DNA from: an uncultured delta proteobacterium | GTDB taxonomy: Bacteria; Myxococcota_A; Polyangia; Polyangiales; B10-G4 | Length of the DNA: 64,000 nt | Assembly (NCBI GenBank): GCA_963727445.1 | Contig: CAVSGI010000020.1 | Location: forward strand, 32,001 to 96,000 | Direction of reading: 5' to 3' | Part shown: positions 1 to 64,000 of the stretch, in pieces | Layout: the number at the start of each line of letters is the position of its first letter | Position numbering within the stretch: position 1 is the first letter of the stretch | Translations under genes and position numbers: made by a program | Notes under the pieces: generated by a model | Seen by the model: the letters and a program-made list of their open reading frames with translations, nothing else | Databases searched by the model: none | What the model was told of the DNA's origin: nothing

Positions 1-58
1 GAGGTTGTGTCTCTCGACGCCGTGAACGTTCGGAGCGGCGCCATCGCTGGAGAGCATC

Positions 59-1030
59 TTGGGCTACGAAGTTGAGAACGATTCGGTGACCTACTTTGGC
101 GTGCCCGTGCAGGGTGCGAACGCAGCAGAGTTCGAGAGCCTGGGCGACTGCTATGGCAGAGACCGTCGGCGCGTTTTTTGGCGCACGCGTGAGGTCGAGG
201 GGGCCGACGTCGAGACTTTCCGCGACCTCGGATTCGACTGGGGCGCGGATCGAGACGCGGTATTCGAGTGTGGCCGCGCCAAGGAGGGGTACGACCCCGC
301 GACCATGAAGGCGTTCAACGAGAAGTACGCGTTGGACCGAAATGGCGCCTATCTCAACGGCTCGCCGATTCCGAACGTGGACCCGGCGCAGTTCGGCGTT
401 TGGGGCGGGTTCATGCGCATCGGCGATCGCTGCGAATACGATGGCCGCCCCATCGACGCGCACGCGGACACCTTTCGGGGAGTGGGGGGCGACTACGCGG
501 TCGACGACCAGCGCGTCTACTTTCGAACCAAGGTCGTCGAGGGCGCCGATGCCTCGACCTTCGAGGGCATTGGTCGGGTGTGGGGTCGTGACGCGGTGGC
601 GACCTACTTCGGTGCTCGCACCACCACGGAAGCCATGCATCCCTCCTGGTCGAAGCTGGATGCGGACGAATGCAGGCTGCGCATCGAGGCGCGCGCGGGT
701 GACGTGGACGCCATGTACGAGATCGCCAAGGCCATGATGATGGAGGGTGATCCCACGGAGGCGTTCGTTTGGGCTCAGCTCGCCATCGAGTCGGGTCGGA
801 AGCGCACCAAGCCCTTTCTTCGCCGCGCGATGAAGGCGGCGGACCCGCACGAGGAAGCGGAGCTCGAGGGCGCGCTGTTGTACGAAGCCGCACTCCGACT
901 CGCGACCGGGTCTGAGGTGCCGCGGGATGTGGACAATGCACGTCAGCTCCTCGCCCGGGCCAAGGAGGCGGGCTTGCTCGAAACCACGCAGGTCGACTTG
1001 GAGGAGAGGCGGACGCTCTTCGAAGATTGA
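59..1030 (+). CDS. DKNYY-repeat family protein with C-terminal Sel1/TPR-like helices
   Basis: Repeated GAD..TF...GxxY(G/A)xDxxxV(F/Y) units (YGRDRRRVFW, YAVDDQRVYF). The C-terminus has Sel1-like GDVDAMYEIAK...EAFVWAQLA. TTG start uncertain. Confidence 0.65.
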   Translation: MGYEVENDSVTYFGVPVQGANAAEFESLGDCYGRDRRRVFWRTREVEGADVETFRDLGFDWGADRDAVFECGRAKEGYDPATMKAFNEKYALDRNGAYLNGSPIPNVDPAQFGVWGGFMRIGDRCEYDGRPIDAHADTFRGVGGDYAVDDQRVYFRTKVVEGADASTFEGIGRVWGRDAVATYFGARTTTEAMHPSWSKLDADECRLRIEARAGDVDAMYEIAKAMMMEGDPTEAFVWAQLAIESGRKRTKPFLRRAMKAADPHEEAELEGALLYEAALRLATGSEVPRDVDNARQLLARAKEAGLLETTQVDLEERRTLFED

Positions 1031-1067
1031 GCACGGGTCGACGACGCTCGCGACGGGTCACCGCCGC

Positions 1068-1823
1068 GTGAGACTGAGGGCAAAGCTCGCTCAAAACGTC
1101 CGTGCTTTGCGACGCGCCCGGCGCTGGAGCCAGCGCGAGCTCGCCCAGCATCTCGGGCTCTCTCAGTCACGTCTGAGTCAGATCGAGCGTGGAGACGGAT
1201 CCTTCACCGCCGAGCAGCTCGTGAAGATCATCCAGCTCTTCAACGTTCCCATAGCCGACATCCTCCCAACGCCTGCAAAGGACAGTCGCGAAACCCAGAT
1301 CCAAAACGCGTTGGCGAGGCTGGGCGCCTCACACCTGCGAACGGACGAAACCGTCGTCCCCGCACAGGAGCTCGACGATATCCAATCGGTGATTCGCGCT
1401 GCACTGACCAGCGGTCGACCGAGACTGATCACTGCGCTTGCACCGGTCATCGTCGAGAACATCGATGCCGTCGACCTTCCTCTCGTGAGCGCTCGGCTCG
1501 CCGACAGCGGCTTCCCCCGCCGTCTTCCTTGGTTGGCCGAAAACGTCCTCGAGGCAGTCCGGCGAGAGCTCGAAACGTTCACTACACGGCCGCGGCGACG
1601 GCTTCTTCGGCGAGCAAGCGTCCTCCTGCAAAGTCATGTAGACCACGCGAACGAGCAGAGGAGTCCCCAGCCAGGCGAGGACATCCTCGATCGCGAGGTG
1701 CGTAGCGCCAGACTACTGTCCGCTGCTCGCGCCAACTCGTCTCCGATCTCGAAAAGGTGGGGAGTCGTGACCGCCATTCAGCCAGTCGACTTCCGCGTTG
1801 CCCTCGCGGGGACGGTGCAGTGA
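1068..1823 (+). CDS. XRE-family helix-turn-helix protein with C-terminal extension
   Basis: LAQNVRALRRARRWSQRELAQHLGLSQSRLSQIERG is a classic HTH_3 motif. Start placed at GTG 1068 within ORF 927..1823. Confidence 0.8.
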   Translation: MRLRAKLAQNVRALRRARRWSQRELAQHLGLSQSRLSQIERGDGSFTAEQLVKIIQLFNVPIADILPTPAKDSRETQIQNALARLGASHLRTDETVVPAQELDDIQSVIRAALTSGRPRLITALAPVIVENIDAVDLPLVSARLADSGFPRRLPWLAENVLEAVRRELETFTTRPRRRLLRRASVLLQSHVDHANEQRSPQPGEDILDREVRSARLLSAARANSSPISKRWGVVTAIQPVDFRVALAGTVQ

Positions 1824-2020
1824 CCGCATTCGAGCGGTTCTTCGAGGACATCGACCGGCGCTGGGAAGCGACATCCTCGTAGTCGACGAGACGCCGATCG
1901 ACTTGCCATCTTGGATCTGACAATTCGAGAAACTCGACGTCTCTGGTTTCCAGCCTCTTCAGCCCGAGGGAAGCGCAAGCCGGCTGGCTAGAGCCTGGTC
2001 CAGTGTCATCGGACCAGGCA

Positions 2021-4234
2021 CTACAACCCGAGGACGTGCTCGAGGAAGGCGTATTGCCGGACGTAGCGCTGCACGAGATCGGAGCGCCGCGTGCCCGCGC
2101 CGTGGCCGACGGAGCGCACCATGTAGAAGAGGATGGGCGCGTCGCCGGCCTGCGCCTCCTGCAGCCTGGCGGCGAACTTCGTGGAGTGCCCCCAGTAGAC
2201 GCGGCTGTCGTGGTCGGCGGTCTCGATCAAAGTGGCTGGGTAGCTCACGCCGTCGCGGATCTGGTGATAGGGCGAGTAGTCGCGAAGCCACGCGAACTGC
2301 TCCTCGTTCTCCGCGGTGCCGTACTCGCTGATCCAGAGCTCGGCCGGCGGGAACCGGTCGTAGCGCAGCATGTCGTAGAGCCCGACGTAGGTGGTGGTGG
2401 CGCCGAAGGCGTCCGGGCAGCGGGTGAGCATCGCGCCCATGAGCAGTCCGCCGTTGCTGCCGCCGGTGATCGCGATGCGCTCGGGCCGGCTGATGTCGCC
2501 GCTGCCGAGCCAGCGGATCACCGCCTCGAAATCCTCGAAGACCTTCTCCTTGTTGCCGAGGTTTCCGGCCTGGTGCCACTCCTCGCCGAACTCGCCGCCG
2601 CCGCGGATGTTCGCCACCGCGTATACGCCGCCCCGCTCCACCCAATAGAGCGCGTTGCGGGTGAAGCCGGGCAGCAGAGAGACGTTGAAACCGCCGTAGC
2701 CGTTCAGAAGCACCGGGCGGTTCCCGTCCCGCTCCATCCCTCGCGGATGCACCAGCGTCACCGGGATCATGGTTCCGTCGGCGGAGGGCACGCGCTCGCG
2801 GGTGACCTCGAGCCCCGAGAAGTCGACGTCGGTCTGGACCCGATCGATCTCGGTGAGCTGCCCCTCGCGCACGTCGTAGCGCATCAAGCTGGGCGGCTGC
2901 GTGTAGCTGGAAAAGGAGAAGGCGAGGGTGTTGCCGTCGGCAGAGCCGCTGAGGCCGTCCACCGAGCCCATGCCGGGCAGCTCGACCTCGCCTGCCGGGC
3001 GCCCGTCGAGGCGGAACGCCTTCACCTGCGACTGAACGTCGGCGATGTAGTGCAGGAAGAGGCGCCCGCCCACGATGGCCCAACTCTCGATCGGAGCGTC
3101 GCTCTCGGGGACCAGGTCGGTCCAGCCCTCGACGTTCCCCGCGCGGTCGGGGCGCACCTTCACGATGCGGTACCGCGGCGCGTCGACGTTGGTCCACAGG
3201 TACACCTGTCCGTCGTGCACGTGACCGACCGTGAGATCGTCGCGTCCGGTGATCACTGCCTCCATCGGGTGGTCTTCGTCCGGCGCGTCGAGCCGCCCGC
3301 GCGGGCGCCGCCCCCGGTCGAAGAGGTGGAAGTCGGAGGCCGACCAGCCGCGGAAGACGTTGATCGAGACCCACCGGTCGTCGTCGGAGACGCTCGGGCC
3401 GGGGAAGTCGGTGCCTTCGGCCGCACCGAAGACCAGCGGGTCGTCGTTCTGGTCGGTGCCGAGGCGATGGAAGAAGACGCGCGGGAAGTAGGTGTCCGGC
3501 GCCTCTCCGTCGTAGTTCTCTTCGCCTTCGCGCGGGTAGCGCGTGTAGTAGAAGCCGTCTTCGGCGTCGAGCCAGGAGAGGTTGCACCACTTGGTGTTGG
3601 GGATGCGGAGGCCATCGACCTCGCCCGAGCTCACTTCGATGAGGTGCAGCGTGCTGCGCTCGTCGCCGTTATCCGACAGGCCGTACGCGACGTACTTCCC
3701 GTGGGGTGATGCGTAGTACCAGTCGAGAGCGACGCGCTCGCCCTCCGCGCCCGGATCGACGAGCACGCGCTCCTCGGCATCGGGCGCGGTCCGCACGTAG
3801 AGGCGTGGCTGCTCCTGATCGCCCTCGCGCTTGGTGTAGAAGATGACGTCGTCCGCCACCTGCACGCCGCCCAGCACGCCGATCGACAACAGGGTCTCGA
3901 GGCGCGCCGCGGCCTCGGGCCGGCTCCACTCGGCGAGCAGCCGACGCGTCCGCTCGGTCTGCGCATCGATCCACGCGCGCGTCTCGGCCGTGTCCAATTC
4001 GAGCGAGCGGTAGGGGTCCTCCACGGCCACGCCGTGAAGCGTCTCGGTGACGGATCCGCGGCGCGCCTCCGCGTTCAGGCGGGACAGAACCTCGTCGTCA
4101 CCGTCGGCCTGAGCCTGGTTCGAGCTTTGGTGGTCCACGTGATCGGATTCAGGCATCGTCGCGCCTCCGCAACTCGACAGCGAGGTCAGCGCTGCGAGGC
4201 TCAGCAGGGTCCCAAGAATCGGGCGAGCAAGCAT
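2021..4234 (-). CDS. Prolyl oligopeptidase (S9A), probable lipoprotein
   Basis: VEDPYRSLE, GYGGF, NIRGGGEFG, GGSNGG nucleophile motif, DHDSRV, GHG. N-terminal signal ending LSSC. Confidence 0.95.
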   Translation of the reverse strand: MLARPILGTLLSLAALTSLSSCGGATMPESDHVDHQSSNQAQADGDDEVLSRLNAEARRGSVTETLHGVAVEDPYRSLELDTAETRAWIDAQTERTRRLLAEWSRPEAAARLETLLSIGVLGGVQVADDVIFYTKREGDQEQPRLYVRTAPDAEERVLVDPGAEGERVALDWYYASPHGKYVAYGLSDNGDERSTLHLIEVSSGEVDGLRIPNTKWCNLSWLDAEDGFYYTRYPREGEENYDGEAPDTYFPRVFFHRLGTDQNDDPLVFGAAEGTDFPGPSVSDDDRWVSINVFRGWSASDFHLFDRGRRPRGRLDAPDEDHPMEAVITGRDDLTVGHVHDGQVYLWTNVDAPRYRIVKVRPDRAGNVEGWTDLVPESDAPIESWAIVGGRLFLHYIADVQSQVKAFRLDGRPAGEVELPGMGSVDGLSGSADGNTLAFSFSSYTQPPSLMRYDVREGQLTEIDRVQTDVDFSGLEVTRERVPSADGTMIPVTLVHPRGMERDGNRPVLLNGYGGFNVSLLPGFTRNALYWVERGGVYAVANIRGGGEFGEEWHQAGNLGNKEKVFEDFEAVIRWLGSGDISRPERIAITGGSNGGLLMGAMLTRCPDAFGATTTYVGLYDMLRYDRFPPAELWISEYGTAENEEQFAWLRDYSPYHQIRDGVSYPATLIETADHDSRVYWGHSTKFAARLQEAQAGDAPILFYMVRSVGHGAGTRRSDLVQRYVRQYAFLEHVLGL

Positions 4235-4273
4235 GGGTGCTCCATGGCACGGCTGGCCCGCGGGCTCAACGCC

Positions 4274-5878
4274 CTACTGCTGAAGCACGTCCCATTTCGG
4301 GCGCTCAGCGCTCTCGGCCAGGGATTCGGCGTCGCCGACCAGGGCGTCGTGCCCGCGCTCGCGCCCGTCGAGGAAGTAGACGAAGTCGAGCTGCGCGTCG
4401 TCACGGCCCAGCTCGCGCGCGAAGGTGCGAACGATTTCCGTCGGCGGAATGGCGATCTTGCCCACCACCTCGATGCTGGGCACACGGAGCCCCGGGCCCT
4501 CGACTTCGGGCTCGTAGGCCTTCATGACCAGCTCCGAGCAGACCACCTCGTCATCGGTCGCGAAGTCGAAGTCGAAGTCGTACGGCCGTCCGTAGAAGGC
4601 CATCGCCCGATCGAGCGCGCGGGCGACGTAGAGCGGCGGCAGGCGAGGGCGCATGGCCGCCACGTAGTCCGCGCCGCAGCTGTGCTCGAGGCTCGCGGCG
4701 ACCACGCCTTCGCTCACCGCTTCGAGGATGCGATTCGGATGGCCCTGGTGATCGTGCTCCGCGAAAGCAGCCCAGGCCTCGGGGTGCTGCTCCGCCAGAT
4801 GCTCGCTGAAGGTCCCGTACTGCTCCTGAATCGCGGGGTCGCCGTCGAAGGCTTCGCGGATGTCGTCCTGCGTGCCGAGGTAGAGGGCGGCGTGCGGCCA
4901 GAAGCCGGGCAGGCCCACGTTGGAGAGGTACCAGTTGCGCCGTTCGACGATCACGTCGCCCGGACGGAGGGCGTCGCCGAAGTCTTCGAGCTGCGCGTCC
5001 GAGATGAGCCGCCGGTCGGCGTCCACCACGCGCGTGTCCCCGAACCACTCGGCCACGTCGCGTTGAACCGGGAACCAGGCCTGAAAGGCGGAGCGCTCGA
5101 GGAGCTCGGCCTTGTTGCGGATGGTGGTGAGGGCGGCGTGGGCGCTGACGTGTCCCTCTGCGAGCGCCCGCTGAGCACGAACCAGGTGCGCCACCGCGGT
5201 CGCGGCCTCGCCGTCCGCGAGGTGACGGGCGATCCAGGTGTCGAACCACTCGCCGCCCACCGCGATGAAGCTCTGATCGCGCGCGCGCGTCATGCGGTTT
5301 CGAAAGGTGGTGAAGGTGTCCGCCGGCAGTCCCAGCTCCGGCATCGCCTCGTCGAACATCGCCTGGATGCGATCGTTGCCCGCGACCATGTCGAGGAGCG
5401 CCTGCCCCGCGCTCACCTGCGCGGCCAACGAGGCGTAGGTGAGGCCGTAGGCCATCGCGTGGAGGTCCGGGTTGCGCTGATAGTCCACGCCGTACCAGCC
5501 CTCCCAGCGATGCTTGAGGGTGTCGAGCTCGAGGAGGGGGTCGAGGAAAGACCACCACAGAAGCCGCACCCGCCGGCGCTCCGACGGGGACAGGGACTCG
5601 ACGTCCGACGTCGTCAGGAGCTCCTCGTGGGAACGCGCCTGGGCGACCACCTCGTCGAGGCGCGCGCTCGCCCGTTCGGCCCGCGCCGTATCGCGCGCCA
5701 CCGCCGCGACGAAGGCGTCGCGGTCGAGCTGCCAGAGCGGCTGTGGCTGCTCGCCGAGGACGCGCCGCGCGAAGGGATAGCCCACCTCGTTCTTCTGCGT
5801 CGGCCAGACCGCCACCGCCGTCGCCGCCCCACCCACCAGAAGCACGACGGCGATCGCGATCTTCTTTCCCCGACCCAT
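4274..5878 (-). CDS. YiiX/YebB-like permuted NlpC/P60 (papain-like) hydrolase, N-terminally anchored
   Basis: LRPGDVIV...PGFWPHAALY, GRPYDFDF, VCSELV (His-before-Cys permuted order). N-terminal TM/signal. Confidence 0.85.
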   Translation of the reverse strand: MGRGKKIAIAVVLLVGGAATAVAVWPTQKNEVGYPFARRVLGEQPQPLWQLDRDAFVAAVARDTARAERASARLDEVVAQARSHEELLTTSDVESLSPSERRRVRLLWWSFLDPLLELDTLKHRWEGWYGVDYQRNPDLHAMAYGLTYASLAAQVSAGQALLDMVAGNDRIQAMFDEAMPELGLPADTFTTFRNRMTRARDQSFIAVGGEWFDTWIARHLADGEAATAVAHLVRAQRALAEGHVSAHAALTTIRNKAELLERSAFQAWFPVQRDVAEWFGDTRVVDADRRLISDAQLEDFGDALRPGDVIVERRNWYLSNVGLPGFWPHAALYLGTQDDIREAFDGDPAIQEQYGTFSEHLAEQHPEAWAAFAEHDHQGHPNRILEAVSEGVVAASLEHSCGADYVAAMRPRLPPLYVARALDRAMAFYGRPYDFDFDFATDDEVVCSELVMKAYEPEVEGPGLRVPSIEVVGKIAIPPTEIVRTFARELGRDDAQLDFVYFLDGRERGHDALVGDAESLAESAERPKWDVLQQ

Positions 5879-5944
5879 GTCCGGAGTCTACGCGCGTTGT
5901 CCGTGCGAGCACCACTCGATTGGGCTACCTAACCCCACCCACGA

Positions 5945-6748
5945 ATGGCGACCTACAGGCACCTCCATCTGCGCTACGGCTGCGACCGCCAGCGGCTCGC
6001 TCCCGCGCTCGCCGACGCCTTCGTCGAGCTCGACGCCGATGCGTCCACGCGCGCCTGGATCGACCGCGCGATCGACAACCCCCAGAGCCCCGCCATCACC
6101 GCGGCCCGCAACGCGGCCATGAAGTCGGTGAGCCTCTACGACGCCAACGCGCTGGTCGGTGCGTATTCCATGCGCGTGCTCAGCGCCGGCCAGTGGCGCG
6201 CGCTCCTCGGCCCGGCACCGCGGGGGCGCCTGTTGGACATCGGCGCGGGGGACGGCGGCGTCACCAGCGAGCTCGCCGAGCTCTTCGACGAGGTGGTGAC
6301 CACCGAGCTCAGCGGCCCGATGGCACAGAGGCTCCGCGCCGAAGGGTGGGCCTGTCACGAGATCGATCTCGCCGTGGAGGATCTTCCGGGAGGCGGCGTC
6401 TTCGAGGTCGTGTCTCTGTCGAACCTCCTCGATCGCATGAGCCACCCCCTGGCGCTCCTGGTGCGTCTTCGAAAGCTCGTGACGCCGGGAGGTCGGGTGG
6501 CGGTGGCGGTGCCTCTGCCGATCACCCAGGCCGTCTACTCGGGCACGCGCACGCTCCCCGCCGCGCAGAGCCTGCCCCGCCGGCCTCGCGACTGGGAGGG
6601 GGCGGCGAGCGTCCTCTATCACGAGGTCTTCGAGCCGCGCGGCTATCGCATCGAGAGCCTGTCCCGCGCTCCGTACCTCTGTCGGGGCGAAGCGGCCGAC
6701 CCGGTCAAGGTCCTCGACGACGCGATCTTCGTCTTGCGCTCTGCCTGA
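5945..6748 (+). CDS. METTL9/DREV-like class I SAM-dependent methyltransferase
   Basis: LLDIGAGDGGVT, TELSGPM, SLSNLLDR, PYLCRG, VLDDAIFVL, in the order characteristic of the METTL9/DREV family. Confidence 0.8.
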   Translation: MATYRHLHLRYGCDRQRLAPALADAFVELDADASTRAWIDRAIDNPQSPAITAARNAAMKSVSLYDANALVGAYSMRVLSAGQWRALLGPAPRGRLLDIGAGDGGVTSELAELFDEVVTTELSGPMAQRLRAEGWACHEIDLAVEDLPGGGVFEVVSLSNLLDRMSHPLALLVRLRKLVTPGGRVAVAVPLPITQAVYSGTRTLPAAQSLPRRPRDWEGAASVLYHEVFEPRGYRIESLSRAPYLCRGEAADPVKVLDDAIFVLRSA

Positions 6749-6766
6749 GGGAGCTATCCTCCGCCC

Positions 6767-7240
6767 GTGTCCGACGCCTCCGACGATGAAACGCGAGCAC
6801 GCCGCGAACGCATCAATCGACAGTTCGAGCAGAGCGTTCCCCACAACCGCGCGCTCGGGATGGAGCTCTTGGAGCTGGGCGAGGGTCGCGCCCGCAACAG
6901 GCTCCCCTGGGCGCCGCACCTGGTGGGCAATCCCGAGACCGGCGTGATCCACGGCGGCGTGATCACCTCCCTCCTCGACGCCTGCTGCGGAGCCGCGGTC
7001 TTTCAGGGCCTGGCGGAACCGCAACCGATCGCCACCCTCGACCTCCGCATCGATTACATGAAGCCGGCGGCGCCGAAGACCGACGTGCTCTCCGTCGCGC
7101 GCGTCACCAAGGTCACGCGCAACGTCGCCTTCGTGCGCGCCACCGCCTACCAAGGCACCGAGGACAACGCCATCGCGACCGCCACGGCTACCTTCATGCT
7201 CGGCACGCAGCAGCACCGCCACCCACCGGAGGCCGGATGA
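6767..7240 (+). CDS. PaaI-family hotdog thioesterase
   Basis: GVIHGGVITSLLD, TLDLRIDYMKPA. Confidence 0.9.
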   Translation: MSDASDDETRARRERINRQFEQSVPHNRALGMELLELGEGRARNRLPWAPHLVGNPETGVIHGGVITSLLDACCGAAVFQGLAEPQPIATLDLRIDYMKPAAPKTDVLSVARVTKVTRNVAFVRATAYQGTEDNAIATATATFMLGTQQHRHPPEAG

Positions 7241-7683
7241 GCTCGCTCTCGCAGAAGCTCGCCGCGCTGCGAGAGGCGGGCGACGCCGGGGGCATGGCGG
7301 AGCTCGTGCCCTACGCGCAATGGTTGGGGCTGACCTACGTGAACGACGAGGAGCGCCTCCTCGGCAAGCTCGCCTACTCGGACAAGCTCGTCGGCAATCC
7401 CATTCTGCCGGCGCTCCACGGCGGCACGCTCGGCGCGCTCCTCGAGTCGACGGCGATCATGGAGGTGATCTGGCAGCGGGGCTCGTCGGTCCTCCCCAAG
7501 ACGATAAACCTCACGGTGGACTATCTTCGCTCGGCCCGCCCAATCGACACCTGGGCCGAGGCCACGATCACCAAGAGCGGCCGTCGCGTCGTCTCGGTGC
7601 GCGCCGACGCCTGGCAAGAGGATCGCCAGCGCCTGATCGCCACCGCGAGCGCACACTTCCTGGTGATGGCCGACGAGCGTTGA
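7237..7683 (+). CDS. PaaI-family hotdog thioesterase (second of tandem pair)
   Basis: LHGGTLGALLE, TINLTVDYLRSA. ATGA overlap with the upstream gene. Confidence 0.9.
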   Translation: MSSLSQKLAALREAGDAGGMAELVPYAQWLGLTYVNDEERLLGKLAYSDKLVGNPILPALHGGTLGALLESTAIMEVIWQRGSSVLPKTINLTVDYLRSARPIDTWAEATITKSGRRVVSVRADAWQEDRQRLIATASAHFLVMADER

Positions 7684-7722
7684 GGGGTCGCGCGAGGGGC
7701 CGGGACGTGCTCTCCTCGAAGC

Positions 7723-7959
7723 ATGGCCAGGCAGAAACCGAAGCGCCGCAAGAAGAAGAAAAAGAAGGGCAGGGGCGGCGGGAGCTATTCGGGTGGCCGC
7801 GGCAGCGGTGGGGTGATGCAGTCGATGCTGGGGGGCTTTCGCCGCGCCGCAGGAGCCGAGCCGTCGAAGAAGGGAAAGAGCAGCCTGCTCGGAAACCTGC
7901 TCTGGATCCTCTTGATCGCGGCCGCTACCGCAATGGTCATCAACAGTTACCGAAATTGA
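7723..7959 (+). CDS. Small basic protein with C-terminal TM helix
   Basis: Lys-rich N-terminus and hydrophobic LLWILLIAAATAMVI tail. Fills the gap after the thioesterase pair. Confidence 0.6.
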   Translation: MARQKPKRRKKKKKKGRGGGSYSGGRGSGGVMQSMLGGFRRAAGAEPSKKGKSSLLGNLLWILLIAAATAMVINSYRN

Positions 7960-8027
7960 GCCCTTGGTGGGGGATTCCCCTACGGAAGGACGCCTGTCTC
8001 GCTCGTAGCCTGTGTCGAGTGACGGAC

Positions 8028-8480
8028 GTGGCGGAGAAATGGGAGGAACGGGTCACCGAACCCAACGCCCAGGCCCCAAGCGGCGTACGACAGAAGGTAG
8101 CGGGCGAGCGCCCGCCCCTCGACGGCCTCCGCGTGCTGTGGATCGATCCGGACCGCGCCTGCTCGGCGGAGTGCCGCGAGATCCTCGTCGCATGGGGAGC
8201 AACCATCGTCACGGTTCAGCACGCCGCTACGGGCCTGGACACCGCAGCGGCCGCACGTCCCGATGTGGTGGTCATCAGCGCGGATGGCGGCGCCCACTCC
8301 CCCGATCAGCTCGCACGCATTCTGCACTTCCTGATCCCGGACCCTCCACCGGTGATTCTCGTGTCCAAGCGCGACTTGCGTGGGCTCGACGCTGCGCTGC
8401 CCGGTGTGATTCGGCTCCTGCCCAAGCCCTTCGATCCCGGGACGATGCTGAGTGTCCTTCGTCGTGTCGAACGCACCTGA
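8028..8480 (+). CDS. Atypical (pseudo-)receiver domain protein
   Basis: RVLWIDPD...PDVVVISA...PVILVS...LLPKPFD. The phospho-acceptor position is Ser. Start uncertain (GTG 8019 or 8028) within ORF 7320..8480. Confidence 0.7.
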   Translation: MAEKWEERVTEPNAQAPSGVRQKVAGERPPLDGLRVLWIDPDRACSAECREILVAWGATIVTVQHAATGLDTAAAARPDVVVISADGGAHSPDQLARILHFLIPDPPPVILVSKRDLRGLDAALPGVIRLLPKPFDPGTMLSVLRRVERT

Positions 8481-8517
8481 GCCTTGACCCGGGGGGCGGT
8501 GCGAGAAACCATCAGGG

Positions 8518-9078
8518 ATGGCCCACGATGCGATGTCGACGCCCCCCGGCGCGCCGGTCGTGGAAGGCCTCGTCGTCTTGGCGCGGCGTCAACCCGTCGA
8601 GGAGTGGGAGCGCACCTTCGGTCGGGCGGTGCTGGTGGGTCCCAAACCCCTCAGCCAGGTAAATGAGGGCGACGACGTGGACGACGATCCGTGGGCCTTC
8701 CAGACCATGTCCGCGGCGCTCGACCTTCACCTTCCGGACCCGCTCACCTCGTTCCGCGAGAGTGAGGTCTACGGCCTGAGGAAAGCATCGCGCGGCGCCT
8801 TCGCCGCCACCGTTCTCGTCGGCCGGGCGAGCTCCAACGACGTCACCATTCCGGACCCGAGCCTCTCGAAGCTCCACGCGCGCGTCCATCTCGCGACCGA
8901 CGGCACGATGAAGATCAGCGACTCGGGATCGAAGAATGGCACGGTGCTCAACGGCGACATCGTGGACGACACGCCGATCCCGCTCAGCCACGGCGACATG
9001 CTCCGCCTAGGCGATCGCAGCTTCAAGGTCTACGCCACTCGCCACTTCCACGGGCTGGTCGCGAAGCTGACGATCTGA
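8518..9078 (+). CDS. FHA-domain protein
   Basis: VGR...NDVTIPDPSLSKLHA...DSGSKNGTVLNG...LSHGDMLRLG. Confidence 0.9.
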   Translation: MAHDAMSTPPGAPVVEGLVVLARRQPVEEWERTFGRAVLVGPKPLSQVNEGDDVDDDPWAFQTMSAALDLHLPDPLTSFRESEVYGLRKASRGAFAATVLVGRASSNDVTIPDPSLSKLHARVHLATDGTMKISDSGSKNGTVLNGDIVDDTPIPLSHGDMLRLGDRSFKVYATRHFHGLVAKLTI

Positions 9079-9087
9079 GCGACGCGC

Positions 9088-9504
9088 TCAGCTCAGGGCG
9101 CCGCGGAGGGACTCGGCGAGGGCAGCGCCCGCTTCGCCCTCGAGGTTGCCGGCAGGCCATCGGATGCCGAGGCCGGAGTCGGCGTCCGGCTTGGGGATGA
9201 TGTGGAAGTGCACGTGGAAGACGGCCTGGTGGGCCATCGGCTCGTTGTTCTCGAGCACGTTGTAGGCGGTGACGCCCGTCACCTCTTTCACGGCCCGGCA
9301 GATTCGGGGCAGCACGCGTCCGACCGCCGCGGCGGCCTCGTCGCTGAGCTGGTCGAGTGTCGGAGCCGCTTCCTTCGGAATGACGAGGGTGTGTCCCTTG
9401 CTCAGGGGGTTGATGTCGAGGAAGGCGAGCACGTGCTCGTCCTCGTACACCTTGTGGCAGGGGATCTCGCCCCGGATGATCTTGGTGAAGATGGTCTCGG
9501 CCAT
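9088..9504 (-). CDS. hit: HIT-family nucleotide hydrolase
   Basis: TIFTKIIRGEIP, AFLDINPLSKGHTLVIPK, HVHFH triad. Confidence 0.95.
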   Translation of the reverse strand: MAETIFTKIIRGEIPCHKVYEDEHVLAFLDINPLSKGHTLVIPKEAAPTLDQLSDEAAAAVGRVLPRICRAVKEVTGVTAYNVLENNEPMAHQAVFHVHFHIIPKPDADSGLGIRWPAGNLEGEAGAALAESLRGALS

Positions 9505-9535
9505 GGCGGGTTCATATCAAACCCGCGGGCCTTCG

Positions 9536-9961
9536 TCAGATCACGCCGGCGTGGATGCGGGAAACGGTCTCGGCGTAATTCGTGCGCACCCGACGCTGGG
9601 GGATGGGTGGGGGGAAGCCGGCGAGGCGGGTCAGGAGCTCGCCCCGCGCCCGCTGCTCGATGTGGGTGAAGCGCAGGCCCGCCGCGTAACCGGGGTCGTA
9701 GGGCCGCCAGCCGCCGATGACGCGCGCCACCTCCGCCTCGACGTCGATCCACGGGCCGCCGTGGGGCGCCTGGAACGAGATCACCAGCTCCTGCCCGGTC
9801 TCGACGCGATCGTCGCAGGCCAGGAGCAGACCCCGCGGCGAGAGGTCGAGGATGCGGTCCCCGATGAGCCTGAATTCGTCGAGGGCGACGGCCTGGCAAC
9901 GGGTGCGGACTACGCGCCGGACGCTGCGGCGCTGGCGGTGGCGAACGAGGAGCGAGGGCAT
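9536..9961 (-). CDS. PilZ-domain protein
   Basis: QRRSVR (RxxxR) and DLSPRG (DxSxxG) motifs, AGLRF. Confidence 0.85.
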   Translation of the reverse strand: MPSLLVRHRQRRSVRRVVRTRCQAVALDEFRLIGDRILDLSPRGLLLACDDRVETGQELVISFQAPHGGPWIDVEAEVARVIGGWRPYDPGYAAGLRFTHIEQRARGELLTRLAGFPPPIPQRRVRTNYAETVSRIHAGVI

Positions 9962-10053
9962 GGAACAATGCTAGAGACCCAGTCGTTCCTGGTCGAAAAA
10001 TCGGCAAAGTCCCGTGCTGGCCACGGGCGGCCGAGTTGCTTAGGTTCCACGCG

Positions 10054-11283
10054 ATGTCTGCCGGAGTCCCTCTACGCTATCGCCTCCTGATCGCCTTTCT
10101 CTCCATCACCGTGGCCGCGCTGGTGGTGGCCGTGGGCGCGCTGGCCTTCAACGCCCGGCGCCTGGAGGTCGCGCTCGACCAGCAGGAGGCGGCGCTGGTT
10201 CAGGAGCCCACGGTCGCTGAAGATCCGGTCCCCGACCCCGCGTCCGTCCCGTTGGTACCGGCGACGGACGGGGGCCTCGCCAGTCTCCACACCCCGATCC
10301 CGGACGAGGTGGGTGAAAACGAGCGTCGCGACATCGAGACTTTCCGGAGCGTCGCCCCCTCGGTGGTCAACATCGAGAACCTGACGCTTCGCACCGATCC
10401 CTTTCGACGCAACGTGATGGCGATGCCAAGGGGGACCGGTTCCGGCTTCGTCTGGGACCGAGAGGGTCACATCGTGACCAACTTCCACGTGATCCAGGGC
10501 GGCAACGCGGCGCGCGTCACCATGGCCGACGGGAGCGCGTGGATCGCGAATGTGGTCGGCCACCACCCGGACAAGGACGTCGCGGTCCTCCAGATCGAGG
10601 CGCCCGCCGAGCAGCTGACGCCCATCACCGTCGGCACCTCGTCGGACCTGGTCGTGGGCCAGCACGTGATGGCGATCGGAAGCCCCTTCGGTCTCGATCA
10701 GACGCTCTCCACCGGCGTGATCAGCGGCCTCGGCCGCGAGATCATGAGCGTCGGCAACCGCCCGATCCAGGGCGTCGTGCAGACCGACGCCGCCATCAAC
10801 CCAGGCAACTCCGGCGGGCCACTCCTCGACAGCTCGGGTCGGCTCATCGGCATCAACACCGCGATCTTCAGCCCGAGCGGTGCGTCCGCGGGCATCGGCT
10901 TCGCCGTGCCCATCGACACGGTGAACAGCATCGTCACGCAGCTCATCGAACATGGGCGCGTGGTCCGCCCGGGGCTCGGCGTCGTGGTGGACGAGGGAAA
11001 TCTGGCGGCGCGGGCGCAGGTACGCGGCGCGCTGGTGCTCATGGTCAAGCCGAACTCCCCAGCGGCGGGCGCCGGCATTCAACCGACCCGTCGGGACGCG
11101 CGCTCGGGCGCGATCGTTCTGGGGGACGTGATCGTGGAGATCGACGGGGAGGCCATCGAGGATCACCTCGATCTCTTCCGGATCCTCGACCGCAAGGCGG
11201 TCGGCGAGACGATCCACGTCGGCATCCTACGAGGTCGCGCGCGCATGGACGTCGAGCTGACGCTCGCCGCTATTCAGGGCTGA
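10054..11283 (+). CDS. HtrA/DegP-type trypsin-like serine protease with one PDZ domain
   Basis: GTGSGF, TNFHV, DVAVL, QTDAAINPGNSGG, C-terminal PDZ (GDVIVEIDG), N-terminal TM. Confidence 0.95.
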   Translation: MSAGVPLRYRLLIAFLSITVAALVVAVGALAFNARRLEVALDQQEAALVQEPTVAEDPVPDPASVPLVPATDGGLASLHTPIPDEVGENERRDIETFRSVAPSVVNIENLTLRTDPFRRNVMAMPRGTGSGFVWDREGHIVTNFHVIQGGNAARVTMADGSAWIANVVGHHPDKDVAVLQIEAPAEQLTPITVGTSSDLVVGQHVMAIGSPFGLDQTLSTGVISGLGREIMSVGNRPIQGVVQTDAAINPGNSGGPLLDSSGRLIGINTAIFSPSGASAGIGFAVPIDTVNSIVTQLIEHGRVVRPGLGVVVDEGNLAARAQVRGALVLMVKPNSPAAGAGIQPTRRDARSGAIVLGDVIVEIDGEAIEDHLDLFRILDRKAVGETIHVGILRGRARMDVELTLAAIQG

Positions 11284-11524
11284 GGCGGAGCCGCTCGATC
11301 TCGGCCACGAGCCAGGCGATGTCCTCGGGCGCGGCGGCGATCGCGGCCGCGTCTTCGGGATGGAGCTGCGGGCCGCTCCCGGCCCACCAACCGTCGACGC
11401 TGTGCGTCGCGACGGTGGCCCCGTCGGCGGCGAGGACCGCGGCGCCGGTCTCGTCGACGTGCCAGGGCGGTGCGCTCTTCACCGCGCGCCAGCGGGCGCG
11501 AATCTCCTCGAGACGATCCTCCAT
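11270..11524 (-). CDS. Small hypothetical protein resembling phage Ead/Ea22-type proteins
   Basis: RLEEIRAR...PPW...DAAAIAAAPEDIAWLVAEIERLR pattern. Confidence 0.55.
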   Translation of the reverse strand: MEDRLEEIRARWRAVKSAPPWHVDETGAAVLAADGATVATHSVDGWWAGSGPQLHPEDAAAIAAAPEDIAWLVAEIERLRLSPE

Positions 11525-11571
11525 GCGAGGAGGGTACGCCGTGAGGTAGAGTCTCGACCAGGAGGGCCGAG

Positions 11572-11883
11572 ATGGGTGGGAAGAAGACGAAGCCGCGGAG
11601 GGTGCTCCGATTCGCCGTGAGCGGCGCGCTTCTCGTCGGTGCGGCCGGTCTCGGGGCGTGCGGTCACGACGAGGCGGGACCCCAGGGGCTCGGTAACGAG
11701 CCCTACGACGAGAACCAGCCGACGCCGAACACGCCTCCCTCTCCGACGTGGGAGCAGGACCACGAAGAAGAGGCGAATGGGGAGGAGCGAGTCGCTGGGG
11801 AGGAGTCGTCGAACGAGCCTGCCCCCACGCCGGACGGCGACGAGACGACGGCCGACGAAGAGGCTGAGGCCGAAGCGGAGTAG
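11572..11883 (+). CDS. Acidic low-complexity lipoprotein
   Basis: Signal peptide ending LGAC, then an E/D/P/T-rich tail. Preceded by an AGGAGG RBS. Confidence 0.6.
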   Translation: MGGKKTKPRRVLRFAVSGALLVGAAGLGACGHDEAGPQGLGNEPYDENQPTPNTPPSPTWEQDHEEEANGEERVAGEESSNEPAPTPDGDETTADEEAEAEAE

Positions 11884-11895
11884 TCCGGCGGCCCG

Positions 11896-13227
11896 ATGCG
11901 GAGCGCCCTGACCCGACTCTTCCGGTTGGTTCTCCGGATCTTCTTTCGCGACATCGAGATTGTCGGGGAGGAGCACGTGCCCAGCGAGGGGCCTGTGCTC
12001 TTCGTCTCGAACCATCCGAACGCGCTGATCGATCCGGTCTTTCTCTTGTGCCTGTCGCCGCGAGAGGTGTCCTTCCTCGCGAAGGAGCCGCTCTTTCGCA
12101 CGCCGGTGATCAGCGTCTTCGTCAAAGCCTTTGGGAGCCTGCCGGTCTACCGCAAGCAGGACGGCGCCGATCCCAGGGACAACCGAAGGACCATCGACGC
12201 CTGTCTCGAGGCGCTGGACGCGGGGCGCGCCATCGCGCTCTTCCCCGAGGGGACGACGCATTCGGAGGCGCACCTCAAGCCGCTCAAGACCGGCGCCGCG
12301 CGCATCGCGCTGTCGGCGAGCTCGAGCGGCGCGCGAAAGGGTGATCTTCGCATCGTTCCGGCGGGGCTCTACTACAGCGACAAACGGACATTTCGCAGCC
12401 GGGCGTCACTGGTCTACGGCGCGCCGATCGGGGTGCCCACGGCTGTCCTCGACGAGGCTGCCGAGCCGCCGCGCGAGGATGCGCTCGCGCTCACGAAGGA
12501 GATCGACGCCGCGCTGGGCGAGGTGACGGTGCAGGCGAGCACGCAGGAGGCGCGCGAGCTCGCCCAGGCGGCCGAGCGGATCTTCGCAGCCGCCGAGCGG
12601 GACGAGGGAAGCACGGATCGGGACAGCAGCGTCTTCAGCGAGATGGATCTGATGCGTCGCCTCATCGACGGGTACGAGACGCTCGCGCAGAAGTACCCGG
12701 AGGAGGTCGCGCAGGTGGCCGAGCGGGTGAAGCAATACGACGCGCGGATCGCGCGCTACGGGCTGTCGCCCCGATACCCCTCCGAGCTCACCTTCGGCGT
12801 CGTGCTGAGCTACGCCTTGTCCACGCTGGTTGCGCTCGTGGCGCTTTCGCCCCTGGCAGTGCCGGGCGTCCTCGTGAGCTACCTGCCCTACCGCCTGGTC
12901 GGGTTCGTCACGACGCGAAGCGCGAAGGCCGAAGAGGTGGTCGCCACCTTCAAGGTCCTCGGCGCGCTGCTCTTCTTTCCGATCTCCTGGATCCTCGCCG
13001 CGACCGCCGTGGGCCTCTGGGTCGACCCGTACCTGGGCCTCGCAGTGCTCGTCATCAGCCCCCTCGCCGCCTTCGCCGGCCTCGTCTTCTCCGAACGCGC
13101 CGGCGATCTGTTGCGCGGCGCGCGCCTGTTGGCCCTCGCCATCTTTCGCCCCTCGCAGCGAGACCTCCTCGTGCGCGAGCGGCGCGCGATCCGGGACGAG
13201 ATCCTTCGGATGGCGGAGCGGCTGTGA
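11896..13227 (+). CDS. PlsC-family lysophospholipid acyltransferase with C-terminal TM segments
   Basis: NHPNALID (HxxxxD), FLAK, FPEGT. Confidence 0.9.
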   Translation: MRSALTRLFRLVLRIFFRDIEIVGEEHVPSEGPVLFVSNHPNALIDPVFLLCLSPREVSFLAKEPLFRTPVISVFVKAFGSLPVYRKQDGADPRDNRRTIDACLEALDAGRAIALFPEGTTHSEAHLKPLKTGAARIALSASSSGARKGDLRIVPAGLYYSDKRTFRSRASLVYGAPIGVPTAVLDEAAEPPREDALALTKEIDAALGEVTVQASTQEARELAQAAERIFAAAERDEGSTDRDSSVFSEMDLMRRLIDGYETLAQKYPEEVAQVAERVKQYDARIARYGLSPRYPSELTFGVVLSYALSTLVALVALSPLAVPGVLVSYLPYRLVGFVTTRSAKAEEVVATFKVLGALLFFPISWILAATAVGLWVDPYLGLAVLVISPLAAFAGLVFSERAGDLLRGARLLALAIFRPSQRDLLVRERRAIRDEILRMAERL

Positions 13228-13281
13228 CGCCCGCCGCGCTTCGGCTGGCCGAGCGGCGCGGATGCGTGCTAGGTCCCGAGC

Positions 13282-14652
13282 GTGTCTCAGGACTGGAACC
13301 CGCAGAGCTGGCGGGACAAGAAGGTTGCCCAGGCTTTTCACTACGAGGACCCGGCGCTCCTCGAGCAGGTGCTCACGCGCCTGAGGAGCCTGCCGCCCCT
13401 GGTGACGAGCTGGGAGATCGAGCGGCTCAAGGTCGAGCTGGCAGAGGCTCAGCGCGGCGAGCGCTTCATTCTCCAGGGCGGCGACTGCGCCGAGACTCTC
13501 GACGACTGTAGCTCCGAGGTCATCAGCAACAAGCTGAAGATCCTCCTTCAGATGTCGCTGGTGCTGGTGCTCGGCGGACACACGCCGGTCACGCGCATCG
13601 GCCGCTTCGCAGGTCAGTATGCCAAGCCGCGATCCAAGCCCACCGAGAAGCGGGTGAACGAGGACGGAAGCGTCGAGGAGCATCCCAGCTACTTCGGCGA
13701 CCTGGTCAACCGCGTCGAGTTCAGCGCCGAGGCGCGCGCCGTCGATCCCCAGCTCCTCCTCGCCGGCTATCAGCATGCGGCGATGACCCTGAACTTCATC
13801 CGCTCGCTCACCGCCGGCGGCTTCGCCGACCTGCATCATCCCGAGTACTGGGACCTCGGTTTCTTCCAGAACATCGACGTCTCGGACGAGCTGCTCGAGG
13901 GCTATCGTGCGATCCGCGACGAGCTCGGCGCATCCCTGCGCTTCATGGAGGCGCTGGGCGAGGACTCCATCGAAAAGCTCTCGCGGGTGAGCTTCTTCAC
14001 CAGTCACGAGGGCCTGAACCTCCACTACGAGTCCAGTCAGACGCGCAAAGTCCCGCGTCGCGAGGGGTTCTACGATCTCACCACCCACCTGCCGTGGATC
14101 GGAGAGCGCACCCGGCAGATCGACGGCGGGCACATCGAGTTCTTCCGCGGGGTGAAGAACCCCATCGGCGTCAAGGTCGGCCCTACCGCGAGCGGCGACG
14201 ACGTGATGGCGCTCCTCGACGTACTGAACCCGAAGGACGAACCCGGGAAGATCGTGCTGGTGAGTCGGATGGGCGCCGCCCACGTCGCCGAGAGCCTGCC
14301 GCCGCTCCTCGAGCGCGTGAAGAAGGAGGGCCGAACCGTCCTGTGGATCAGCGATCCCATGCACGGAAATGGTCGGGTGGCGGACAACGGGATCAAGACC
14401 CGCAGCTTCGACGACATCCTCACCGAGGTGAACGGCGTGATGGACGCGCACCGCGAAGCGGGGACCGTCTTCGGCGGCGTGCACTTCGAGCTGACCGGGG
14501 AAGATGTCACCGAGTGTATCGGTGGCGCCTCCGGGGTGACCGAGGACGACCTGTCGAGGAACTACGTGAGCGTCTGCGACCCGCGCCTCAACTACGCGCA
14601 GGCCCTCGAGATGGCGTTCTCTGTCACACGGCGCATGCGCGAAGAGCGATAG
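13282..14652 (+). CDS. Class II DAHP synthase
   Basis: LQGGDCAE, GRFAGQYAKPRS, FTSHEGL, WIGERTRQ, DPMHGN, GGVHFELTG, CDPRLN. Confidence 0.97.
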   Translation: MSQDWNPQSWRDKKVAQAFHYEDPALLEQVLTRLRSLPPLVTSWEIERLKVELAEAQRGERFILQGGDCAETLDDCSSEVISNKLKILLQMSLVLVLGGHTPVTRIGRFAGQYAKPRSKPTEKRVNEDGSVEEHPSYFGDLVNRVEFSAEARAVDPQLLLAGYQHAAMTLNFIRSLTAGGFADLHHPEYWDLGFFQNIDVSDELLEGYRAIRDELGASLRFMEALGEDSIEKLSRVSFFTSHEGLNLHYESSQTRKVPRREGFYDLTTHLPWIGERTRQIDGGHIEFFRGVKNPIGVKVGPTASGDDVMALLDVLNPKDEPGKIVLVSRMGAAHVAESLPPLLERVKKEGRTVLWISDPMHGNGRVADNGIKTRSFDDILTEVNGVMDAHREAGTVFGGVHFELTGEDVTECIGGASGVTEDDLSRNYVSVCDPRLNYAQALEMAFSVTRRMREER

Positions 14653-14685
14653 CCGAGGGGGGGCTGAGCCTCACTCGCCGGCGCG

Positions 14686-15486
14686 TCAGGCGGCCGCGCG
14701 CCCCACCTTCGCGAGGTACTCCGTCGCGAGGTCGTGATTCGGGATCTGGTCCGGATGAAAGCCGGGCTGCGCGTACGCGAGGATCGCTTCGCGGAAACCG
14801 GCGCCGGCGACCTCGCGGGCGGTGAAGAAGGCTCTCCTCTCCTCTGCGGAGACCGCCTCCGGCTCCTGCGCGAGGAGCATGCGGGTGGCGGAGATCCAGA
14901 AGCCGCCGAGGGTGAGCGACGCGATCAGGAGCCCCAGCATGCGCAGCGGGTAGCTCGGCGCGACCTGGCTGAGGACATCGAAGGCCACCGATTTGTGCTC
15001 GATCTCCTCCGCCGCGTGCCAGAGAAGCAGCGCGCGCATGGTCGGATGCGCATCGTCCAGCAAGCCGTCCGAGAGCGCGCCCTGGGCGAAGGTCGCGGTG
15101 AAGTGCTCGGCGGCGGCCGTCACGGCGAGGCGGATCTCCGGCGTCGTCGCCCGCTCGATCACGCCGTAGCCGAGCCATTCGTAGAACGCGAGCCACTCGT
15201 CGATCTCGAAGCCCTGCTCGCGGAGGATCTGGAAGAAGCGCTCGTGCTCGTGGGCGTGTTGCCCCTCCTGGCCGGAGAAGGCGCGCACCCGTGCCCGGAG
15301 CTCTTCGTCGTCGATGCGGTCCATGAAGTGGTGGACCGAGCGAACGAAGAAGCGCTCGCCCTTGGGAAAGAGCAGATTGATGCCGTTGACCACGTGGGTC
15401 GCGAAGGCCGAGCCACCGAGCCAGTGGCGCGGGATCTCCGGCTCGGCGAAGGGGAAACGCATCTTCCGAACGACGGGCGCGAGCAC
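14686..15486 (-). CDS. Predicted metal-dependent hydrolase
   Basis: LFPKGERFFVRSV, GQEGQHAHEH, AAEHFTA, WHAAEEIEHKSVAFDV, FHP. Lies in the 3' part of ORF 14686..16974; start (GTG 15486 or ATG 15462) uncertain. Confidence 0.85.
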   Translation of the reverse strand: MLAPVVRKMRFPFAEPEIPRHWLGGSAFATHVVNGINLLFPKGERFFVRSVHHFMDRIDDEELRARVRAFSGQEGQHAHEHERFFQILREQGFEIDEWLAFYEWLGYGVIERATTPEIRLAVTAAAEHFTATFAQGALSDGLLDDAHPTMRALLLWHAAEEIEHKSVAFDVLSQVAPSYPLRMLGLLIASLTLGGFWISATRMLLAQEPEAVSAEERRAFFTAREVAGAGFREAILAYAQPGFHPDQIPNHDLATEYLAKVGRAAA

Positions 15487-15588
15487 GGATCGAAGATGAC
15501 CAGGATCCGGGTCCGTGTCGAGAGGGGTGGGGCGCGCCGTTCGCCCACAAAGTCGACCAATCCGAGGCCCCCAGGCTAGAAACGAGCC

Positions 15589-16686
15589 ATGGCAGAGGGG
15601 GCAGAGGAGCGACCCGGGATCACGCGGTGGGCCGACGTGGGGGTGCGCGCCGTCATCGTGATCGGGCTCCTCACCTGGAGCTTCCTCCTGGTTCGTCCCT
15701 TCATTCCGGTGGTGATGTGGGCGGCGGTGCTGAGCGTGTCGGTGATGCCGGTCTACACCCAGCTCGCGCAGCGTCTGGGGGACCGGCGCAAGACCGCCGC
15801 CGGGCTGGTGGTGCTCGCCATCCTCGCGCTCTTGGTGATCCCTGGCATCGTCCTGACCAACAGCCTCTTCCAAGGCGCCCGGCGCCTCGCCGCCGATTAC
15901 GACGCCGGGGCCCTCAACGTGCCACCACCGCCGGAACAGGTCCAGGCCCTGCCGGTGATCGGCCCGCAGGTCGCCGACACCTGGCGGCTCGCCTCCACCG
16001 ATTTCATGGCCGCCACGACCTTCGTCCGGCCGCAGCTCGACGCTGCGCGCGACTTCCTCATCGACTCGGTCGCCGACGCCGCCTCCGCCGCTCTGCTCTT
16101 CCTCTTCTCGCTGATCGTGATGGGTGTGTTCCTGGCGACCTCTCGCGATCTGAGCTCCGGGATACACCGCCTCGGTGCGCGCATCGGAGGTGAACGCGGC
16201 GAGGCCTACGTCGATCTCGCCCGCGACACCATCCGGAGCGTGACCAAGGGGATCCTCGGTGTCGCCGTCATCCAGGCCGTGATGGGCGGGCTGGGCTGCC
16301 TGGTGGCGGGCGTTCCAGGCGCCGGCTTCTGGGCGCTGCTCATCCTGGTCTTCTGCATCGCGCAGGTCGGGCCGGCCATCGTGCTGGTGCCCATCATCAT
16401 CTACGTCTTCAATCGGGAGCCGACGTGGGTCTTCGTCCTGTTCACCATCTGGTCGACGATCACCATCTTCATCGACAACGTGCTCAAGCCGCTGCTCCTC
16501 GGACGCGGTGTCAAAGCGCCGATGCTGGTGGTCTTCATCGGTGCCATCGGTGGCCTGCTTCTCTCCGGCCTGATCGGGCTCTTTCTCGGCCCGGTGGTGC
16601 TGGTGGTGACCTACAACGTGGTGCGCTCGTGGTTCGAGATGCACCTGCCGCCGCCCGATGGCTCGCCCGAAGAAGGGGCGGCCTGA
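15589..16686 (+). CDS. AI-2E (UPF0118) family transporter
   Basis: Multi-TM protein with IDNVLKPLLLG and GLIGLFLGPV signatures. Confidence 0.92.
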   Translation: MAEGAEERPGITRWADVGVRAVIVIGLLTWSFLLVRPFIPVVMWAAVLSVSVMPVYTQLAQRLGDRRKTAAGLVVLAILALLVIPGIVLTNSLFQGARRLAADYDAGALNVPPPPEQVQALPVIGPQVADTWRLASTDFMAATTFVRPQLDAARDFLIDSVADAASAALLFLFSLIVMGVFLATSRDLSSGIHRLGARIGGERGEAYVDLARDTIRSVTKGILGVAVIQAVMGGLGCLVAGVPGAGFWALLILVFCIAQVGPAIVLVPIIIYVFNREPTWVFVLFTIWSTITIFIDNVLKPLLLGRGVKAPMLVVFIGAIGGLLLSGLIGLFLGPVVLVVTYNVVRSWFEMHLPPPDGSPEEGAA

Positions 16687-16720
16687 GTCCGGGAAAGTTG
16701 AAAAGTGTAGACCGTCCCCG

Positions 16721-18307
16721 TCAGGGGCAGGAGACGAGCTCGAGGAGCTCGCTGCCGCGGCCGTACTGCTCGTCGGCGGGGTATCCGACGCCTTCGAGGA
16801 TGTTGTAGAGCTGCGTGTGGATGTCCTCGTAGGTCTCGCTGGCCCGGCTGTCCGAGCCCGGCGTGTTGGCCACGCAGATGAACTTCGAGGTGCCGCACGC
16901 GTCGAAGGTCTCGCAGTCGGAGTTGACGGCGGTGCTCGTCTGGAACGACAGGTCGCCGTAGTAGGCCTCGCCATCGATCAGCACCAGGCGCACGTCGGAG
17001 GCGGTGCTCTCCGCGACGGCCAGGTAGGGGTCCGAGCCGACCCGGCCGAAGACCGTGATGTCCGCGCGCATCCCCGGCACGAGCGCGCCGATGTCGTTGG
17101 AGAGGCCGACCACCTCGGCGTTGTCGGCCGTCGCCATGCGCCACACCGCCTCCGGCGTCACCGCGGAGACGCCCTCGGAGGCGGCCCAGGCGAGCGCGAA
17201 GCGCATCTCGCTGAGCATCTCGTCCTCGCCCGAGACGGTCCAGTCGGGTCCGATGCCGACGGTGATGCCCAGCTCGAGGATCCGCCCGATATCCGCCGTC
17301 TGGCCGTAGAGGACCATGTTGCTCGACGGGGACCATACGATCTTCGCGTCGGTGCTCGCGGCCTCCATCAGCTCCGCGTCGGTCACGGCCACCGCGTGGA
17401 TCAGATAGCCGGTGCCGCTGTAGCTGCCGTCCGAAGCCTCGAGGAGGGAGATGCCCGCGTGGCGGTTCGTCCGGGTGTCGCGCCCGGCGAAGGACGCGAA
17501 CTCGAGGTCCACGTTGTTGCCGCTGATGCCCTCGCCCATGTGGACGGCGAGCCGGGTGACGGGCTCGACGGCATCGGTGAAGTCCGCGACGTAGCTGTCG
17601 GCGTCGGAGTCCGTGATGTCGCGGGGGGAGGCGATGGTGGTGCGCAGCTGGTCGGGACCGAGGCCGTGGTAGTGATCGGCGTTGCGCACCAGTCGGTCGA
17701 TGCAACCCTGGCGCAACGACTGGCCCATGATGGTGGTGGTCCCGTGGACCAGCGCCCGGAGCTCGCCCCACTTCGCGGCCGGACAGTAATGGGAGCCCGA
17801 GGAGCGGTGCGCGGTGTAGGGCAGGATGTGCGCTTCGTAGTCGGGGTCGTCCGCCCACTCGTAACGGTTGTTGAAGAGGCGCCCCGGCTCCCACTCGGGG
17901 AGGAAGTCGTAGGGCAGGTGGTTGTGTGCGTCGATGAGACCGGGCGAGATGACGCCGCCGGTGTCGATGATGGTCGCGTCCATCGCGCCCATCTCCGCGG
18001 AGCAATCCGCCGCCACGCAGACGATGGTGTTGCCCATGATGAAGACCTCACCGGGATCGATGGGACCGTCCGGCGCGAGGACGACTCCGCGCAAGAGGAT
18101 CCCCTCTCCCATCTGCACGATGCTCCCGTCGCCGGGCATCGTCATGCTGTCGAGGGGCGGGACGCTGCTGTCCATCGGCCCGGCGCCGTCGGGGGCGTCG
18201 ACGCTTCCGTCCGCAGGGAACGACGCATCGTCGGTTCGGCGCGGGGAGGCGCAGGCCGAGGCGATGGACAGAGCGGTGAGCGCTGTCGCGACGAGGGCGG
18301 GGTTCAA
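16721..18307 (-). CDS. Amidohydrolase-superfamily lipoprotein
   Basis: PGLIDAHNH, HMGEG, IHAV, GIGPDW, GALVPGMRAD. Lipobox ASAC. Confidence 0.88.
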   Translation of the reverse strand: MNPALVATALTALSIASACASPRRTDDASFPADGSVDAPDGAGPMDSSVPPLDSMTMPGDGSIVQMGEGILLRGVVLAPDGPIDPGEVFIMGNTIVCVAADCSAEMGAMDATIIDTGGVISPGLIDAHNHLPYDFLPEWEPGRLFNNRYEWADDPDYEAHILPYTAHRSSGSHYCPAAKWGELRALVHGTTTIMGQSLRQGCIDRLVRNADHYHGLGPDQLRTTIASPRDITDSDADSYVADFTDAVEPVTRLAVHMGEGISGNNVDLEFASFAGRDTRTNRHAGISLLEASDGSYSGTGYLIHAVAVTDAELMEAASTDAKIVWSPSSNMVLYGQTADIGRILELGITVGIGPDWTVSGEDEMLSEMRFALAWAASEGVSAVTPEAVWRMATADNAEVVGLSNDIGALVPGMRADITVFGRVGSDPYLAVAESTASDVRLVLIDGEAYYGDLSFQTSTAVNSDCETFDACGTSKFICVANTPGSDSRASETYEDIHTQLYNILEGVGYPADEQYGRGSELLELVSCP

Positions 18308-18386
18308 GGCCCCCCTAGAGTACCGCGCCGAAGGGCTCCCGGGAACGGACGCCTTTCGGGCTTTGTCTGCTTTAGACTAGCCGCCG

Positions 18387-19922
18387 ATGGCGGGTCCGGA
18401 CGTCAGCACCGTGGCCGAGATGTTCGCGGGGCTCTACGAAGTCACGGGGACGATGGCGTGGAACGGGCTCGCGCTCACCTACGAGGCCCGCGAGCCCGGG
18501 GGTGAGCCGGTGGTCCTCGCGCTCCTCCCCATCGACGCCGAGTCCTCGACGGAGGCCGCCAAGCTCTTCGAGGCGCGCGCCCGGGCGCTCGTCAATCTCG
18601 AGCATCCGCGCCTGCTGACGCTGAGGGACTACGGGATCCGTCACGGCGTCCCCTATCTCGAGCTGGCGCACGCGCGCGCCGAGACCCTGGATCGCATCGT
18701 GGCGAAGGGACCCCTCGAAGTGGATCGGGCGCTGACCATCGTGCGCCGGATCCTGCAGACCCTCGAGCTGTTGGAGGCCGTCGGGATCCGCCACCTCGAT
18801 CTGACGCCGCGGAACATCCTCATCGCCTCCGAGGACGAGGTGAAGGTGGTCGGGGCGGGGATCGCGGCGATCCTCCGCGAGGTGCGCGACTCCGACAAGA
18901 CCGGTCCCACCGGCAAGGGCTCCGGTCCGAGCCCGGGCCGTTTCCTCGCCCCGGAGCTGATGATCGGCGACAAGACGGACCAGCGGACCGACATCTACAG
19001 CGTCGGCGCGCTCCTCCACTACATGACGACGGGTCAGCCGCTCGGCAAGGGCGGCCCACCCCCGCCCAAGGACGTGGTACCCCTGATCGCCGGGGCGACG
19101 AGCCAGATCCTGAGCGACCGCTATCCCCGCGCGTCGGTCATGCGCGCGGCGATCGAAAAGACGGGCGGCACCCCCACCATCGCGCCGCCTGCGCCCGCCG
19201 CCCCCTCGGACCCAGCACCCTCCAACTCACCCCCGGCCCCGGAGCCGCGCGCGTCGCGCGGCCCCCTGATCGCCCTCTTGGTGATCACGATCCTGGTGGT
19301 CAGCGGCGTCGCGGTCCTGGCCGCGACAAAGCCGGACGAGGTCGAGCCGGCGACGACGGCGGCCGGGGAGACACAGACCGAGTCGGAGACGGCGACGGAG
19401 ACGGCGACGGAAACCGAGACGGAGACGGAGACCGAGACGGAGACGGCGACGAACACCGAGACGGAGACGGAGACGGCGACGGACACCGACGCCGATCTCC
19501 TCGCAGGCACGTTGCCCGAGCCCCTCGACACACTCTGGCCGCGGGTGCAGGCGGGCGAAGAGCTGAGCCGGGGCGATCGCCACCTCGTCTCCCGGTACAT
19601 CTACGCCCACCGCGACGATCCGCGGCCCCATCTACTGCTGGCGCGGGATTTCGTGGCGCGGCGCTGGAGCAGCGACGCCATCGGCGCGTATCTCGCGGCC
19701 TTCGCCGCCGACCCCGAGAGCCGCTCCGACGCGCGGATGCGCGCCGACCTCCTGGACCTGGCGACCCGCGCGGCCTCGAACCAGGACGCGATGCGGGCGA
19801 TGGCGCGCATCTATGGGGCCGATGCGCTTCCGTGGGTGGCGGACGCGCTCGCGGACACCGGCCTCGACGCGGGGCAGCGGCATCGCCTCGAGCGGCTCCA
19901 GCATCACCTCGCGTCGCTCTGA
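18387..19922 (+). CDS. Membrane-anchored Hanks-type pseudokinase with Thr/Glu stalk and helical C-terminal domain
   Basis: Kinase fold (LEHPRL, APE, TDIYSVG) but VVLAL, HLDLTPRN and GAG replace VAxK, HRDxKxxN and DFG. TM helix followed by a (TE)n repeat. Confidence 0.8.
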   Translation: MAGPDVSTVAEMFAGLYEVTGTMAWNGLALTYEAREPGGEPVVLALLPIDAESSTEAAKLFEARARALVNLEHPRLLTLRDYGIRHGVPYLELAHARAETLDRIVAKGPLEVDRALTIVRRILQTLELLEAVGIRHLDLTPRNILIASEDEVKVVGAGIAAILREVRDSDKTGPTGKGSGPSPGRFLAPELMIGDKTDQRTDIYSVGALLHYMTTGQPLGKGGPPPPKDVVPLIAGATSQILSDRYPRASVMRAAIEKTGGTPTIAPPAPAAPSDPAPSNSPPAPEPRASRGPLIALLVITILVVSGVAVLAATKPDEVEPATTAAGETQTESETATETATETETETETETETATNTETETETATDTDADLLAGTLPEPLDTLWPRVQAGEELSRGDRHLVSRYIYAHRDDPRPHLLLARDFVARRWSSDAIGAYLAAFAADPESRSDARMRADLLDLATRAASNQDAMRAMARIYGADALPWVADALADTGLDAGQRHRLERLQHHLASL

Positions 19923-19934
19923 GCCTCGGCGGCC

Positions 19935-21023
19935 TCAGGCGAAGCGCACGGAGTAGATGGGCGGGAAGTGGTGGCCGAGGCAGGTCCACGTCTCGCCCCC
20001 GTCGTCGCTGTAGAAGACGTTGCCGGTGGTGCTGCCGAAGGCGAGCTCGGTGCCGTCGCCGTCGAAGGCATGGCGATAGACGAGGTCGAAGGCATCGCTC
20101 TGAGGCAGGCCCGCCGTGAAGGCGCGCCAGCTCTTTCCAGCGTCGTCGGTGCGATGAACGGACAGGGCGCCGCCAATCGCGCTCCGCGCCTCGTCGCTCT
20201 CGGCGGGGATGACCCACGCGACCCGCGGGTCGTGGGGATGGGCGACGATGGCGAAGCCGAAGCGGACCGGACCGCCCGGCTCGCTGACCTCGTTCCACGA
20301 CGCGCCGCCGTCGGCGCTGCGGTAGACGCCGCAGTGGTTCTGCTGCCAGACGATCTCCGGATGGTCGATGCAGCGCGACAGAGAGTGGGGATCTTGTCCG
20401 ACTTCGGCGCTCGGCTCCGGCAGGAAGTCCGCGGCGAGGCCCTCGTTCCCGTGCCGCCAGCTCTTTCCGCCGTCCTCGGTGAGGTAGACGCCCCCGCAGG
20501 AGACGCCGATCACCACGCGCTCCGGATCCTCTGGGTCGACGAGGATCGAATGAATCCCCGGGACGTCGCGGCCGCCGCCGAACCACTTTCGGCGGTGGGG
20601 GTGCTCCCAGAGCCCGCGCACCAACGCGAAGCTCTCGCCCCCGTCATCGCTCCGGAAGAGGGCGCCTGGCAGGGTGCCGATCCACACGCGGCGCGGCGCC
20701 TGAGCGCCGCCCGAGGCGAGGCACCACAGCGCTTCGACACAGTGGGCGTCGTCGCCCTCCAGCAGAGACTCCGGCGGGAGTGCTGGCGCGTTCAACTCTT
20801 CGAAACGGCGTCCTTCGGGATCGGAGCGGTGGAGCTTGGGACCCCAATGACCGTGCTCGAGGCACGCCCAGATGCGGCCGTCGCGCGGGTCGCGACACGC
20901 GAAGGAGACGGGGATCCCTTTGAACTCCACGCGCGCGATGGCGTAGCTGTCACCGCCGCTCTTGTCGAGGACGATGAGCCCCTTGCGGGTCCCGACGAGG
21001 ATGCTTCGCCCGCCGGAAGCCAC
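19935..21023 (-). CDS. BNR/Asp-box beta-propeller protein (glycosyl hydrolase-like)
   Basis: GTRKGL start and repeated SDDGGESF, TEDGGKSW, SADGGASW, SDDGGETW Asp-boxes. Confidence 0.88.
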   Translation of the reverse strand: MASGGRSILVGTRKGLIVLDKSGGDSYAIARVEFKGIPVSFACRDPRDGRIWACLEHGHWGPKLHRSDPEGRRFEELNAPALPPESLLEGDDAHCVEALWCLASGGAQAPRRVWIGTLPGALFRSDDGGESFALVRGLWEHPHRRKWFGGGRDVPGIHSILVDPEDPERVVIGVSCGGVYLTEDGGKSWRHGNEGLAADFLPEPSAEVGQDPHSLSRCIDHPEIVWQQNHCGVYRSADGGASWNEVSEPGGPVRFGFAIVAHPHDPRVAWVIPAESDEARSAIGGALSVHRTDDAGKSWRAFTAGLPQSDAFDLVYRHAFDGDGTELAFGSTTGNVFYSDDGGETWTCLGHHFPPIYSVRFA

Positions 21024-21026
21024 GCC

Positions 21027-21689
21027 TCAGACGCTGCCAGCGATGGCGGCGACGCCGAACATCGCGAGGCCCGCGATGCAGCAGACGAAGCAGAGCCCGA
21101 TGATCACCAGGATCCCCTTCACCATGAAATAGACCTTGAGAGAGCTCAGCGCGGCGACGAGGTTCTGCTGGTCGGCGTCGTCGGTCTCTACGACCTTCTT
21201 GATCGCGGTCGAAGCCTTGAAGAGGAAGAAGGCGAGGGTGCCGGTGATGCCGAGACCGAGCACGGCGCCGCAGGCCTGGCCGGCCAGGGTCGGGCCGGGG
21301 GCCTCGATGACGACGCTCTGCACGATCTGAGCGATGGCCTGAAGGAATCCGGCGATGATCGCGGTGATCGCGGCGATCATCGCGAAGCGCGCCATCCCGC
21401 TGAGGTTGGCTTCGTCGTCGGGCGTGAAGGGGATGTGCGCGAGCGGACCTTCACCGCCGCCGCCGCCCATGCCTCCACCACTCGGAGGCGCGCCGCCGCC
21501 CGAGCCCGGAGGCTGGCCGAAGCCGCCGCCGCCTGGCGGCTGACCGCCCGGAGGCTGGCCGAAGCCGCCACCGCCCGGCGGCTGACCTCCGCCGAAACCG
21601 CCGCCGCCCGGCGGCTGACCGCCACCGAAACCGCCGCCACCCGGCGGCTGACCGCCGCCGAAACCGCCGCCCTGGCCGAAGTCGCTCAC
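21027..21689 (-). CDS. Membrane protein with N-terminal GGGFGGGQPP repeats
   Basis: GGAGG RBS and GTGA overlap at 21686-21689. Gly/Pro repeats, then three hydrophobic segments. Paralogous to the upstream gene. Confidence 0.7.
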   Translation of the reverse strand: MSDFGQGGGFGGGQPPGGGGFGGGQPPGGGGFGGGQPPGGGGFGQPPGGQPPGGGGFGQPPGSGGGAPPSGGGMGGGGGEGPLAHIPFTPDDEANLSGMARFAMIAAITAIIAGFLQAIAQIVQSVVIEAPGPTLAGQACGAVLGLGITGTLAFFLFKASTAIKKVVETDDADQQNLVAALSSLKVYFMVKGILVIIGLCFVCCIAGLAMFGVAAIAGSV

Positions 21690-22240
21690 CACTGACCTCC
21701 CGGGTCGTAGCCGCCGCCGCCGAGACCGCCGCCGCCGAGGTTCTGGAAGTCGCCGAAGCCGCCGCCAGCCATTTCCGGCGCGACGAAAGCGCTGATGAGC
21801 TGAAGGATCGCCACCACGATGTTCAGGCCGAACCAGGCCAGCTCGAGCATGAAGAAGAACTTCAGACGCTTGAACGCATCGGAGAGGTACTGCTGATCTC
21901 CCGTGTCCGAGGTCACGACGCTGGCGAGCGCCGAGCGCCCCTGCACCAGCATCACCCCCTCGATGATCAGGACGACGCCGAGCACGAGCCAGATGAGCAT
22001 CTGAAGGATCGTGAGGACGCCCCCGGCGGGGTTGAGCTGGATCATCGCTCCGCCGCCCAGGGCGCCGAAGCAGCCGCAGGTCAGGCAGAGCGCTCCCAAC
22101 AGGAAGTGAACGATCGCCATGAAGAGCATCCACCCGGTCAGGGTGTTGATCTGCTGCTCATCAGCCGGACTGAAGGGAATGCGTGCCAGCGACGCCAAGG
22201 GTCCTCCCACCGCCGGGGGTCGATCCGGCGGCCGGACCAT
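21686..22240 (-). CDS. Membrane protein, paralog of 21027..21689
   Basis: Shared motifs IPF(S/T)PxDE and DxxDQQxLxxAxxxLKxxF. Lies in the 3' part of ORF 21686..23260. Confidence 0.7.
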   Translation of the reverse strand: MVRPPDRPPAVGGPLASLARIPFSPADEQQINTLTGWMLFMAIVHFLLGALCLTCGCFGALGGGAMIQLNPAGGVLTILQMLIWLVLGVVLIIEGVMLVQGRSALASVVTSDTGDQQYLSDAFKRLKFFFMLELAWFGLNIVVAILQLISAFVAPEMAGGGFGDFQNLGGGGLGGGGYDPGGQW

Positions 22241-22294
22241 ATCACAGGTGGGCAGGTGCACACGGGCGCCGAGTCCTCGGGTAATCTCTGGGCC

Positions 22295-23383
22295 ATGGGC
22301 AAGACCGTGGCGGTCCTCACCTCGGGCGGTGACGCCCCCGGCATGAACACGGCGATCCGCGCCATCGCCAAGATCGCGGCGGGCGCAGGGGTGCGCGTCG
22401 TCGGCGTCCAGCGCGGCTACGACGGGTTGATCGACGGCGACTTCACCGACCTGACCCGCGAGACGGCGGAAGGGTTGGCGACGGTGGAGGGCACCGATCT
22501 CATCGGGGGGATCGGCGGCACCATCCTCGGCTCCGCGCGCTCCAAGCGCTTCCGCACCCCCGAAGGCCGAGCTGAGGCCGCCGCGCGCCTCTCGGAGATC
22601 GACGGCCTCATCGTGATCGGGGGAAACGGCTCGCTCACCGGCGCGCATCTGCTGGCCACCGAGCACCCCGAGGTGCGCGTCGTGGGCATCCCCGCCTCCA
22701 TCGACAACGACATCGGCTGCACCGGGCTGGCGATCGGCGTCGACACCGCCCTCAACACCATCGTCGACGCTTGCGATCGCATCAGCGACACCGCGCGCGC
22801 CCATCGGCGCGCCTTCATCATCGAAGTGATGGGCCGCGACTGCGGCTATCTCGCCATGGCGAGCTCCATCGCGGCGGGCGCCGACGCCGTGCTCTTCCGC
22901 GAGCAGGGCCGCAGCGACGACGAGGTCGTCGCCAGCGTGGAGAAGGCCATCCTGCGCGGCTTCGCGCCCGGTCGCGACAAGAAGCGCATCCTGATCATCA
23001 AGAGCGAGGGCGTGAAGATCGAGGCGACCTTCCTCGCCCGCGTCCTCACGGAGCGGATCGAGCCCAAGCTCGAAGGCGTCGAGATCCGCGCGACGGTCCT
23101 CGGTCACCTCGTGCGCGGCGGTGCGCCGAGCTACCAGGACCGCGCGATCGCCGGGCGCCTCGCCATGGCGTCCCTCGACGCGCTCATGAAGGGCGGCTCC
23201 GACGAGATGGTCGCCTGGCAACCGCCGGTGGGGGGCGGCGTCGATACGCGCGACGCCCACGTGAAGCGCTTCCCCCTCGCGCGCGTCCTCGAAGAGACCG
23301 AGAGCCTCCTCGACGGCTCGAGCCCCATCACCCAGCGCCGGGTGAAGCTCATCGAAGAGGTCGAGGGGATCCTCGGGCTCTGA
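22295..23383 (+). CDS. pfkA: 6-phosphofructokinase
   Basis: VLTSGGDAPGMN, GGTILGSAR, IGGNGS, PASIDND, EVMGR, LGHLVRGG. Confidence 0.95.
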   Translation: MGKTVAVLTSGGDAPGMNTAIRAIAKIAAGAGVRVVGVQRGYDGLIDGDFTDLTRETAEGLATVEGTDLIGGIGGTILGSARSKRFRTPEGRAEAAARLSEIDGLIVIGGNGSLTGAHLLATEHPEVRVVGIPASIDNDIGCTGLAIGVDTALNTIVDACDRISDTARAHRRAFIIEVMGRDCGYLAMASSIAAGADAVLFREQGRSDDEVVASVEKAILRGFAPGRDKKRILIIKSEGVKIEATFLARVLTERIEPKLEGVEIRATVLGHLVRGGAPSYQDRAIAGRLAMASLDALMKGGSDEMVAWQPPVGGGVDTRDAHVKRFPLARVLEETESLLDGSSPITQRRVKLIEEVEGILGL

Positions 23384-23395
23384 GCGCTCGCCGCC

Positions 23396-24043
23396 TCAGC
23401 GGCCCGAGGTGTCGTTCGCCGCCGACTCGAGGCGCTCGCGCTCGGCCCAGAGCCGCTCGACGTAGCTCGCCGCGGCACCACAACGCCCGGAGGCATACTT
23501 GCCGAGCCCTTCGCGGACGCCGCCGCAGTCGTGAATCGCGTCGGCGAGGTGCTGCGCGCCGCGCTCGACGACGGGGCCCTGGCAGGCGTCGACCTCGGAC
23601 TGGCAGGCCTCGCGATAGTCGGCGTCCTGGACGTAGCGCATGTCCTGTCCGGCGCCTCGCGGATGGAGCTGGACGATCCCGGCTTCGCCGCGCCGTCCGA
23701 TCGCCGCCGGGTTCAGCATCGACTCGCGTACGGCGAGGGCGGCGAGGAGCCATGGGTCGAGGCCATGGCGCTCGGCGGCTTCTTCGAGCAGGGCGGTGAG
23801 GGCGGCGATGCGGGCTTCGCATCCGCCCGGCGCGTCACGGCAATGCTTGGCGTAGACGACGCGGCCCTGGGGCGAGACCCAGATGGTGAGGCGCGCGGCC
23901 AGCGCCTGCGCGATCGGGTCGTCAGTGCCGAGGTGATGCGCTGCGCCGGCGCCGCGGAGCGGCTCGTTGGCATCGGGCAGGGCGCTTCCGCCGCAGGCGC
24001 TGGTCAGCACGGCGAGCGCGAGGACAATTGCGCGACGAGTCAC
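23396..24043 (-). CDS. SLT-domain lytic transglycosylase-like lipoprotein
   Basis: Lipobox TSAC, LDPWLLAALAVRESMLNPAA..GEAGIVQL, KYASG. Confidence 0.75.
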   Translation of the reverse strand: MTRRAIVLALAVLTSACGGSALPDANEPLRGAGAAHHLGTDDPIAQALAARLTIWVSPQGRVVYAKHCRDAPGGCEARIAALTALLEEAAERHGLDPWLLAALAVRESMLNPAAIGRRGEAGIVQLHPRGAGQDMRYVQDADYREACQSEVDACQGPVVERGAQHLADAIHDCGGVREGLGKYASGRCGAAASYVERLWAERERLESAANDTSGR

Positions 24044-24137
24044 GCGTCGAGGGTAGGAAGCCTCGCTCCGGTCGGTCCACTTCCCGGCACGCGGTCCGGC
24101 GGTTGAACGGACCGCCCAGCCGGGGTAGAGCGCCCGC

Positions 24138-25046
24138 ATGAACCTCTGGCCCCGGCTCGCATGTCTCGTCGCCCTCCTCGTGCTCACCGCGTGCAACCGG
24201 AACGAGGAACCGGACTTCTCTCCGGCGGAGCGAGAGATCCGCCCCGAGTCGAACGCGGGCGCGCGCGGGGGCAACGCGGCGACGAAGATCGGGGCGCCGG
24301 CGCGTCCGAGCGGCATCCCTGCCCCCGCCGACGTCGCCGCCCCGCCCGCCGAGGCGACGCGCACCGAGAGCGGGCTCGCCTATCTCACGCTCGTTCCCGG
24401 CACGGGGAGCCGGCACCCCGAAGACGCCGATCGCGTGAGCGTGAACTACACCGGCTGGACCACCGACGGGCAGATGTTCGACAGCTCCATCACCCGCGGT
24501 CAGGCCGCGACCTTCGGCGTCTCCCAGGTCATCGCGGGCTGGACCGAGATGCTGAAGCTGATGACGGCGGGGCAGAAGGTTCGCGTGTGGATCCCCGAGG
24601 ACCTCGCCTATCGCGGCCGGCCGGGTGCGCCTGCGGGCATGCTCGTCTTCGAGGTCGAGCTCATCGGTATCCTGGGGGCGCCCCAGGCACCAGAGGACGT
24701 CGCGGCGCCGCCCGCCGACGCCGAGGCGACCGAGAGCGGGCTCCGCTCGAAGGTGCTTCGTCCGGGCACCGGCCACACGCGCCCGACCACCACCAGCCGC
24801 GTGCGCGTGCACTACACCGGCTGGACCACCGACGGGAACATGTTCGACAGCTCACTCACCCGCGGGCAGCCCGCCGTCTTTCCGCTCAATCGCGTCATCC
24901 AGGGTTGGACCGAAGGGCTGCAGCTCATGGTCGTCGGTGAGAAGCGGCGCTTCTGGATCCCGGAGGAGCTCGCGTATCAGGGCCGCGCGGGTGCGCCGCA
25001 GGGCATGCTCGTCTTCGACGTCGAGCTTCTCGAGATCATGGACTGA
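24138..25046 (+). CDS. Two-domain FKBP-type peptidyl-prolyl isomerase lipoprotein
   Basis: Lipobox LTAC and two copies of TESGL...[13 protein letters not shown]...VI.GWTE...IPE.LAY...LVF.VEL. Confidence 0.95.
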
Positions 25047-25540
25047 GGGTCGCGGGCCGCGACCGCGGTAACGCAGATGATGCAGCGTGACGTCGCGGTC
25101 GGCCCGAGCTCCTGGCCCTCGCCGCGATCCCACAGCGCCCGCCCCCTCGCCTCCGCCTCCTCTTCGCGCACGCCACCGCGCCTCGCCACGCGCCAGATGA
25201 ACCGCCGGTGCCTCGAGCGCGTCGACGCCGAGAGGCTGAACGGATATGAAGTATTTGTGCGCGATGGTCATGCCCATGGGGTGCCGGCGGAGAAGATCCG
25301 ACGCGCGATGGAGGCCTTGGCTCTCCTTGAGCCGAGCTCGCGTCGTGGTCGGACGCGAGTGCGTCGTCGAGCGTCTCGAGATCACCGAGGGTCGCGGGTC
25401 GAAGATCCATCGACGCGCCCGACACTTACCCTTTTCTGCCTCCGCGTCGACGGCTACGATGGTGCGATCGACCGCGGCGGCGTCTGCGCTGCCTCCTTCG
25501 TCTCCAAGCCCCAAGCCTTTCGTTGACCAAGCGATTATCG

Positions 25541-26320
25541 ATGACGAGACAACCCAAGAGCTGGCTCGAACGGAAAGCTGCGCGATGGCGCGGGCTCGCC
25601 GACTGCCCCGCGCACTTCGGGGGCACCATAGCCGTACTCGAACACCTCTCGAACCGCGTTCCCTGGCTGCGGCGCCCCTGCGATCGGGTGCGCTCAGCGA
25701 TGGCTCAGTACACCGACTACCGGACCATGCTGTTCGACGCCACCCACGGGACCGATACATTCCGGCGGCTCGAGCTGCGAGAGCTCGAGGTCGGCGCGAC
25801 GCTGCCCACGGAGCAGTTTCGCGGCTGGAAATATGGGCCGATCAACCAGGACTTCTTCCACGAGATCATCGAACGCTGTCCGATCGACCGCGGACGCACG
25901 ACGTTCCTGGACGTCGGTTGCGGCAAGGGAGCCGCCGTGCTGATGGCGAGCGAATACGGGTTTCGCCGAGTGATCGGCCTGGACTTTTCGTCCGAGTTGC
26001 TCGAGATCGCCCAGCGGAACACCTCCATCTACGAACGCAAGCGCGGGCGATCGGTGTCGATCGATTGGGTGCACGCGGACTTCATGACCCACACGCCACC
26101 CGACGAGCCGCTGCTCCTCTTCCTGAACAACCCCTTCCCCGCCGACATCTCACGCCTCGCGGTCGATCACATCCACAGGTTCCTGCGTGGTCATCGAAGC
26201 CCCGTCGTGCTCGCCTACCGGCGCCCAGAACGGGAGATCAAACGCATGCTCGAGCGCTCCGACGTGCTGCGGCTCCATCGCCGGACACCCTATTGGATGA
26301 TCCTGTCCAACGACCGCTGA
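25541..26320 (+). CDS. Class I SAM-dependent methyltransferase
   Basis: FLDVGCGKG, VIGLDFS, ADF, FLNNPF. Start uncertain. Confidence 0.8.
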   Translation: MTRQPKSWLERKAARWRGLADCPAHFGGTIAVLEHLSNRVPWLRRPCDRVRSAMAQYTDYRTMLFDATHGTDTFRRLELRELEVGATLPTEQFRGWKYGPINQDFFHEIIERCPIDRGRTTFLDVGCGKGAAVLMASEYGFRRVIGLDFSSELLEIAQRNTSIYERKRGRSVSIDWVHADFMTHTPPDEPLLLFLNNPFPADISRLAVDHIHRFLRGHRSPVVLAYRRPEREIKRMLERSDVLRLHRRTPYWMILSNDR

Positions 26321-26363
26321 TGGCGGCGCGCGCCGGGACCGACACTGCCGCGTGATTCAGGGT

Positions 26364-26399
26364 TGAAGGGATTGGCTTTCCGTGGAGGCTGGAAACCGG
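26364..26399 (+). repeat. 36-bp motif, copy 1 (second copy at 33663-33697)
   Basis: TGAAGGGATTGGCTTTCCGTGGAGGCTGGAAACCGG versus TGAAGGGGTTGGCTT-CCGTGGAGGCTGGAAACCGG. Confidence 0.8.
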
Positions 26400-26737
26400 A
26401 GACGGCGAGGGCGACGAGTGCGCCCCGTGAGACGAGCAGTCGAACATCGCCGGGACTCGCGAACACGTAGAGGTCGGTCGCCGCGCGGCGGTAGCCGTCG
26501 AAGACGCCGAATGCGCGATGCGATGGATGAAATCGTCGTGAAAGAAGCCCACGACGAGCGCGGGCGCGGCGACGCCGTGAGCGCGATGAAGAGGGTCCAC
26601 CCGCGAGGCTGGGAGACGTCGTCGTCCACGCGCCGAGGATATCCGGATACGACTCGGCGAACATGGCGCACGTCGGCGAGCGCGCCACAGCCAATCAACG
26701 GGACGGCGGGCGGTCCGCTCCGAGCTCTCGAGGCCGC

Positions 26738-28160
26738 TCAACGTCGTATGATCGTGTATTCGTCGGCAGAGGCCGAGCACCCATCCGGGCGGCATCCGGT
26801 GGGTGTCAGTGTGAGCGAGCCATCCGCGTTCATGACCTGGCGATAAGAGAAGTACACGCCGACCTCCGTGGCGTCGGCCCAGGCCCAGGTCTCCCCGGTG
26901 CCATCGCCCGGATCGTCGAACACCCCCTCGAACAGCCGGTCGATGGATCCGATCAGGCATCGTGCACGCCCCGTCCGAGAAGGCTCTGTAGTCCGAATAC
27001 TGGCTCCCGAAGAGCCGGTCATCCACGTCGAACTGGATAGCCAACGTGAAGAAGCGGCCGTCCGTTCGCGGATAGCACCCGCCGGCCATCATGGGGGCGC
27101 CGTCCACCACGAACGACCTCATGTCCCAGCCCCCGACGAGCGGACTGGCGACGAGCGGACCGAGGGTGAGCACCGACCGCGTCGGAAACGTGGCATCGGT
27201 GCGCGGGTCGGTGTCGTCTCGGGTGAACGTCCAGGTGTCGCCGTCGATCTCGAGCTCGAGGACGGCGACACGGCCTCCCGCATCGAGGTCGTACAGCCAC
27301 CGTCCGTCGCTTTGCCTGGTCAGCGTCCCGGTCGCGACGGAGGGGAGTGCGGTTGGGATCCCGCCATCGAGCTCCACGTATCGCTCCGTCATGGCATATC
27401 TCCCCGCAGCCATCTCCTCGATGCGGATGTCGCCGCCAATCTGCTCGTCCGCTCGGGTGAGGTTCGTGCCGTCGGTCAGCTCGACCTCGACGTACCTGAG
27501 GATCCCACCCGCAGGCAAACCAGACATCGCGTCCATGCAACCCAACGAGAGGTCGCAGATCGACCCTGCATCGCAGAGCGAGTCGTCGGCCTCGTAGAGA
27601 CACACACCCGATGCGCACACGCTCGAGGCGCAGGTCGACGATTCCGGACAATCGGCGTCGACCGTACACTCCGGAGGTCCACACGCCTCGGGGTTCTCGG
27701 CGGTGCATGCAGGATTGGTGCAGCGACCCGCGAGGCACGCAGTAGCCAAGGGCGCATCGGCCAGCGGGCAGGAGATGTCGGCGCAATCACGGCCCAGGAC
27801 GACCGTGATGCCGATCGACTCTTCCAGGGTCACGGTCACGGGTCGTTCCGCCACTACCTCACCGCTTTCGCCTCGAACCTCCACGCGAAGACGCAGGGTC
27901 CCGGGTTGAAGGCCGTCGAGCTCCGCGATGCGGGCACCCTCGAGGAAGTTCAATCCGTCCAAGCGCTCGAGATCGACGGGGTGCGCTCGGCCGTCGATCA
28001 GGGTCCGCACCGAAACGAACTCCTCGTTCGGGATGAGATCCGTCCGCAGGTCGACCGCGAGGAGTAGCTCTTCGTCGTGACACCCGCCCAGTCCGACGAC
28101 GGAGAGGCAGAAAGCGAAACGGCAGATCGATCGTCTGTCGCGAGCCAGCGTCCCAACCAT
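26738..28160 (-). CDS. Cys-rich lipoprotein, frameshifted near 26945
   Basis: Lipobox LGGC, VDLRTDL.P..EF, Cys-rich middle. The reading continues in ORF 26738..27022 after a frame change. Confidence 0.65.
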
Positions 28161-28307
28161 CCTCGGACCCACGTGGCGAGCATACCAGGGAGATCCGTCG
28201 CGGCGCGGAATTCGAAGGACTGGCGTAGCGCTGACGCGAGCGCATCGCGTAGATCGCGGCGATCGGGGTAACCGTTCAGGCCCCCTGTTGGACGGCGGAC
28301 GGCGATC

Positions 28308-28666
28308 GGGGACGGTCCGAACTCCCGTCACGCGGCGCTCCGAGCCAGATCCTCCGAGGCGCTTGGGGACGGTCCGAACTCCCGTCACGCGGCGCTCCGA
28401 GCCAGATCCTCCGAGAGTCGCCTCGCCACGACCGAGTCCTCTTTGTGGAGCTCTACGTCGCACGCCATCCACGTCACCGATCCACCGAGATGCGGGCGCG
28501 CGTAGCACAGCCGCTCATCGAGCCGGCAGCGCAATGGTTGCGGCTGATCCGAACCGGCGTTCGGGTTTCGCGAATCTGTGAAACGGAGTCGAGCTTGACG
28601 CGAGAGGCATGCGTTACTCGGACCGTCAGACGCGCCCAGACGCCCCCGTTACGGAAGTTCGGACCG
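28308..28666. mobile_element. Non-coding MITE/REP-like element, copy A (left end duplicated)
   Basis: GGGGACGGTCCGAACTCCCGTCACG at 28308 and 28365. Inverted end CGTTACGGAAGTTCGGACCG at 28647-28666. Interior highly similar to 32940-33125. Confidence 0.75.
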
Positions 28667-28726
28667 GCCATGTACGAGGACGCCGCCTCCGTGAACATCG
28701 CCCTCTGGCCGCCGGCCGAGTAGCGC

Positions 28727-29656
28727 GTGCCGGCTGCCCCGCGTATTCGCCCGCGCCAAACGGGTGCATCGCCACGCCAATGGCTTGCGGCGCGAGTCAC
28801 CTTGGAGAACAGTCCTTCCGTTACCGACACGGAAGCCGAGCTCGCGCGCTCTCGGGGCCGCGTCCGCGCGTTCGCGCTGGAGCGCGCGTCCGCCGACACC
28901 GACGACCAGCTGCGATTGCGGCAGGCCATCGGCGCCGACGATACCGCGCAGATTCACGCGCTGCTGCAGTCCCGGCCAGCGCTGGCGCACTACGAAGACG
29001 CGGTCGCCCTCGCCGCCGCGAGTCATCCGGGTGTGCTCCGCGCGCTCCTCGACGCCGGCCTGCCCGCGAACGCGCGCGGGCCTTTCGGCAAGCCCGCCGT
29101 GGCCGTCGCGGCGGAGGCCTCGACCGATGCCGCGCTCACGTGCCTGGAGCTGCTCCTCGAGGCCGGCGCGTCGCCCGTGGCCGAGAGCGCGGAGGGTCTG
29201 TCGCCGCTCCACTACGCGGCGACGCGCGGCCGACCGGAGGCGGTCGAGTTGCTCATCGACGCCGGCTCCCCGGTCGATGCGCGCGGCGTCATCGGACTGA
29301 CGCCGCTCCACCTCGCCGCAGCGCACCTCCACGCCGGCAACGCCCGGACGCTCCTCGCGCGCGGGGCCGAGCCGAACGCCCGCGACCATGCGGGTTCCAC
29401 CCCGCTCCACCAGCTCGCCGCCGCCGACGTCGGCCTGCGGACCGTCGACGAGCAGCTGGCACCCACGCTGGAGGCGCTCGTCGAGGGGGGCGCCGACCTG
29501 ACGCTCCGCGCGCCCGAGCCAGCCGCGACAGCCGAGCCGGTCGGAAAGATGAAACCTCCGCGCACGCCGCTCGAGCTCGCCCGGATGCGACGAAACCGCG
29601 CGGCGCGGCGGACCGCCGAGCTGCTCGAGGCCGTGGGCCGCGCTCAGAACCGGTAG
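28727..29656 (+). CDS. Ankyrin-repeat protein
   Basis: GLSPLHYAA, GLTPLHLAA, GSTPLHQLA, LLxxGAD/N motifs. Start uncertain. Confidence 0.85.
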   Translation: MPAAPRIRPRQTGASPRQWLAARVTLENSPSVTDTEAELARSRGRVRAFALERASADTDDQLRLRQAIGADDTAQIHALLQSRPALAHYEDAVALAAASHPGVLRALLDAGLPANARGPFGKPAVAVAAEASTDAALTCLELLLEAGASPVAESAEGLSPLHYAATRGRPEAVELLIDAGSPVDARGVIGLTPLHLAAAHLHAGNARTLLARGAEPNARDHAGSTPLHQLAAADVGLRTVDEQLAPTLEALVEGGADLTLRAPEPAATAEPVGKMKPPRTPLELARMRRNRAARRTAELLEAVGRAQNR

Positions 29657-29929
29657 TTTCCGTAGGCCCCGAACACGGCGGATAGGCCACGAACTTGGCT
29701 GTCGTTCGGACGAGATCTGCATCGAGGGCTTCCTGCTCGACTACTTCGAGCCCGCCGACTCGCCGGACTTCTGCATGTACCTGACGTCGCTGGAGGCCGG
29801 CGAAGCCTGCGACGATCCGGAAACCTGGTGCGGTCCCGATCGCGACGCTCTGGGGGGTGTGCGTCCTATGACGGCGCCCGCAGGGAACCCCACCCCCCAC
29901 GAGCTCCTAGCCGTGCCGCCGCCTCCGGA

Positions 29930-30821
29930 TCACGCCCGATGTAGGACAACCGCTTCCCCGGACGCCGCTCCCTCGTGGCAAGGTACGATCTGTCGACCCA
30001 TCACCCGGTTCGAAGAGAGCGGAGGCCGTTTGTGGTGGCCGTGGCGTCGCAGGTGTCCCAGCAGAATCCGAAGTCGAGGGCTAGGGTGAGGGGGGTGGGG
30101 ACGCCGGCACGGCCGGCGGACTCCACGCATACCTGTCCTTCGGGACACGCACTCGACGTTCCCGCCGCGGCGCTCGGACGGCAAGGTCTCCGGCACCCGC
30201 GACTGCCACACAGTAGCCCCTCAGCACACCAGGTATCGTCTTCGCACGACTCGTACGCCCCGGCCTCTCCGAAGGGAGTGCAGTAGCCCACGAAGACTCG
30301 GGTCTCTTCGCTGTCGTAGTAGTGGTCTCGTGGAGCACACTAGCTTTCGGCGTCACACTCGTCGTTCCACGGAGGCATTGAAGGAACCCGAGGCAGCCTC
30401 CAGTGCCGGGGTAGGCCCCGATCGGCGCGCAGAGCACCCCCTCCTCACACTCGTCGTCTGGGGCCGAAGTGCCATCCGGTGTGCATAGCTGAACGCACAC
30501 CGACTCTCCCTCGAGTCCGATGCACACCGAGCCCTCGCGGCAGCGCTCCTCCGGGGGCAGCGACTCGTCCGACTGACACGGGGTCTCGGGCGCGAGCGTG
30601 CCGCCGACTACACAAGTCCCGGTGAGCGTCGGATTCCGAAGGTCCGGCTGGCACCACTCCCCGTCCTCACACGCATCGATCGAACTCGGATCACACGTCT
30701 CCGGAGGGGTCCCGCTGTCGACGGTGGCCCCGGTGTCGGGCTCGCTGCCGCTGTCGACCTCGCCGGTCCCATCACCCGAGCAGCCCCCCACCGTGAACAT
30801 CGCCACGATTGCCGCGACCAT
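29930..30821 (-). pseudogene. Cys-rich lipoprotein, fragmented across frames
   Basis: Lipobox VGGC in ORF 30081..30872. The Cys-rich reading continues in ORF 30001..30291 after frame breaks. Confidence 0.55.
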
Positions 30822-31197
30822 CGCTCTTCCCCGTATGAAGGGGGAAGGTACTCGTGGCGCAGATGGGGGCAAGGTCTGCGCCGATCAGTTGGTCCGAGAG
30901 CGGGAAGAAGTAGTCGGGTGCATTCCGAATCCAGCCCTCCGATGGGCTGCGGGGCCTACTCGAAGGCCTCGACGCAAGGGCGAACGAGCAAGTCGGCGCT
31001 CCCCTCGACTTCATACGGACCGTCGCTGAGCTCGATCTCGCACCCCGATCGACCCCGCGAGCCACAGCCGGCCTCACCGACGACCGGGTCCGCGCCCTCG
31101 CCGCCGACTTGCATTGGTGACGCTCACGGCAGCTTTCCAAGCGGAGAGCGCATGCCGGCGGTTTCCGCGCGGAGAGCGCATGCGCTAGTATCGCGCC

Positions 31198-31659
31198 GTG
31201 TTTCGCGTCGGCGACCGCGTCCACTACCCGGCTCAAGGCCTCGGCACCATCGAACGCGAGATGGAGCATGAGGGCGTCCCGGTGCTCTTCGTTCGGTTGG
31301 ATGTCGGGAGTGGGATCGGCGTACCGATTGCGAGCGCCGCGGAGCTCCTGTGGCCGCTGCCCTCGAAGGAGCGCGCACTCGCCCTCGAAGCGCAGATGCT
31401 CACGCCGGCGGAGCCTGACAACGGCTCCTGGCCGGAGCGCTACGCGACCTTCGAGCGCGCGCTCCTCGAAGGGACGCTCGACGACTACGTCGAGGTGCTT
31501 TGCCGAAATCTCGCCCGCGCCGCGCCCGCGTCCTTCGGAGAGCGAAAGATGATGATGGTCCTCGAGGACAACGCCGTCGCACCGGTGGCGGAGAGTCTCG
31601 GCAAGGACCGCGCTGCGTTGATGGCCGAGGCCGCGGCGCGCCAAGCCGCCGGGCGATGA
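31198..31659 (+). CDS. CarD/CdnL-family transcription factor paralog
   Basis: FRVGDRVHYPAQGLGTI, SWPERY, SFGERKMM. Confidence 0.85.
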   Translation: MFRVGDRVHYPAQGLGTIEREMEHEGVPVLFVRLDVGSGIGVPIASAAELLWPLPSKERALALEAQMLTPAEPDNGSWPERYATFERALLEGTLDDYVEVLCRNLARAAPASFGERKMMMVLEDNAVAPVAESLGKDRAALMAEAAARQAAGR

Positions 31660-31924
31660 GCGGAGCTCAAATCCCGAACGCGATGCCCACCGATCCGATG
31701 ATCGCCATCCGAAGCTCTTCGCCGCCCATGACGCGGTATGTGATCTCGAAGGGCAACCGCCTGTCGGGACGCCGCTATTTCGCAGTGTAGGCCGACCGAT
31801 TCTCAGGACGCCCTGCGCTTCGCTGGGTCCCGTCGGAGGCTCCGCTCACCCGCGTGGTGATAGGACGAGGCACAGCATTCCTCGCAGTCTCATCACGTCC
31901 CCTTTCTCGTTTGTGTGTCGACCC

Positions 31925-32533
31925 TCAGGTGGTACAGCCAAACGCGACCGTGCCCTCGACGCGGAGCGGGACCCCGTCGACGTCGAAGACGAGCACGTAG
32001 TCCACCATGCGGCCCGCGGCGCAGACGTCGCAGATGGAGGCGGGCGGCGTGCCGGGGACGTTCTCGAGCATTTGGCGGACCACATCGCCGGCGCCGAGGG
32101 TGAACACGGCCGGGTCGAGGGCGATGACGGTCGTCATCATTGCGGCGTCGTCGAAGGTCAAGGTGGCGGACGTAAGTGTCGCGGTGACCTCGGTCGCAGC
32201 TGCGGAGTTGTCGAATTCGAGGAAGAGGTCGATCTGCAGCGGGTCGGTCGGGACGGGAGCGGCGCATTCACCGAAGGCCGTCGCGCCGAACTCCGTGATC
32301 ACGAGGCTCGTCGTGCCGGCGTCCGCGCTGGCGTCGGCGGCGGCGTCGTCCGAGCCATCCGGCGCTGCGCCATCCGGCGCTGCGCCATCTGGCACCGCGC
32401 TGTCGGCGACGGTGGTGTCGGGGCCGCTGTCGCCCGCGCCCGTGTCCATGCTCGCGTCGGTCGCTCCGTCATCGCCGCAGGCGACGAGAAGGACGACGAG
32501 GACGAGGGCCAGGACTGCCAATCGTTGGACCAT
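31925..32533 (-). CDS. Hypothetical lipoprotein
   Basis: Lipobox LVAC, D/S/A/P-rich linker, beta-rich C-terminal domain. Confidence 0.7.
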   Translation of the reverse strand: MVQRLAVLALVLVVLLVACGDDGATDASMDTGAGDSGPDTTVADSAVPDGAAPDGAAPDGSDDAAADASADAGTTSLVITEFGATAFGECAAPVPTDPLQIDLFLEFDNSAAATEVTATLTSATLTFDDAAMMTTVIALDPAVFTLGAGDVVRQMLENVPGTPPASICDVCAAGRMVDYVLVFDVDGVPLRVEGTVAFGCTT

Positions 32534-32567
32534 CGGTCGATCTTCGCACGTTTGGCCCAATGCGGGG

Positions 32568-32940
32568 GCGATCGGGGGGGCGATCGGGGACGGTTCGAAC
32601 TTCCGTCACGCGGGGCGATCGGGGACGGTTCGAACTTCCGTCACGCGGCGCTCCGAGCCGGCGATCGGGGACGGTTCCGGGGCGATCGGGGACGGTTCGA
32701 ACTTCCGTCACGCGGCGCTCCGGGGGGGCGATCGGGGACGGTTCGAACTTCCGTCACGCGGCGCGATCGGGGACGGTTCGAACTTCCGTCACGCGGCGCT
32801 CCGAGCGGGCGATCGGGGACGGTTCGAACTTCCGTCACGCGGCGCTCGGGACGATCGGGGACGGTTCGAACTTCCGTCACGCGGCGCTCCGAGCCGGCGA
32901 TCGGGGACGGTTCGAACTTCCGTCACGCGGCGCTCCGAGC
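32568..32940. repeat. Tandem stutter array of the element left end (8 full + 2 partial copies)
   Basis: Core CGATCGGGGACGGTTCGAACTTCCGTCACGCGG starts at 32581, 32616, 32683, 32729, 32764, 32810, 32852 and 32898. Partial copies at ~32568 and 32662. Confidence 0.95.
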
Positions 32941-33174
32941 CAGATCCTCTACGAGTTGCCTCGCCACGACCGAGTCCTCGTGTGGAGCTCTACGTCGCAC
33001 GCCATCCACGTCACCGATCCGCCGAGATGCGGGCGCGCATAGCACAGCCCCTCATCGAGCCGGCAACGCATTGGTTGCGGCTGATCCGAACCGGCATTCG
33101 GGATTCGTGAATCTGTGGAACGGAGTCAAACGCGCCCACCAGACGCGCGCGTTACGGAAGTTCGGACCGTCCCC
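32903..33174. mobile_element. Non-coding MITE/REP-like element, copy B, with 25-bp terminal inverted repeats
   Basis: Left GGGGACGGTTCGAACTTCCGTCACG (32903-32927) matches the reverse complement of right CGTTACGGAAGTTCGGACCGTCCCC (33150-33174) at 23/25. Confidence 0.8.
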
Positions 33175-33491
33175 AGAAGTTGCGCTGTACGCTGCAGCGC
33201 CTCGAGCGTCAGCTGCCGCATCAGCGTGACCATGGCTTCGTTGAAGCGCGCGTGGAAGCTGGAGGGCGCCAGGCGCACCCCAGTGGCTCGAAGGTAGGCT
33301 CGTCGAAGCCCTGTCAGGCTCCGCCGGTCGCCAGCGGAGAAGCCGAGCACCAACCCGTACACCAGCGACACGATATCAACCTTGCGCCGGCGTCGAACGA
33401 CTCCCAGCCGGCGAGACAGCTCCCGGATCCGACGACGCGGCAACACGCTGGTCAGCGCTCGATGAATGTGGCTAGGCTTGCGGCGAGCCAT
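33175..33491 (-). pseudogene. N-terminal fragment of an IS4-family transposase
   Basis: IRELSRRLGVVRRRRK...LVLGF...SLTGLRRAY...LAPSSFHARFN resembles IS4 N-termini. AAGGAGG RBS upstream. No DDE domain; the reading runs into the repeat end at 33174. Confidence 0.7.
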
Positions 33492-33662
33492 CGCTTCCCT
33501 CCTTTGGACTTAGACACCCGTAGGAGATCAGAAGCGGTGGCTCTTTTCGATCACGCAGCGCGCGCAGGGCTCAACCAATTGGAATCGCTTAACCTTCTCG
33601 ACAGTCGCAGCCGCTTATCCGAACACGAATGATCATACCTACTGCGAAACTCGGGCGTCCGG

Positions 33663-33697
33663 TGAAGGGGTTGGCTTCCGTGGAGGCTGGAAACCGG
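33663..33697 (+). repeat. 35-bp motif, copy 2, upstream of the toxin gene
   Basis: Matches 26364-26399 with one substitution and one indel. Overlaps the hairpin GGAAACC-GGGC-GGTTTCC (33689-33706). Confidence 0.8.
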
Positions 33698-33757
33698 GCG
33701 GTTTCCGCTGCACCGGGGTGCTGTCGTCGCATCCAGACCAAGACTATCCTCCGTCGG

Positions 33758-36700
33758 ATGCGAACGAGGCGAACGCTCGTCGTGCTCACCGCGCTGGGCT
33801 TGGTGCTCTTCGGCCCGGCGACTGGATGCAACTGTGGCTCGGATGGGCCGATGGACGCCGCCGGTGAGGGCGGTGTCGGGGACCCGGAGATCTGCGACAA
33901 CGGGATCGACGACGATCTCGACGGCGACGTCGACTGTGAGGACGTCGACTGTGCGGCGGTCCTCGTGGCGGGGAGCGACGAGACGTTGGACGCTCCGTTT
34001 CGCGATCGCGTGCGCTTCCTCTACGAGGGAGGCATGTGCGCGCCGCTCCAGGTGGACGTCACGCCAGGCGCACTCGACGACGATCCGCTTTCCGTCCTGA
34101 CGGGCGTCGTCACCGGCGACGATGGGGAGCCGCTTCCCGGCGTCGAGGTGAGCGTTCTCGGACACCCCGAGTGGGGGCGCGTGCGCTCGCGTGGGGACGG
34201 ACGCTTCGAGATCGCGGTGCTCGGCGGGACCTCGCGGACGCTTCGCCTCACGGCGCCGGATTACCTCGAGAGTCAGCGGAGCGCGGTGGCGCGCCCCGAG
34301 GACTACACCGAGGTCGAAGCCGTCGAGCTCGTCCTCGAGGGGCCGAGCACGACCATCTCCCCGATGGCGGGCGGCGTGGTCCGGAGCGCGCGCGAGAGCG
34401 ACGACAGCGGCGAGCGCGGTGCCACCGCGATCTTCCGGGCCGGGACGAGCGCGTCGATCCGCATGCCGGATGGAAGCACGTCGCCCGCGGGCACGCTGAC
34501 GCTCCGCCCGCGCGAGGTCACCGTCGGTCCGCGCGGCCCGAGCCGGATGAGCGCGACCCTTCCTGCGGCGAGCGCCTACACCTATGCGATCGACTTCGAC
34601 GCCGCCGAGGCGCCGGAGGGCGCGGATGTCGAGTTCGACCAGCCCGTGGCGGTCTACGTCGAGGACTTCCTCGACATGCCGGTGGGCACGCCCGTTCCCG
34701 TGGGAAGCTACGACCGCGCCCTCGGCCACTGGAATGCGGAGGACGACGGCCGCGTGGTCGAGATCGTCTCGATCACCGGGGGCGTCGCCGATCTCGACGT
34801 CGACGGGGACGGCGTGGCGGAGGCCGACAGCGACCTGACGGCGCTCGGCATCGACGTCGAGGAGCGCCGCACCCTCGCCGCGGAGCACGCCGCCGGCGCG
34901 ACGCTCTGGCGCTTCGAAGCGACGCACTTCTCGCTCTGGGACGCGAACTGGCCCTTCGGCTTCCCCGACGACGCGATCGACGTGCTGCTCTCGCTGCTCG
35001 GACTCGACGCGTTCTTCGAGGACACCTGCTCGAACGGCTCCCAGATCCACGTCGAGCGTCAGGTGTTGGGCGAGTCGGTTCCGCTCGTGGGGACGGGCTT
35101 CTCGCTCCACTACACGAGCGATCGCCACATCGGCTACCAGGCGTCGCGCGCGGTTCGCGCGGTGATCACGCCGGACACCATCCCGCCCTCGCTCCGCGAG
35201 GTGCGCGTCGAGCTGGCCCTCGCCGGTCAGACGATTCGCGAGTCGTTCGAGCCGGCGCCGTCGCTGGTCTACGCGCACACCTGGGACGGTCTCGATCGCT
35301 TCGGGCGCCGGTATCGCGGCGCCACGCCCTACGTGCTCCGCGTCGGCTACGTCTACGACGGCGTCTACGCCGCGCCGGGCGAGTCGCGCGACGCGCCTTC
35401 GTTCGGGAGCGGTGGGGATCGCCGGCTCGAAGGAAGCCGCACGCGCGAGGAGGTCGTCGTCTGGCGCGAAGCGCGCGGCTCCGGGTCGCTCGAAGATGCG
35501 CGCACTCAGGGGCTGCTCGGCCTGACCCTCAGCCCGCATCACCGGCTCGAGCGCGTGAGTGAGACGCTTCTCCGCGGCGATGGGCTGACGGTGAGCGGCC
35601 GCGCGATCCCGCGCATGGTGCGGCGGATCGGCGGCGCCGGCGGGACGGCGGCCGCCGATGGCGTCCCCGTCGCGTCCGCGTCTTTCGGCTCGGTCTTCGG
35701 CCTCGCCCGGTCGCCCGATGGGCGCATCTACGTGGGTGACGCCGGCGACAACCGCATCTACCGCATCGAAGACGACGGCACGCTGACGCACGTCGCGGGC
35801 GACGGCACGTATGCGTCGACCGGGGACGGCGGACCGGCGCTCAGCGCGTCGCTCCAGAGCCCCCACCACCTCCTCTTCGGACCCGACGGCAGCCTCTACT
35901 TCACCGAGCCCTACTCGCTCCTCGGAACCGGCAGCGGCGAGACCGGCGGTCGCATCCGCCGCATCGCCCCGGACGGAACGATTCACGGGGTCGCGGGAAC
36001 GGGCGAGTTTCAGCGCTCTTCCGCGCGTGACGGCGTCGACGATGGGCTCCCCGCCGAGCTGGCGAAGCTCGAGGACGTCGGGCCGATCGCGTTCGCTGCC
36101 GACGGCACGCTCTACATGGTGGACGGATCGTCGACGATCCGCTTCGTGACGCCGTCGGGGATCCTCCAGACCGCCAACCGCATGCCGGAGTTCGGCGATC
36201 CCGACGGCACGCCCCTGACCGAGGCGTTCATCGGTGCGATGAGCGCGCTCGTCATCGACGGCGAGGACAACCTCTACCTCGGGACGACCGGCGGCAACGT
36301 GTACCGCGTCGGTCCCGATCGCATCGTGCGCTACGTCGCCGGCGGCGGGAGCGAGCTGGTCATTCCGGGAGGCGTGCCGGCGCGCGACGCCAACATCGGG
36401 CGGGTCGACTCGCTCCTCGCCCACGAGGACGGCCTCTACATGGGCGCGCGCGAGGGACGGCTCCTGCTCCTCGATCACGCGGGGATCGTCAGCCGCGTTG
36501 CCGGCGACGTCGCAGACTTCCCCGCGGGCAACGGCGGCCCGGCGATCGAAGCGACCTTCTTCAAGCTCCTCGCGCTCCTCCCCACCGACGGCGGCATCCT
36601 GGTCACGGACGAGAGCCCGTCGAATCAGCTTCGCGAGATCCGCCGGAGCTTCGGCGCGAGGCGCGCCGGCGAGTGGGTGGTTCCGTCGGGCGACGGCGCG

Positions 36701-39700
36701 CTCCGCTACATCTTCGATTCGACCGGGCATCACGTGCGCACCGAGACCGCCTCGACCGGGGCGCTGGTCCTGGCATTCGATTACGACGCCGAGAACCGCC
36801 TGACGACCATCTCGGACCCCGACGGAAACACGCTCGGTATCGAGCGCACGTCGGGCGCGGTCACGCTCGTCCCGACGGAGGGGCCGTCGACCACGCTCTG
36901 GGACGACGACGGGGACGGGTTCGCCGACCGCATCTCGACCGATGGTGATCCCTACGAGGTCACGCTTTCGCTCGCGGCGGACGGGCTGCTCGAAGGCTTC
37001 GTCGATCGCCTCGGTGTCGCCCACGCGTTCGGCTACGACCCGACGGGCAAGCTCGTGAGCGACGGCGTCGAAGGACGGAACGCGCAGGAGCTCTCGGCCG
37101 ATGGCAGCCAAGTGACCTTGACGACGGGCGCGGGGCGGACGGCGACGTGGGAGACGCGCTCGTTCGGGGCGACGCGGGACCAGACGTACACGGACGAAAG
37201 CGGGATGACCGTCCACCGCACCGTCGATTTCGACGGGACCGTCGTCACCAGCTATCCCGATGGCGCCTCGCTCACGCAGGTGATGCGCCCGGACGTCGTG
37301 CTCGGCGGCGGCGTGATGGTGCCCGCCGAGACGACGCTCGCGACCCCTGGGGGACGCTCGGTCTCGTGGACCATCGACCAGTCGGCGACCGTCACCGACG
37401 AGCGGCTCGAGAGCCGGCAGACGGAGATCACGGTGGCGCCGGGAACATCCCGGCGCGCGACGCTCAGCGAGGAGCTGGTCGTCGCGCCGACCGGCGAGAG
37501 CACGTTCACGGTGACCAGCGCCGAAGGGCGAACCGGGACGATGGAGCGAAACGCCCGCGGCGAGCTGGTGCGGGTGGAGCGGCCGGGTCGGCACCCGGTG
37601 CAGCTCTCCTACGACACGAGCGGGCGGCTCCTCGCGGTCGTTCAGGGCGACGGAACGGTGAGCCGGCGCCTCGACTTCACGCTTCCAGCGCTGCCGAGCG
37701 CCACGTTCGGCGACGTGGGCGTCACCGATTCGCTCGGGCAGAGCGTCACGACTTCGTGGGATGCGCGCGGCCGCGCGATCGAGAGCGCCGACGCGCTCGG
37801 GAGCGTGCTCACGGGATACGACGAGGGCGCGCGCGAGCTCTCGATCACGCCGCCGGGGCGAAACGCGCACACGTTCGGTGCGAACGCCTTCGGTCAGCTC
37901 GCCAGCTATGCGCCGCCAGCGATCGCCGGCGGCGGCGGCGGCCGGAGCTACGAGTTCGACGAGGACGACGCCCCGGTCGCGATGACCGCCGGCGGGACGC
38001 GCGTGGCCTTCGAGGTGGATGACAGCTTCCGGCCGCGCTCGGCGATGCTCGAAGCGGGACGCGGCGGGGAGGTCGACTGGAACGGCGCCGGCGATCCGGC
38101 GGTCTGGCGCTGGCTCCAGCCGCTCGGGACGGTGAGCGTCACGCCGACCTACGACGGTCCGGTGGTGACGAGCGTCGACGTCGCGGGGCCCTACAGCGCA
38201 ACGCTCACGCCCGTCTACGACGACGCCCTCGAGACGACCGGGCTCAGCATCTCGGTCGGCACGCAGATCAGCGCGCTCTCGTTCACGACGGATCTCGATG
38301 GCCTCCTCGAGTCGATCACCGCGGCGCACGGACGCACGCACACCATCACGCTGACGCGCGACCCGGTGAGCGGGGATCTGACGCGCGCACGCGCCGACAG
38401 CACCAGCTCGACGTATGTGTTCGACGGCTTCGGGGCGGTGTCTTCCGCAGCGCACACGTGGACCGGTGGCAGCCTCTCGCGGACCTACACGCCGGACGCC
38501 GTCGGCCGCATCGGGCGCGTGACCGAGGCCGGCTCGTCCGACGACTTCCAATACGACGCGCGCGGAAGGCTCACCCGCGTCTTCCGCGAAGGGTCGCTGC
38601 GCTATTCATACGACTACGACGCCAACGGCAACCGCATGTCGTGGCAGTCGCCGGGGAACACCTGTGACGATCCCGGCGGCACGGGGCGCTGCGTCGACAT
38701 CGACGCGCAGGATCGGCTCTTGCGGTACGGCGCCGCGGGCGCGGGCGCGATCAGCTTCACGTATGACGACGCCGGACAGCGCCGGACGCGAAGCGATGCC
38801 GCGGGCATGACGCAGTATACGTACGACGCCGTCGGCCATCTGGTCTCGGTCACGATGCCGACGGGGAGGCGCATCGAATACGTGACCGGACCCGACGGCG
38901 GACGCGTCGCGCGGCTCGTCGACGGCGTGCGCACCGATGCGTTCCTCTACGGTTCCGGCGGACGCATCCTCGGCCGCGTCGACGGAAGCGGAAATCTGGT
39001 GATCACGTACGTGTATGCCGACACCGACTGGGTGCCGAGTTACGCGCTCCATCGCGACGGACGGCTCTTCCGGGTGGTGACCGACCAGGTGGGCTCGGTT
39101 CGCGCGGTCGTGAATGCCGAGACGGGCGCGGTCGCGCAGCGCTACACGTATTCACCATTCGGTGTGATCGAGAGCGACGTGACGGCCGAGGACATCGTCC
39201 CTCATCGCTTCGCGGGCGGCCTCTACGACCCGGAGACGCACCTGCTGCGTTTCGGCGCGCGCGACTACGACCCGGAGATCGGCCGCTTCACGGCGAAGGA
39301 CCCGATCGGCTTCGGCGGAGGCGACACGAATCTCTACGCCTACGTCGGAAGCGACCCGATCAACGCCGTCGATCCGAGCGGGCTCTTCATCGACACCCTC
39401 GTCGACGCGCTCTCCATCGCCGGCTGCGCCTTCGCGATCCTCCGCGACAACGTCTTCGGCACCTGCGACAACCTGAACGCGAACCTCACCCGCTGCGCCA
39501 TCGCCGCGGCCGCGTTCATCATCCCCTTCGTCGCCTACGGCGCGCTCAAGGCCATGGGGCGGTTTGGCCGCCGCGCGGCACGCTACGCGGACGACATCCC
39601 CTGCGGGAGCGGCGTCTGCCCGTGCTTCGTCGCCGGCACCCTGGTCGCGACCGGCCTCGCCGGCACCTGCGACGCCGACGTCGCCCTCGCGCACGACAAG

Positions 39701-40564
39701 ATCGAGACGCTCGAGGTCGGCGACCGCGTCGTGACCGCGGCGATGCTCGACGAAGACGCGCCCGCGTACGAAACGCGCGTCCGCCCCGACTGGCAGGTCA
39801 TCGATCTCGAGGTCGCGGGCACGGCCGACGACGGAAAGCGCAAAGTCGTCGCCCTCACCGTCCTCCGGCCCCCCGGCTGGCTCGACGCCGAGGACCCGGA
39901 TGGCGACGGCGCCTTCCCCCTGGACCTCCCCGAGCTCCGCCTCCGCGGCCTCGCCCACGTCATCCAGGTCCGCGGCCCGCCCACGCTCGCCGCGGGACCC
40001 GGCCGCGTCGTCCTCTCCACCGTCGTCCACGAAGACGCCGACGTCGTCTCGCTACGCCTCACGCGCGAGGACGACGCCTTCGCCGCGCCGATCGAGATCC
40101 GCGCGACTGCGAACCACCCCTTCTACTCCCTCGCACGCCGAGACTGGGTCTCCGCTGGCGACCTCGCGCTCGGCGAGCCGGTCCAAACCGCGCACGGCGC
40201 GTATGCGCTCAGCGCCCGCGAACCGCTCCCCGGAACGCACCGCGTCTACAACCTCGAAGTCGAGCGCGACCACGAGTACCTCGTCTCGAACGTCGGCGCG
40301 CGGGTGCACAATGCGTATCCGAACGCAAACACGCTCAATCACATCTTCGGACAGGCGCGACACAACCTCGACCAAGTGGTTCAACATTTCGGATCAGAAC
40401 AAGCCGCTTTCGACGCACTTCAGTCCGGCGCTCAGGCTGCAGCTGACGCCGGGCGAATCTCGGACGTTTTCGAAACAGTCATCACAGTTGCCGGTCAGGA
40501 TGTGACGGTTCGCGGCCGGGTTATCGACGGCATGGTACGCATCGGCACGGCCTTCATCCCGTGA
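33758..40564 (+). CDS. Teneurin-like RHS/YD polymorphic toxin lipoprotein with pre-toxin Hint domain
   Basis: Lipobox ATGC; EICDNGIDDDLDGDVDC; TTR/FN-plug-like region; NHL repeats (VAGDG, VAGTG); YD repeats; RHS core FGARDYDPEIGRF..DPIG...DPSG; Hint CFVAGT...VYNLEV...VHN (39623-40312); 83-aa tip. Confidence 0.92.
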   Translation: MRTRRTLVVLTALGLVLFGPATGCNCGSDGPMDAAGEGGVGDPEICDNGIDDDLDGDVDCEDVDCAAVLVAGSDETLDAPFRDRVRFLYEGGMCAPLQVDVTPGALDDDPLSVLTGVVTGDDGEPLPGVEVSVLGHPEWGRVRSRGDGRFEIAVLGGTSRTLRLTAPDYLESQRSAVARPEDYTEVEAVELVLEGPSTTISPMAGGVVRSARESDDSGERGATAIFRAGTSASIRMPDGSTSPAGTLTLRPREVTVGPRGPSRMSATLPAASAYTYAIDFDAAEAPEGADVEFDQPVAVYVEDFLDMPVGTPVPVGSYDRALGHWNAEDDGRVVEIVSITGGVADLDVDGDGVAEADSDLTALGIDVEERRTLAAEHAAGATLWRFEATHFSLWDANWPFGFPDDAIDVLLSLLGLDAFFEDTCSNGSQIHVERQVLGESVPLVGTGFSLHYTSDRHIGYQASRAVRAVITPDTIPPSLREVRVELALAGQTIRESFEPAPSLVYAHTWDGLDRFGRRYRGATPYVLRVGYVYDGVYAAPGESRDAPSFGSGGDRRLEGSRTREEVVVWREARGSGSLEDARTQGLLGLTLSPHHRLERVSETLLRGDGLTVSGRAIPRMVRRIGGAGGTAAADGVPVASASFGSVFGLARSPDGRIYVGDAGDNRIYRIEDDGTLTHVAGDGTYASTGDGGPALSASLQSPHHLLFGPDGSLYFTEPYSLLGTGSGETGGRIRRIAPDGTIHGVAGTGEFQRSSARDGVDDGLPAELAKLEDVGPIAFAADGTLYMVDGSSTIRFVTPSGILQTANRMPEFGDPDGTPLTEAFIGAMSALVIDGEDNLYLGTTGGNVYRVGPDRIVRYVAGGGSELVIPGGVPARDANIGRVDSLLAHEDGLYMGAREGRLLLLDHAGIVSRVAGDVADFPAGNGGPAIEATFFKLLALLPTDGGILVTDESPSNQLREIRRSFGARRAGEWVVPSGDGALRYIFDSTGHHVRTETASTGALVLAFDYDAENRLTTISDPDGNTLGIERTSGAVTLVPTEGPSTTLWDDDGDGFADRISTDGDPYEVTLSLAADGLLEGFVDRLGVAHAFGYDPTGKLVSDGVEGRNAQELSADGSQVTLTTGAGRTATWETRSFGATRDQTYTDESGMTVHRTVDFDGTVVTSYPDGASLTQVMRPDVVLGGGVMVPAETTLATPGGRSVSWTIDQSATVTDERLESRQTEITVAPGTSRRATLSEELVVAPTGESTFTVTSAEGRTGTMERNARGELVRVERPGRHPVQLSYDTSGRLLAVVQGDGTVSRRLDFTLPALPSATFGDVGVTDSLGQSVTTSWDARGRAIESADALGSVLTGYDEGARELSITPPGRNAHTFGANAFGQLASYAPPAIAGGGGGRSYEFDEDDAPVAMTAGGTRVAFEVDDSFRPRSAMLEAGRGGEVDWNGAGDPAVWRWLQPLGTVSVTPTYDGPVVTSVDVAGPYSATLTPVYDDALETTGLSISVGTQISALSFTTDLDGLLESITAAHGRTHTITLTRDPVSGDLTRARADSTSSTYVFDGFGAVSSAAHTWTGGSLSRTYTPDAVGRIGRVTEAGSSDDFQYDARGRLTRVFREGSLRYSYDYDANGNRMSWQSPGNTCDDPGGTGRCVDIDAQDRLLRYGAAGAGAISFTYDDAGQRRTRSDAAGMTQYTYDAVGHLVSVTMPTGRRIEYVTGPDGGRVARLVDGVRTDAFLYGSGGRILGRVDGSGNLVITYVYADTDWVPSYALHRDGRLFRVVTDQVGSVRAVVNAETGAVAQRYTYSPFGVIESDVTAEDIVPHRFAGGLYDPETHLLRFGARDYDPEIGRFTAKDPIGFGGGDTNLYAYVGSDPINAVDPSGLFIDTLVDALSIAGCAFAILRDNVFGTCDNLNANLTRCAIAAAAFIIPFVAYGALKAMGRFGRRAARYADDIPCGSGVCPCFVAGTLVATGLAGTCDADVALAHDKIETLEVGDRVVTAAMLDEDAPAYETRVRPDWQVIDLEVAGTADDGKRKVVALTVLRPPGWLDAEDPDGDGAFPLDLPELRLRGLAHVIQVRGPPTLAAGPGRVVLSTVVHEDADVVSLRLTREDDAFAAPIEIRATANHPFYSLARRDWVSAGDLALGEPVQTAHGAYALSAREPLPGTHRVYNLEVERDHEYLVSNVGARVHNAYPNANTLNHIFGQARHNLDQVVQHFGSEQAAFDALQSGAQAAADAGRISDVFETVITVAGQDVTVRGRVIDGMVRIGTAFIP

Positions 40565-40572
40565 GGTAGTCT

Positions 40573-40965
40573 GTGGAACAGATCAGCCCGCTCGAGCGCT
40601 CCGTTCTCAGTCTCCTGCTCGAAGGAGATCATCCGGCGCTTCCCGCGCTTCGCAAGCAGGTCGCGTCTTGTCAGGTGACCAAGCGCGCGTTTACTGGAGC
40701 GGGGTTCGTGACGGAACTTCACGTGCCGTCAGAAGTCCCGTCCGTCCCTCTGCGAGATGAGTCCATCCGTTTCGGTGACGTCATCGCCGAGGTCATCGGC
40801 TTGGAGGCTGGAGCTGGTTTCGTCCTCTATGTCGACAAAGGTCGTATCACCGCACTCGAAGGCTATACGTTCGGTGAGCCATGGCCGGCGGAAGTCGAAG
40901 TGAACTCGTTTGACTACTCGACGATGCCTCGTGATTTCTCACCGCTCGACGTCGAGAGCTCTTGA
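40573..40965 (+). CDS. Putative cognate immunity protein 1
   Basis: Small ORF 8 bp after the toxin stop with GAGG RBS. Motifs FTGAGF and GFVLYVDKGRITALEGYT..EPWP. Confidence 0.75.
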   Translation: MEQISPLERSVLSLLLEGDHPALPALRKQVASCQVTKRAFTGAGFVTELHVPSEVPSVPLRDESIRFGDVIAEVIGLEAGAGFVLYVDKGRITALEGYTFGEPWPAEVEVNSFDYSTMPRDFSPLDVESS

Positions 40966-41054
40966 GCCGACCGCGAGGCGCGGGTGTTCGCGTGAGTCGG
41001 GGTGATGTTTTAGCGCCAACTACGAGTACCTGCGACGAATGGGGACTGCGACGA

Positions 41055-42192
41055 ATGGGGACGGATCTCGAAAACTCGGTTTCGGCGCCCGCTAGGTTCC
41101 AACCGATGACCTCGACACGAATCGAGCGTCACGAGGTGCCACGCGCACTGCGCGCCTTCGTCGCCGGCACCCTGGTCGCGACGGGCCTCGCCGGCACCTG
41201 CGGCGCCGGCGTCGCGTTGGCGCACGACAAGATCGAGACGCTCGAGGTCGGCGATCGCGTGGTGACCGCGGCGATGCTCGACGAAGACGCGCCCGCGTAC
41301 GAAACGCGCGTCCGGCCCGACTGGCAGGTCATCGATCTCGAGGTCGCGGGCACGGCCCACGACGGAAAGCGCCAGGTCGTCGCCCTCGCCGTCCTCCGAC
41401 CGCCCGATTGGCTCGACGCCGAGGACCCGGACGGCGACGGCGCCTTCCCCTTGGACCTCCCCGAGCTCCGCCTCCGCGGCCTCGCCCACGTCATCCAGGT
41501 CCGCGGCCCACCCACGCTCGCCGCGGGACCCGGCCGCGTCGTCCTCTCCACCGTCGTCCACGAAGACGCCGACGTCGTCTCGCTACGCCTCACGCGCGAG
41601 GACGACGCCTTCGCCGCGCCGATCGAGAATCCGCGCGACGGCGAACCACCCCTTCTACTCCCTCGCGCGCCGCGACTGGGTCTCCGCTGGCGACCTCGCG
41701 CTCGGCGAGCCGGTCCAAACCGCGCACGGCGCGTATGCGCTCAGCGCCCGCGAACCGCTCCCCGGAACGCACCGCGTCTACAACCTCGAAGTCGAGCGCG
41801 ACCACGCGTACCTCGTCTCGAACGTCGGCGCGCGGGTGCACAATGCGTATCCGGGACCTCCGTTTAGCGGTACAGCGCACCAAGCACGTTGGGCGACGGC
41901 CCGACAAGGTTTGGAAGGGCCAGGTCTTCGTGATCACTTCGCCAAGCATGGGGCCGAAGTAGGTGCCGACTCTGCTCGAGCCTACGATCGTAGCGCACGA
42001 CAGACTATTCAAAACGGTAGACGGTTCAGATATCGGGATAGGGCGAGTGGCGAGTGGCGAGTTGGCTATTGGGACGCCGAAACCGGCCTATTCACCGCCA
42101 CGAGTCAGACCAGAGGCCGACCTGCAATCCTGACGCACTTTCCAGAGACATGGGAAAACCTGCGCCGCCTGCCCGGTTTCTCAGCGAGCTGA
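41055..42192 (+). pseudogene. Orphan cassette 1: leader + Hint (no N-terminal Cys, +1 frameshift at ~41628) + alternative toxin tip (41845-42192)
   Basis: Near-identical copy of 39626-40321. GATCGAGAATCC versus GATCGAGATCC in the main gene. After VHNAYP the sequence is unrelated and contains DHFAKHG. Confidence 0.85.
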
Positions 42193-42194
42193 AG

Positions 42195-42665
42195 ATGTCA
42201 ACGCGCAAGCTCATCGAAGAGACGCGCCTTGGACTGGCAACCGAGATCAAACTTCCACATCAGGCTGCCGCCCTCGGCATGAACCTGTACCGTCTGATCT
42301 ATGAGCTCGGGTGCGAGGATGACGCGGTGGTGGCTTCGCTCATATCCGCGTTCAAAACGCGATTGCGCGACATGGGATTCGAGAACCTCGTCTCTCACCA
42401 AATGCGTTATGCGATCCGGCTCGCAGACTCCGACGGGCAGCTCCGCTACGAAGAGCTACACAAGCTCCTCTCCCTTTGTGACGAGACATTCGGGCTGAGG
42501 AAGCTGGGGCTTGCCGAAGAACCGGACGTTCGCGATGTGTTCGAGTCGGCGGTTCGGCGTCGCTTGCGTGTTCAACGAGCCGACGCCGTACTGGTCGCCG
42601 AGGACAGGATCACGAATAGCAACCGCCGCAGGTGGTGGTACCAGGAGCTCGTCGGAGCCAGCTGA
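42195..42665 (+). CDS. Putative immunity protein 2
   Basis: ATG 2 bp after the orphan tip stop. 156-aa helical-looking protein unrelated to immunity 1. Confidence 0.7.
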   Translation: MSTRKLIEETRLGLATEIKLPHQAAALGMNLYRLIYELGCEDDAVVASLISAFKTRLRDMGFENLVSHQMRYAIRLADSDGQLRYEELHKLLSLCDETFGLRKLGLAEEPDVRDVFESAVRRRLRVQRADAVLVAEDRITNSNRRRWWYQELVGAS

Positions 42666-42683
42666 GACGTAGGGGGACGACGA

Positions 42684-43158
42684 ATGGGGACGGATCTCGG
42701 AAACTCGGTTTCGGCGCCCGCTAGGTTCCAACCGATGACCTCGACACGAATCAAGCGACACGAGGTGCCACAAGCGCTGCGCGCCATCGTCGCCGGCACC
42801 CTGGTCGCGACGGGCTTCGCCGGCACCTGCGACGCGGGCGTCGCCCTCGCGCACGACGAGATCGAGGCGCTCGAGGTCGGCAATCGTGCGGTGACAGCGG
42901 CGATGCTCGACGAAGACGCGCCGGTGTACGAGACGCGCGTCCGACCCGATTGGCAGGTCGTCGATCTCGAGGTCGCGGGCACGGGCGAAGACGGAAAGCG
43001 CAAGGTCGTCGCGCTCACCGTCCTCCGGCCGCCCGGCTGGCTCCACGCCGAGGACCCGGACGGCGACGGCGCCTTCCCCCTGGACCTCCCCGAGCTCCGC
43101 CTCCGCGGCCTCGCCCACGTCATCCAGGTCCGCGGCCCGCCCACGCTCGCCGCGGGAC
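42684..43158 (+). pseudogene. Orphan cassette 2: leader + truncated Hint
   Basis: Same leader as 41055 and Hint sequence up to PPTLAAG, then it breaks into the GGGGACGG end. Confidence 0.85.
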
Positions 43159-43166
43159 GGGAAGAA

Positions 43167-43191
43167 GGGGACGGTCCGAATTTCCGTAACG
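43167..43191. repeat. Solitary 25-bp element end
   Basis: GGGGACGGTCCGAATTTCCGTAACG is the reverse complement of 33150-33174 at 24/25. Confidence 0.9.
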
Positions 43192-43239
43192 CCATGCCCC
43201 AGGAGTCGCCAAGAAGCCCCACCGCCGCAAACCCTCAGC

Positions 43240-44007
43240 TCAGGTCTCGGGTGCCGTCCAGATCAGCGTACGGCCGTCGTCGGGCTTGGGTCGATGCACG
43301 CAGTTGCGCCGATCCTCGGAACGACACGTCTCGTTGTCACGAAACCACGCGGGAAGTCCGAACGGCAGATCGGCCGCCGGGATCGGCGCGTAGTCCCCAT
43401 CTCGGAACTCCTCGAGGCTGTAGTTCCACGCGCGCGGCACGCCGTCGGGATCGGGCGTCACCTCCTTGCGGAGCGAGGTGACCGCCGAACGCCATTGCGA
43501 ACGGAGCCGCGCGTGGTCGTGACTCGCGGGATGCAGGATCTTCACATAACGCTGTTGGTCGCGACCCGGCCACAGATCGAGCGCCTGATGGGCGATGCGA
43601 CCGAACGCGACGACCGCCTCGACCTTCGATCCGCGCGCGAGATCGTAGAGCGCGTTGCGCCACGCCATGTGTTCCGGGTCGTTCAGCATCGACCAGGACG
43701 CACCCTGTTGGCTCGGAAAGAGCCCGTAGACGAAGGCGTTCAAACACAGATAGCTACGTGTCAGCCCGAGCTTCTTCAGAAAGGCCTGCACCCGCTGCCC
43801 CGAATCGCCGACCAGGCACCGACCCGCGATCCGCTCCGTCGGCCCCGGATCGGACGCGATGACCAGCACCCGCGCCGACCCGTCGAGCCGCCCCCGATAA
43901 AACACGGGCCCCCAGCTGTACCAGAACCGCTCCGCGTACTTCCCGTAGTCCGGCACCTGCGCGAAGAGCTGCTCGAACGCTGGCGGCGGTCCTGGGTCGT
44001 GGGCCAT
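43240..44007 (-). CDS. Uracil-DNA glycosylase superfamily protein
   Basis: ARVLVIASDPGPTE....LVGDSG, YLCLNA, VVAFG..A, ILHP. Confidence 0.75.
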   Translation of the reverse strand: MAHDPGPPPAFEQLFAQVPDYGKYAERFWYSWGPVFYRGRLDGSARVLVIASDPGPTERIAGRCLVGDSGQRVQAFLKKLGLTRSYLCLNAFVYGLFPSQQGASWSMLNDPEHMAWRNALYDLARGSKVEAVVAFGRIAHQALDLWPGRDQQRYVKILHPASHDHARLRSQWRSAVTSLRKEVTPDPDGVPRAWNYSLEEFRDGDYAPIPAADLPFGLPAWFRDNETCRSEDRRNCVHRPKPDDGRTLIWTAPET

Positions 44008-44360
44008 CGAATCCCCTACACGACGCGGACCTTACCGCATGAAGGGTGCAGCCGTCAGCGCCTTCATGGCCCCGCCCAGTCCCCGATGAACACGTTTCCC
44101 GCCGCGTCCCGGTACGTGAAGAGCAGGAACAGGTTGATCGACCCGTCGGCAGACGCGTCGTAGCAGTCGGATGTGCAGGCATCGGCGTCGACGCGGTTGC
44201 CGTCGTCGCCGATGCTCGTACAGTCGTCGGGCGAGGACGCCGCCCTCGAGGAAGCGCCGGAGCTCGGCCTCGACGAAAGCCGGGACACCGACGCCGCTAG
44301 TGCCTGGTCCACAACCAGCGAGCCGATACAGGCGCGCGCAGAATCGAATCGAGTCGCAGC

Positions 44361-45983
44361 TCAGGGTGCAACGGGGCCGAGCGGCGTGCCGGGCGGGGCC
44401 CAGGCGACGAGGACGTCGGCGTCCGTCGTGAGCCCGAGGACGCGGAGCGACTGCGGCGACAAATCGATGAGGCGACCGGTGCGGGTGTTGGGACCCCAGT
44501 CCACCGGCCGCACGACGATGGTGGCGCCGGTGTTCGGGTTGCGGACCACCAGCTTGGCGCTCCGGAGCCAGGAGACGCCCTGGGGCGCGTAGTTCCAGCG
44601 CATGGCGCAGAAGTAGTAGTCGTCCGGATGGCTCGCGGCTTCGGACGGGGAGGGGTTCATCGGCGAGTTGAGGCTGCGCAGGCGCTCGCCGGTGACGGCG
44701 CCGGTCTCGGTGCTGCTCACGCCCGTGTCGTCGGGACCGCCGAACCAGCTGATGCTGCCGCGCACCCAAGACACGCCGCCGTCGCCGACGACGGTGCCCT
44801 CTGGCTCGGTGGACACACCGAGGGCGCGCTCCAGCGTCGGATTCGCGAGCCCCGCGCGCGGGATGGACATCCCGTCGAGGTCGAGGCCTGCGTAGGGGAA
44901 CGAGGTCGAGGGCGTCGGCGGCGCTTCTGCCGGCATTGGCAGGGGCTCGGAGCCGGCGTCCGAGCCGCGGGGGCCGCAGTCGCTACAGTCGGTGCCGAGG
45001 GCGCACACCGAGTAGAGCGCGCCGGAGCCTCCGTCGTCGCACTCGCCGTCGCCGGCCCAGCGACAGGTGTCTTCGCAGCCGGCCGTGGTGTCACCGGTCG
45101 TGTCGGGCGCAGGTGCAGGCGCCGGGTCGCTGCCGGTACCGCGGCTGCCGCAGTCCATGCAGTCGGTGCCGTACTCGCAGAGCGACCAGTCCGAGTCGGG
45201 CCCACCGTCGTCGCACTCGCCGTCGCCGAAGTAGGGGCAGGTGTTGGTGCAGCCGGCGGTGTCGGTGCTGGTGTCGGTCCCGATGCCAGGGTCGGTCCCG
45301 CTGCTCGTCCCGGTGTCGGTCCCGGCGCTATCGGCGGGCGAGTCCACCGGCGCCGACGAGCCAGAGTCGGCGAACCACGGCGTCGCCATCGCCGCACCGT
45401 CGGTGCTCAGCTCGATGTGGATGTGGTCGTGGTGGGGGTGAGGGCCGCCGTACGCGCAATCCTTGCGGCCGCTGTAGCTGATGTTCCACTTGGTGCGATC
45501 CCAGATGAAGAACTGCACCCCGATCTCGGTCGCGTGATCGATGAGCCAGTTGGCGACGGGATCGCCGAGGTCGTTGTCGGCGTCTCCACCGCTCAGGGGG
45601 ATGAAGAGGTCAATCGCGCGCCCCGTGCCGTGCATCGAGAGCTCGGAGCGATTGGCGGTGTTCGGACGGCAGGCGTAGCCGTCGAAGCGCGTCGCCGCGA
45701 AGTTCGCGACCAGGTAGTTGCCGAGGGTGCTCGCGCCCTCCGAGAAGGTGCCGCTGCAGCTCGCGCCGCCGTTGTAGGGGCCAGCGCCCTCGTAGGTTCC
45801 GCTCTGCGCTTCGCCCGAGGCCCGCGCTTCGTCCGACGGGATGTAGCGCCCGTCGCGGGACAGCGGCGCCGCGTCCGCGTGCTTGTAGGGATCGTCGCCC
45901 TCCACCTCGTGGTCGGCTGGGAGCGCTGCGCAGCCACCGAGGAGCACGATGGATGTCGCGAGAGCGAAGAGGGGTCGAAGCAT
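44361..45983 (-). CDS. Lipoprotein with M15/Hedgehog-type Zn peptidase domain, two Cys-rich repeats and a C-terminal RlpA-like double-psi beta-barrel
   Basis: Lipobox LGGC; SMHGTGRAIDL and HHDHIHIEL; 2x C..TC...GDGECDDGG....S.C..GTDC.DCG.R; VVRPVDWGP...RLIDLS. Confidence 0.75.
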   Translation of the reverse strand: MLRPLFALATSIVLLGGCAALPADHEVEGDDPYKHADAAPLSRDGRYIPSDEARASGEAQSGTYEGAGPYNGGASCSGTFSEGASTLGNYLVANFAATRFDGYACRPNTANRSELSMHGTGRAIDLFIPLSGGDADNDLGDPVANWLIDHATEIGVQFFIWDRTKWNISYSGRKDCAYGGPHPHHDHIHIELSTDGAAMATPWFADSGSSAPVDSPADSAGTDTGTSSGTDPGIGTDTSTDTAGCTNTCPYFGDGECDDGGPDSDWSLCEYGTDCMDCGSRGTGSDPAPAPAPDTTGDTTAGCEDTCRWAGDGECDDGGSGALYSVCALGTDCSDCGPRGSDAGSEPLPMPAEAPPTPSTSFPYAGLDLDGMSIPRAGLANPTLERALGVSTEPEGTVVGDGGVSWVRGSISWFGGPDDTGVSSTETGAVTGERLRSLNSPMNPSPSEAASHPDDYYFCAMRWNYAPQGVSWLRSAKLVVRNPNTGATIVVRPVDWGPNTRTGRLIDLSPQSLRVLGLTTDADVLVAWAPPGTPLGPVAP

Positions 45984-46205
45984 CGAGGGACCTTTCCGGG
46001 GGGGTCTGTCGTTCCCGGCGGGAGTGCCGTGCCTCGTCCCATCGCAAAGCAGATGCCATTTGGGGGCGGCGCCCCTCGATCGCACAACCGCTGGCGATCC
46101 GAGACGCCACCTGTCACCTCGATGTTCGGGGGCCGGGGACCACGTGCCCCGAACGGAGCATTAAGTGTGGTCCGTCAGCGCGTGGTCACGCGCCCCCGGT
46201 GAGCG

Positions 46206-46847
46206 TCACTCGGCGCGCGACGTCGGCCGATTAAGAGCGCGACGCTCCGCCTCGACCGCGGCTCGAAAGTGACAGCCATCGAGGTGATCGTTGACCAGGC
46301 CCATGGCCTGCATGAACGCGTAGGCCGTGGTGGGACCGACGAAGGTCCAGCCGCGCCGCTTGAGGTCCGCGGAGAGCCGCGCCGACGCCTCCGTCTGCGA
46401 GAGCTCGCGCATCACGGCGTAGGTCAGCTTCTTCGGCCGCGCGCGCGGCGCGGGCTCGAACTGCCAGAAATGCGCGGCGAGAGAGCCGTGCTCGTCGGCG
46501 AGCTCGCGCGCGCGCTTGGCGTTGTTGATCGCCGATTCGATCTTGCCCCGGTGACGGACGATTCCCTCGTCGCGGAGCAGCCGCTCGACGCTCCGCCGGT
46601 TGAAGCGGGCCACCCGCTCGAAGTCGAAGTCGGCGAACGCCTCGCGGAACGCGGGGCGCTTGCGCAGGATCGTCAGCCAGCTGAGGCCGGACTGGAACCC
46701 CTCGAGGCAGATCTTCTCGAAGAGCCGGGCGTCGTCGGTGACGGGTCGCCCCCACTCGTGGTCGTGGTAGGCGCGATAGTCCTCGCGCTCACCCGGCCAC
46801 CAACAGCGGGTGAGACCATCCGAGCCCCGGGTCAGGCCCTTCGCCAA
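46206..46847 (-). CDS. tag: DNA-3-methyladenine glycosylase I
   Basis: RCWW..., YHDHEWG, LEGFQSGLSWLTILRKR, FVGPTT.YAFMQAMGLVNDH..C. Confidence 0.96.
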   Translation of the reverse strand: MAKGLTRGSDGLTRCWWPGEREDYRAYHDHEWGRPVTDDARLFEKICLEGFQSGLSWLTILRKRPAFREAFADFDFERVARFNRRSVERLLRDEGIVRHRGKIESAINNAKRARELADEHGSLAAHFWQFEPAPRARPKKLTYAVMRELSQTEASARLSADLKRRGWTFVGPTTAYAFMQAMGLVNDHLDGCHFRAAVEAERRALNRPTSRAE

Positions 46848-46856
46848 GCGAAGTGC

Positions 46857-46991
46857 TCAGCCCTTCTTGGCGGGCTTCTTCTCGGGCGCTTTCTTCCCCT
46901 CGGCGTCCTGCTTTTCGCGCCACTTCTCGAGCTTCTTGGTGGCACGCCGCTTCTGCTTGTTGCGCTGGGGTGAGTCCTGTTTGCTGGCCAT
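46857..46991 (-). CDS. Small basic protein (44 aa), not in the ORF track
   Basis: MASKQDSPQRNKQKRRATKKLEKWREKQDAEGKKAPEKKPAKKG*. AAGG upstream, GC3-biased codons, and it fills the gap just ahead of tag. Confidence 0.6.
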   Translation of the reverse strand: MASKQDSPQRNKQKRRATKKLEKWREKQDAEGKKAPEKKPAKKG

Positions 46992-47031
46992 GGCGCGGAC
47001 CTTAGCTCAGCCCAAGAACCCGTGCACGTGG

Positions 47032-48290
47032 CTACTCGACGCGGCTGAGCCTCAGGACCCGGCCGTCGCCCTGGTCGAGGATCCAGACGTTTCCGTCGCC
47101 GTCCGCGGCCACGCTCGTCGGGTTGGTCAGGCCACCGACCACGCGCTGCTGGGTGGCATCGTCCCTCAGGGCGACCAGCTCGCCGCCCCCGAGGAGCGCG
47201 ACCAGCATCACGGTGCCGAAGGGCATGTCGCCGTCGAAGGTGGCCGAGACCGGCTCTGCGAGAATCCTGGGCCCACGGCAGCGGCGAGTCCCAGGGCTCG
47301 AGGGCGAGGGTGAATCCATCGGAGCCGATGCCATCCGAGCCGGCGGAGAAGAGCACCAGCTTCGCGGGGAGGAAGCGGCTCGGGCAGACGGCGAGGAAGA
47401 AGCCCTCGGCGGGGGTGGGCAGACCGTCCGCCTCGGTGAGCATCACCTCGGTGCTTCCGTCGGGCATGACCTTCATCGATCCCCACGTCCTGCGCGTGGA
47501 TGTAGACGTAGCTGCCGTAGCGAACGACGCCGTTGCACGCGCCCGCGCGGACGAGGGAGATCGCGCCGCCGGGAAGGATCGAGTAGAGGCCCCCGCCGGC
47601 CCCCGCGACGCAGGCGTAGATCTGCTCGTCGTATCCGTCGCCGGAGACGAGCTGCGCCTGCGCGAGGCGCCCGTCGCCGGGCAGGGTGCCGCTCAGGGGA
47701 ACGGGGACGAGCGACCCGCTCGATCCGTCGAGGAGCTCGAAAGGATCGCCGGCGACGACCAGCGGCCCGGGACCGAAGCCGCTGTCGGAGTGCGCCATGA
47801 GCAACGTCGCGCTGCGACCCATCAGGCCGACGTCGCCCGGCAGCGGGGCGTCGAGGCTCAGCCCGTCGGCGACTTCGTATTGAACGCCGTCCACATCGAC
47901 GAGCGCGGTCGGGCCGGCCTCGACGAGATAGCGCAGGTCGCCACCCATCGCGGGCGCGTCCGAGTCGAGGATGAGCATCCGGCCGTCGCGTACGTCCATC
48001 CCGGCCGAAAGCTCGATCACCACCGGCTCGCCGTCCGGCGCCGTGACCTCGAGCTCGTGCTGCCCGTTCAGACGGCCGGGCTCGGCCGAGATCGTCAGGA
48101 CGCGACCGAAGATCGCCGCCTCGGGAGGCTCGATGGTGACCTCGATGCGAAGCGTCTCCCCCTGAAGCATCGAGGTGCCATCGAGGGCGCGTACTTCGAC
48201 CTGCGCGATGGGGGGCGCGAGCTCATAGCCCACGCGCCCGCAGGATGCGGTGGCGAAAATGCAGACGAGTAACGAGGCACGCCTCAGCAA
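47032..48290 (-). CDS. Beta-propeller-like lipoprotein, frameshifted (~47480, ~47275)
   Basis: Lipobox TASC. Continuous reading across ORFs 47208..48290, 46832..47476 and 47032..47334, ending in an NHL-like GLTNPTSVAADGDGNVWILD. Confidence 0.6.
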
Positions 48291-48372
48291 ACGAAACCTC
48301 CCATTTCTGAGACGGTTTCAGTCTACTTCACGAACTGTGTAGGTGGGGGTGCGAGGCCCGACGATTTTCGAA

Positions 48373-49617
48373 TCAGTGGGCTGCGCCGCCGCCCGCGGCC
48401 TGCTGCTGCTGCTGGATCTGCTGCTGGATCTGCTGCATCACCTCGGGCGGGATCTGACCGCCGCCCGGACCGCCGGGGGGGCCGCCGGGGTGTCCGCCCG
48501 GCATGCCCGGCATGCCCGTGGGCGGCGCCTGGGCTGCTTCGCCTTCTTCACCGGGCTCGGGCGTCTGGAAGTCCTCGAGGCTCGCGTCCATGCGATCGGC
48601 GAGGTAACTCGATACCAGATAGATCACCGGGTCGCCGTCACGCATCAGATAGAAGGTGTTCGACTCGTCGGGGTGCTGGTTGCCGAGGCGCAGGACGATC
48701 TCCTGTGGAGGCGCGGCGGGCTCGTCTTCTTCTTCGCCCTCTTCTTCGCCCTCTTCCTCTTCGCTCTCCCCTTCCGCTTCGTCTTCCTCTTCGTCGCTCT
48801 CGCGCACGTAGAGCGTCACGACCTTGGCTTCTTCGCCGAGACCTGCGGCCTCGGGCGTGATCTCCTCCGGCGCGAAGTCGGTGGCGCGCATGCGGGCGAG
48901 GCTCGAGACCGTCGACTGCACCCGGCTCGCACCGAAGCGCTCGATGGGCGTCTCGCCCGACGCCTGCTCCCACTCCGAGTCTTCGTTGCGCTCGAAGCGC
49001 CAGTCGCCGCTCTCGGTGTGGAAGTTGATCGCGACCACGTCCGCGGGCGGAACGTCCACCACGCGGCGGTTACGCCAGTCCTTCACATCCTTGTTGAAGG
49101 CGAACTTCAGCGAGCCCTCCGCGGCGGCGACGCGATCCTCGCCCTCGGGGCGGATCATCGTGGCGCGGTTGCCGTAGGTGCCGAAGATCAGGTTGGCGAG
49201 CTCGTTGCCCCCGCCCCGGGCGATCACGCGGATCCCCGTCTCGGGGGTCACCTGAAGGCGCTCGTGGTTGGCGGCGTTGGTGGCGGCGACACGCACCATC
49301 GTCATCTCGTCGAGCTTGTCGAGGGCGGTGTTCACCGTCGTCATGTCGGCGGGCGCCTGCACGGGCTCCACGACCCGCCACTCGTCGTCCGACACCTTGG
49401 TCAATCGGACGACGGGCGTGTCGGGGCGGTGGATCTCGAGCTCGTCGATCTCCTCCTTATCGAGGTCGGGGAGAAGCTCGGGCATCTCCTCGGCCTCGGT
49501 GGTGTGCGCGTCTTCGCCGGTCTGTTCTTCCTGGCGCTGTGACGCCCACACCGCGATGCCGATGATCACGACGAGGACGATGGCGCCGATGGCCAAGCGA
49601 TTCTTCTGCCAGTCCAT
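48373..49617 (-). CDS. DUF4340-type membrane-anchored protein (Gld-like ABC operon partner)
   Basis: N-terminal TM, WRVVEPVQAPAD, DWRNRRV. Directly downstream of the GldG-like gene. Confidence 0.75.
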   Translation of the reverse strand: MDWQKNRLAIGAIVLVVIIGIAVWASQRQEEQTGEDAHTTEAEEMPELLPDLDKEEIDELEIHRPDTPVVRLTKVSDDEWRVVEPVQAPADMTTVNTALDKLDEMTMVRVAATNAANHERLQVTPETGIRVIARGGGNELANLIFGTYGNRATMIRPEGEDRVAAAEGSLKFAFNKDVKDWRNRRVVDVPPADVVAINFHTESGDWRFERNEDSEWEQASGETPIERFGASRVQSTVSSLARMRATDFAPEEITPEAAGLGEEAKVVTLYVRESDEEEDEAEGESEEEEGEEEGEEEDEPAAPPQEIVLRLGNQHPDESNTFYLMRDGDPVIYLVSSYLADRMDASLEDFQTPEPGEEGEAAQAPPTGMPGMPGGHPGGPPGGPGGGQIPPEVMQQIQQQIQQQQQAAGGGAAH

Positions 49618-49626
49618 GGTCGGCTC

Positions 49627-51318
49627 CTAGAGTTTCAGGGACTTGCGGCGGGCGAGACGCATGCGCCAGCGCACGACGCCGAAGAGGGCGAAGAGGAAGG
49701 GAGCGCCGAGGATGTTGCCCCAGCGGTACTCGGACTGCTTGACCTCCCACTCCTCGCGAGCGGCCTTGGCGCGCTCGACGGCGGCGTCACGGTCGGCGAC
49801 GGCGTTGTCGAGGCTCTCCTGGTCGCCCTCGGTGAGGGCTTCGACCGCGTCGCGGGTGGCGTCGAGGGCTTCGTCCTCGGCCTGCTCCACGTTTTCGGGC
49901 ACGCGGATGGGCGGGTCGGAGACCTGCTTGGCGCGCACCGCGATGAGGTCCGAGTCCTGGGCGAGCCAGTCGAGGGAGTTCAGCGCCACCGCGACGCTGC
50001 CCACCATCGGGCACTGACCCTCGCGCGCGATCTGGCTGAGGATCTCGTCCCGAATCATGAAGCTCGAGCCCGAGACCAGAACGCGCGTTTCGTCAGCGCT
50101 GGTCTTGTCGTCCTCGAAGGCGCTGTCGAGGGTGCCTTCCACCGCCGCCATGAGCGGGAAGGGCCCCTCGGCGCGCGGCTGCCAACCACCGGCGAGGTTG
50201 ATGCTGTCGCCGGTCTCGACCCACGACTCCTCGCTCGAGCGCGCGATGATGGTCGCCCCGGAGGCGCCCTCGGTGAGCTCGAGGGGCGAGGTGAAGGGCA
50301 TCCAGGTGTCCTCGAGGTTGTAGCTGATCGCCTGCTGCCGCTGCGCCTCGTCGAAAGCGACGATGATGATCGGCGGCTGGGGCGCACGGCGGATGCCGCC
50401 GCGCGGGTCGCGCATGGGCACCACCAGGCACTGGCGGTCGAGCACGATACCGTCGTTCATCACCACGCCGTAGGAGCGAAGGAGGCTGTTGAGATTGCTG
50501 TCGAGCGGCTGCGCCACCGGCGACTGGGTCTCGAGGTCGAGCTTGAAGCCGCCGCCCCAGACCCCGAGCGAGCCGCCGTCCATGACGAAGTCGTCGATGT
50601 GTCGCAGCTCGTCCTCGGAGAAAGGCGTCTCGGGGCCGACGACCATGACCGCCGCCATCTCGTCGCTCAGGTCCTCGCTCGCCGACACCTCTTGGAAGTC
50701 GTACAGGGGTGCGCAGCTCCGGATGGCGCTCAGGCCCTCCTCGAGGCTCGGACCCTCGTGGCCGCTGATGATGCCGATGGTGCGGCGCTCGCCGACCAGC
50801 TTCTTGAGCGCCATGGTGATCGCGTACTCGAGGCCGGAGGTGTCCTGGATGACCGGGATCACCTCGGTCCGGTCGAGGTACTTCATGACCAGGCCGCGAT
50901 AGCCCTCGACCACCTGGGCGCCGTCGGGGCTGATGGCCTCGTGGCGGACGGCCTGGACGCCGTCGTTCTGCGCCTGCTCCTTCTCGCTCTCGGTGTCCGG
51001 GCTGACGAAGGTCACGACCATCTTGCCCTCGGCCGCCGACTGATACTCGGCGAGGATGTCGCGGACGTAGCGCTCGGTGGCGTTGAAGGGCGGCGGCAGG
51101 TCCTCGCTGAAGTACGCCGTGACCGTCAGCTGATCGGTCAGGCTCCGGGCGAGGCGCTTGGTTCCGCTCGACAGCGTGTAGACGTTGTCTTCCGTGAGGT
51201 CGAGGCGGACGGGGGGAAGGAGCGCGAAGACCACGTTGAAGCCGATCAGGATCGCTGCGGTGACGAGCAGGAAGCTGATCGACTCGGTGGCGGCGCGGGT
51301 GCGTTGATTACTCGCCAT
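49627..51318 (-). CDS. GldG-family ABC auxiliary component
   Basis: RLDLTEDNVYTLSSGTK, AYFSEDLP, LEYAIT, SGHE, ID.FVMDGG, LNSLDWL, C-terminal TM. Confidence 0.88.
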   Translation of the reverse strand: MASNQRTRAATESISFLLVTAAILIGFNVVFALLPPVRLDLTEDNVYTLSSGTKRLARSLTDQLTVTAYFSEDLPPPFNATERYVRDILAEYQSAAEGKMVVTFVSPDTESEKEQAQNDGVQAVRHEAISPDGAQVVEGYRGLVMKYLDRTEVIPVIQDTSGLEYAITMALKKLVGERRTIGIISGHEGPSLEEGLSAIRSCAPLYDFQEVSASEDLSDEMAAVMVVGPETPFSEDELRHIDDFVMDGGSLGVWGGGFKLDLETQSPVAQPLDSNLNSLLRSYGVVMNDGIVLDRQCLVVPMRDPRGGIRRAPQPPIIIVAFDEAQRQQAISYNLEDTWMPFTSPLELTEGASGATIIARSSEESWVETGDSINLAGGWQPRAEGPFPLMAAVEGTLDSAFEDDKTSADETRVLVSGSSFMIRDEILSQIAREGQCPMVGSVAVALNSLDWLAQDSDLIAVRAKQVSDPPIRVPENVEQAEDEALDATRDAVEALTEGDQESLDNAVADRDAAVERAKAAREEWEVKQSEYRWGNILGAPFLFALFGVVRWRMRLARRKSLKL

Positions 51319-51321
51319 GGC

Positions 51322-52038
51322 TCAGCTCCACCGTCGGCTCTCGAGAGAGCGGAAAGCGATGAGGAGGGGGATCCCCGCCGCGGCCAGGAAGAAGGTGACG
51401 TCGCGCAGGTCGATCACGCCACGCGCCATGGAGGCGCGATGGAAGTCGAAGGACAGCCACTCGATCCCCGAGGCCCACGAGTCCGCTGCGCCGATGAGCG
51501 GCAGGATCTTGTCGATCACCGCGAAGACGAAGCAGAGCAGAAAGCCCAGGAAGAAGGCCTCGAGCTGGTTCGTGAAGAGGCTCGAGGCGAGCAAGCCGAT
51601 GGCGAGCATCGCCGCGCCCTGCAGGAACATGCCGATGTAGCCCGCCGTGACCTGACCCCAGTCGAGGGGACCGAGGCTCGCGACGCTCATCGGGTAGCTG
51701 AGGGTCAGCACCAGGAGCACGGCGTAGAGGCCGAGCACCCCGAGGAACTTACCGACGATGACCTCCCAGTCCCTCACCGGCATGGTCATCAACAGCTCGA
51801 TGGTGCCGCTGCGCCGGTCCTCGGCGATGAGCCCCATGGTGAGCGCGGGCGCGCCGAAGACCATGGCCCAGGTGAGCCACATCCACATGCCGCGGACGGT
51901 GGTGAGCTTGGCCAGGAAGAACTGCTGCCAGAAGAGGAACCCCGTCGCGAAGAGCACGACGAAGATCACCACGTAGGCCGTGGCGCCGTTGAAGTACGCC
52001 AGGAACTGGCGTTGGGCGATGCCGAGCGTGTTTTTCAC
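51322..52038 (-). CDS. GldF-type ABC-2 permease
   Basis: PALTMGLIAEDRRSGTIELLMTMP...IVGKFL, GVIDLRD. Confidence 0.92.
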   Translation of the reverse strand: MKNTLGIAQRQFLAYFNGATAYVVIFVVLFATGFLFWQQFFLAKLTTVRGMWMWLTWAMVFGAPALTMGLIAEDRRSGTIELLMTMPVRDWEVIVGKFLGVLGLYAVLLVLTLSYPMSVASLGPLDWGQVTAGYIGMFLQGAAMLAIGLLASSLFTNQLEAFFLGFLLCFVFAVIDKILPLIGAADSWASGIEWLSFDFHRASMARGVIDLRDVTFFLAAAGIPLLIAFRSLESRRWS

Positions 52039-53375
52039 TTTTCGCCCTCCGTGCCTGCGGCCCCCGACTCCTTCTTGGAGCCGTCATCGGAGCCCGAGTC
52101 GTCGTCCGAGCGGGAGGGGTCTCCACCCGCCTCCTTTTCATCCACGTCGTCCTCGTCGTCTTCGTCGTCGTCTTCGTCGTCGTCTTCGTCATCCGAGTCC
52201 GAGTCGTCCTCTTCCTCGTCATCCGAATCCGAGTCGTCGTCCGAATCGGAATCGGAATCCGTCTTCGTCTCGGACTCCTCTTCTTCCTCGTCTTCCTCCT
52301 CGTCTTCTTCCTCCTCGTCGTCCTCCTCCGCTTCGGCGGCGGCCTTCTGGGCTTCGAGCGCCTTCTTCTTGTCGGCGGCGCGGGCGCGGCGACTCTTGTC
52401 GTTCTTCTTCTCGCGCTTCTCCGCGTCCTCACCGATGGTGAGCTCTGCGAAGCGACGCTCGAGGTTCTCGATCTCGCCCGAGAGGTCGAGGAGGACCGAG
52501 CCGGCGTCGAAGCCGGCCTTGATGATCGCCTCGCGGAGGTCGGCGTTCTTGTCCTTGGGGATGATGGCGAAGCGCACCTCGCCGCTCATCGCCGGGACCT
52601 CCTCGACGTGGTCCACGCCGGTGACCGACTCGAGGGTCCGCTTGGTGTCCTCGATGTCGCCGCCCTTGGAGAAGGTCGCGAAGTACTTGTTGTTGCCGGC
52701 CGAGCGGCGCAGGCCCTCGGCGGTGTCGTCCGCGACGATCTGCCCCTTGGTGATGATCATCAGGCGGTCGCAGGTCTTCTCCGCCTCGGCCATCGAGTGG
52801 GTCGAGAAGATGATCGTGCGCTCGCGACCGATCTCGCGGATGAGCTCGCGGATCTCGACGGTCTGGTTCGGGTCGAGGCCGCTCATCGGCTCGTCGAGGA
52901 TCAGGATGGGCGGCTCGTGCAGGAGCGTCGACGCCAAGCCCACGCGCTGGCGATAGCCCTTGGACAGCGCGCGGATCTCCTTGCCGATCACGTCGCCCAG
53001 CCCGGTCTCCTCGACCACCGCCCTGAGGCGCTTCGTCGCCTTGTCCCCATCGAGGCCCCGCATCTTCGCGACCCACTGGAGAAACTCGAGGACCAGCATC
53101 TCGGTGTAGAGGGGGTTCGACTCGGCGAGGTAGCCGAGGGAGCTCCGCACTCCGATGGGGTCTTCGAAGACGTCACAGCCGTTGACCTTCGCCGTCCCCG
53201 TGGTGGGGGCGATGAAGCAGGTCAGGATCTTCATCGTCGTCGTCTTCCCTGCGCCGTTCGGCCCGAGAAATCCGAGGACTTCACCCTTGTTGACCTCGAA
53301 GCTGACGTTCTGGAGGGCGGTGACGTCTCCGTACCGCTTGGTCAGCGACTTGGCCTCGATCATCACGTCGCTCAT
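52035..53375 (-). CDS. GldA-type ABC ATPase with long acidic C-terminal tail
   Basis: GPNGAGKTT, LSKGYRQRVG, LILDEP, STH. Tail of ~90 aa rich in D/E/S. Confidence 0.95.
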   Translation of the reverse strand: MSDVMIEAKSLTKRYGDVTALQNVSFEVNKGEVLGFLGPNGAGKTTTMKILTCFIAPTTGTAKVNGCDVFEDPIGVRSSLGYLAESNPLYTEMLVLEFLQWVAKMRGLDGDKATKRLRAVVEETGLGDVIGKEIRALSKGYRQRVGLASTLLHEPPILILDEPMSGLDPNQTVEIRELIREIGRERTIIFSTHSMAEAEKTCDRLMIITKGQIVADDTAEGLRRSAGNNKYFATFSKGGDIEDTKRTLESVTGVDHVEEVPAMSGEVRFAIIPKDKNADLREAIIKAGFDAGSVLLDLSGEIENLERRFAELTIGEDAEKREKKNDKSRRARAADKKKALEAQKAAAEAEEDDEEEEDEEEDEEEEESETKTDSDSDSDDDSDSDDEEEDDSDSDDEDDDEDDDEDDEDDVDEKEAGGDPSRSDDDSGSDDGSKKESGAAGTEGEK

Positions 53376-53582
53376 GCAAAGCCTTTCGGTGTCCGAGGTT
53401 CGCCCCGGCCTGCGAATCGACACGCGTCGACCCATCGCCTGGCGAGCGAGGACCGCCCCCTAGCGAGGCGCGCGCCGGGGTGTAAATCGGGAATCAATTC
53501 GCGTCAAGCGAGGGTCCAGCGGCCCGTTAACCAGTGTGGTTTCGAGGTATTCCGCCCAAGTGGTGATAGACTAGGAATTGCG

Positions 53583-56500
53583 ATGAAAGCCCGTCGTTTC
53601 GCCCACTTTGCCTCGTTCTTGATCCTCTCCTCCCTGCTTTTCGCCTGCGGGCGGACGGCGCTCGACGATTTTTCCGACGGCAGCCCTCCCATCGACTCCA
53701 GCGTCGACACCCTCGACGGGGGTCCGGACGCGGACGCCGACGGTGGCACGTGCATGGTGGATGGGGACTGCGACGACGGGCTCGTCTGCAACGGTCTCGA
53801 GACGTGTGTGGGCGGCTCCTGTGTCCCGGGGCCGCCCGTGTTCTGCGACGATGGCGTGGACTGCACGGACGACCGATGCACGGAGGCGAGCGGCGGCTGC
53901 GAGTTCATCCCCGGGATCTGTCCCGACGGGACCATGTGCGATCCCGCCACTGGCTGCATCAGCCGTGACTGCATGACGCCGCGCGACTGCGACGACGGCT
54001 TCGCCTGCAACGGCTTCGAGGACTGCGACGACGGGACTTGCGTGCCGGGCCCGCCTCCTTTCTGCGACGACGGCATCCCGTGCACCCTCGACGAGTGCAG
54101 CGAGGCCGCGGGCGGCTGCGCCAGCCGGCCCGTGGACGCGCGCTGCCGTGACGATTCGTTCTGCAACGGCGCCGAGATCTGCGATCCGATGATCGGCTGC
54201 ATGCCGGGCCGCCCCGTCCTCTGCGACGACGGGATCGACTGCACCGTCGACCTCTGCGACGAGATGAGTCGCAGCTGTTTCTCGATCCCACGCGACGGCG
54301 ACTCGGACGGCTTCGTCGCGGTCGGTTGTGGCGGTCTCGATTGCAACGACAGAAACCCCCTGGTGAATCCGCGTGCGCCGGAGCTCTGCGCGGACGGGCT
54401 CGACAACGATTGCAACGGCCGGCGCGACTGTCTCGAATCCGGTCTGTGCTTCGGACCCGCGCTGCGGCATGTGCGCGCCCCTCGAGCTCTTCTGCGACGA
54501 CGGCCGCGATGACGACTGCGACGGGTTCATCGACTGCTCGGACCCGGACTGCGGGTTCTTCCCGGATTGCATGACCTGCATGCCGGAGGTCTGCACCAAC
54601 GGCGAGGACGACGATTGCGACGGCGCCATCGACTGCGCCGATTCCGATTGCCTCATGGACCCGGCCTGCTTCTTCTGCAGGCCCGAGGTCTGCGACGACC
54701 TCCTCGACAACGACTGCGACATGCTCGCGGACTGCGACGATCCGGATTGCTTCTTCGATCCGCGCTGCGTCATGCCCTGCTTGAGCTTCGAGGTCTCCTG
54801 CGACAACGGCATCGACGACGACTGCGACGGTGCCATCGATTGCGCCGACACCGAGTGCGGGCGCGATCCCTCCTGCTGCGTGCCGGAGCCCGAGATCTGC
54901 AACGACGCGCGCGACAACGACTGCGACGGCCGGACCGATTGCGGCGATCCCAACTGCTTCGCCTCGCCCCTGTGCTGCATGCCCTCGCCGCGAGATCTGC
55001 GACAACCGCGTCGACGACGACTGCGACGGTCGCGTCGACTGCAGCGACACCGACAGCTGCGCGACCGATCCCCTCTGCGTCATCTGTTCCCCGGAGGTCT
55101 GTGACAACGCGCTTCGACGACGATTGCGATGGCCTGCGCGACTGTGCCGACCCCGACTGCTTCCGAGCTCCCGCGTGCGGGATGTGCATCCCGGTGCCGG
55201 AGATGTGCACCGACGGCCTGGATAACGACTGCGACGGCCGCATCGACTGCGCCGACCCCAACTGCTTCGGGACGCCCACCTGCGTGGTCTGCACGCCGGA
55301 GGACTGCGCCGACGGCAGAGACAACGACTGCGACCGGCAAGTCGACTGCGACGATCCGGACTGCGCCCTCGACCCGTTCTGCCGGATCTGCCTCCCCGAG
55401 AACTGCGGAAACGGCATCGACGACGACTGCGACATGCGCGCGGACTGCTCGGACCCGGACTGCGCGATGGATCCGCGCTGCGAGATGTGTTCCCCCGAGG
55501 TGTGCAGCAACGGCGCGGACGACGACTGCGATGGGCAGATCGACTGCCGCGATCCCGATTGCGCCACCAGCCCGGCCTGCGTGCGCGTGCGGTCCGGTGG
55601 AGATCTGCCGCGACGGGCGTGACAACGACTGCGATGGACAGCTCGACTGCGCCGACTCGGACTGCACTGGGCGATCCGCTCTGCGGCGTCTGCCTGCCGT
55701 TCGAGATCTGCACCGACGGCATCGACGACGACTGCAACGGGCTCGCCGATTGCGACGATCCCCTCTGCATCTTCGATCCGACCTGCACCGGGATGTGTGT
55801 CGCCGAGGCGTGCCGCAACGGCCGAGACGACGACTGTGACGGAATCACCGATTGCGCCGATCCCGACTGCGCGATGGACCCGCTCTGCTCCTTCTGCCTG
55901 CCCTTCGAGGTGTGCGCGACGGGCTTCGACGAAGACTGCAACGGCCTGGTCGACTGCGACGACCCCTTCTGCGCCGGCGATCCCTCGTGCATGACCTGTG
56001 ACCCGCTCGAGACGCGCTGCTTCGACGGGCGCGACGACGACTGCGACGGCCGCATCGACTGCGCCGACAGCGACTGTGTCTTCGACCCGTCCTGCTGCAT
56101 GCCGAGCCCGGAGATCTGCGACAACGGCGTCGACGACGACTGTGACTTCCTGGTCGACTGCGCCGACGACGACTTGCGCGATGGAGCCCTTCTGCTGCTT
56201 CCCCTCGCCCGAGAACTGCTTCAACGGCGCTCGACGACGACTGCGATGGGCTCTTCGACTGCGCCGATCCCGACTGCTCGGCGTTCCCCGGGTGCTGCAG
56301 CCCGAGCCCCGAGGTGTGCAGCAACGGCGCGGACGACGACTGCGACGGCGCCGTCGATTGCGACGACATGGACTGCGCGAGCGATCCGGCGTGCATGATG
56401 ATGTGCACTGCCAACGAGCTCGGCATTCCCATGTGCACCGACCGTCTCGACAACGACTGCGACGGCCAGCGCGACTGCGCCGACCCCGACTGCAGCCCAT

Positions 56501-56775
56501 TCGGCACGATGGGCGAGTGCTGTAACGGTCGCGATGACGACGGTGACGGCACCATCGATCTGTTCACCTGCCGGTGCTTCGACAACAGCACCTGCGTGGG
56601 CGTCGGCAGCCTGGAGCAGGTCTGCTGGACCGAGACCTTCAACGTCTGCGCGCCCCGCTGCGACTTCCTGGGCGGTGACGCGTTCTGCTCGATGATCGCC
56701 CCGGGCCTGAGCTGCGTGACCTCCGGCCCGAACGCGGGGCAGTGCGTGTTCTCGGGCCCGGTGCCGACCCCCTGA
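53583..56775 (+). CDS. Large Cys/Asp-rich repeat lipoprotein (multiple apparent frameshifts)
   Basis: Lipobox LFAC; CDDG.(F/V/A)CNG.E.C repeats; then ~21 E.C.(D/N)G.D(D/N)DCDG..DC.D.DC repeats. The reading hops between ORFs 52608, 54373, 54830, 54567, 55129, 55487, 55998 and 56314. Confidence 0.8.
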
Positions 56776-56860
56776 GAGCCTTCCGTAACGTTTCGGCCTG
56801 CTTTCTCCTCCCATGTCCGAATGCGGCGCTTCGGGCCGCGGATGGACGAAGGAGATGGAG

Positions 56861-57325
56861 ATGGAATCGTACGGAACGGTCGCGGCACTCGTGGTCGCCA
56901 TGGCGCTGACCTCTGGATGCGGCGCGTCCCGCTCTGGCAGCGGAAGCGCCGATGGCGCGGTGCGGAGCCCCTTCGAAGAGCAGGTAGACTCGGGGGCGAT
57001 GCTCTTCGCCGACAATTGTGCCCGTTGTCACGGAGCGGCCGGTGAAGGCACCGAGCGTGCGCCGCGCCTGGTGGGGCTGGCTGAAGGCGCACTTCCTCTC
57101 GACCCGCCTGCGACGGCGACGGTTCGAACGACGCAGTTCGTGACGGTCGGAGACGTGGCGACCTTCGCTGCGACGAACATGCCGGCCGACGCGCCCGGCT
57201 CACTCTCCGTCGATCAGTACCTCGCGATCCTGGCTTTCGATCTCTCGGCCAACGGGATCGAGCTCGAGGAAGAGCTCACGCTCGAGCTCGCGGCCGATCT
57301 CGTCATCCCGCGGGAGGGGCCGTGA
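56861..57325 (+). CDS. c-type cytochrome lipoprotein
   Basis: Lipobox TSGC, CARCH heme-binding motif, NMP distal Met. Confidence 0.88.
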   Translation: MESYGTVAALVVAMALTSGCGASRSGSGSADGAVRSPFEEQVDSGAMLFADNCARCHGAAGEGTERAPRLVGLAEGALPLDPPATATVRTTQFVTVGDVATFAATNMPADAPGSLSVDQYLAILAFDLSANGIELEEELTLELAADLVIPREGP

Positions 57326-57972
57326 CGGCACCGGCGCCTCATCCGCTGGCGACGGTCCCCGACACCGACGCCGAGGTCGTGGAGCGCGTGCTCGACGGCG
57401 ACGTCGCCGCCTTCGAGATCCTGATGCGCCGTCACAACCAACGCGTCTTTCGCGCGGCGCGGGCGGTGCTTCACGACGACGCCGCGGCGGAGGACGCCGC
57501 CCAAAAAGCGTGGATCAGCGTCTACCGGAGCATGGCGACCTTTCAGGGGCGGGCGCGATTCAGCACCTGGCTCCTGCGGATCGCGGTGAACCAGGCGTCG
57601 CAGGACCTTCGCCGCAAGCGCTCGCACCTCGAGCTGGTGCGAGCCACCAGCGAGGCCGAGACGCTCGCCTCACCGGAGGCGGAGGCGGCGCGAACGCGCC
57701 TGCGGCAGATCCTGGAGTCGGCGATCGATGGGCTGCCTGAGGGCCTCCGGGTGGTCCTGGTCCTGCGTGACGTCGAGGAGCTCAGCGGACCGGAGACAGC
57801 GCAGGTCCTCGAGCTCAGCGACGAGGCGGTGCGGGTGCGGCTCCATCGTGCGCGCCGACAGCTCCGCGCGTCCCTCGAAGAGATCCTCGAAGACCGTGTC
57901 GGCGAGGCCTATCCGTTCCTGGGCGCGCGATGCAACGCCATCGTGGCGGCCGTCTTCGCCGCCATCACCTGA
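57322..57972 (+). CDS. ECF sigma-70 factor
   Basis: AEDAAQKAW, FSTWLLRIAVN, LP..LRVVLVLRDVEELS..ETA..L..S..AVRVRLHRAR. GTGA overlap with the cytochrome gene. Confidence 0.93.
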   Translation: MTAPAPHPLATVPDTDAEVVERVLDGDVAAFEILMRRHNQRVFRAARAVLHDDAAAEDAAQKAWISVYRSMATFQGRARFSTWLLRIAVNQASQDLRRKRSHLELVRATSEAETLASPEAEAARTRLRQILESAIDGLPEGLRVVLVLRDVEELSGPETAQVLELSDEAVRVRLHRARRQLRASLEEILEDRVGEAYPFLGARCNAIVAAVFAAIT

Positions 57973-58603
57973 CGCGCAGCACGATCGCGGCTGCGCCCGC
58001 GCCCGCGACACCCGCGGGCTCGGTGAGGAGCGAGGCCAGCACCGCGACCGGTGTGCGCGCGTCGGCTTCGAGGACGCTGGCGAGCTTGGCGACAGCTTTG
58101 CTGCTGAAGGCGGAGCCGGTGCCGACGAGAAGCACGTCCTCCGGCTCGAGCTCGAGGCTGGTCCGGGTCGCCTTGCCCTCGAGGACACCCTCGAGCTGCT
58201 CGTCGCGCTGGGTCAGGCGCTGCGCTTTGCCGCGGCGGTGCAGGTACACCCGGCCCTGACCGGTGGACATCACGTGCAGCGTCCCCTGATCGATGAGCAC
58301 ACCGGTGAGGCTGGCGTCGGGGATCGAGCGCTCGATGAGCGCGTTGACGCGCTTGGCGAGCACCGCTCGGGCCTGCATGTAGGCGTCTTGAAGCTTGTCT
58401 CCGCCGCGCCGCTCGCTCCCCTCGAGGCCCTGGCCGAACCCCTCGAGCAGCGGCTGATGGGTCAGCTGCCAGGTGCGCGGCAGGCCCAACCCTCCGGCGA
58501 CCGCGAAGGCGCGCCCGGATTCGTAACGACCGGCCTCGTGTCGGTGCAGGGCGCCTCGCCCCACCTTCGCCTTGCTCCGGCTGATGTGGGAGTCGACCTT
58601 CAC
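57965..58603 (-). CDS. Degenerate PP2C/PPM-fold protein (pseudophosphatase)
   Basis: FAVAGGLG, ASLT, GQGRVYL, QRLT, LEPEDVLLVGTG follow the PP2C motif order but lack the catalytic Asps. GTGA overlap with the permease gene. Confidence 0.65.
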   Translation of the reverse strand: MKVDSHISRSKAKVGRGALHRHEAGRYESGRAFAVAGGLGLPRTWQLTHQPLLEGFGQGLEGSERRGGDKLQDAYMQARAVLAKRVNALIERSIPDASLTGVLIDQGTLHVMSTGQGRVYLHRRGKAQRLTQRDEQLEGVLEGKATRTSLELEPEDVLLVGTGSAFSSKAVAKLASVLEADARTPVAVLASLLTEPAGVAGAGAAAIVLRVR

Positions 58604-59409
58604 GCGCGTCCGAAGCGGTATTCGCTCGTGCTCACGACCAGGGCGCCGAGCCCCAGGAAGAGCAGGGTCACCACCGGGATCGCCACCGCGCCGATCCACA
58701 CCTGGATCTCGGGGACCGATTCGGGCAGCAGCCCACCCCGCGGCAGGCCGGCGAGCTCGCCTCCCAGGAAGTTCAGCGAGATGAAGCGCAGGAAGAAGGG
58801 CAGCTTGCCGAAGCCGAACTCCATGATCGCGAGGTAGAGGACGCTCACGATCCCCGCCGCCTCGGTGGCGACCGCGCCCCAGAACATGCAGATGGCGCCG
58901 TAGAGAAACGACAGCATGGCGATCACACCGGCGGCGCGCAGCGTCTCCGGCAGCTCGTCGATCATCGGCGTGGGCGTGGTCAGATAGCAGCCGAGGTGAA
59001 GGATCAGGAGCCCGCCCACCAGGAGCGCCACGCTCAGAACGGCGCCGGCGAGGTACTTGCCGAGCGCCATGGCGAAGCGGCTCACCGGACGCGAGGCCAT
59101 GTAGACGAAGGTCCGGCTCTCGACCTCCTCGGCGATGGCGCCCGCGGTCAGGAGGAACGGGACCAGGTAGACCAGCAGGTTGAAGAACCCGAGACCGATC
59201 CCCTGCTCCACCAGCTCCGCCGGGTCGTCGCTGCCCTGGGCGTAGCGCGCCGCGATGATGGCGAAGAGCACCAGCGCCACCGCGACGATGCCGACGCGGA
59301 GCTTCTTGCCGCGCCACAGGCGCATCACCGACAGACGAAAGACCGCGGCGACGGAGCTTCCGAAGCCCGGGGCGGGCGGGGGCGGCGCCGGCTTGGGCTC
59401 TTTGCTCAC
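58600..59409 (-). CDS. ABC-2 type permease
   Basis: GAIAEEVESRTFVYMASRPVSR...GKYL, six TM segments. Confidence 0.9.
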   Translation of the reverse strand: MSKEPKPAPPPPAPGFGSSVAAVFRLSVMRLWRGKKLRVGIVAVALVLFAIIAARYAQGSDDPAELVEQGIGLGFFNLLVYLVPFLLTAGAIAEEVESRTFVYMASRPVSRFAMALGKYLAGAVLSVALLVGGLLILHLGCYLTTPTPMIDELPETLRAAGVIAMLSFLYGAICMFWGAVATEAAGIVSVLYLAIMEFGFGKLPFFLRFISLNFLGGELAGLPRGGLLPESVPEIQVWIGAVAIPVVTLLFLGLGALVVSTSEYRFGRA

Positions 59410-60488
59410 GACGCCGCTCCCTTCGCCGGGCTGGCCGCCCCGTCACCGCCGGGCGAGAGCCCCGGCTGATAGGTGGGCGCCATCACGCTACCCACGCCCG
59501 CGTCGGCGCCGGTGCCAGCGCCACGGCTGCTCCGCTCGACCAGGTAGTGGAAGAGGGCTTCGAGGCTGGCGTCGGGGCTGGTGATGCTGGCGATGTCGAA
59601 GTGGCCGGCGACCGCCTCCTCGGCGAGCTTGGTGTAGGTCGCGTCGGGATCGCGGGTCATCAGCTCCACCGTGCTGTCGTCCGGGAAGCTGATGCCCACC
59701 ACGCCTTCGACCGAGAGCACCGCCGCCGCCAGCTCGCGCGCCCGGTCGGTGCGCACTCGCACGTGGTGCGGGTGCTCCTCGAGCAGATCGCGGATCTCGT
59801 GGACCTTGCCCTGGGCGACCACCTGCCCGCGCGCGATGAGGAGCACCTGATCGGTGAGCGTCTCGACCTCGTGCAGGACGTGGGTGGAGAAGAGCACCAG
59901 CGCTCCGTCTTTGGCGCGCTGCTGGAGCTGTTCGAGGATGCACTGCGCGCGAGGTGGGGTCGGTGCCGGTGAGGGGCTCGTCGAGGAGCAGCACGTCCGG
60001 GTCGTGGACGATGGACTGCGCGAGCTTCGCGCGCTGGCGCATGCCGCGGCTGTAGCCGCCGATCTTGCGGTTCATGGCGTCGGTCAGGCCGAAGCTCTCG
60101 AGCGCGTCCTTGGCGCGCTTCTTCGCGATTCGTCCGCCGAGTAGCCGCGACAGCCGCGCGATGGCGGTGACGAACTCGAGCCCGGTCAGCTCGTCGTAGA
60201 GCGCGTCCGCCTCGGGGCAGAGGCCGATGCGGCGCAGCGCCTCCGGGTTGGCGAAGGGCGGCTGGCCCGGCAGACGCGCACCTCGCCGAGGCTGGGCTTG
60301 AGCTGGCCAGCGATGCAGCGCAGGAACGTCGTCTTGCCCGAGCCGTTGGGCCCGAGGAGCCCCCACAGGCCCGGCTCGAGGTGGAGCGACACGTCCTGAA
60401 GGGCGGTGACCTTGCCGTACCACTTGGAGAGGCGGACGGCGCGGATGCCTCGGCGGCCCTGCGAATCGTCGGCGTCGTTTCGGCTCAC
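59406..60488 (-). CDS. ABC ATPase (apparent frameshifts at ~60270 and ~59945)
   Basis: GPNGSGKTT (ORF 60186..60662), YSRGMRQR/LLLDEP (ORF 59488..60423), STHVLHEVE (ORF 59406..59897). Confidence 0.85.
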
Positions 60489-61353
60489 GCGATCACCTCC
60501 ACGCCGCGCACCCGACGCCACGACAGCGCCAGCCCGCCCGCGACCACCGCGCAGAGGATCGGCAGGGCGTAGTACCAGCGGAGGTCGTTGGCGGGCTCGA
60601 TGCGGAAGAGCGCGTCGCCGCAGACCGAGAGGAGCTCGTAGATCGAGATGAGATAGAGCCAAGGCCAGTCGGCGATGGCGTTGACGATCGCCGCCAGGAC
60701 CTGCGGGATGAAGAGGAGCACCAGCCAGGCGCTCATGGTCAAGGCGCGGCTTCCAGAAAGGGCGCTCATCCCCACCGAGGCGATGGCGACGACCACCGAG
60801 ATCAAGAGCGAGTAGAAGAGCGAGGGGATCAACAGGCCCGCTTGCTCGAGGCGCATCTCCTCGGTGAGATCCCGACGAGCATCCCCACCACCATCGCCGC
60901 CGGGAAGAAGGTGAGAACGAAGCACCAGATCGCCACCGCCACCATGCGGCCGGCGAGGTACTGCGGCGGGGTGACCGGCTTGGCGAAGTAGAAGGAGAAG
61001 GCCTTGAACTTGATGTCCTCGGCGATGGCCCCCGCGCCCGCGCCGACGCCGACCAGGGAGAGGAAGAACCAGAACTGCCACCAGAAGAGGCCTTTGACGA
61101 AGTCGGCGCCGGGCGGCGGAGGGAGCTCTTCGCCGGCCGGCATGCCGGCGGCCTGCTGCTGGATGATGTAGGTCGCGACCCCCAGGTAGATCATCGCCAC
61201 CACCGCCGGCCCCCACGCGGTGAACGCGCCGATCTTCACGAGCCACGATCCCCAGGCGCGCGTCAGTCCATGACGCAGGAGCACCTTGGTGTTGTTCGAC
61301 GCCGGGAGGCGCTCACCTTCGTAGGGCCGGTAGCCGAGATCGCGAATGGCCAT
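60485..61353 (-). CDS. ABC-2 type permease (apparent frameshift at ~60865)
   Basis: IRDLGYRPYEG, AIAED...FYFAKPVT..YLAGR in ORF 60829..61353. TM segments continue in ORF 60485..61246. Confidence 0.8.
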
Positions 61354-61648
61354 GGCGGGGCGGACTCTAATACACGACGGGGTCCCTCGCGAGGGATGCG
61401 TACAGCCCTCCGCATCCGAGCCGAACGGGCGGGGGGCCCGCGTTCAACCGCTGAACGGCGCTTTGATTCTCTGCGTTTAAGCGTTCGCTGGGATCGATCG
61501 TCGCCGGATAGCGCGCTTGCCGATTCGAGATCGTCGCCGGAGCGTTTTCATTCGTGATCCGCGCATGAGACCCGCTTCGGCCACGTGGGCACGGCGGCTG
61601 CAATGCGGCGCGGCAGGACTTCGGCATTCCCCCAACGGAGCTAACGCC

Positions 61649-62989
61649 ATGCGAACCCTCGCCATCACCGCCATCCTCATCGGCCTTCTTCTCCCCAGCA
61701 CTCTCGTCTCCACCGCCGCCGCCCAGCCCCGCTGCGAGGCGCCGCGCGTCATGGTGGTGCTCGACCGCTCGTCCTCGATGTCCGCCTCGCGCAGCGGTCA
61801 GCTGCCGAGCGGCCTGTCCAAATGGGGCGCCGCGCGCGCCGCCGTCGAGGAGCTGACCTCTGCCTTCGCCGATCGCGTCGACTTCGGCGTCGCGCTCTTC
61901 CCCTCCGTGGACGGCGAGAACACCTGTGACCCGGGCGGCGTCGTCCTCGACGTCGGTTCTCACGACGCGGCCGACATCATGGAGGCCTTCCCCGCCGCGG
62001 ATCCACCCTACGGCGGGAACTGGACGCCGACCGCGCAGACCCTCGACGCGCTCCTCGAGGCGCGCGCCCTCACCGACGCGTCGCGCGACCGGCACGTGGT
62101 CCTGGTCACCGACGGCGAGCAGTGCTGCATCACCGGCAGCACCTGCATCGGGGCGCAGCGCTTCTGGCCCATCGAATCCATCGCCAACCTCCGCGCCATG
62201 GGCGTCTTCGTCCACGTGGTGGGCTTCGGCTCCGGCGTCGACGCGCTGACCCTCAACCGGTCGGCCGTGGCCGGCGGCACGGCCACCGCGGGATGCGACA
62301 TGGATGGCGAGACCCCGAGCGCCACCAGCTGCTACCACCACGCCGACGACCTGGCGGGCCTCACCGACGCCTTCGACCGCATCGGCCGCTTCATCACCGA
62401 CGAGGTCTGTGACGGCTACGACAACGACTGCGACGCGGCGGTGGACGAGGACTACGACTTCGACAACGACCTCTACACCACCTGCGGCAGCGACATCAGC
62501 GTCCCGGGAACGCCGGTCGACGAGGATCTCGTCGACTGCGACGACACCGCCTTCGGGGTGAACCCGGGCGCCGAGGAGGTCTGTAACGGCATCGACGACG
62601 ACTGCGACGGCGTCATCGACCCGGGCTGCGCCTGCGCCGAGGGCGACACCCGCGCCTGCGGCAGCAATCTCGGCGTGTGCATGGAGGGCACCCAGCTCTG
62701 CGGCGTCGACGGCACCTGGGGTGAGTGTGACGGCTCCGTCGAGCCCTCCTCCGAGGTCTGCGACGGCTACGACGACGACTGCGACGGCACCACCGACGAG
62801 AGCGCCACCTGCGGTGCGATGGAGGCGTGCATCGACGGCGCCTGCCGGACGCTCTCGCCGCCCCTCGACGAAGCCGGCGGCTGCTGCAGCGTCGCCGCGG
62901 GCAGCAAGACCCCGAACGGGCGTTACGCGCTGGCCTTCGCCTTCTTCGTGCTCGCCCTCGCGGGCTTCAGGATCCGCCGCCGGCGCTGA
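61649..62989 (+). CDS. Secreted vWA-domain protein with Cys/Asp-rich repeats and MYXO-CTERM anchor
   Basis: MIDAS VLDRSSSM, TPT, VLVTDG; EVCDGYDNDCD repeats; GGCCSV...TM...RRRR tail. Confidence 0.9.
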   Translation: MRTLAITAILIGLLLPSTLVSTAAAQPRCEAPRVMVVLDRSSSMSASRSGQLPSGLSKWGAARAAVEELTSAFADRVDFGVALFPSVDGENTCDPGGVVLDVGSHDAADIMEAFPAADPPYGGNWTPTAQTLDALLEARALTDASRDRHVVLVTDGEQCCITGSTCIGAQRFWPIESIANLRAMGVFVHVVGFGSGVDALTLNRSAVAGGTATAGCDMDGETPSATSCYHHADDLAGLTDAFDRIGRFITDEVCDGYDNDCDAAVDEDYDFDNDLYTTCGSDISVPGTPVDEDLVDCDDTAFGVNPGAEEVCNGIDDDCDGVIDPGCACAEGDTRACGSNLGVCMEGTQLCGVDGTWGECDGSVEPSSEVCDGYDDDCDGTTDESATCGAMEACIDGACRTLSPPLDEAGGCCSVAAGSKTPNGRYALAFAFFVLALAGFRIRRRR

Positions 62990-63013
62990 GCCGGCGCTCG
63001 GCGCGAGGGCGGG

Positions 63014-63556
63014 TCACATCGGGGTGCACTCCGCGCTGAGCTCGGGGCAGGAAGGGAAGGTGGCGAAGCGCGTGCCGTCACCGATGTCCTGGCAGACGAT
63101 CTCCGCGCTGAGCGCGCAACTGATGAGCGCCTCGATCTCAGCGCGGCACGCCTCGCTCACGGCCAGCATCCCGCACTGCCCCACGAAATCAGCTCGGCTG
63201 AAGCTGTCGGTGGGGTAGGGGCAGGCCGAGGCCTGGACCCGGTCGTAGAGGGCTCCGCAGCGCGCCTCGCTCACGCCCGAATCCCCCGTGGCGCAGGAGG
63301 TGCACGAGTCCACGCAGGAGAAGCGGAAGCTCCCGCTGCTCCCGCCGCACATGCAGCTCGTCGGTCGGTCGCCGCAGGGGCAGCTGACCGTGCCCGAGCA
63401 CGTGAGCCCGGCCTCGCTCTCGTCGCACGCGTCGCCCGTCCCGAGCGGGTTCGGACAGCGCGGGTCGGTGGTCGTCGAGCCGCGGCTGCGGTTGTTGCAG
63501 GCCGCGAGCCCGGCGGCGAAGAGCAGGGCGACGGCGAGAAGAAAGAATCGGTTCAC
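63014..63556 (-). CDS. Cys-rich lipoprotein
   Basis: Signal peptide ending LAAC, many Cys. Confidence 0.7.
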   Translation of the reverse strand: MNRFFLLAVALLFAAGLAACNNRSRGSTTTDPRCPNPLGTGDACDESEAGLTCSGTVSCPCGDRPTSCMCGGSSGSFRFSCVDSCTSCATGDSGVSEARCGALYDRVQASACPYPTDSFSRADFVGQCGMLAVSEACRAEIEALISCALSAEIVCQDIGDGTRFATFPSCPELSAECTPM

Positions 63557-63722
63557 TCCCGCATTCTACTACCCGAGTCTTGAAGTTCTACGAGAAGCGA
63601 GAAGGGCGCGTCCTGTGCATGTATCGCGCCTCGAACGTTTGGCCGACGAGCATCTGAATTGCCCTGCGCCCCCCTGGCGTCGATCCGACGGCGACGAGAG
63701 CCGCTCATGGTTGCGAGCAGCC

Positions 63723-64000
63723 TTAGATTGCGTTCCCGCCCGTCCAGCAGCAGTTCAGGCTGCGCTGGCACGTGTCCGAGCGGGGTCCCCCCCAACAGGT
63801 GCAGTCGGATGCAGTCGGATCAGCACAGCACTCCACCAGCCCTGGTGAGTCGGGACATTCGTCGGCGCAGAGGTTCCTCGGTGTGCCATCCGGAAACGTG
63901 TCGCACAAACATCCTCTGGAATCTGGGCCGCAGACATCGCTGCACGCGCGAGCAGGACGTGCTCGACAATAGCACTCGTCGCCATCGAACGAGCAACGGC
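63723..64000 (-). CDS. 3' end of a Cys-rich protein (runs off the window)
   Basis: Frame open to the window edge: RCSFDGDECYCRARPARACSDVCG...CCWTGGNAI*. Confidence 0.5.
   Translation of the reverse strand, partial: RCSFDGDECYCRARPARACSDVCGPDSRGCLCDTFPDGTPRNLCADECPDSPGLVECCADPTASDCTCWGGPRSDTCQRSLNCCWTGGNAI

Follow-up and report, generated by a model that had tools for sequence, protein, structure and literature searches.

The inverted 25-bp sequences beside a polymorphic toxin locus are probably arms of TIRYT-associated REPIN-like repeats lying in a larger accessory island

The window, a 64,000-nucleotide stretch of DNA from an uncultured delta proteobacterium (genome G000), contains an accessory island in which a polymorphic toxin gene lies among extragenic repeats. 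The parts of the island are listed by their position in the window.

25059..44360 (no strand): accessory island of about 19.3 kb, missing from G001, a genome of the same genus, at the syntenic site; holds all the other listed parts
28308..28671 (+): repeat cluster A; two + arms (28308-28332 and 28365-28389) and a degenerate - arm (28647-28671) with the tip ATGGCC
32586..32927 (+): tandem array of eight + arms, GGGGACGGTTCGAACTTCCGTCACG; GCGATC before each arm, period 35-67 nt
32903..33174 (+): 272-bp inverted-repeat element; the array's last + arm, a 218-nt spacer and a - arm
33150..33174 (-): left copy of the pair, the right arm of the 272-bp element; GGGG tip at 33174
33183..33631 (-): IS4-type (DDE_Tnp_1) remnant; the first 103 of about 434 codons (33183-33491) and the upstream IS end to 33631
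33629..40564 (+): polymorphic toxin gene; teneurin-like TTR/NHL/YD-shell, RHS repeats and PT-HINT domain
40573..40965 (+): 130-aa open reading frame directly 3' of the toxin; putative immunity gene, by position only
41071..41867 (+): orphan cassette 1; PT-HINT homology at 41156-41853, the match divided between two frames
42785..43158 (+): orphan PT-HINT cassette 2; homologous to both other copies as far as GCGGGAC at 43158
43154..43166 (+): stuttered tip GGGACGG and the 6-nt spacer GAAGAA, standing before the solo arm; the first 5 nt are shared with the native GGGAC of Hint
43167..43191 (+): right copy of the pair, a solo arm; GGGG tip at 43167
43240..44007 (-): UDG-superfamily gene; stop codon 48 nt from the solo arm

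Using a Pfam scan, we found that the toxin gene product is a 2,311-aa RHS/teneurin-YD-shell protein with a detectable PT-HINT domain (E 3.9e-06); the lipoprotein-type start of the gene is probably at 33758. The 130-aa reading frame has no Pfam family match, and therefore its label as an immunity gene rests on position only. In orphan cassette 1 the frame is shifted by a 1-nt insertion. The part of the IS4-type remnant at 33351-33631 is 99.3% identical to C12:31128-31408. The original prediction had listed the same enclosed genes; the toxin, the IS4 remnant and the orphan cassettes were confirmed, and the immunity function is the part that did not gain a family match. It had also stated that the window encodes no recombinase, and a Pfam scan of 62 frames, among them 37 of the 84 composition-filtered ones, detected none.

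The left 25-mer (CGTTACGGAAGTTCGGACCGTCCCC, 33150-33174) and the right 25-mer (GGGGACGGTCCGAATTTCCGTAACG, 43167-43191) are reverse complements with one mismatch in 25 positions (24/25). The inverted-repeat search returned the pair as 26-nt arms that are 96% complementary and 9,992 nt apart. These inverted ends are real, as originally reported, and they belong to a true repeat family. The window has 12 matches to the 25-mer at up to 3 mismatches, compared to 0.00 expected from 100 shuffles; the ten additional copies and the membership of the left copy in the 272-bp element had been missed before. In the genome, there are 30 copies at up to 4 mismatches and one more at C24:18575, that is, about 31 copies, and they fall into 9 tightly clustered loci. 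Five pairs of these loci are at most 15 kb apart versus 0.11 expected, and five pairs were reached in none of the 20,000 random placements. The family is the smallest of three such repeat families in this genome (177, 68 and about 31 copies) and is restricted to a few IS-rich accessory regions. Its other loci have kinase, RCC1, esterase, DinB and IS110 genes as neighbours instead of toxins, which does not agree with the proposed repeat-driven mechanism of toxin turnover.

The repeats of the family lie outside genes as singles, dimers and clusters, and they take the form of doublets (C11:34585-34719, C11:36902-36973, C21:11666-11749 and C21:14991-15083), of the 272-bp inverted-repeat element and of tandem arrays. 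GGGG forms the outer tip of every complete element. The 272-bp element has three full copies in the genome, and the copy at C12:53669-53940 is 95.6% identical over 272 nt. A diverged copy of it forms 28365-28671 in cluster A, with 92% identity over 226 nt to 32903-33127. Clusters A and B are in direct orientation, with 4.3 kb between them and 88.7% identity over 283 nt. The 272-bp element folds at -69.4 kcal/mol (z -3.85), and two doublets folded as single-stranded DNA gave z -5.4 and -4.5; single arms of the window variant do not surpass shuffles in folding (z between -0.25 and +1.2). The solo arm on the right has no partner - arm, and the 13 nt after it resemble the doublet loop at C11:36902-36973. 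Because the UDG-superfamily gene stops so close by, the solo arm is extragenic and lies at a gene's 3' end. The arrangement with the stuttered tip also stands before the arms at C11:36889 and C12:53457/53508/53656. The native GGGAC at the Hint cut matches this stuttered tip, and the repeat clusters split the 19-kb island into modules.

The closest variant of the window repeat was found in the genome G002, which belongs to the same order but to a different family. On its contig C10, three + arms stand before a 338-aa open reading frame and four - arms after it, and GGGGACGGTTCGAAC is common to them and to the window's arms. The G002 variant forms an 8-bp hairpin (z -4.1). The G002 protein itself matches no Pfam family, and the NCBIfam model REP_Tyr_transpos matches it weakly (E 0.0094, 15.8 bits versus a cut-off of 80). 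Across 31 aligned members of the enzyme family, Pfam detected Y1_Tnp in 14 and Bac_DnaA_C in 16, and H60, H62 and Y118 are invariant in all the aligned sequences. The profile of the family matches DnaA domain IV chains (E 3.5e-05). Among solved structures, the AlphaFold model of the RAYT-like enzyme (pLDDT 87.8) matches the RAYT-REP complex of E. coli best (4er8_A, E 8.6e-06, TM 0.73 relative to the target), and the ISDra2, IS608 and IS200 transposases come next; the fold also matches 3pvp and 1j1v. All five TIRYT-type genes examined (C9 and C10 of G000, C514 and C30 of G001 and C10 of G002) are flanked by inverted repeats tipped GGGGACG.

In G000 itself, TIRYT genes were found on C9 and C10 only, each with a different GGGGACG-tipped flanking repeat, and these genes' own repeat families of 177 and 68 copies are arranged in + ... 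- clusters. The window's contig has no TIRYT homologue, and C9 and C10 have no copies of the window's variant. The search for a RAYT or TnpA-REP gene flanked by the motif, suggested earlier as a check, thus succeeded for the closest variant in the related genome and gave none for the window's variant in G000. This assembly is 85.6% complete, and therefore the cognate gene may be unassembled. With no TIRYT gene beside the exact variant in G000, the link of the window's repeats to the enzyme rests on G002 and on the shared tip GGGGACGG.

The prediction had not recognised the proposed repeat-driven mechanism as described; the kind of repeat itself is already published, as TIRtrons and TIRYTs (PMC3733652, PMC6006769). 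According to Di Nocera, De Gregorio and Rocco (2013), they have the motif GGGGWSAS and repeats "in dimers or clusters" (PMC3733652); the motif is said there and by Quentin et al. to hold for "some" or "the majority" of TIRs (PMC3733652, PMC6006769). This class equals the TnpA_REP/Y1 subclass 2.1 of Quentin et al. 2018, which has Bac_DnaA_C or HTH_23/28 C-termini (PMC6006769). The passages cited from the two papers mention no TIRYT activity; Di Nocera et al. propose binding and cleavage assays as future work, and "Myxoc-", "Sorangium" and "Haliangium" are absent from their main text (PMC3733652). As in the class so described, we find a RAYT-like HUH/Tyr gene flanked by terminal inverted repeats that start with GGGG, additional genomic copies of the repeats, single or in dimers and clusters, a C-terminal Bac_DnaA_C/HTH domain on the enzyme, and the possibility of several enzyme genes per genome, each with its own repeat. 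The differences concern the tip of the window arms, GGGGACGG, which fits the published GGGGWSAS at 7 of 8 positions (G for the motif's A), and the window variant, which has no cognate gene in the assembly. Moreover, the window family has a long-spacer form of 272 bp and a one-sided array of eight arms, and its copies occur in only a few accessory regions, where three abut truncated genes.

The window repeats also resemble the REP/REPIN-RAYT systems, in which short extragenic repeats form inverted, hairpin-folding doublets and arrays in inverted orientation flank a single-copy Y1 transposase gene; the E. coli RAYT is the best structural match of the enzyme. Such systems of Pseudomonas and E. 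coli were reportedly described by Bertels and Rainey in 2011, and 4ER8 is the RAYT-REP structure. Classical REP/REPIN sequences are self-complementary units of 20-40 nt that end in a GTAG tag on one side. In contrast, the GTAG tag is absent from the window repeats, and a single arm is not a significant hairpin. The enzyme here is about twice as long and has a DnaA-type domain, and the copy number of the window family (about 31) is much lower.

The limits of the island were read directly from the comparison with the sister species. On C2 of G001, the homologues of the FKBP gene (24297-25058) and of the 574-aa gene (44361-46085) are convergent and 17 bp apart. The piece absent from G001 therefore measures about 19.3 kb (25059-44360) instead of the 10 kb that separates the arms, and it holds all three repeat loci of the window. 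The difference fits an insertion here or a deletion in G001 alike; the G001 DNA is only 70-79% identical. The GGGG tips of the pair, at 33174 and 43167, face the enclosed DNA. Since the toxin locus is the DNA between consecutive repeat loci, it has a - arm on the left and a + arm on the right; the DNA between the doublets on C11 and C21 is likewise flanked - ... +. Tips that face each other place the toxin locus outside both elements. A composite transposon or mobile unit bounded by the 25-mers, the toxin unit of about 10 kb originally proposed, is not supported, given the inward-pointing tips and the size of the missing piece. The two 25-mers are arms of two separate repeats of a known kind in a larger island, and thus the pair does not delimit a new toxin-shuffling element.

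The prediction had also placed each end at the break of a gene, and both breaks were confirmed. On the minus strand, residues 1-103 of the frame that starts with the ATG at 33491 are 40% identical to the N-terminus of a 434-aa DDE_Tnp_1 transposase from a related genome. Therefore, the IS4-type homology reaches about 33183, within 8 nt of the tip at 33174. On the right, the alignment of the three PT-HINT cassettes extends as far as GCGGGAC (43158); from there on the third diverges, 8 nt before the repeat. Orphan-cassette arrays of Rhs/CdiA-type toxins are usually explained by homologous recombination at a conserved block, and repeats are not needed. The locus has the same composition, a PT-HINT toxin and a reading frame at the immunity position followed by 5'-truncated cassettes with a common Hint-region block, but its last cassette is also cut at the 3' side, at a TIRYT-type repeat. 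Genes are cut within 11 nt of a tip at three of the nine loci (IS4, PT-HINT and the IS110 gene at C11:34731), so the repeats may be endpoints of rearrangements. The other half of the cut genes was not found across the clusters. This association of rearrangement with the tips is not linked to toxins specifically.

We consider it likely that the 25-mers are arms of TIRYT-associated, REPIN-like terminal-inverted-repeat sequences, that the toxin locus is DNA between repeat loci and not cargo, and that the cut genes are traces of old rearrangements. The accompanying TIRYTs would be RAYT-like Y1/HUH tyrosine transposases with a C-terminal DNA-binding domain of the DnaA-domain-IV type. Their repeats would exist as solitary arms, as doublets that form hairpins, as longer inverted-repeat elements and as tandem arrays of arms, always with the GGGGACG end as the outer tip, and three such loci would split the island into modules. 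We infer that the IS4 gene and the orphan PT-HINT cassette were truncated by old rearrangements that ended at the repeat tips. Most likely, a repeat element inserted into the IS4 and PT-HINT sequences, and neighbouring clusters in direct orientation then recombined or lost the DNA between them. Alternatively, a deletion guided by microhomology may have occurred at the stuttered GGGAC tip. The gene fragments that abut tips at three of nine loci look like more than passive presence of the repeats, and the two-step model does not explain their details.

In a rival reading, a TIRYT would cut single-stranded DNA at a tip and at a distant look-alike GGGAC and rejoin the ends, deleting or capturing the adjacent DNA. 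The junctions at the toxin locus and at the IS110 gene on C11 would then be footprints, and the repeats would be joints that reshuffle the island modules, toxin cassettes included, which is a weaker form of the earlier idea, not specific to toxins. It is consistent with the closeness of fragment ends to tips, with the Hint break on a native GGGAC that starts the stuttered tip unit seen also on C11 and C12, with the predicted fold of the enzyme class, that of a nuclease cutting REP DNA, and with the position of the repeat loci at the borders between modules. However, the genome yielded no cognate enzyme gene for the window variant, no excision product or alternative junction was seen, and the genome holds a single toxin locus of this type, too few to show an enrichment. 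A microhomology of 5 nt is equally expected from illegitimate recombination without an enzyme, and gene fragments are plentiful in IS-rich decaying regions anyway. Participation of the enzyme in the truncations is thus a doubtful explanation, and it is rather unlikely that the tips of TIRYT repeats are real points of breakage and joining in vivo.

It is much less probable that the arms are inverted repeats of a DDE insertion sequence or MITE, perhaps with a Tn3-like GGGG tip, and that the toxin lies in a decayed composite transposon. The non-coding 272-bp element with its terminal inverted repeats of 25-27 nt does resemble DDE-mobilised bacterial MITEs, and IS4 and IS110 remnants are close by. 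However, the flanks read of the 272-bp copies and of the doublets show no apparent target-site duplication, the arms beside the toxin are tipped inward, and to the right of 43191 there is no outward-facing partner. In relatives, the transposase whose gene is flanked by the closest variant is of the Y1 and not of the DDE type, and tandem arrays of up to eight arms are a habit of REP/TIR clusters. The weakest explanation, that the inverted and nearly identical (24/25) 25-mers are sites at which a site-specific recombinase flips the 10-kb toxin segment, is hardly credible, given that the scanned window frames matched no recombinase family, that each arm runs into its own type of element (the 272-bp element or the doublet loop) with no chimeric arms, and that the window has ten further copies.

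Identifying the 25-mers as TIRYT-associated repeats removes a false lead: the toxin locus is neither carried nor bounded by a new repeat-driven element, and the class to which the repeats belong has had its name since 2013. Work on binding and cleavage could well use this genome, which combines three repeat families (177, 68 and about 31 copies) with two enzyme genes; for one of the families, which occurs in accessory regions only, the assembly contains no enzyme gene. The gene fragments that end at tips are a concrete hint of the part that such repeats may play in genome rearrangement. If the tips do break and join in vivo, a little-studied class of enzymes would drive the modular shuffling and truncation of accessory DNA, toxin cassettes included, and the stuttered tip would be the cleavage signature of the enzyme.

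The two 25-mers lie where the original prediction had put them, at 33150-33174 on the minus strand and 43167-43191 on the plus strand, and are reverse-complementary at 24 of 25 positions. Extended to 26-nt arms, they show 96% complementarity and are separated by 9,992 nt. We found 12 matches to the 25-mer in the window at ≤3 mismatches, compared with 0.00 expected from 100 shuffles. Thus, chance does not explain the pair. Ten of these copies lie beyond the pair itself, and the arms are arranged as follows.

28308-28671, cluster A: two plus arms and one degenerate minus arm
32586-32927 (+), tandem array of eight plus arms (cluster B, first part)
32903-33174, 272-bp inverted-repeat element (cluster B, second part), the right arm of which is the left copy of the pair
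43167-43191 (+), right copy of the pair, a solo arm

Two more full copies of the 272-bp element exist in this genome, one at 28365-28671 within cluster A and one at positions 53669-53940 of contig C12; the C12 copy is 95.6% identical to it over 272 nt, and cluster A aligns with cluster B over 283 nt at 88.7% identity. The solo arm matches the doublet C11:36902-36973 in its flanks as well (13 nt before and about 13 nt after). Long hairpins are predicted for doublets (z -4.5 and -5.4) and for the 272-bp element (z -3.85); single arms of the window variant give no hairpin signal (z -0.25 to +1.2). The Rfam scan of the whole window gave no family at gathering score. A CRISPR reading of the arrays was ruled out by far too short spacers and by arms in both orientations. 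In a single low-depth metagenome contig (run X1), 32931 is joined to 33149 and 217 nt are skipped. Such a join would correspond to a 272-bp element with a short spacer, but its shorter side is only 27 letters long and may stem from a different copy or a different organism.

Every complete element has GGGG at its outer end. The tips at 33174 and 43167 therefore point at each other, and neither element includes the toxin locus. We compared the locus with that of a sister-species genome (G001) using tblastx, in which GC-rich noise was filtered at ≥50% identity and ≥50 aa. On contig C2 of that genome, the homologues of the FKBP gene (24297-25058; 75% amino-acid identity) and of the gene for a 574-aa protein (44361-46085) are convergent and only 17 bp apart, and collinear matches continue at both sides. 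Therefore, 25059-44360 is a 19.3-kb accessory island, either gained here or lost in the sister species. Its order is given below.

25059-44360, accessory island: methyltransferase gene, cluster A, ankyrin-repeat gene, lipoprotein gene, cluster B, IS4 remnant, toxin locus, solo arm, UDG-family gene

The toxin gene product (2,311 aa) shows matches to teneurin-type TTR, NHL and YD-shell, RHS repeats and PT-HINT. The segment 28700-32560 has only two matches in G001, of 46-56 nt, which agrees with island DNA, and the 17-mer core of the repeat has no match on its contig C2. The 25-mer pair does not mark the island limits. The island borders share a single word of at least 12 nt, 14 nt in inverted orientation (25218-25231 and 44182-44195), which is GC-rich and was taken as chance. 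The 574-aa protein beside the island belongs to no Pfam family and contains an internal 144-nt repeat (44944-45261, minus strand; 174-nt spacing, 72% identical) that encodes Cys-rich segments.

The genome assembly (9.47 Mb, 27 contigs, 85.6% complete) carries 30 copies of the 25-mer family at ≤4 mismatches on contigs C11, C12, C20 and C21, and a further single copy on C24. It turned out that these 9 loci are strongly clustered: 5 pairs lie within 15 kb of each other, compared with 0.11 expected, and none of 20,000 random placements reached this number. An objection that the motif is so abundant that bracketing is expected therefore fails. Doublets run plus then minus, so that any DNA lying between neighbouring loci has a minus arm on one side and a plus arm on the other, as is also found on C11 and C21. 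Bracketing of the toxin locus by arms is unremarkable. A toxin of this type occurs at one locus in the genome; the only other RHS-like match is weak and lies on C25, a contig without repeat copies. None of the 9 loci is farther than 76 kb from a contig start. At least 8 near-full copies of an IS110-family element of about 1.32 kb, with 91-100% identity, are present (C9, C11, C12, C21, C24); several of these are close to the end of a contig and at most tens of kb away from the repeat loci. At C21:15900-16320, a stretch of about 120-207 bp with a minus arm at its end has two more duplicates nearby, which indicates that the arms there spread together with their inner flank.

An exact scan of 185,579 species genomes with the 25-mer pattern gave 0 matches; at ≤3 mismatches, 3 of 41 genomes matched, this one included. 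We counted 12 copies of the 17-nt core in G001, which is of the same genus, and 18 in G002, which represents another family within the order. In G002 (contig C10), three plus arms, a 338-aa ORF and four minus arms form one unit, and the arm gives an 8-bp hairpin (z -4.1). The proposed link of the motif to a RAYT-type enzyme is real: a close variant of the window's repeat flanks this gene. At E ≤1e-05, we found 56 homologues of the ORF, two of which are named "REP element-mobilizing transposase RayT" in their source records. Searched alone, it gave no Pfam family, and it matched NCBIfam REP_Tyr_transpos weakly (E 0.0094). In the aligned family (n = 31), Y1_Tnp was found in 14 and Bac_DnaA_C in 16 sequences, and H60, H62 and Y118 are invariant. 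The best solved match to the AlphaFold model (pLDDT 87.8) was 4er8_A, the E. coli RAYT in complex with a REP hairpin (E 8.6e-06, TM 0.73 on the target), followed by the ISDra2, IS608 and IS200 transposases; the C-terminal part matches DnaA domain IV. A profile search against PDB chains found the DnaA-type domain and missed RAYT, which was seen by fold search only. A reading of the arms as Tn3-type ends was rejected on the link to the Y1 gene. On either side of the unit in G002, the 3' end of a neighbouring peptidase-like gene is present as a perfect direct duplication of 170 bp (L013, 1538-1707 and 3127-3296); usual target-site duplications are all far shorter.

Two genes of this type are present in our genome (C9, C10) and two in G001. 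Inverted arms tipped GGGGACG flank 5 of the 5 genes examined, and the inner sequence differs from gene to gene. The repeat families of the C9 and C10 genes have 177 and 68 copies, distributed genome-wide in clusters of plus arms then minus arms. The C9 gene (C9:566562-567552, L018) matches the profile in two separate frames and may thus be frameshifted; despite this, its 177 repeats are almost all letter-identical and look recently active. The C10 gene (C10:487623-488606) is intact. A single arm of this family, GGGGACGGTCTACACTTTTCAAC (16697-16719, minus strand), sits outside the island between convergent AI-2E transporter and amidohydrolase genes. No cognate gene for the window variant was found in the 85.6% complete assembly.

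In the available text of Di Nocera et al. 2013 (PMC3733652), TIRtrons are RAYT-like genes flanked by terminal inverted repeats, their enzymes are called TIRYTs, the motif GGGGWSAS is common to some of the repeats, and repeat families are arranged, like REPs, in dimers or clusters. The corresponding text of Quentin et al. 2018 (PMC6006769) assigns 20 of the 26 TIRYTs to TnpA_REP subclass 2.1, in which the C-terminus is of the Bac_DnaA_C or HTH type. The window system fits this class as described there except for its tip, GGGGACGG, which agrees with GGGGWSAS at only 7 of 8 positions. The repeat system belongs to an already known, little-studied class. Of the original interpretation, the enzyme link and the coincidence with gene truncations stand. 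The bracketed unit is not supported, since the tips face the toxin locus and the unit missing in the sister species is 25059-44360; nor is an undescribed mechanism of toxin turnover.

A gene is cut beside each of the two arms, as had been claimed. In a related genome, a 434-aa protein (Pfam DDE_Tnp_1, E 4.4e-30) has an N-terminus that shares 40% identity with residues 1-103 of the minus-strand frame from 33491, so the IS4-type match ends at about 33183, no more than 8 nt from the repeat tip. The three PT-HINT cassettes align as far as GCGGGAC (43158), where the third diverges, 8 nt ahead of the repeat. In a third case, on C11, an IS110 fragment (about positions 900-1323 of the 1.32-kb element) starts 11 nt from a doublet tip. 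Compared with the main toxin, orphan cassette 1 (41071-41867) carries one inserted nucleotide, which splits its match over two frames. Many arms are preceded by a stutter, a partial tip copy with a 5-6-nt spacer.

43154: GGGACGG-GAAGAA
C11: GGGGACG-AAGAA
C12: GGGGACGG-GGGAAC

Plus arms are also preceded by G-runs plus GCGATC, and the Hint junction falls on a native GGGAC overlapping the stutter. The missing gene halves are absent from the far side of the clusters, which rules out that a repeat element simply inserted. It is possible that an element inserts in a gene and later recombination between direct-orientation clusters removes one side. Alternatively, a deletion may end at the tip, guided by microhomology or by an enzyme. 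Three public metagenome runs contained only 6-10% of the sampled locus words and gave short, low-depth contigs, none bridging 33174 or 43167. The remaining interest of this locus lies in the gene truncations adjoining the repeat tips.

Follow-up and report, generated by a model that had tools for sequence, protein, structure and literature searches.

We identified a toxin locus in the window, i.e., the 64,000-nt stretch of contig CAVSGI010000020.1 (positions 32,001–96,000) from an uncultured delta proteobacterium that was analysed here. The source assembly is of metagenome type, has a size of 9.47 Mb and is 85.6% complete. The C-terminal end of a long teneurin-like gene product consists of a Hint domain and a predicted toxin tip, and behind this gene lie a small gene, one complete orphan cassette and a tipless third Hint copy; these genes, Hint copies and their leaders are all on the plus strand. 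The main gene (33629..40564), as delimited by ORF calling, Pfam, NCBIfam and identity to its orthologue L040 (50% across 2209 aa), encodes a product of 2311 aa whose C-terminus consists of PT-HINT and an 83-aa tip. Its true start is likely at ATG 33758, which is followed by a lipoprotein-type signal as judged by eye. The protein is laid out as TTR, FN-plug, NHL, YD shell, Rhs core, hydrophobic linker, PT-HINT, and tip 1. In Pfam, NHL (PF25021, E 3e-8) and YD-shell (PF25023, E 7e-17) were above cut-off and FN-plug (PF24329, E 4e-5) was below it (24.1 vs. 27.8 bits); TTR (PF25020) was also matched, and the order of these four domains is correct. FN-plug, NHL, and YD-shell are present in one chain, the combination by which teneurin-like proteins (TLPs) are recognized. 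The Rhs core was matched in NCBIfam (TIGR03696, E 5e-22), and the autoproteolytic DPxG motif of Rhs cores was read as DPSG in the main ORF before the variable C-terminus. Judged by these domains, the main protein is a teneurin-like Rhs protein and not a plain Rhs protein, which corrects an earlier sequence-only reading of this DNA. Pfam gave no match for the broken ORF at 33126-33491, which we take to resemble an IS4-type transposase remnant. No RNA entry is listed for the array region.

Hint repeats and orphan cassette

Hint copy 1 (39623..40312, 230 aa), located by Pfam and alignment, scored 28.3 bits against PF07591 (cut-off 27.7) and 15.9 against TIGR01443 (cut-off 15.6). It has the Cys1, the TxxH motif and the terminal His-Asn just before the toxin that characterize pre-toxin Hint domains, with Ala at position +1. 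T162, H165, H229, and N230 were invariant in all nine aligned Hints and Cys1 was present in eight of them. On the strength of these residues and of the passages on Hint autocatalysis in PMC3113570 and PMC4524018, copy 1 is likely self-cleaving at its C-terminus, and with Ala as the +1 residue the expected outcome would be cleavage, not splicing.

The Hint DNA has just three long matches in the whole assembly (BLASTN), all of them at this locus. Copy 2 (41156..41853), the arm of the orphan cassette, is identical to copy 1 in 673 of 698 columns (96.4%, 39625-40321 vs. 41156-41853), and copy 3 (42785..43158), which comprises only the 5' 374 bp, in 348 of 374 (93.0%, 39625-39998 vs. 42785-43158). 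The repeats are real and far above chance. The sequence-only reading had reported this repetition of a ~690-bp Hint region, and its further observations agree with our alignments: identity between copies 1 and 2 extends through VHN-AYP and stops abruptly at 40321/41853, the two tips behind this border are unrelated, single-copy, and each followed by its own small ORF (40573-40965 and 42195-42665), and the orphans lack the first Cys of the Hint (RAFVAGT and RAIVAGT vs. PCFVAGT in copy 1). The DNA common to main gene and orphans is limited to the Hint plus three codons and includes no Rhs core. Together with the constant border at 40321, this makes the Hint, rather than the RHS core, the constant homology arm, as had been proposed.

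The unit at copy 2 combines 5'-truncated shared DNA with a different tip and a putative immunity gene of its own and is a complete orphan cassette. Both tip and immunity gene are absent behind copy 3, the 3' end of which is a GGGAC common to it and the adjoining REP-like element. The cassette array proposed earlier is thus reduced to a single complete orphan cassette and an arm that lacks a tip. As assembled, an extra base at 41628 shifts the frame of copy 2, which places its Hint out of frame with tip 2; because of this base, a crossover would have to fall within the final 225 bp for the product to stay in frame. Copy 3, for its part, would donate nothing, so that the claim of a crossover anywhere in the Hint installing a new tip is not supported for the locus as assembled. 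The extra base is possibly an assembly error. Among the 21 codons changed between copies 1 and 2, 14 are synonymous (26% expected at random, P 1e-4), which is the pattern of a once functional allele. Synonymous and non-synonymous private changes number 3:1 in copy 1, 5:3 in copy 2, and 7:8 in copy 3. The G+C content of the tips and immunity genes is 59–60% and that of core and Hint 71–73%, as for incoming modules.

Toxin tips and immunity genes

Tip 1 (40313..40564, 83 aa) scored 12.1 bits (E 0.33) against Ntox35 (PF15534), under the gathering score of 23.6. Four of eight aligned tip-1 homologues match Ntox35 weakly (best E 0.003) and the Atlas cosine is 0.93; from these comparisons we designate the tip only as "Ntox35-like". 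Its predicted fold matched 6cp9 best, with a middling Z of 5.8 (rmsd 2.8, 77 aligned), and suggests an RNase toxin with a BECR-like fold. Homologues of tip 1 end three unrelated longer proteins, two of which are Rhs proteins. Tip 2 (41845..42192, 115 aa) matched no Pfam toxin model. Its predicted fold resembles 8ey4 (Z 8.4, again middling, rmsd 2.8, 82 aligned) and colicin D (Z 7.4 and 7.0), which points to an RNase toxin with a colicin D/CdiA-CT-like BECR fold. Invariant His residues are H10 and H17 in tip 1 and H31, H35, and H98 in tip 2. The top structural ranks for both tips are all CDI or colicin toxins; Foldseek against the PDB gave no match at E<=0.001 for either. Tip-2 homologues end eCIS-core, Rhs, WXG100, and PT-HINT carriers, and one (65%) is borne by a distant full-length teneurin-like protein with a Hint (P0080). 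Both tips appear, by their homologues, to be mobile C-terminal polymorphic-toxin domains on many carriers; tblastn of the two against plasmids gave no match.

The ORF behind tip 1, imm1 (40573..40965, 130 aa), has 54 homologues, which in 5 of 11 foreign loci lie directly downstream of tip-1 homologues and in the other 6 have no tip-1 homologue upstream. It likely encodes the cognate immunity protein of tip 1, as judged from this linkage. A PDB sequence search with the profiles of tip 1 and imm1 gave nothing significant. The ORF behind tip 2, imm2 (42195..42665, 156 aa), has one homologue (44%), and in the sole other tip-2 locus found the downstream gene is unrelated to imm2; we regard it, mainly by position, as the putative immunity gene of tip 2. 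Neither imm1 nor imm2 matched a Pfam or NCBIfam family.

Leaders and REP-like repeats

Both orphan Hint copies are preceded by a leader that the main gene lacks. Leader 2 (41030..41155) is a spacer of ~126 bp with an in-frame ATG at 41055, and leader 3 (42662..42784), with an ATG at 42684, is the second REP-containing copy; they have 107–131 bp upstream of the Hint in common, with 90–94% identity. The 5' start of both is a GGGGAC-N7-GGGGACGG element, and the REP-like GGGGACGG element of leader 2 is located at 41057-41088. A search of the whole source assembly found the leader sequence nowhere beyond leaders 2 and 3, and the whole leader was not found among 60 relatives. The leader's own REP variant has 2 copies in the assembly and 3 near-copies in another genome (G060). 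The right end of the array is formed by a REP-like element (43154..43195, plus strand) that is one of 29 subfamily copies in the assembly. A role of the leader as structured RNA or DNA was dropped, as its folding is not unusual (z 0.31), and a role as conserved coding N-terminus was rejected on the basis of its codon changes (three non-synonymous, two synonymous) and its absence from the 60 relatives.

Related populations and other genomes

Two independent metagenomes contributed three contigs, two from X2 and one from X3, that correspond to the Hint end (1, 4, and 13 differences) and leave it for other sequence at exactly 40321. The Hint of a same-genus homologue (L019) is 68% identical and continues with HN-TYP and then an unrelated tip, and the orthologue L040 has HN-TYA, another tip, and a CPCC-family gene. 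Between relatives, tips thus vary behind a constant border. The repeats of L040 use Rhs-core arms and not Hint arms, which shows that the Hint arm is not fixed in this family. DNA repeats overlapping the Hint were present in 5 of 46 surveyed loci, and 3 of these loci have two distinct tips. A rule that the arm starts at Hint codon 2 was discarded, since none of the five other Hint-overlapping repeats follows it, their starts being located in the Rhs core or within the Hint. Two collection scans with the Hint yielded 13 and 20 loci, for the most part distant ones matched over a short length, and revealed no assembled array in a close strain. In the same-genus genome G001 (86% complete), the query used did not retrieve the N-terminal part of the main gene, so that the homologue there is a 5'-truncated frame of 708 codons.

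Proposed mechanism and alternative explanations

We consider it probable that the locus is a teneurin-like Rhs gene with an orphan cassette and a tipless remnant that were left behind by successive tip replacements via recombination in the Hint DNA. From what is known of the family, the main protein would leave the cytoplasm by lipoprotein export, a cargo of linker, Hint and tip would be cut off by the Rhs core, and the Hint would free the tip at its terminal Asn. The tip is predicted to be an RNase acting on neighbouring bacteria and the product of the next gene to neutralise it. The overlap between main gene and orphans and its border, which is the same in related populations, would place the exchange in the Hint: an incoming or duplicated unit "Hint-tip-immunity-leader-Hint" would recombine into the resident Hint, install a new tip and displace the previous one downstream, together with its immunity gene and a leader-Hint arm. 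Insertion of such a unit would account for the common leader with which both orphans begin at an identical base. The orphans would mainly preserve old immunity and decay, the outermost furthest, and tip 2 could still be re-installed, as assembled only through the final in-frame stretch of the arm. The direction, displacement as opposed to a reservoir, is inferred from small counts, namely the private changes per copy.

An alternative that differs in how alive the cassette is, and that corresponds to the version of the sequence-only reading, could well apply, though we lean against it: the base at 41628 would be an assembly error, the ~700-bp arm intact, and part of the population would actively fuse tip 2 to the main gene again, by duplication and then crossover as shown for Salmonella rhs. 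Consistent with it, a contig from a further metagenome run (X1; 173 nt, depth 3.7) has the letters of copy 2 across 41530-41703 and lacks the extra base, but it is single and shallow and may stem from the main gene of another strain. Frameshift-like breaks are frequent in the source assembly (523 of 11,201 coding segments) compared with loci of other genomes (3 of 237), although this control set comprises few segments and the codon model had the source genome itself as its training set. Differences between copies 1 and 2 are fewer in the tip-proximal half than in the other half (6 vs. 19, P 0.015), as after a recent exchange, and the passages on rhs in PMC3967940 offer a precedent with an arm of 522 bp and 95% identity. 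However, copy 2 carries seven amino-acid changes, copy 3 is clearly dead, and a fusion of tip 2 to this full-length gene was not seen among the X1–X3 contigs, all of which are shorter than the Hint arm.

Expression of the orphan on its own is unlikely. Translation would start at the leader ATG and yield a Cys1-less Hint that cleaves at Asn and releases a cytoplasmic tip 2, which would form a toxin–antitoxin (TA) pair with imm2. The in-frame ATGs of both leaders are compatible with this, as are the start codons of Neisseria BIL cassettes, termed potentially translated in passages of PMC4287609 and PMC4524018, and the Salmonella rhs orphans that, according to the relevant part of PMC7043789, are type II TA modules via internal promoters. 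However, the ATG overlaps a REP-like repeat that is intergenic in another genome, the codon changes and the absence of the whole leader from the 60 relatives argue against a coding role, the frame of the assembled sequence is interrupted by the extra base, and no sigma-70-like promoter was found in 40500-43400, a weak test.

We are somewhat more doubtful still about traffic by a REP-associated tyrosine transposase (RAYT), which would cut and join the unit at GGGGAC-type repeats and make the Hint homology a by-product. The leader starts and the break of copy 3 at the shared GGGAC would fit; the genome holds a Y1 transposase gene (PF01797) with seven repeats of a sister 20-mer around it, and related repeats at 33174 (minus) and 43167 (plus) flank the whole locus in facing orientation. 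However, the border that varies between populations is that of the tip, behind the Hint and distant from all REPs; REPs are also numerous (the commonest 20-mer occurs 144 times in the assembly) and land intergenically anyway. A related proposal, equally doubtful to us, is that the unit is Hint-tip-immunity-REP leader and that a domesticated RAYT makes or trims its ends and so shuffles teneurin-like tips, in place of chance illegitimate joins. The REP-bounded cassette ends are the sole feature left unexplained.

A mis-joined collapse of strain variants is very improbable. The assembly type, its incompleteness and its many breaks would allow for it and no listed contig spans the array. Against it stand 24–31 substitutions between the copies with a synonymous bias, the distinct junctions, the lack of the leader in the main gene, and similar layouts in other genomes; moreover, contigs of all three other metagenome runs (X1, X2, and X3) cover tip 2 and imm2, and one from X3 extends from tip 2 into imm2.

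Comparison with known systems

Like the TLPs in the relevant parts of PMC13018210, the main protein has FN-plug, NHL, YD shell, Rhs core, and a variable C-terminus predicted to be toxic, with a putative immunity gene directly downstream; HINT-type C-termini, lipoprotein signals, and an enrichment in Myxococcota are mentioned there as well. The main text of that source contains neither "orphan" nor "recombination" and no TLP orphan arrays. In the passages of PMC3967940 and PMC8125069 on Rhs displacement and orphan rhs-CT/rhsI pairs, orphan tip-immunity pairs are likewise located downstream of the main gene, behind an arm of several hundred bp and ~95% identity, and re-fusion of an orphan has been shown for Salmonella. 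The arm there is the end of the Rhs core, whereas no core DNA is repeated here. Like both tips, Ntox35 (PF15534), colicin D, and BECR CdiA-CT RNases are small alpha+beta C-terminal domains with a conserved His, and they comprise the nearest Atlas clusters and the nearest solved folds; in contrast to Ntox35, tip 1 is below the Pfam cut-off and tip 2 has no Pfam toxin model.

The closest parallel is found in Neisseria, and the locus is probably the ordinary toxin-tip swapping layout known from there, on a teneurin-like carrier. According to the passages on maf islands in PMC4287609 and PMC4524018, class 1 MafB proteins with an A-type BIL/Hint likewise have the Hint between constant part and tip, the Hint is the sole shared 5' region of mafB-CT cassettes, cassette Hints are 5'-trimmed (by 7 aa, compared with Cys1 here), and every tip has an immunity gene of its own behind it; genome comparison had led to the proposal that replacement occurs through recombination. 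A Hint/BIL as shared 5' region of orphan cassettes is therefore not new. What is new here is the carrier: the locus works like class 1 maf cassettes, yet its 2.3-kaa teneurin-like Rhs protein is not a MafB and has no Pfam match to DUF1020, the MafB N-terminal domain. The locus further differs in its 230-aa inserted type of Hint, in cassettes that open with a REP-containing leader, and in having just one complete cassette, frameshifted as assembled. With the Hint-arm mechanism in print for Neisseria, specialists would see a tidy example and no surprise, and only the REP-bounded ends could lift the locus beyond that; if the RAYT explanation were true, RAYTs would gain a concrete role in interbacterial warfare. 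If successive tip replacement is the true explanation, cassette-based tip swapping extends to teneurin-like toxins, and two unnamed RNase-like tip families and a linked tip 1/imm1 pair are gained.

Carrier protein and Hint array

The main ORF (33629-40564) encodes a protein of 2311 aa in which domain model scans matched teneurin TTR, NHL, YD-shell, Rhs repeats and Rhs core, with FN-plug under the cut-off. The Rhs core is followed by a hydrophobic linker of ~70 aa, a 230-aa PT-HINT domain (28.3 bits, cut-off 27.7) and an 83-aa tip. The protein is 50% identical across 2209 aa to the product of the full-length gene at the orthologue locus L040 of a Polyangiales bacterium, and a candidate lipoprotein-type signal, picked out by eye without a prediction tool, lies behind ATG 33758. 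It fits the teneurin-like toxins of PMC13018210, which enclose a variable toxic C-terminus and have an immunity gene downstream. Elsewhere in the window, an acidic cysteine-rich repeat array (53700-55000) is related to the array at the toxin's N-terminus, and the product of a minus-strand gene (44361-46085) is secreted, contains cysteine-rich repeats and at its end weakly resembles lytic transglycosylases (under cut-off).

The near-identical Hint repeat described in the sequence-only reading is present, with copies 1 (39625-40321) and 2 (41156-41853) identical in 673 of 698 columns, as is the partial third copy (42785-43158; 348 of 374 columns identical to 39625-39998 of copy 1). Identity between copies 1 and 2 indeed extends through VHN-AYP and then stops, at 40321/41853, which marks the border between constant Hint and variable tip. 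Three features had been overlooked: copy 2 carries one extra base at 41628 that, as assembled, puts Hint out of frame with tip 2; copy 3 comprises only 374 bp and has no tip; and copies 2 and 3 have a common leader of 107-131 bp (90-94% identical), which is absent from the main gene and the rest of the assembly. A BLASTN-type search of the 27 contigs of the assembly, which total 9.47 Mb and are 85.6% complete, found no further long Hint copies, and Rhs-core DNA has no repeat within this locus. Directly right of the array lies a minus-strand gene of the Uracil-DNA glycosylase superfamily (PF03167; 43240-44007).

Putative toxin tips and immunity genes

Homologues of tip 1 (52-67% identity) form the C-terminus of three unrelated longer proteins, two of them Rhs, and the full-length teneurin-like Hint protein P0080 carries, immediately behind HN, a tip 65% identical to tip 2; the tips are thus mobile between carriers. 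Tip 2 (41845-42192) has 155 relatives at E<=0.001; among 45 scanned of 150 listed, eCIS core (n = 7), PT-HINT (n = 6), RHS model (n = 6) and WXG100 (n = 1) matches were found, with some overlap. The nearest Atlas cluster of tip 1 is Ntox35 (0.93), a family listed with a predicted BECR fold in PMC3482391 and as RNase in 10.1101/2025.07.24.666436; scoring 12.1 bits where the cut-off is 23.6, tip 1 is Ntox35-like rather than a member. The structure model of tip 1 (pLDDT 86.5) weakly matched three CdiA-CT toxins as its nearest folds (best Z 5.8, rmsd 2.8, 77 aligned), and the best match for that of tip 2 (pLDDT 91.8) was a CdiA-CT, with Z 8.4 and rmsd 2.8 (82 aligned); colicin D reached Z 7.4 and 7.0. 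Foldseek returned no matches at E<=0.001 for either tip. Because of these family relatives and nearest folds, both tips are likely antibacterial RNases.

Behind tip 1, imm1 (40573-40965) has 54 homologues. A profile search of 400 other genomes placed it at 11 loci in 10 genomes; a tip-1 homologue ends directly upstream in five, none with Hint nearby, whereas the other six, of which one lies at a contig edge, lack tip 1. This linkage is good evidence that imm1 and tip 1 are a cognate pair, probably moving between carriers. For imm2 (42195-42665) there is one homologue (44%), and at the sole other tip-2 locus in the 400 genomes the downstream gene is unrelated; mostly by its position, imm2 is the putative immunity protein of tip 2.

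Proposed mechanism and state of the orphan cassette

We propose that the main protein would be exported and cleaved by Rhs core and Hint (for Hint cleavage, see PMC3113570), and that the released tip would act as an RNase to which the adjacent gene gives immunity. Tips would be replaced by recombination in Hint, and after each replacement the former tip and its immunity gene would sit downstream of a leader-Hint arm (for C-terminal displacement, see PMC8125069). Simple deletion from copy 1 to copy 2 would take imm1 with it; Salmonella avoids such a loss by duplicating first (PMC3967940).

The codons that differ between copies 1 and 2 comprise 14 synonymous and 7 non-synonymous changes, where chance alone would make 26% synonymous (P 1e-4); for copies 1 and 3 there are 12 of each. 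Changes private to copies 1, 2 and 3 were 3:1, 5:3 and 7:8 (synonymous:non-synonymous; five codons unassigned). These small counts would suit once functional alleles decaying after displacement, the outer copy longest. Differences between copies 1 and 2 were rarer near the tip (6 vs 19 away from it, P 0.015).

Whether the extra base at 41628 reflects real decay or an error is close to a coin toss. Frameshift-like breaks affect 523 of 11,201 coding segments of the assembly (about 1/21), compared with 3 breaks in 237 segments at 20 high-GC loci of other genomes, a small control, scored by a model whose training set was this genome; apparent gene breaks in the assembly may be errors. Five more such breaks lie inside the window. 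An intact, active reservoir, which overlaps with displacement, would gain from one shallow contig of X1, another public metagenome run, that has the copy-2 letters without the extra base, and would lose if the base is real; we give it somewhat less than an even chance. The idea that a crossover anywhere in Hint would fit the main toxin with a new tip likewise needs narrowing: if the base is real, the reading frame would survive only a crossover within the final 225 bp, where perfect identity reaches at most 133 bp in a row. No molecule joining core, Hint and tip 2 turned up among the contigs, whose length falls short of such a fusion.

Leader and REP-like repeats

Expression of the orphan alone, as a toxin-antitoxin pair, has a precedent (PMC7043789) and in-frame leader ATGs at 41055 (leader 2) and 42684 (leader 3); leader codons changed at three non-synonymous and two synonymous positions, with no sign of constraint, and we regard such expression as unlikely. 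The leader showed no unusual folding, and a search of 60 relatives did not find it in full. Leader 2 starts with a 16-bp tandem duplication (41034-41065) that leader 3 lacks.

The leader's first part is a repeat: another genome (G060) has three intergenic copies that match it over 32 nt, two of them inverted and 160 bp apart. At the leader's start stands GGGGACGG, a motif typical of the repeats in this genome; the most frequent form of these repeats numbers 144 copies. RAYTs act on REPs. At L124 (G000:C9:565690-568929), a Y1 transposase gene (PF01797) lies between repeats of the 144-copy family, four plus and three minus, by sequence a RAYT/REP arrangement with GGGG-headed repeat. The breakpoint of copy 3 is a GGGAC that also belongs to one of the 29 copies of a sister subfamily. 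The leader's last bases resemble those preceding the main Hint, and on the simplest reading a leader-Hint junction formed a single time and has since been copied along with the unit. If that holds, loss of the first Cys reflects a breakpoint, not design. RAYT-assisted cassette traffic, for which the leader's repeat speaks, seems distinctly improbable, and any RAYT role at this locus is speculation.

GGGGACGG-headed repeats also cluster at 28296-28590 and 32574-33175, which together account for 11 of the 29 copies that one subfamily has in the genome. The stretch 28444-28590 recurs at 32981-33127 (94%), so that direct repeats bracket the 28.3-33.1 kb segment. Copies at 33174 (minus) and 43167 (plus) face outward around the whole toxin locus, each abutting a broken gene.

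Hint arms in other populations and relatives

Three public runs (X1, X2, X3) contain parts of the region. Among the matches listed, the Hint end recurs on three contigs, two from X2 and one from X3 (1, 4 and 13 differences), and all three leave Hint for other sequence at exactly 40321. Related populations thus carry other tips behind the same Hint end, main and orphan positions being indistinguishable. One X3 contig crosses the tip 2/imm2 junction (6 differences in 235 nt). An assembly artefact, to which the frequent frameshift-like breaks might point, is very improbable.

A homologous frame, truncated at its 5' end, occurs in G001, a genome of the same genus; its Hint is 68% identical, and behind HN-TYP comes an unrelated tip. 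This toxin frame (L019:1124-3103, G001:C521, minus) begins just past a helicase-like gene, without the N-terminal part; several small ORFs follow, among them apparently another tip remnant that has a gene of its own behind it. Of the 46 loci surveyed, 39 matched Hint and many were truncated at contig borders; in five, a DNA repeat overlaps Hint, and three of these five have two different tips (L020, L024, L047). The arm of L020 spans core and Hint (1007 bp, 95%), that of L024 (G001:C139:630-3600) Hint part only (297 bp, 90%). L024 is a second same-genus toxin locus, Rhs-Hint-tip then orphan, with identity through HN-NPICPP and then a different tip. At L040:9585-11485, orphans repeat the Rhs core end, not Hint (508 bp, 96%; 107 bp, 97%); the tip of its teneurin-like gene, a different one that also contains His, is followed by a CPCC-family gene. 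Hint arms recur, yet are not the rule, and none of the other surveyed arms starts at Hint codon 2.

Comparison with known systems

That the Hint gene rather than the Rhs core serves as homology arm fits this locus, which has no core repeat, but is already in print for another carrier, since Neisseria mafB-CT cassettes share a Hint/BIL 5' region. According to PMC4287609, an A-type BIL forms the 5' region of these cassettes, is marked as potentially involved in MafB variation, and lacks its first 7 residues; PMC4524018 states that rearrangement may use the sequence in common, which in some cases is an intact Hint, and gives swapped-tip cases. For orphan arrays of teneurin-like proteins, a literature search limited to freely accessible main texts found no paper, and 'orphan' and 'recombination' are absent from the main text of PMC13018210. 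What appears new here is a Hint-arm array on a teneurin-like carrier; the proposed mechanism is of a kind already known.
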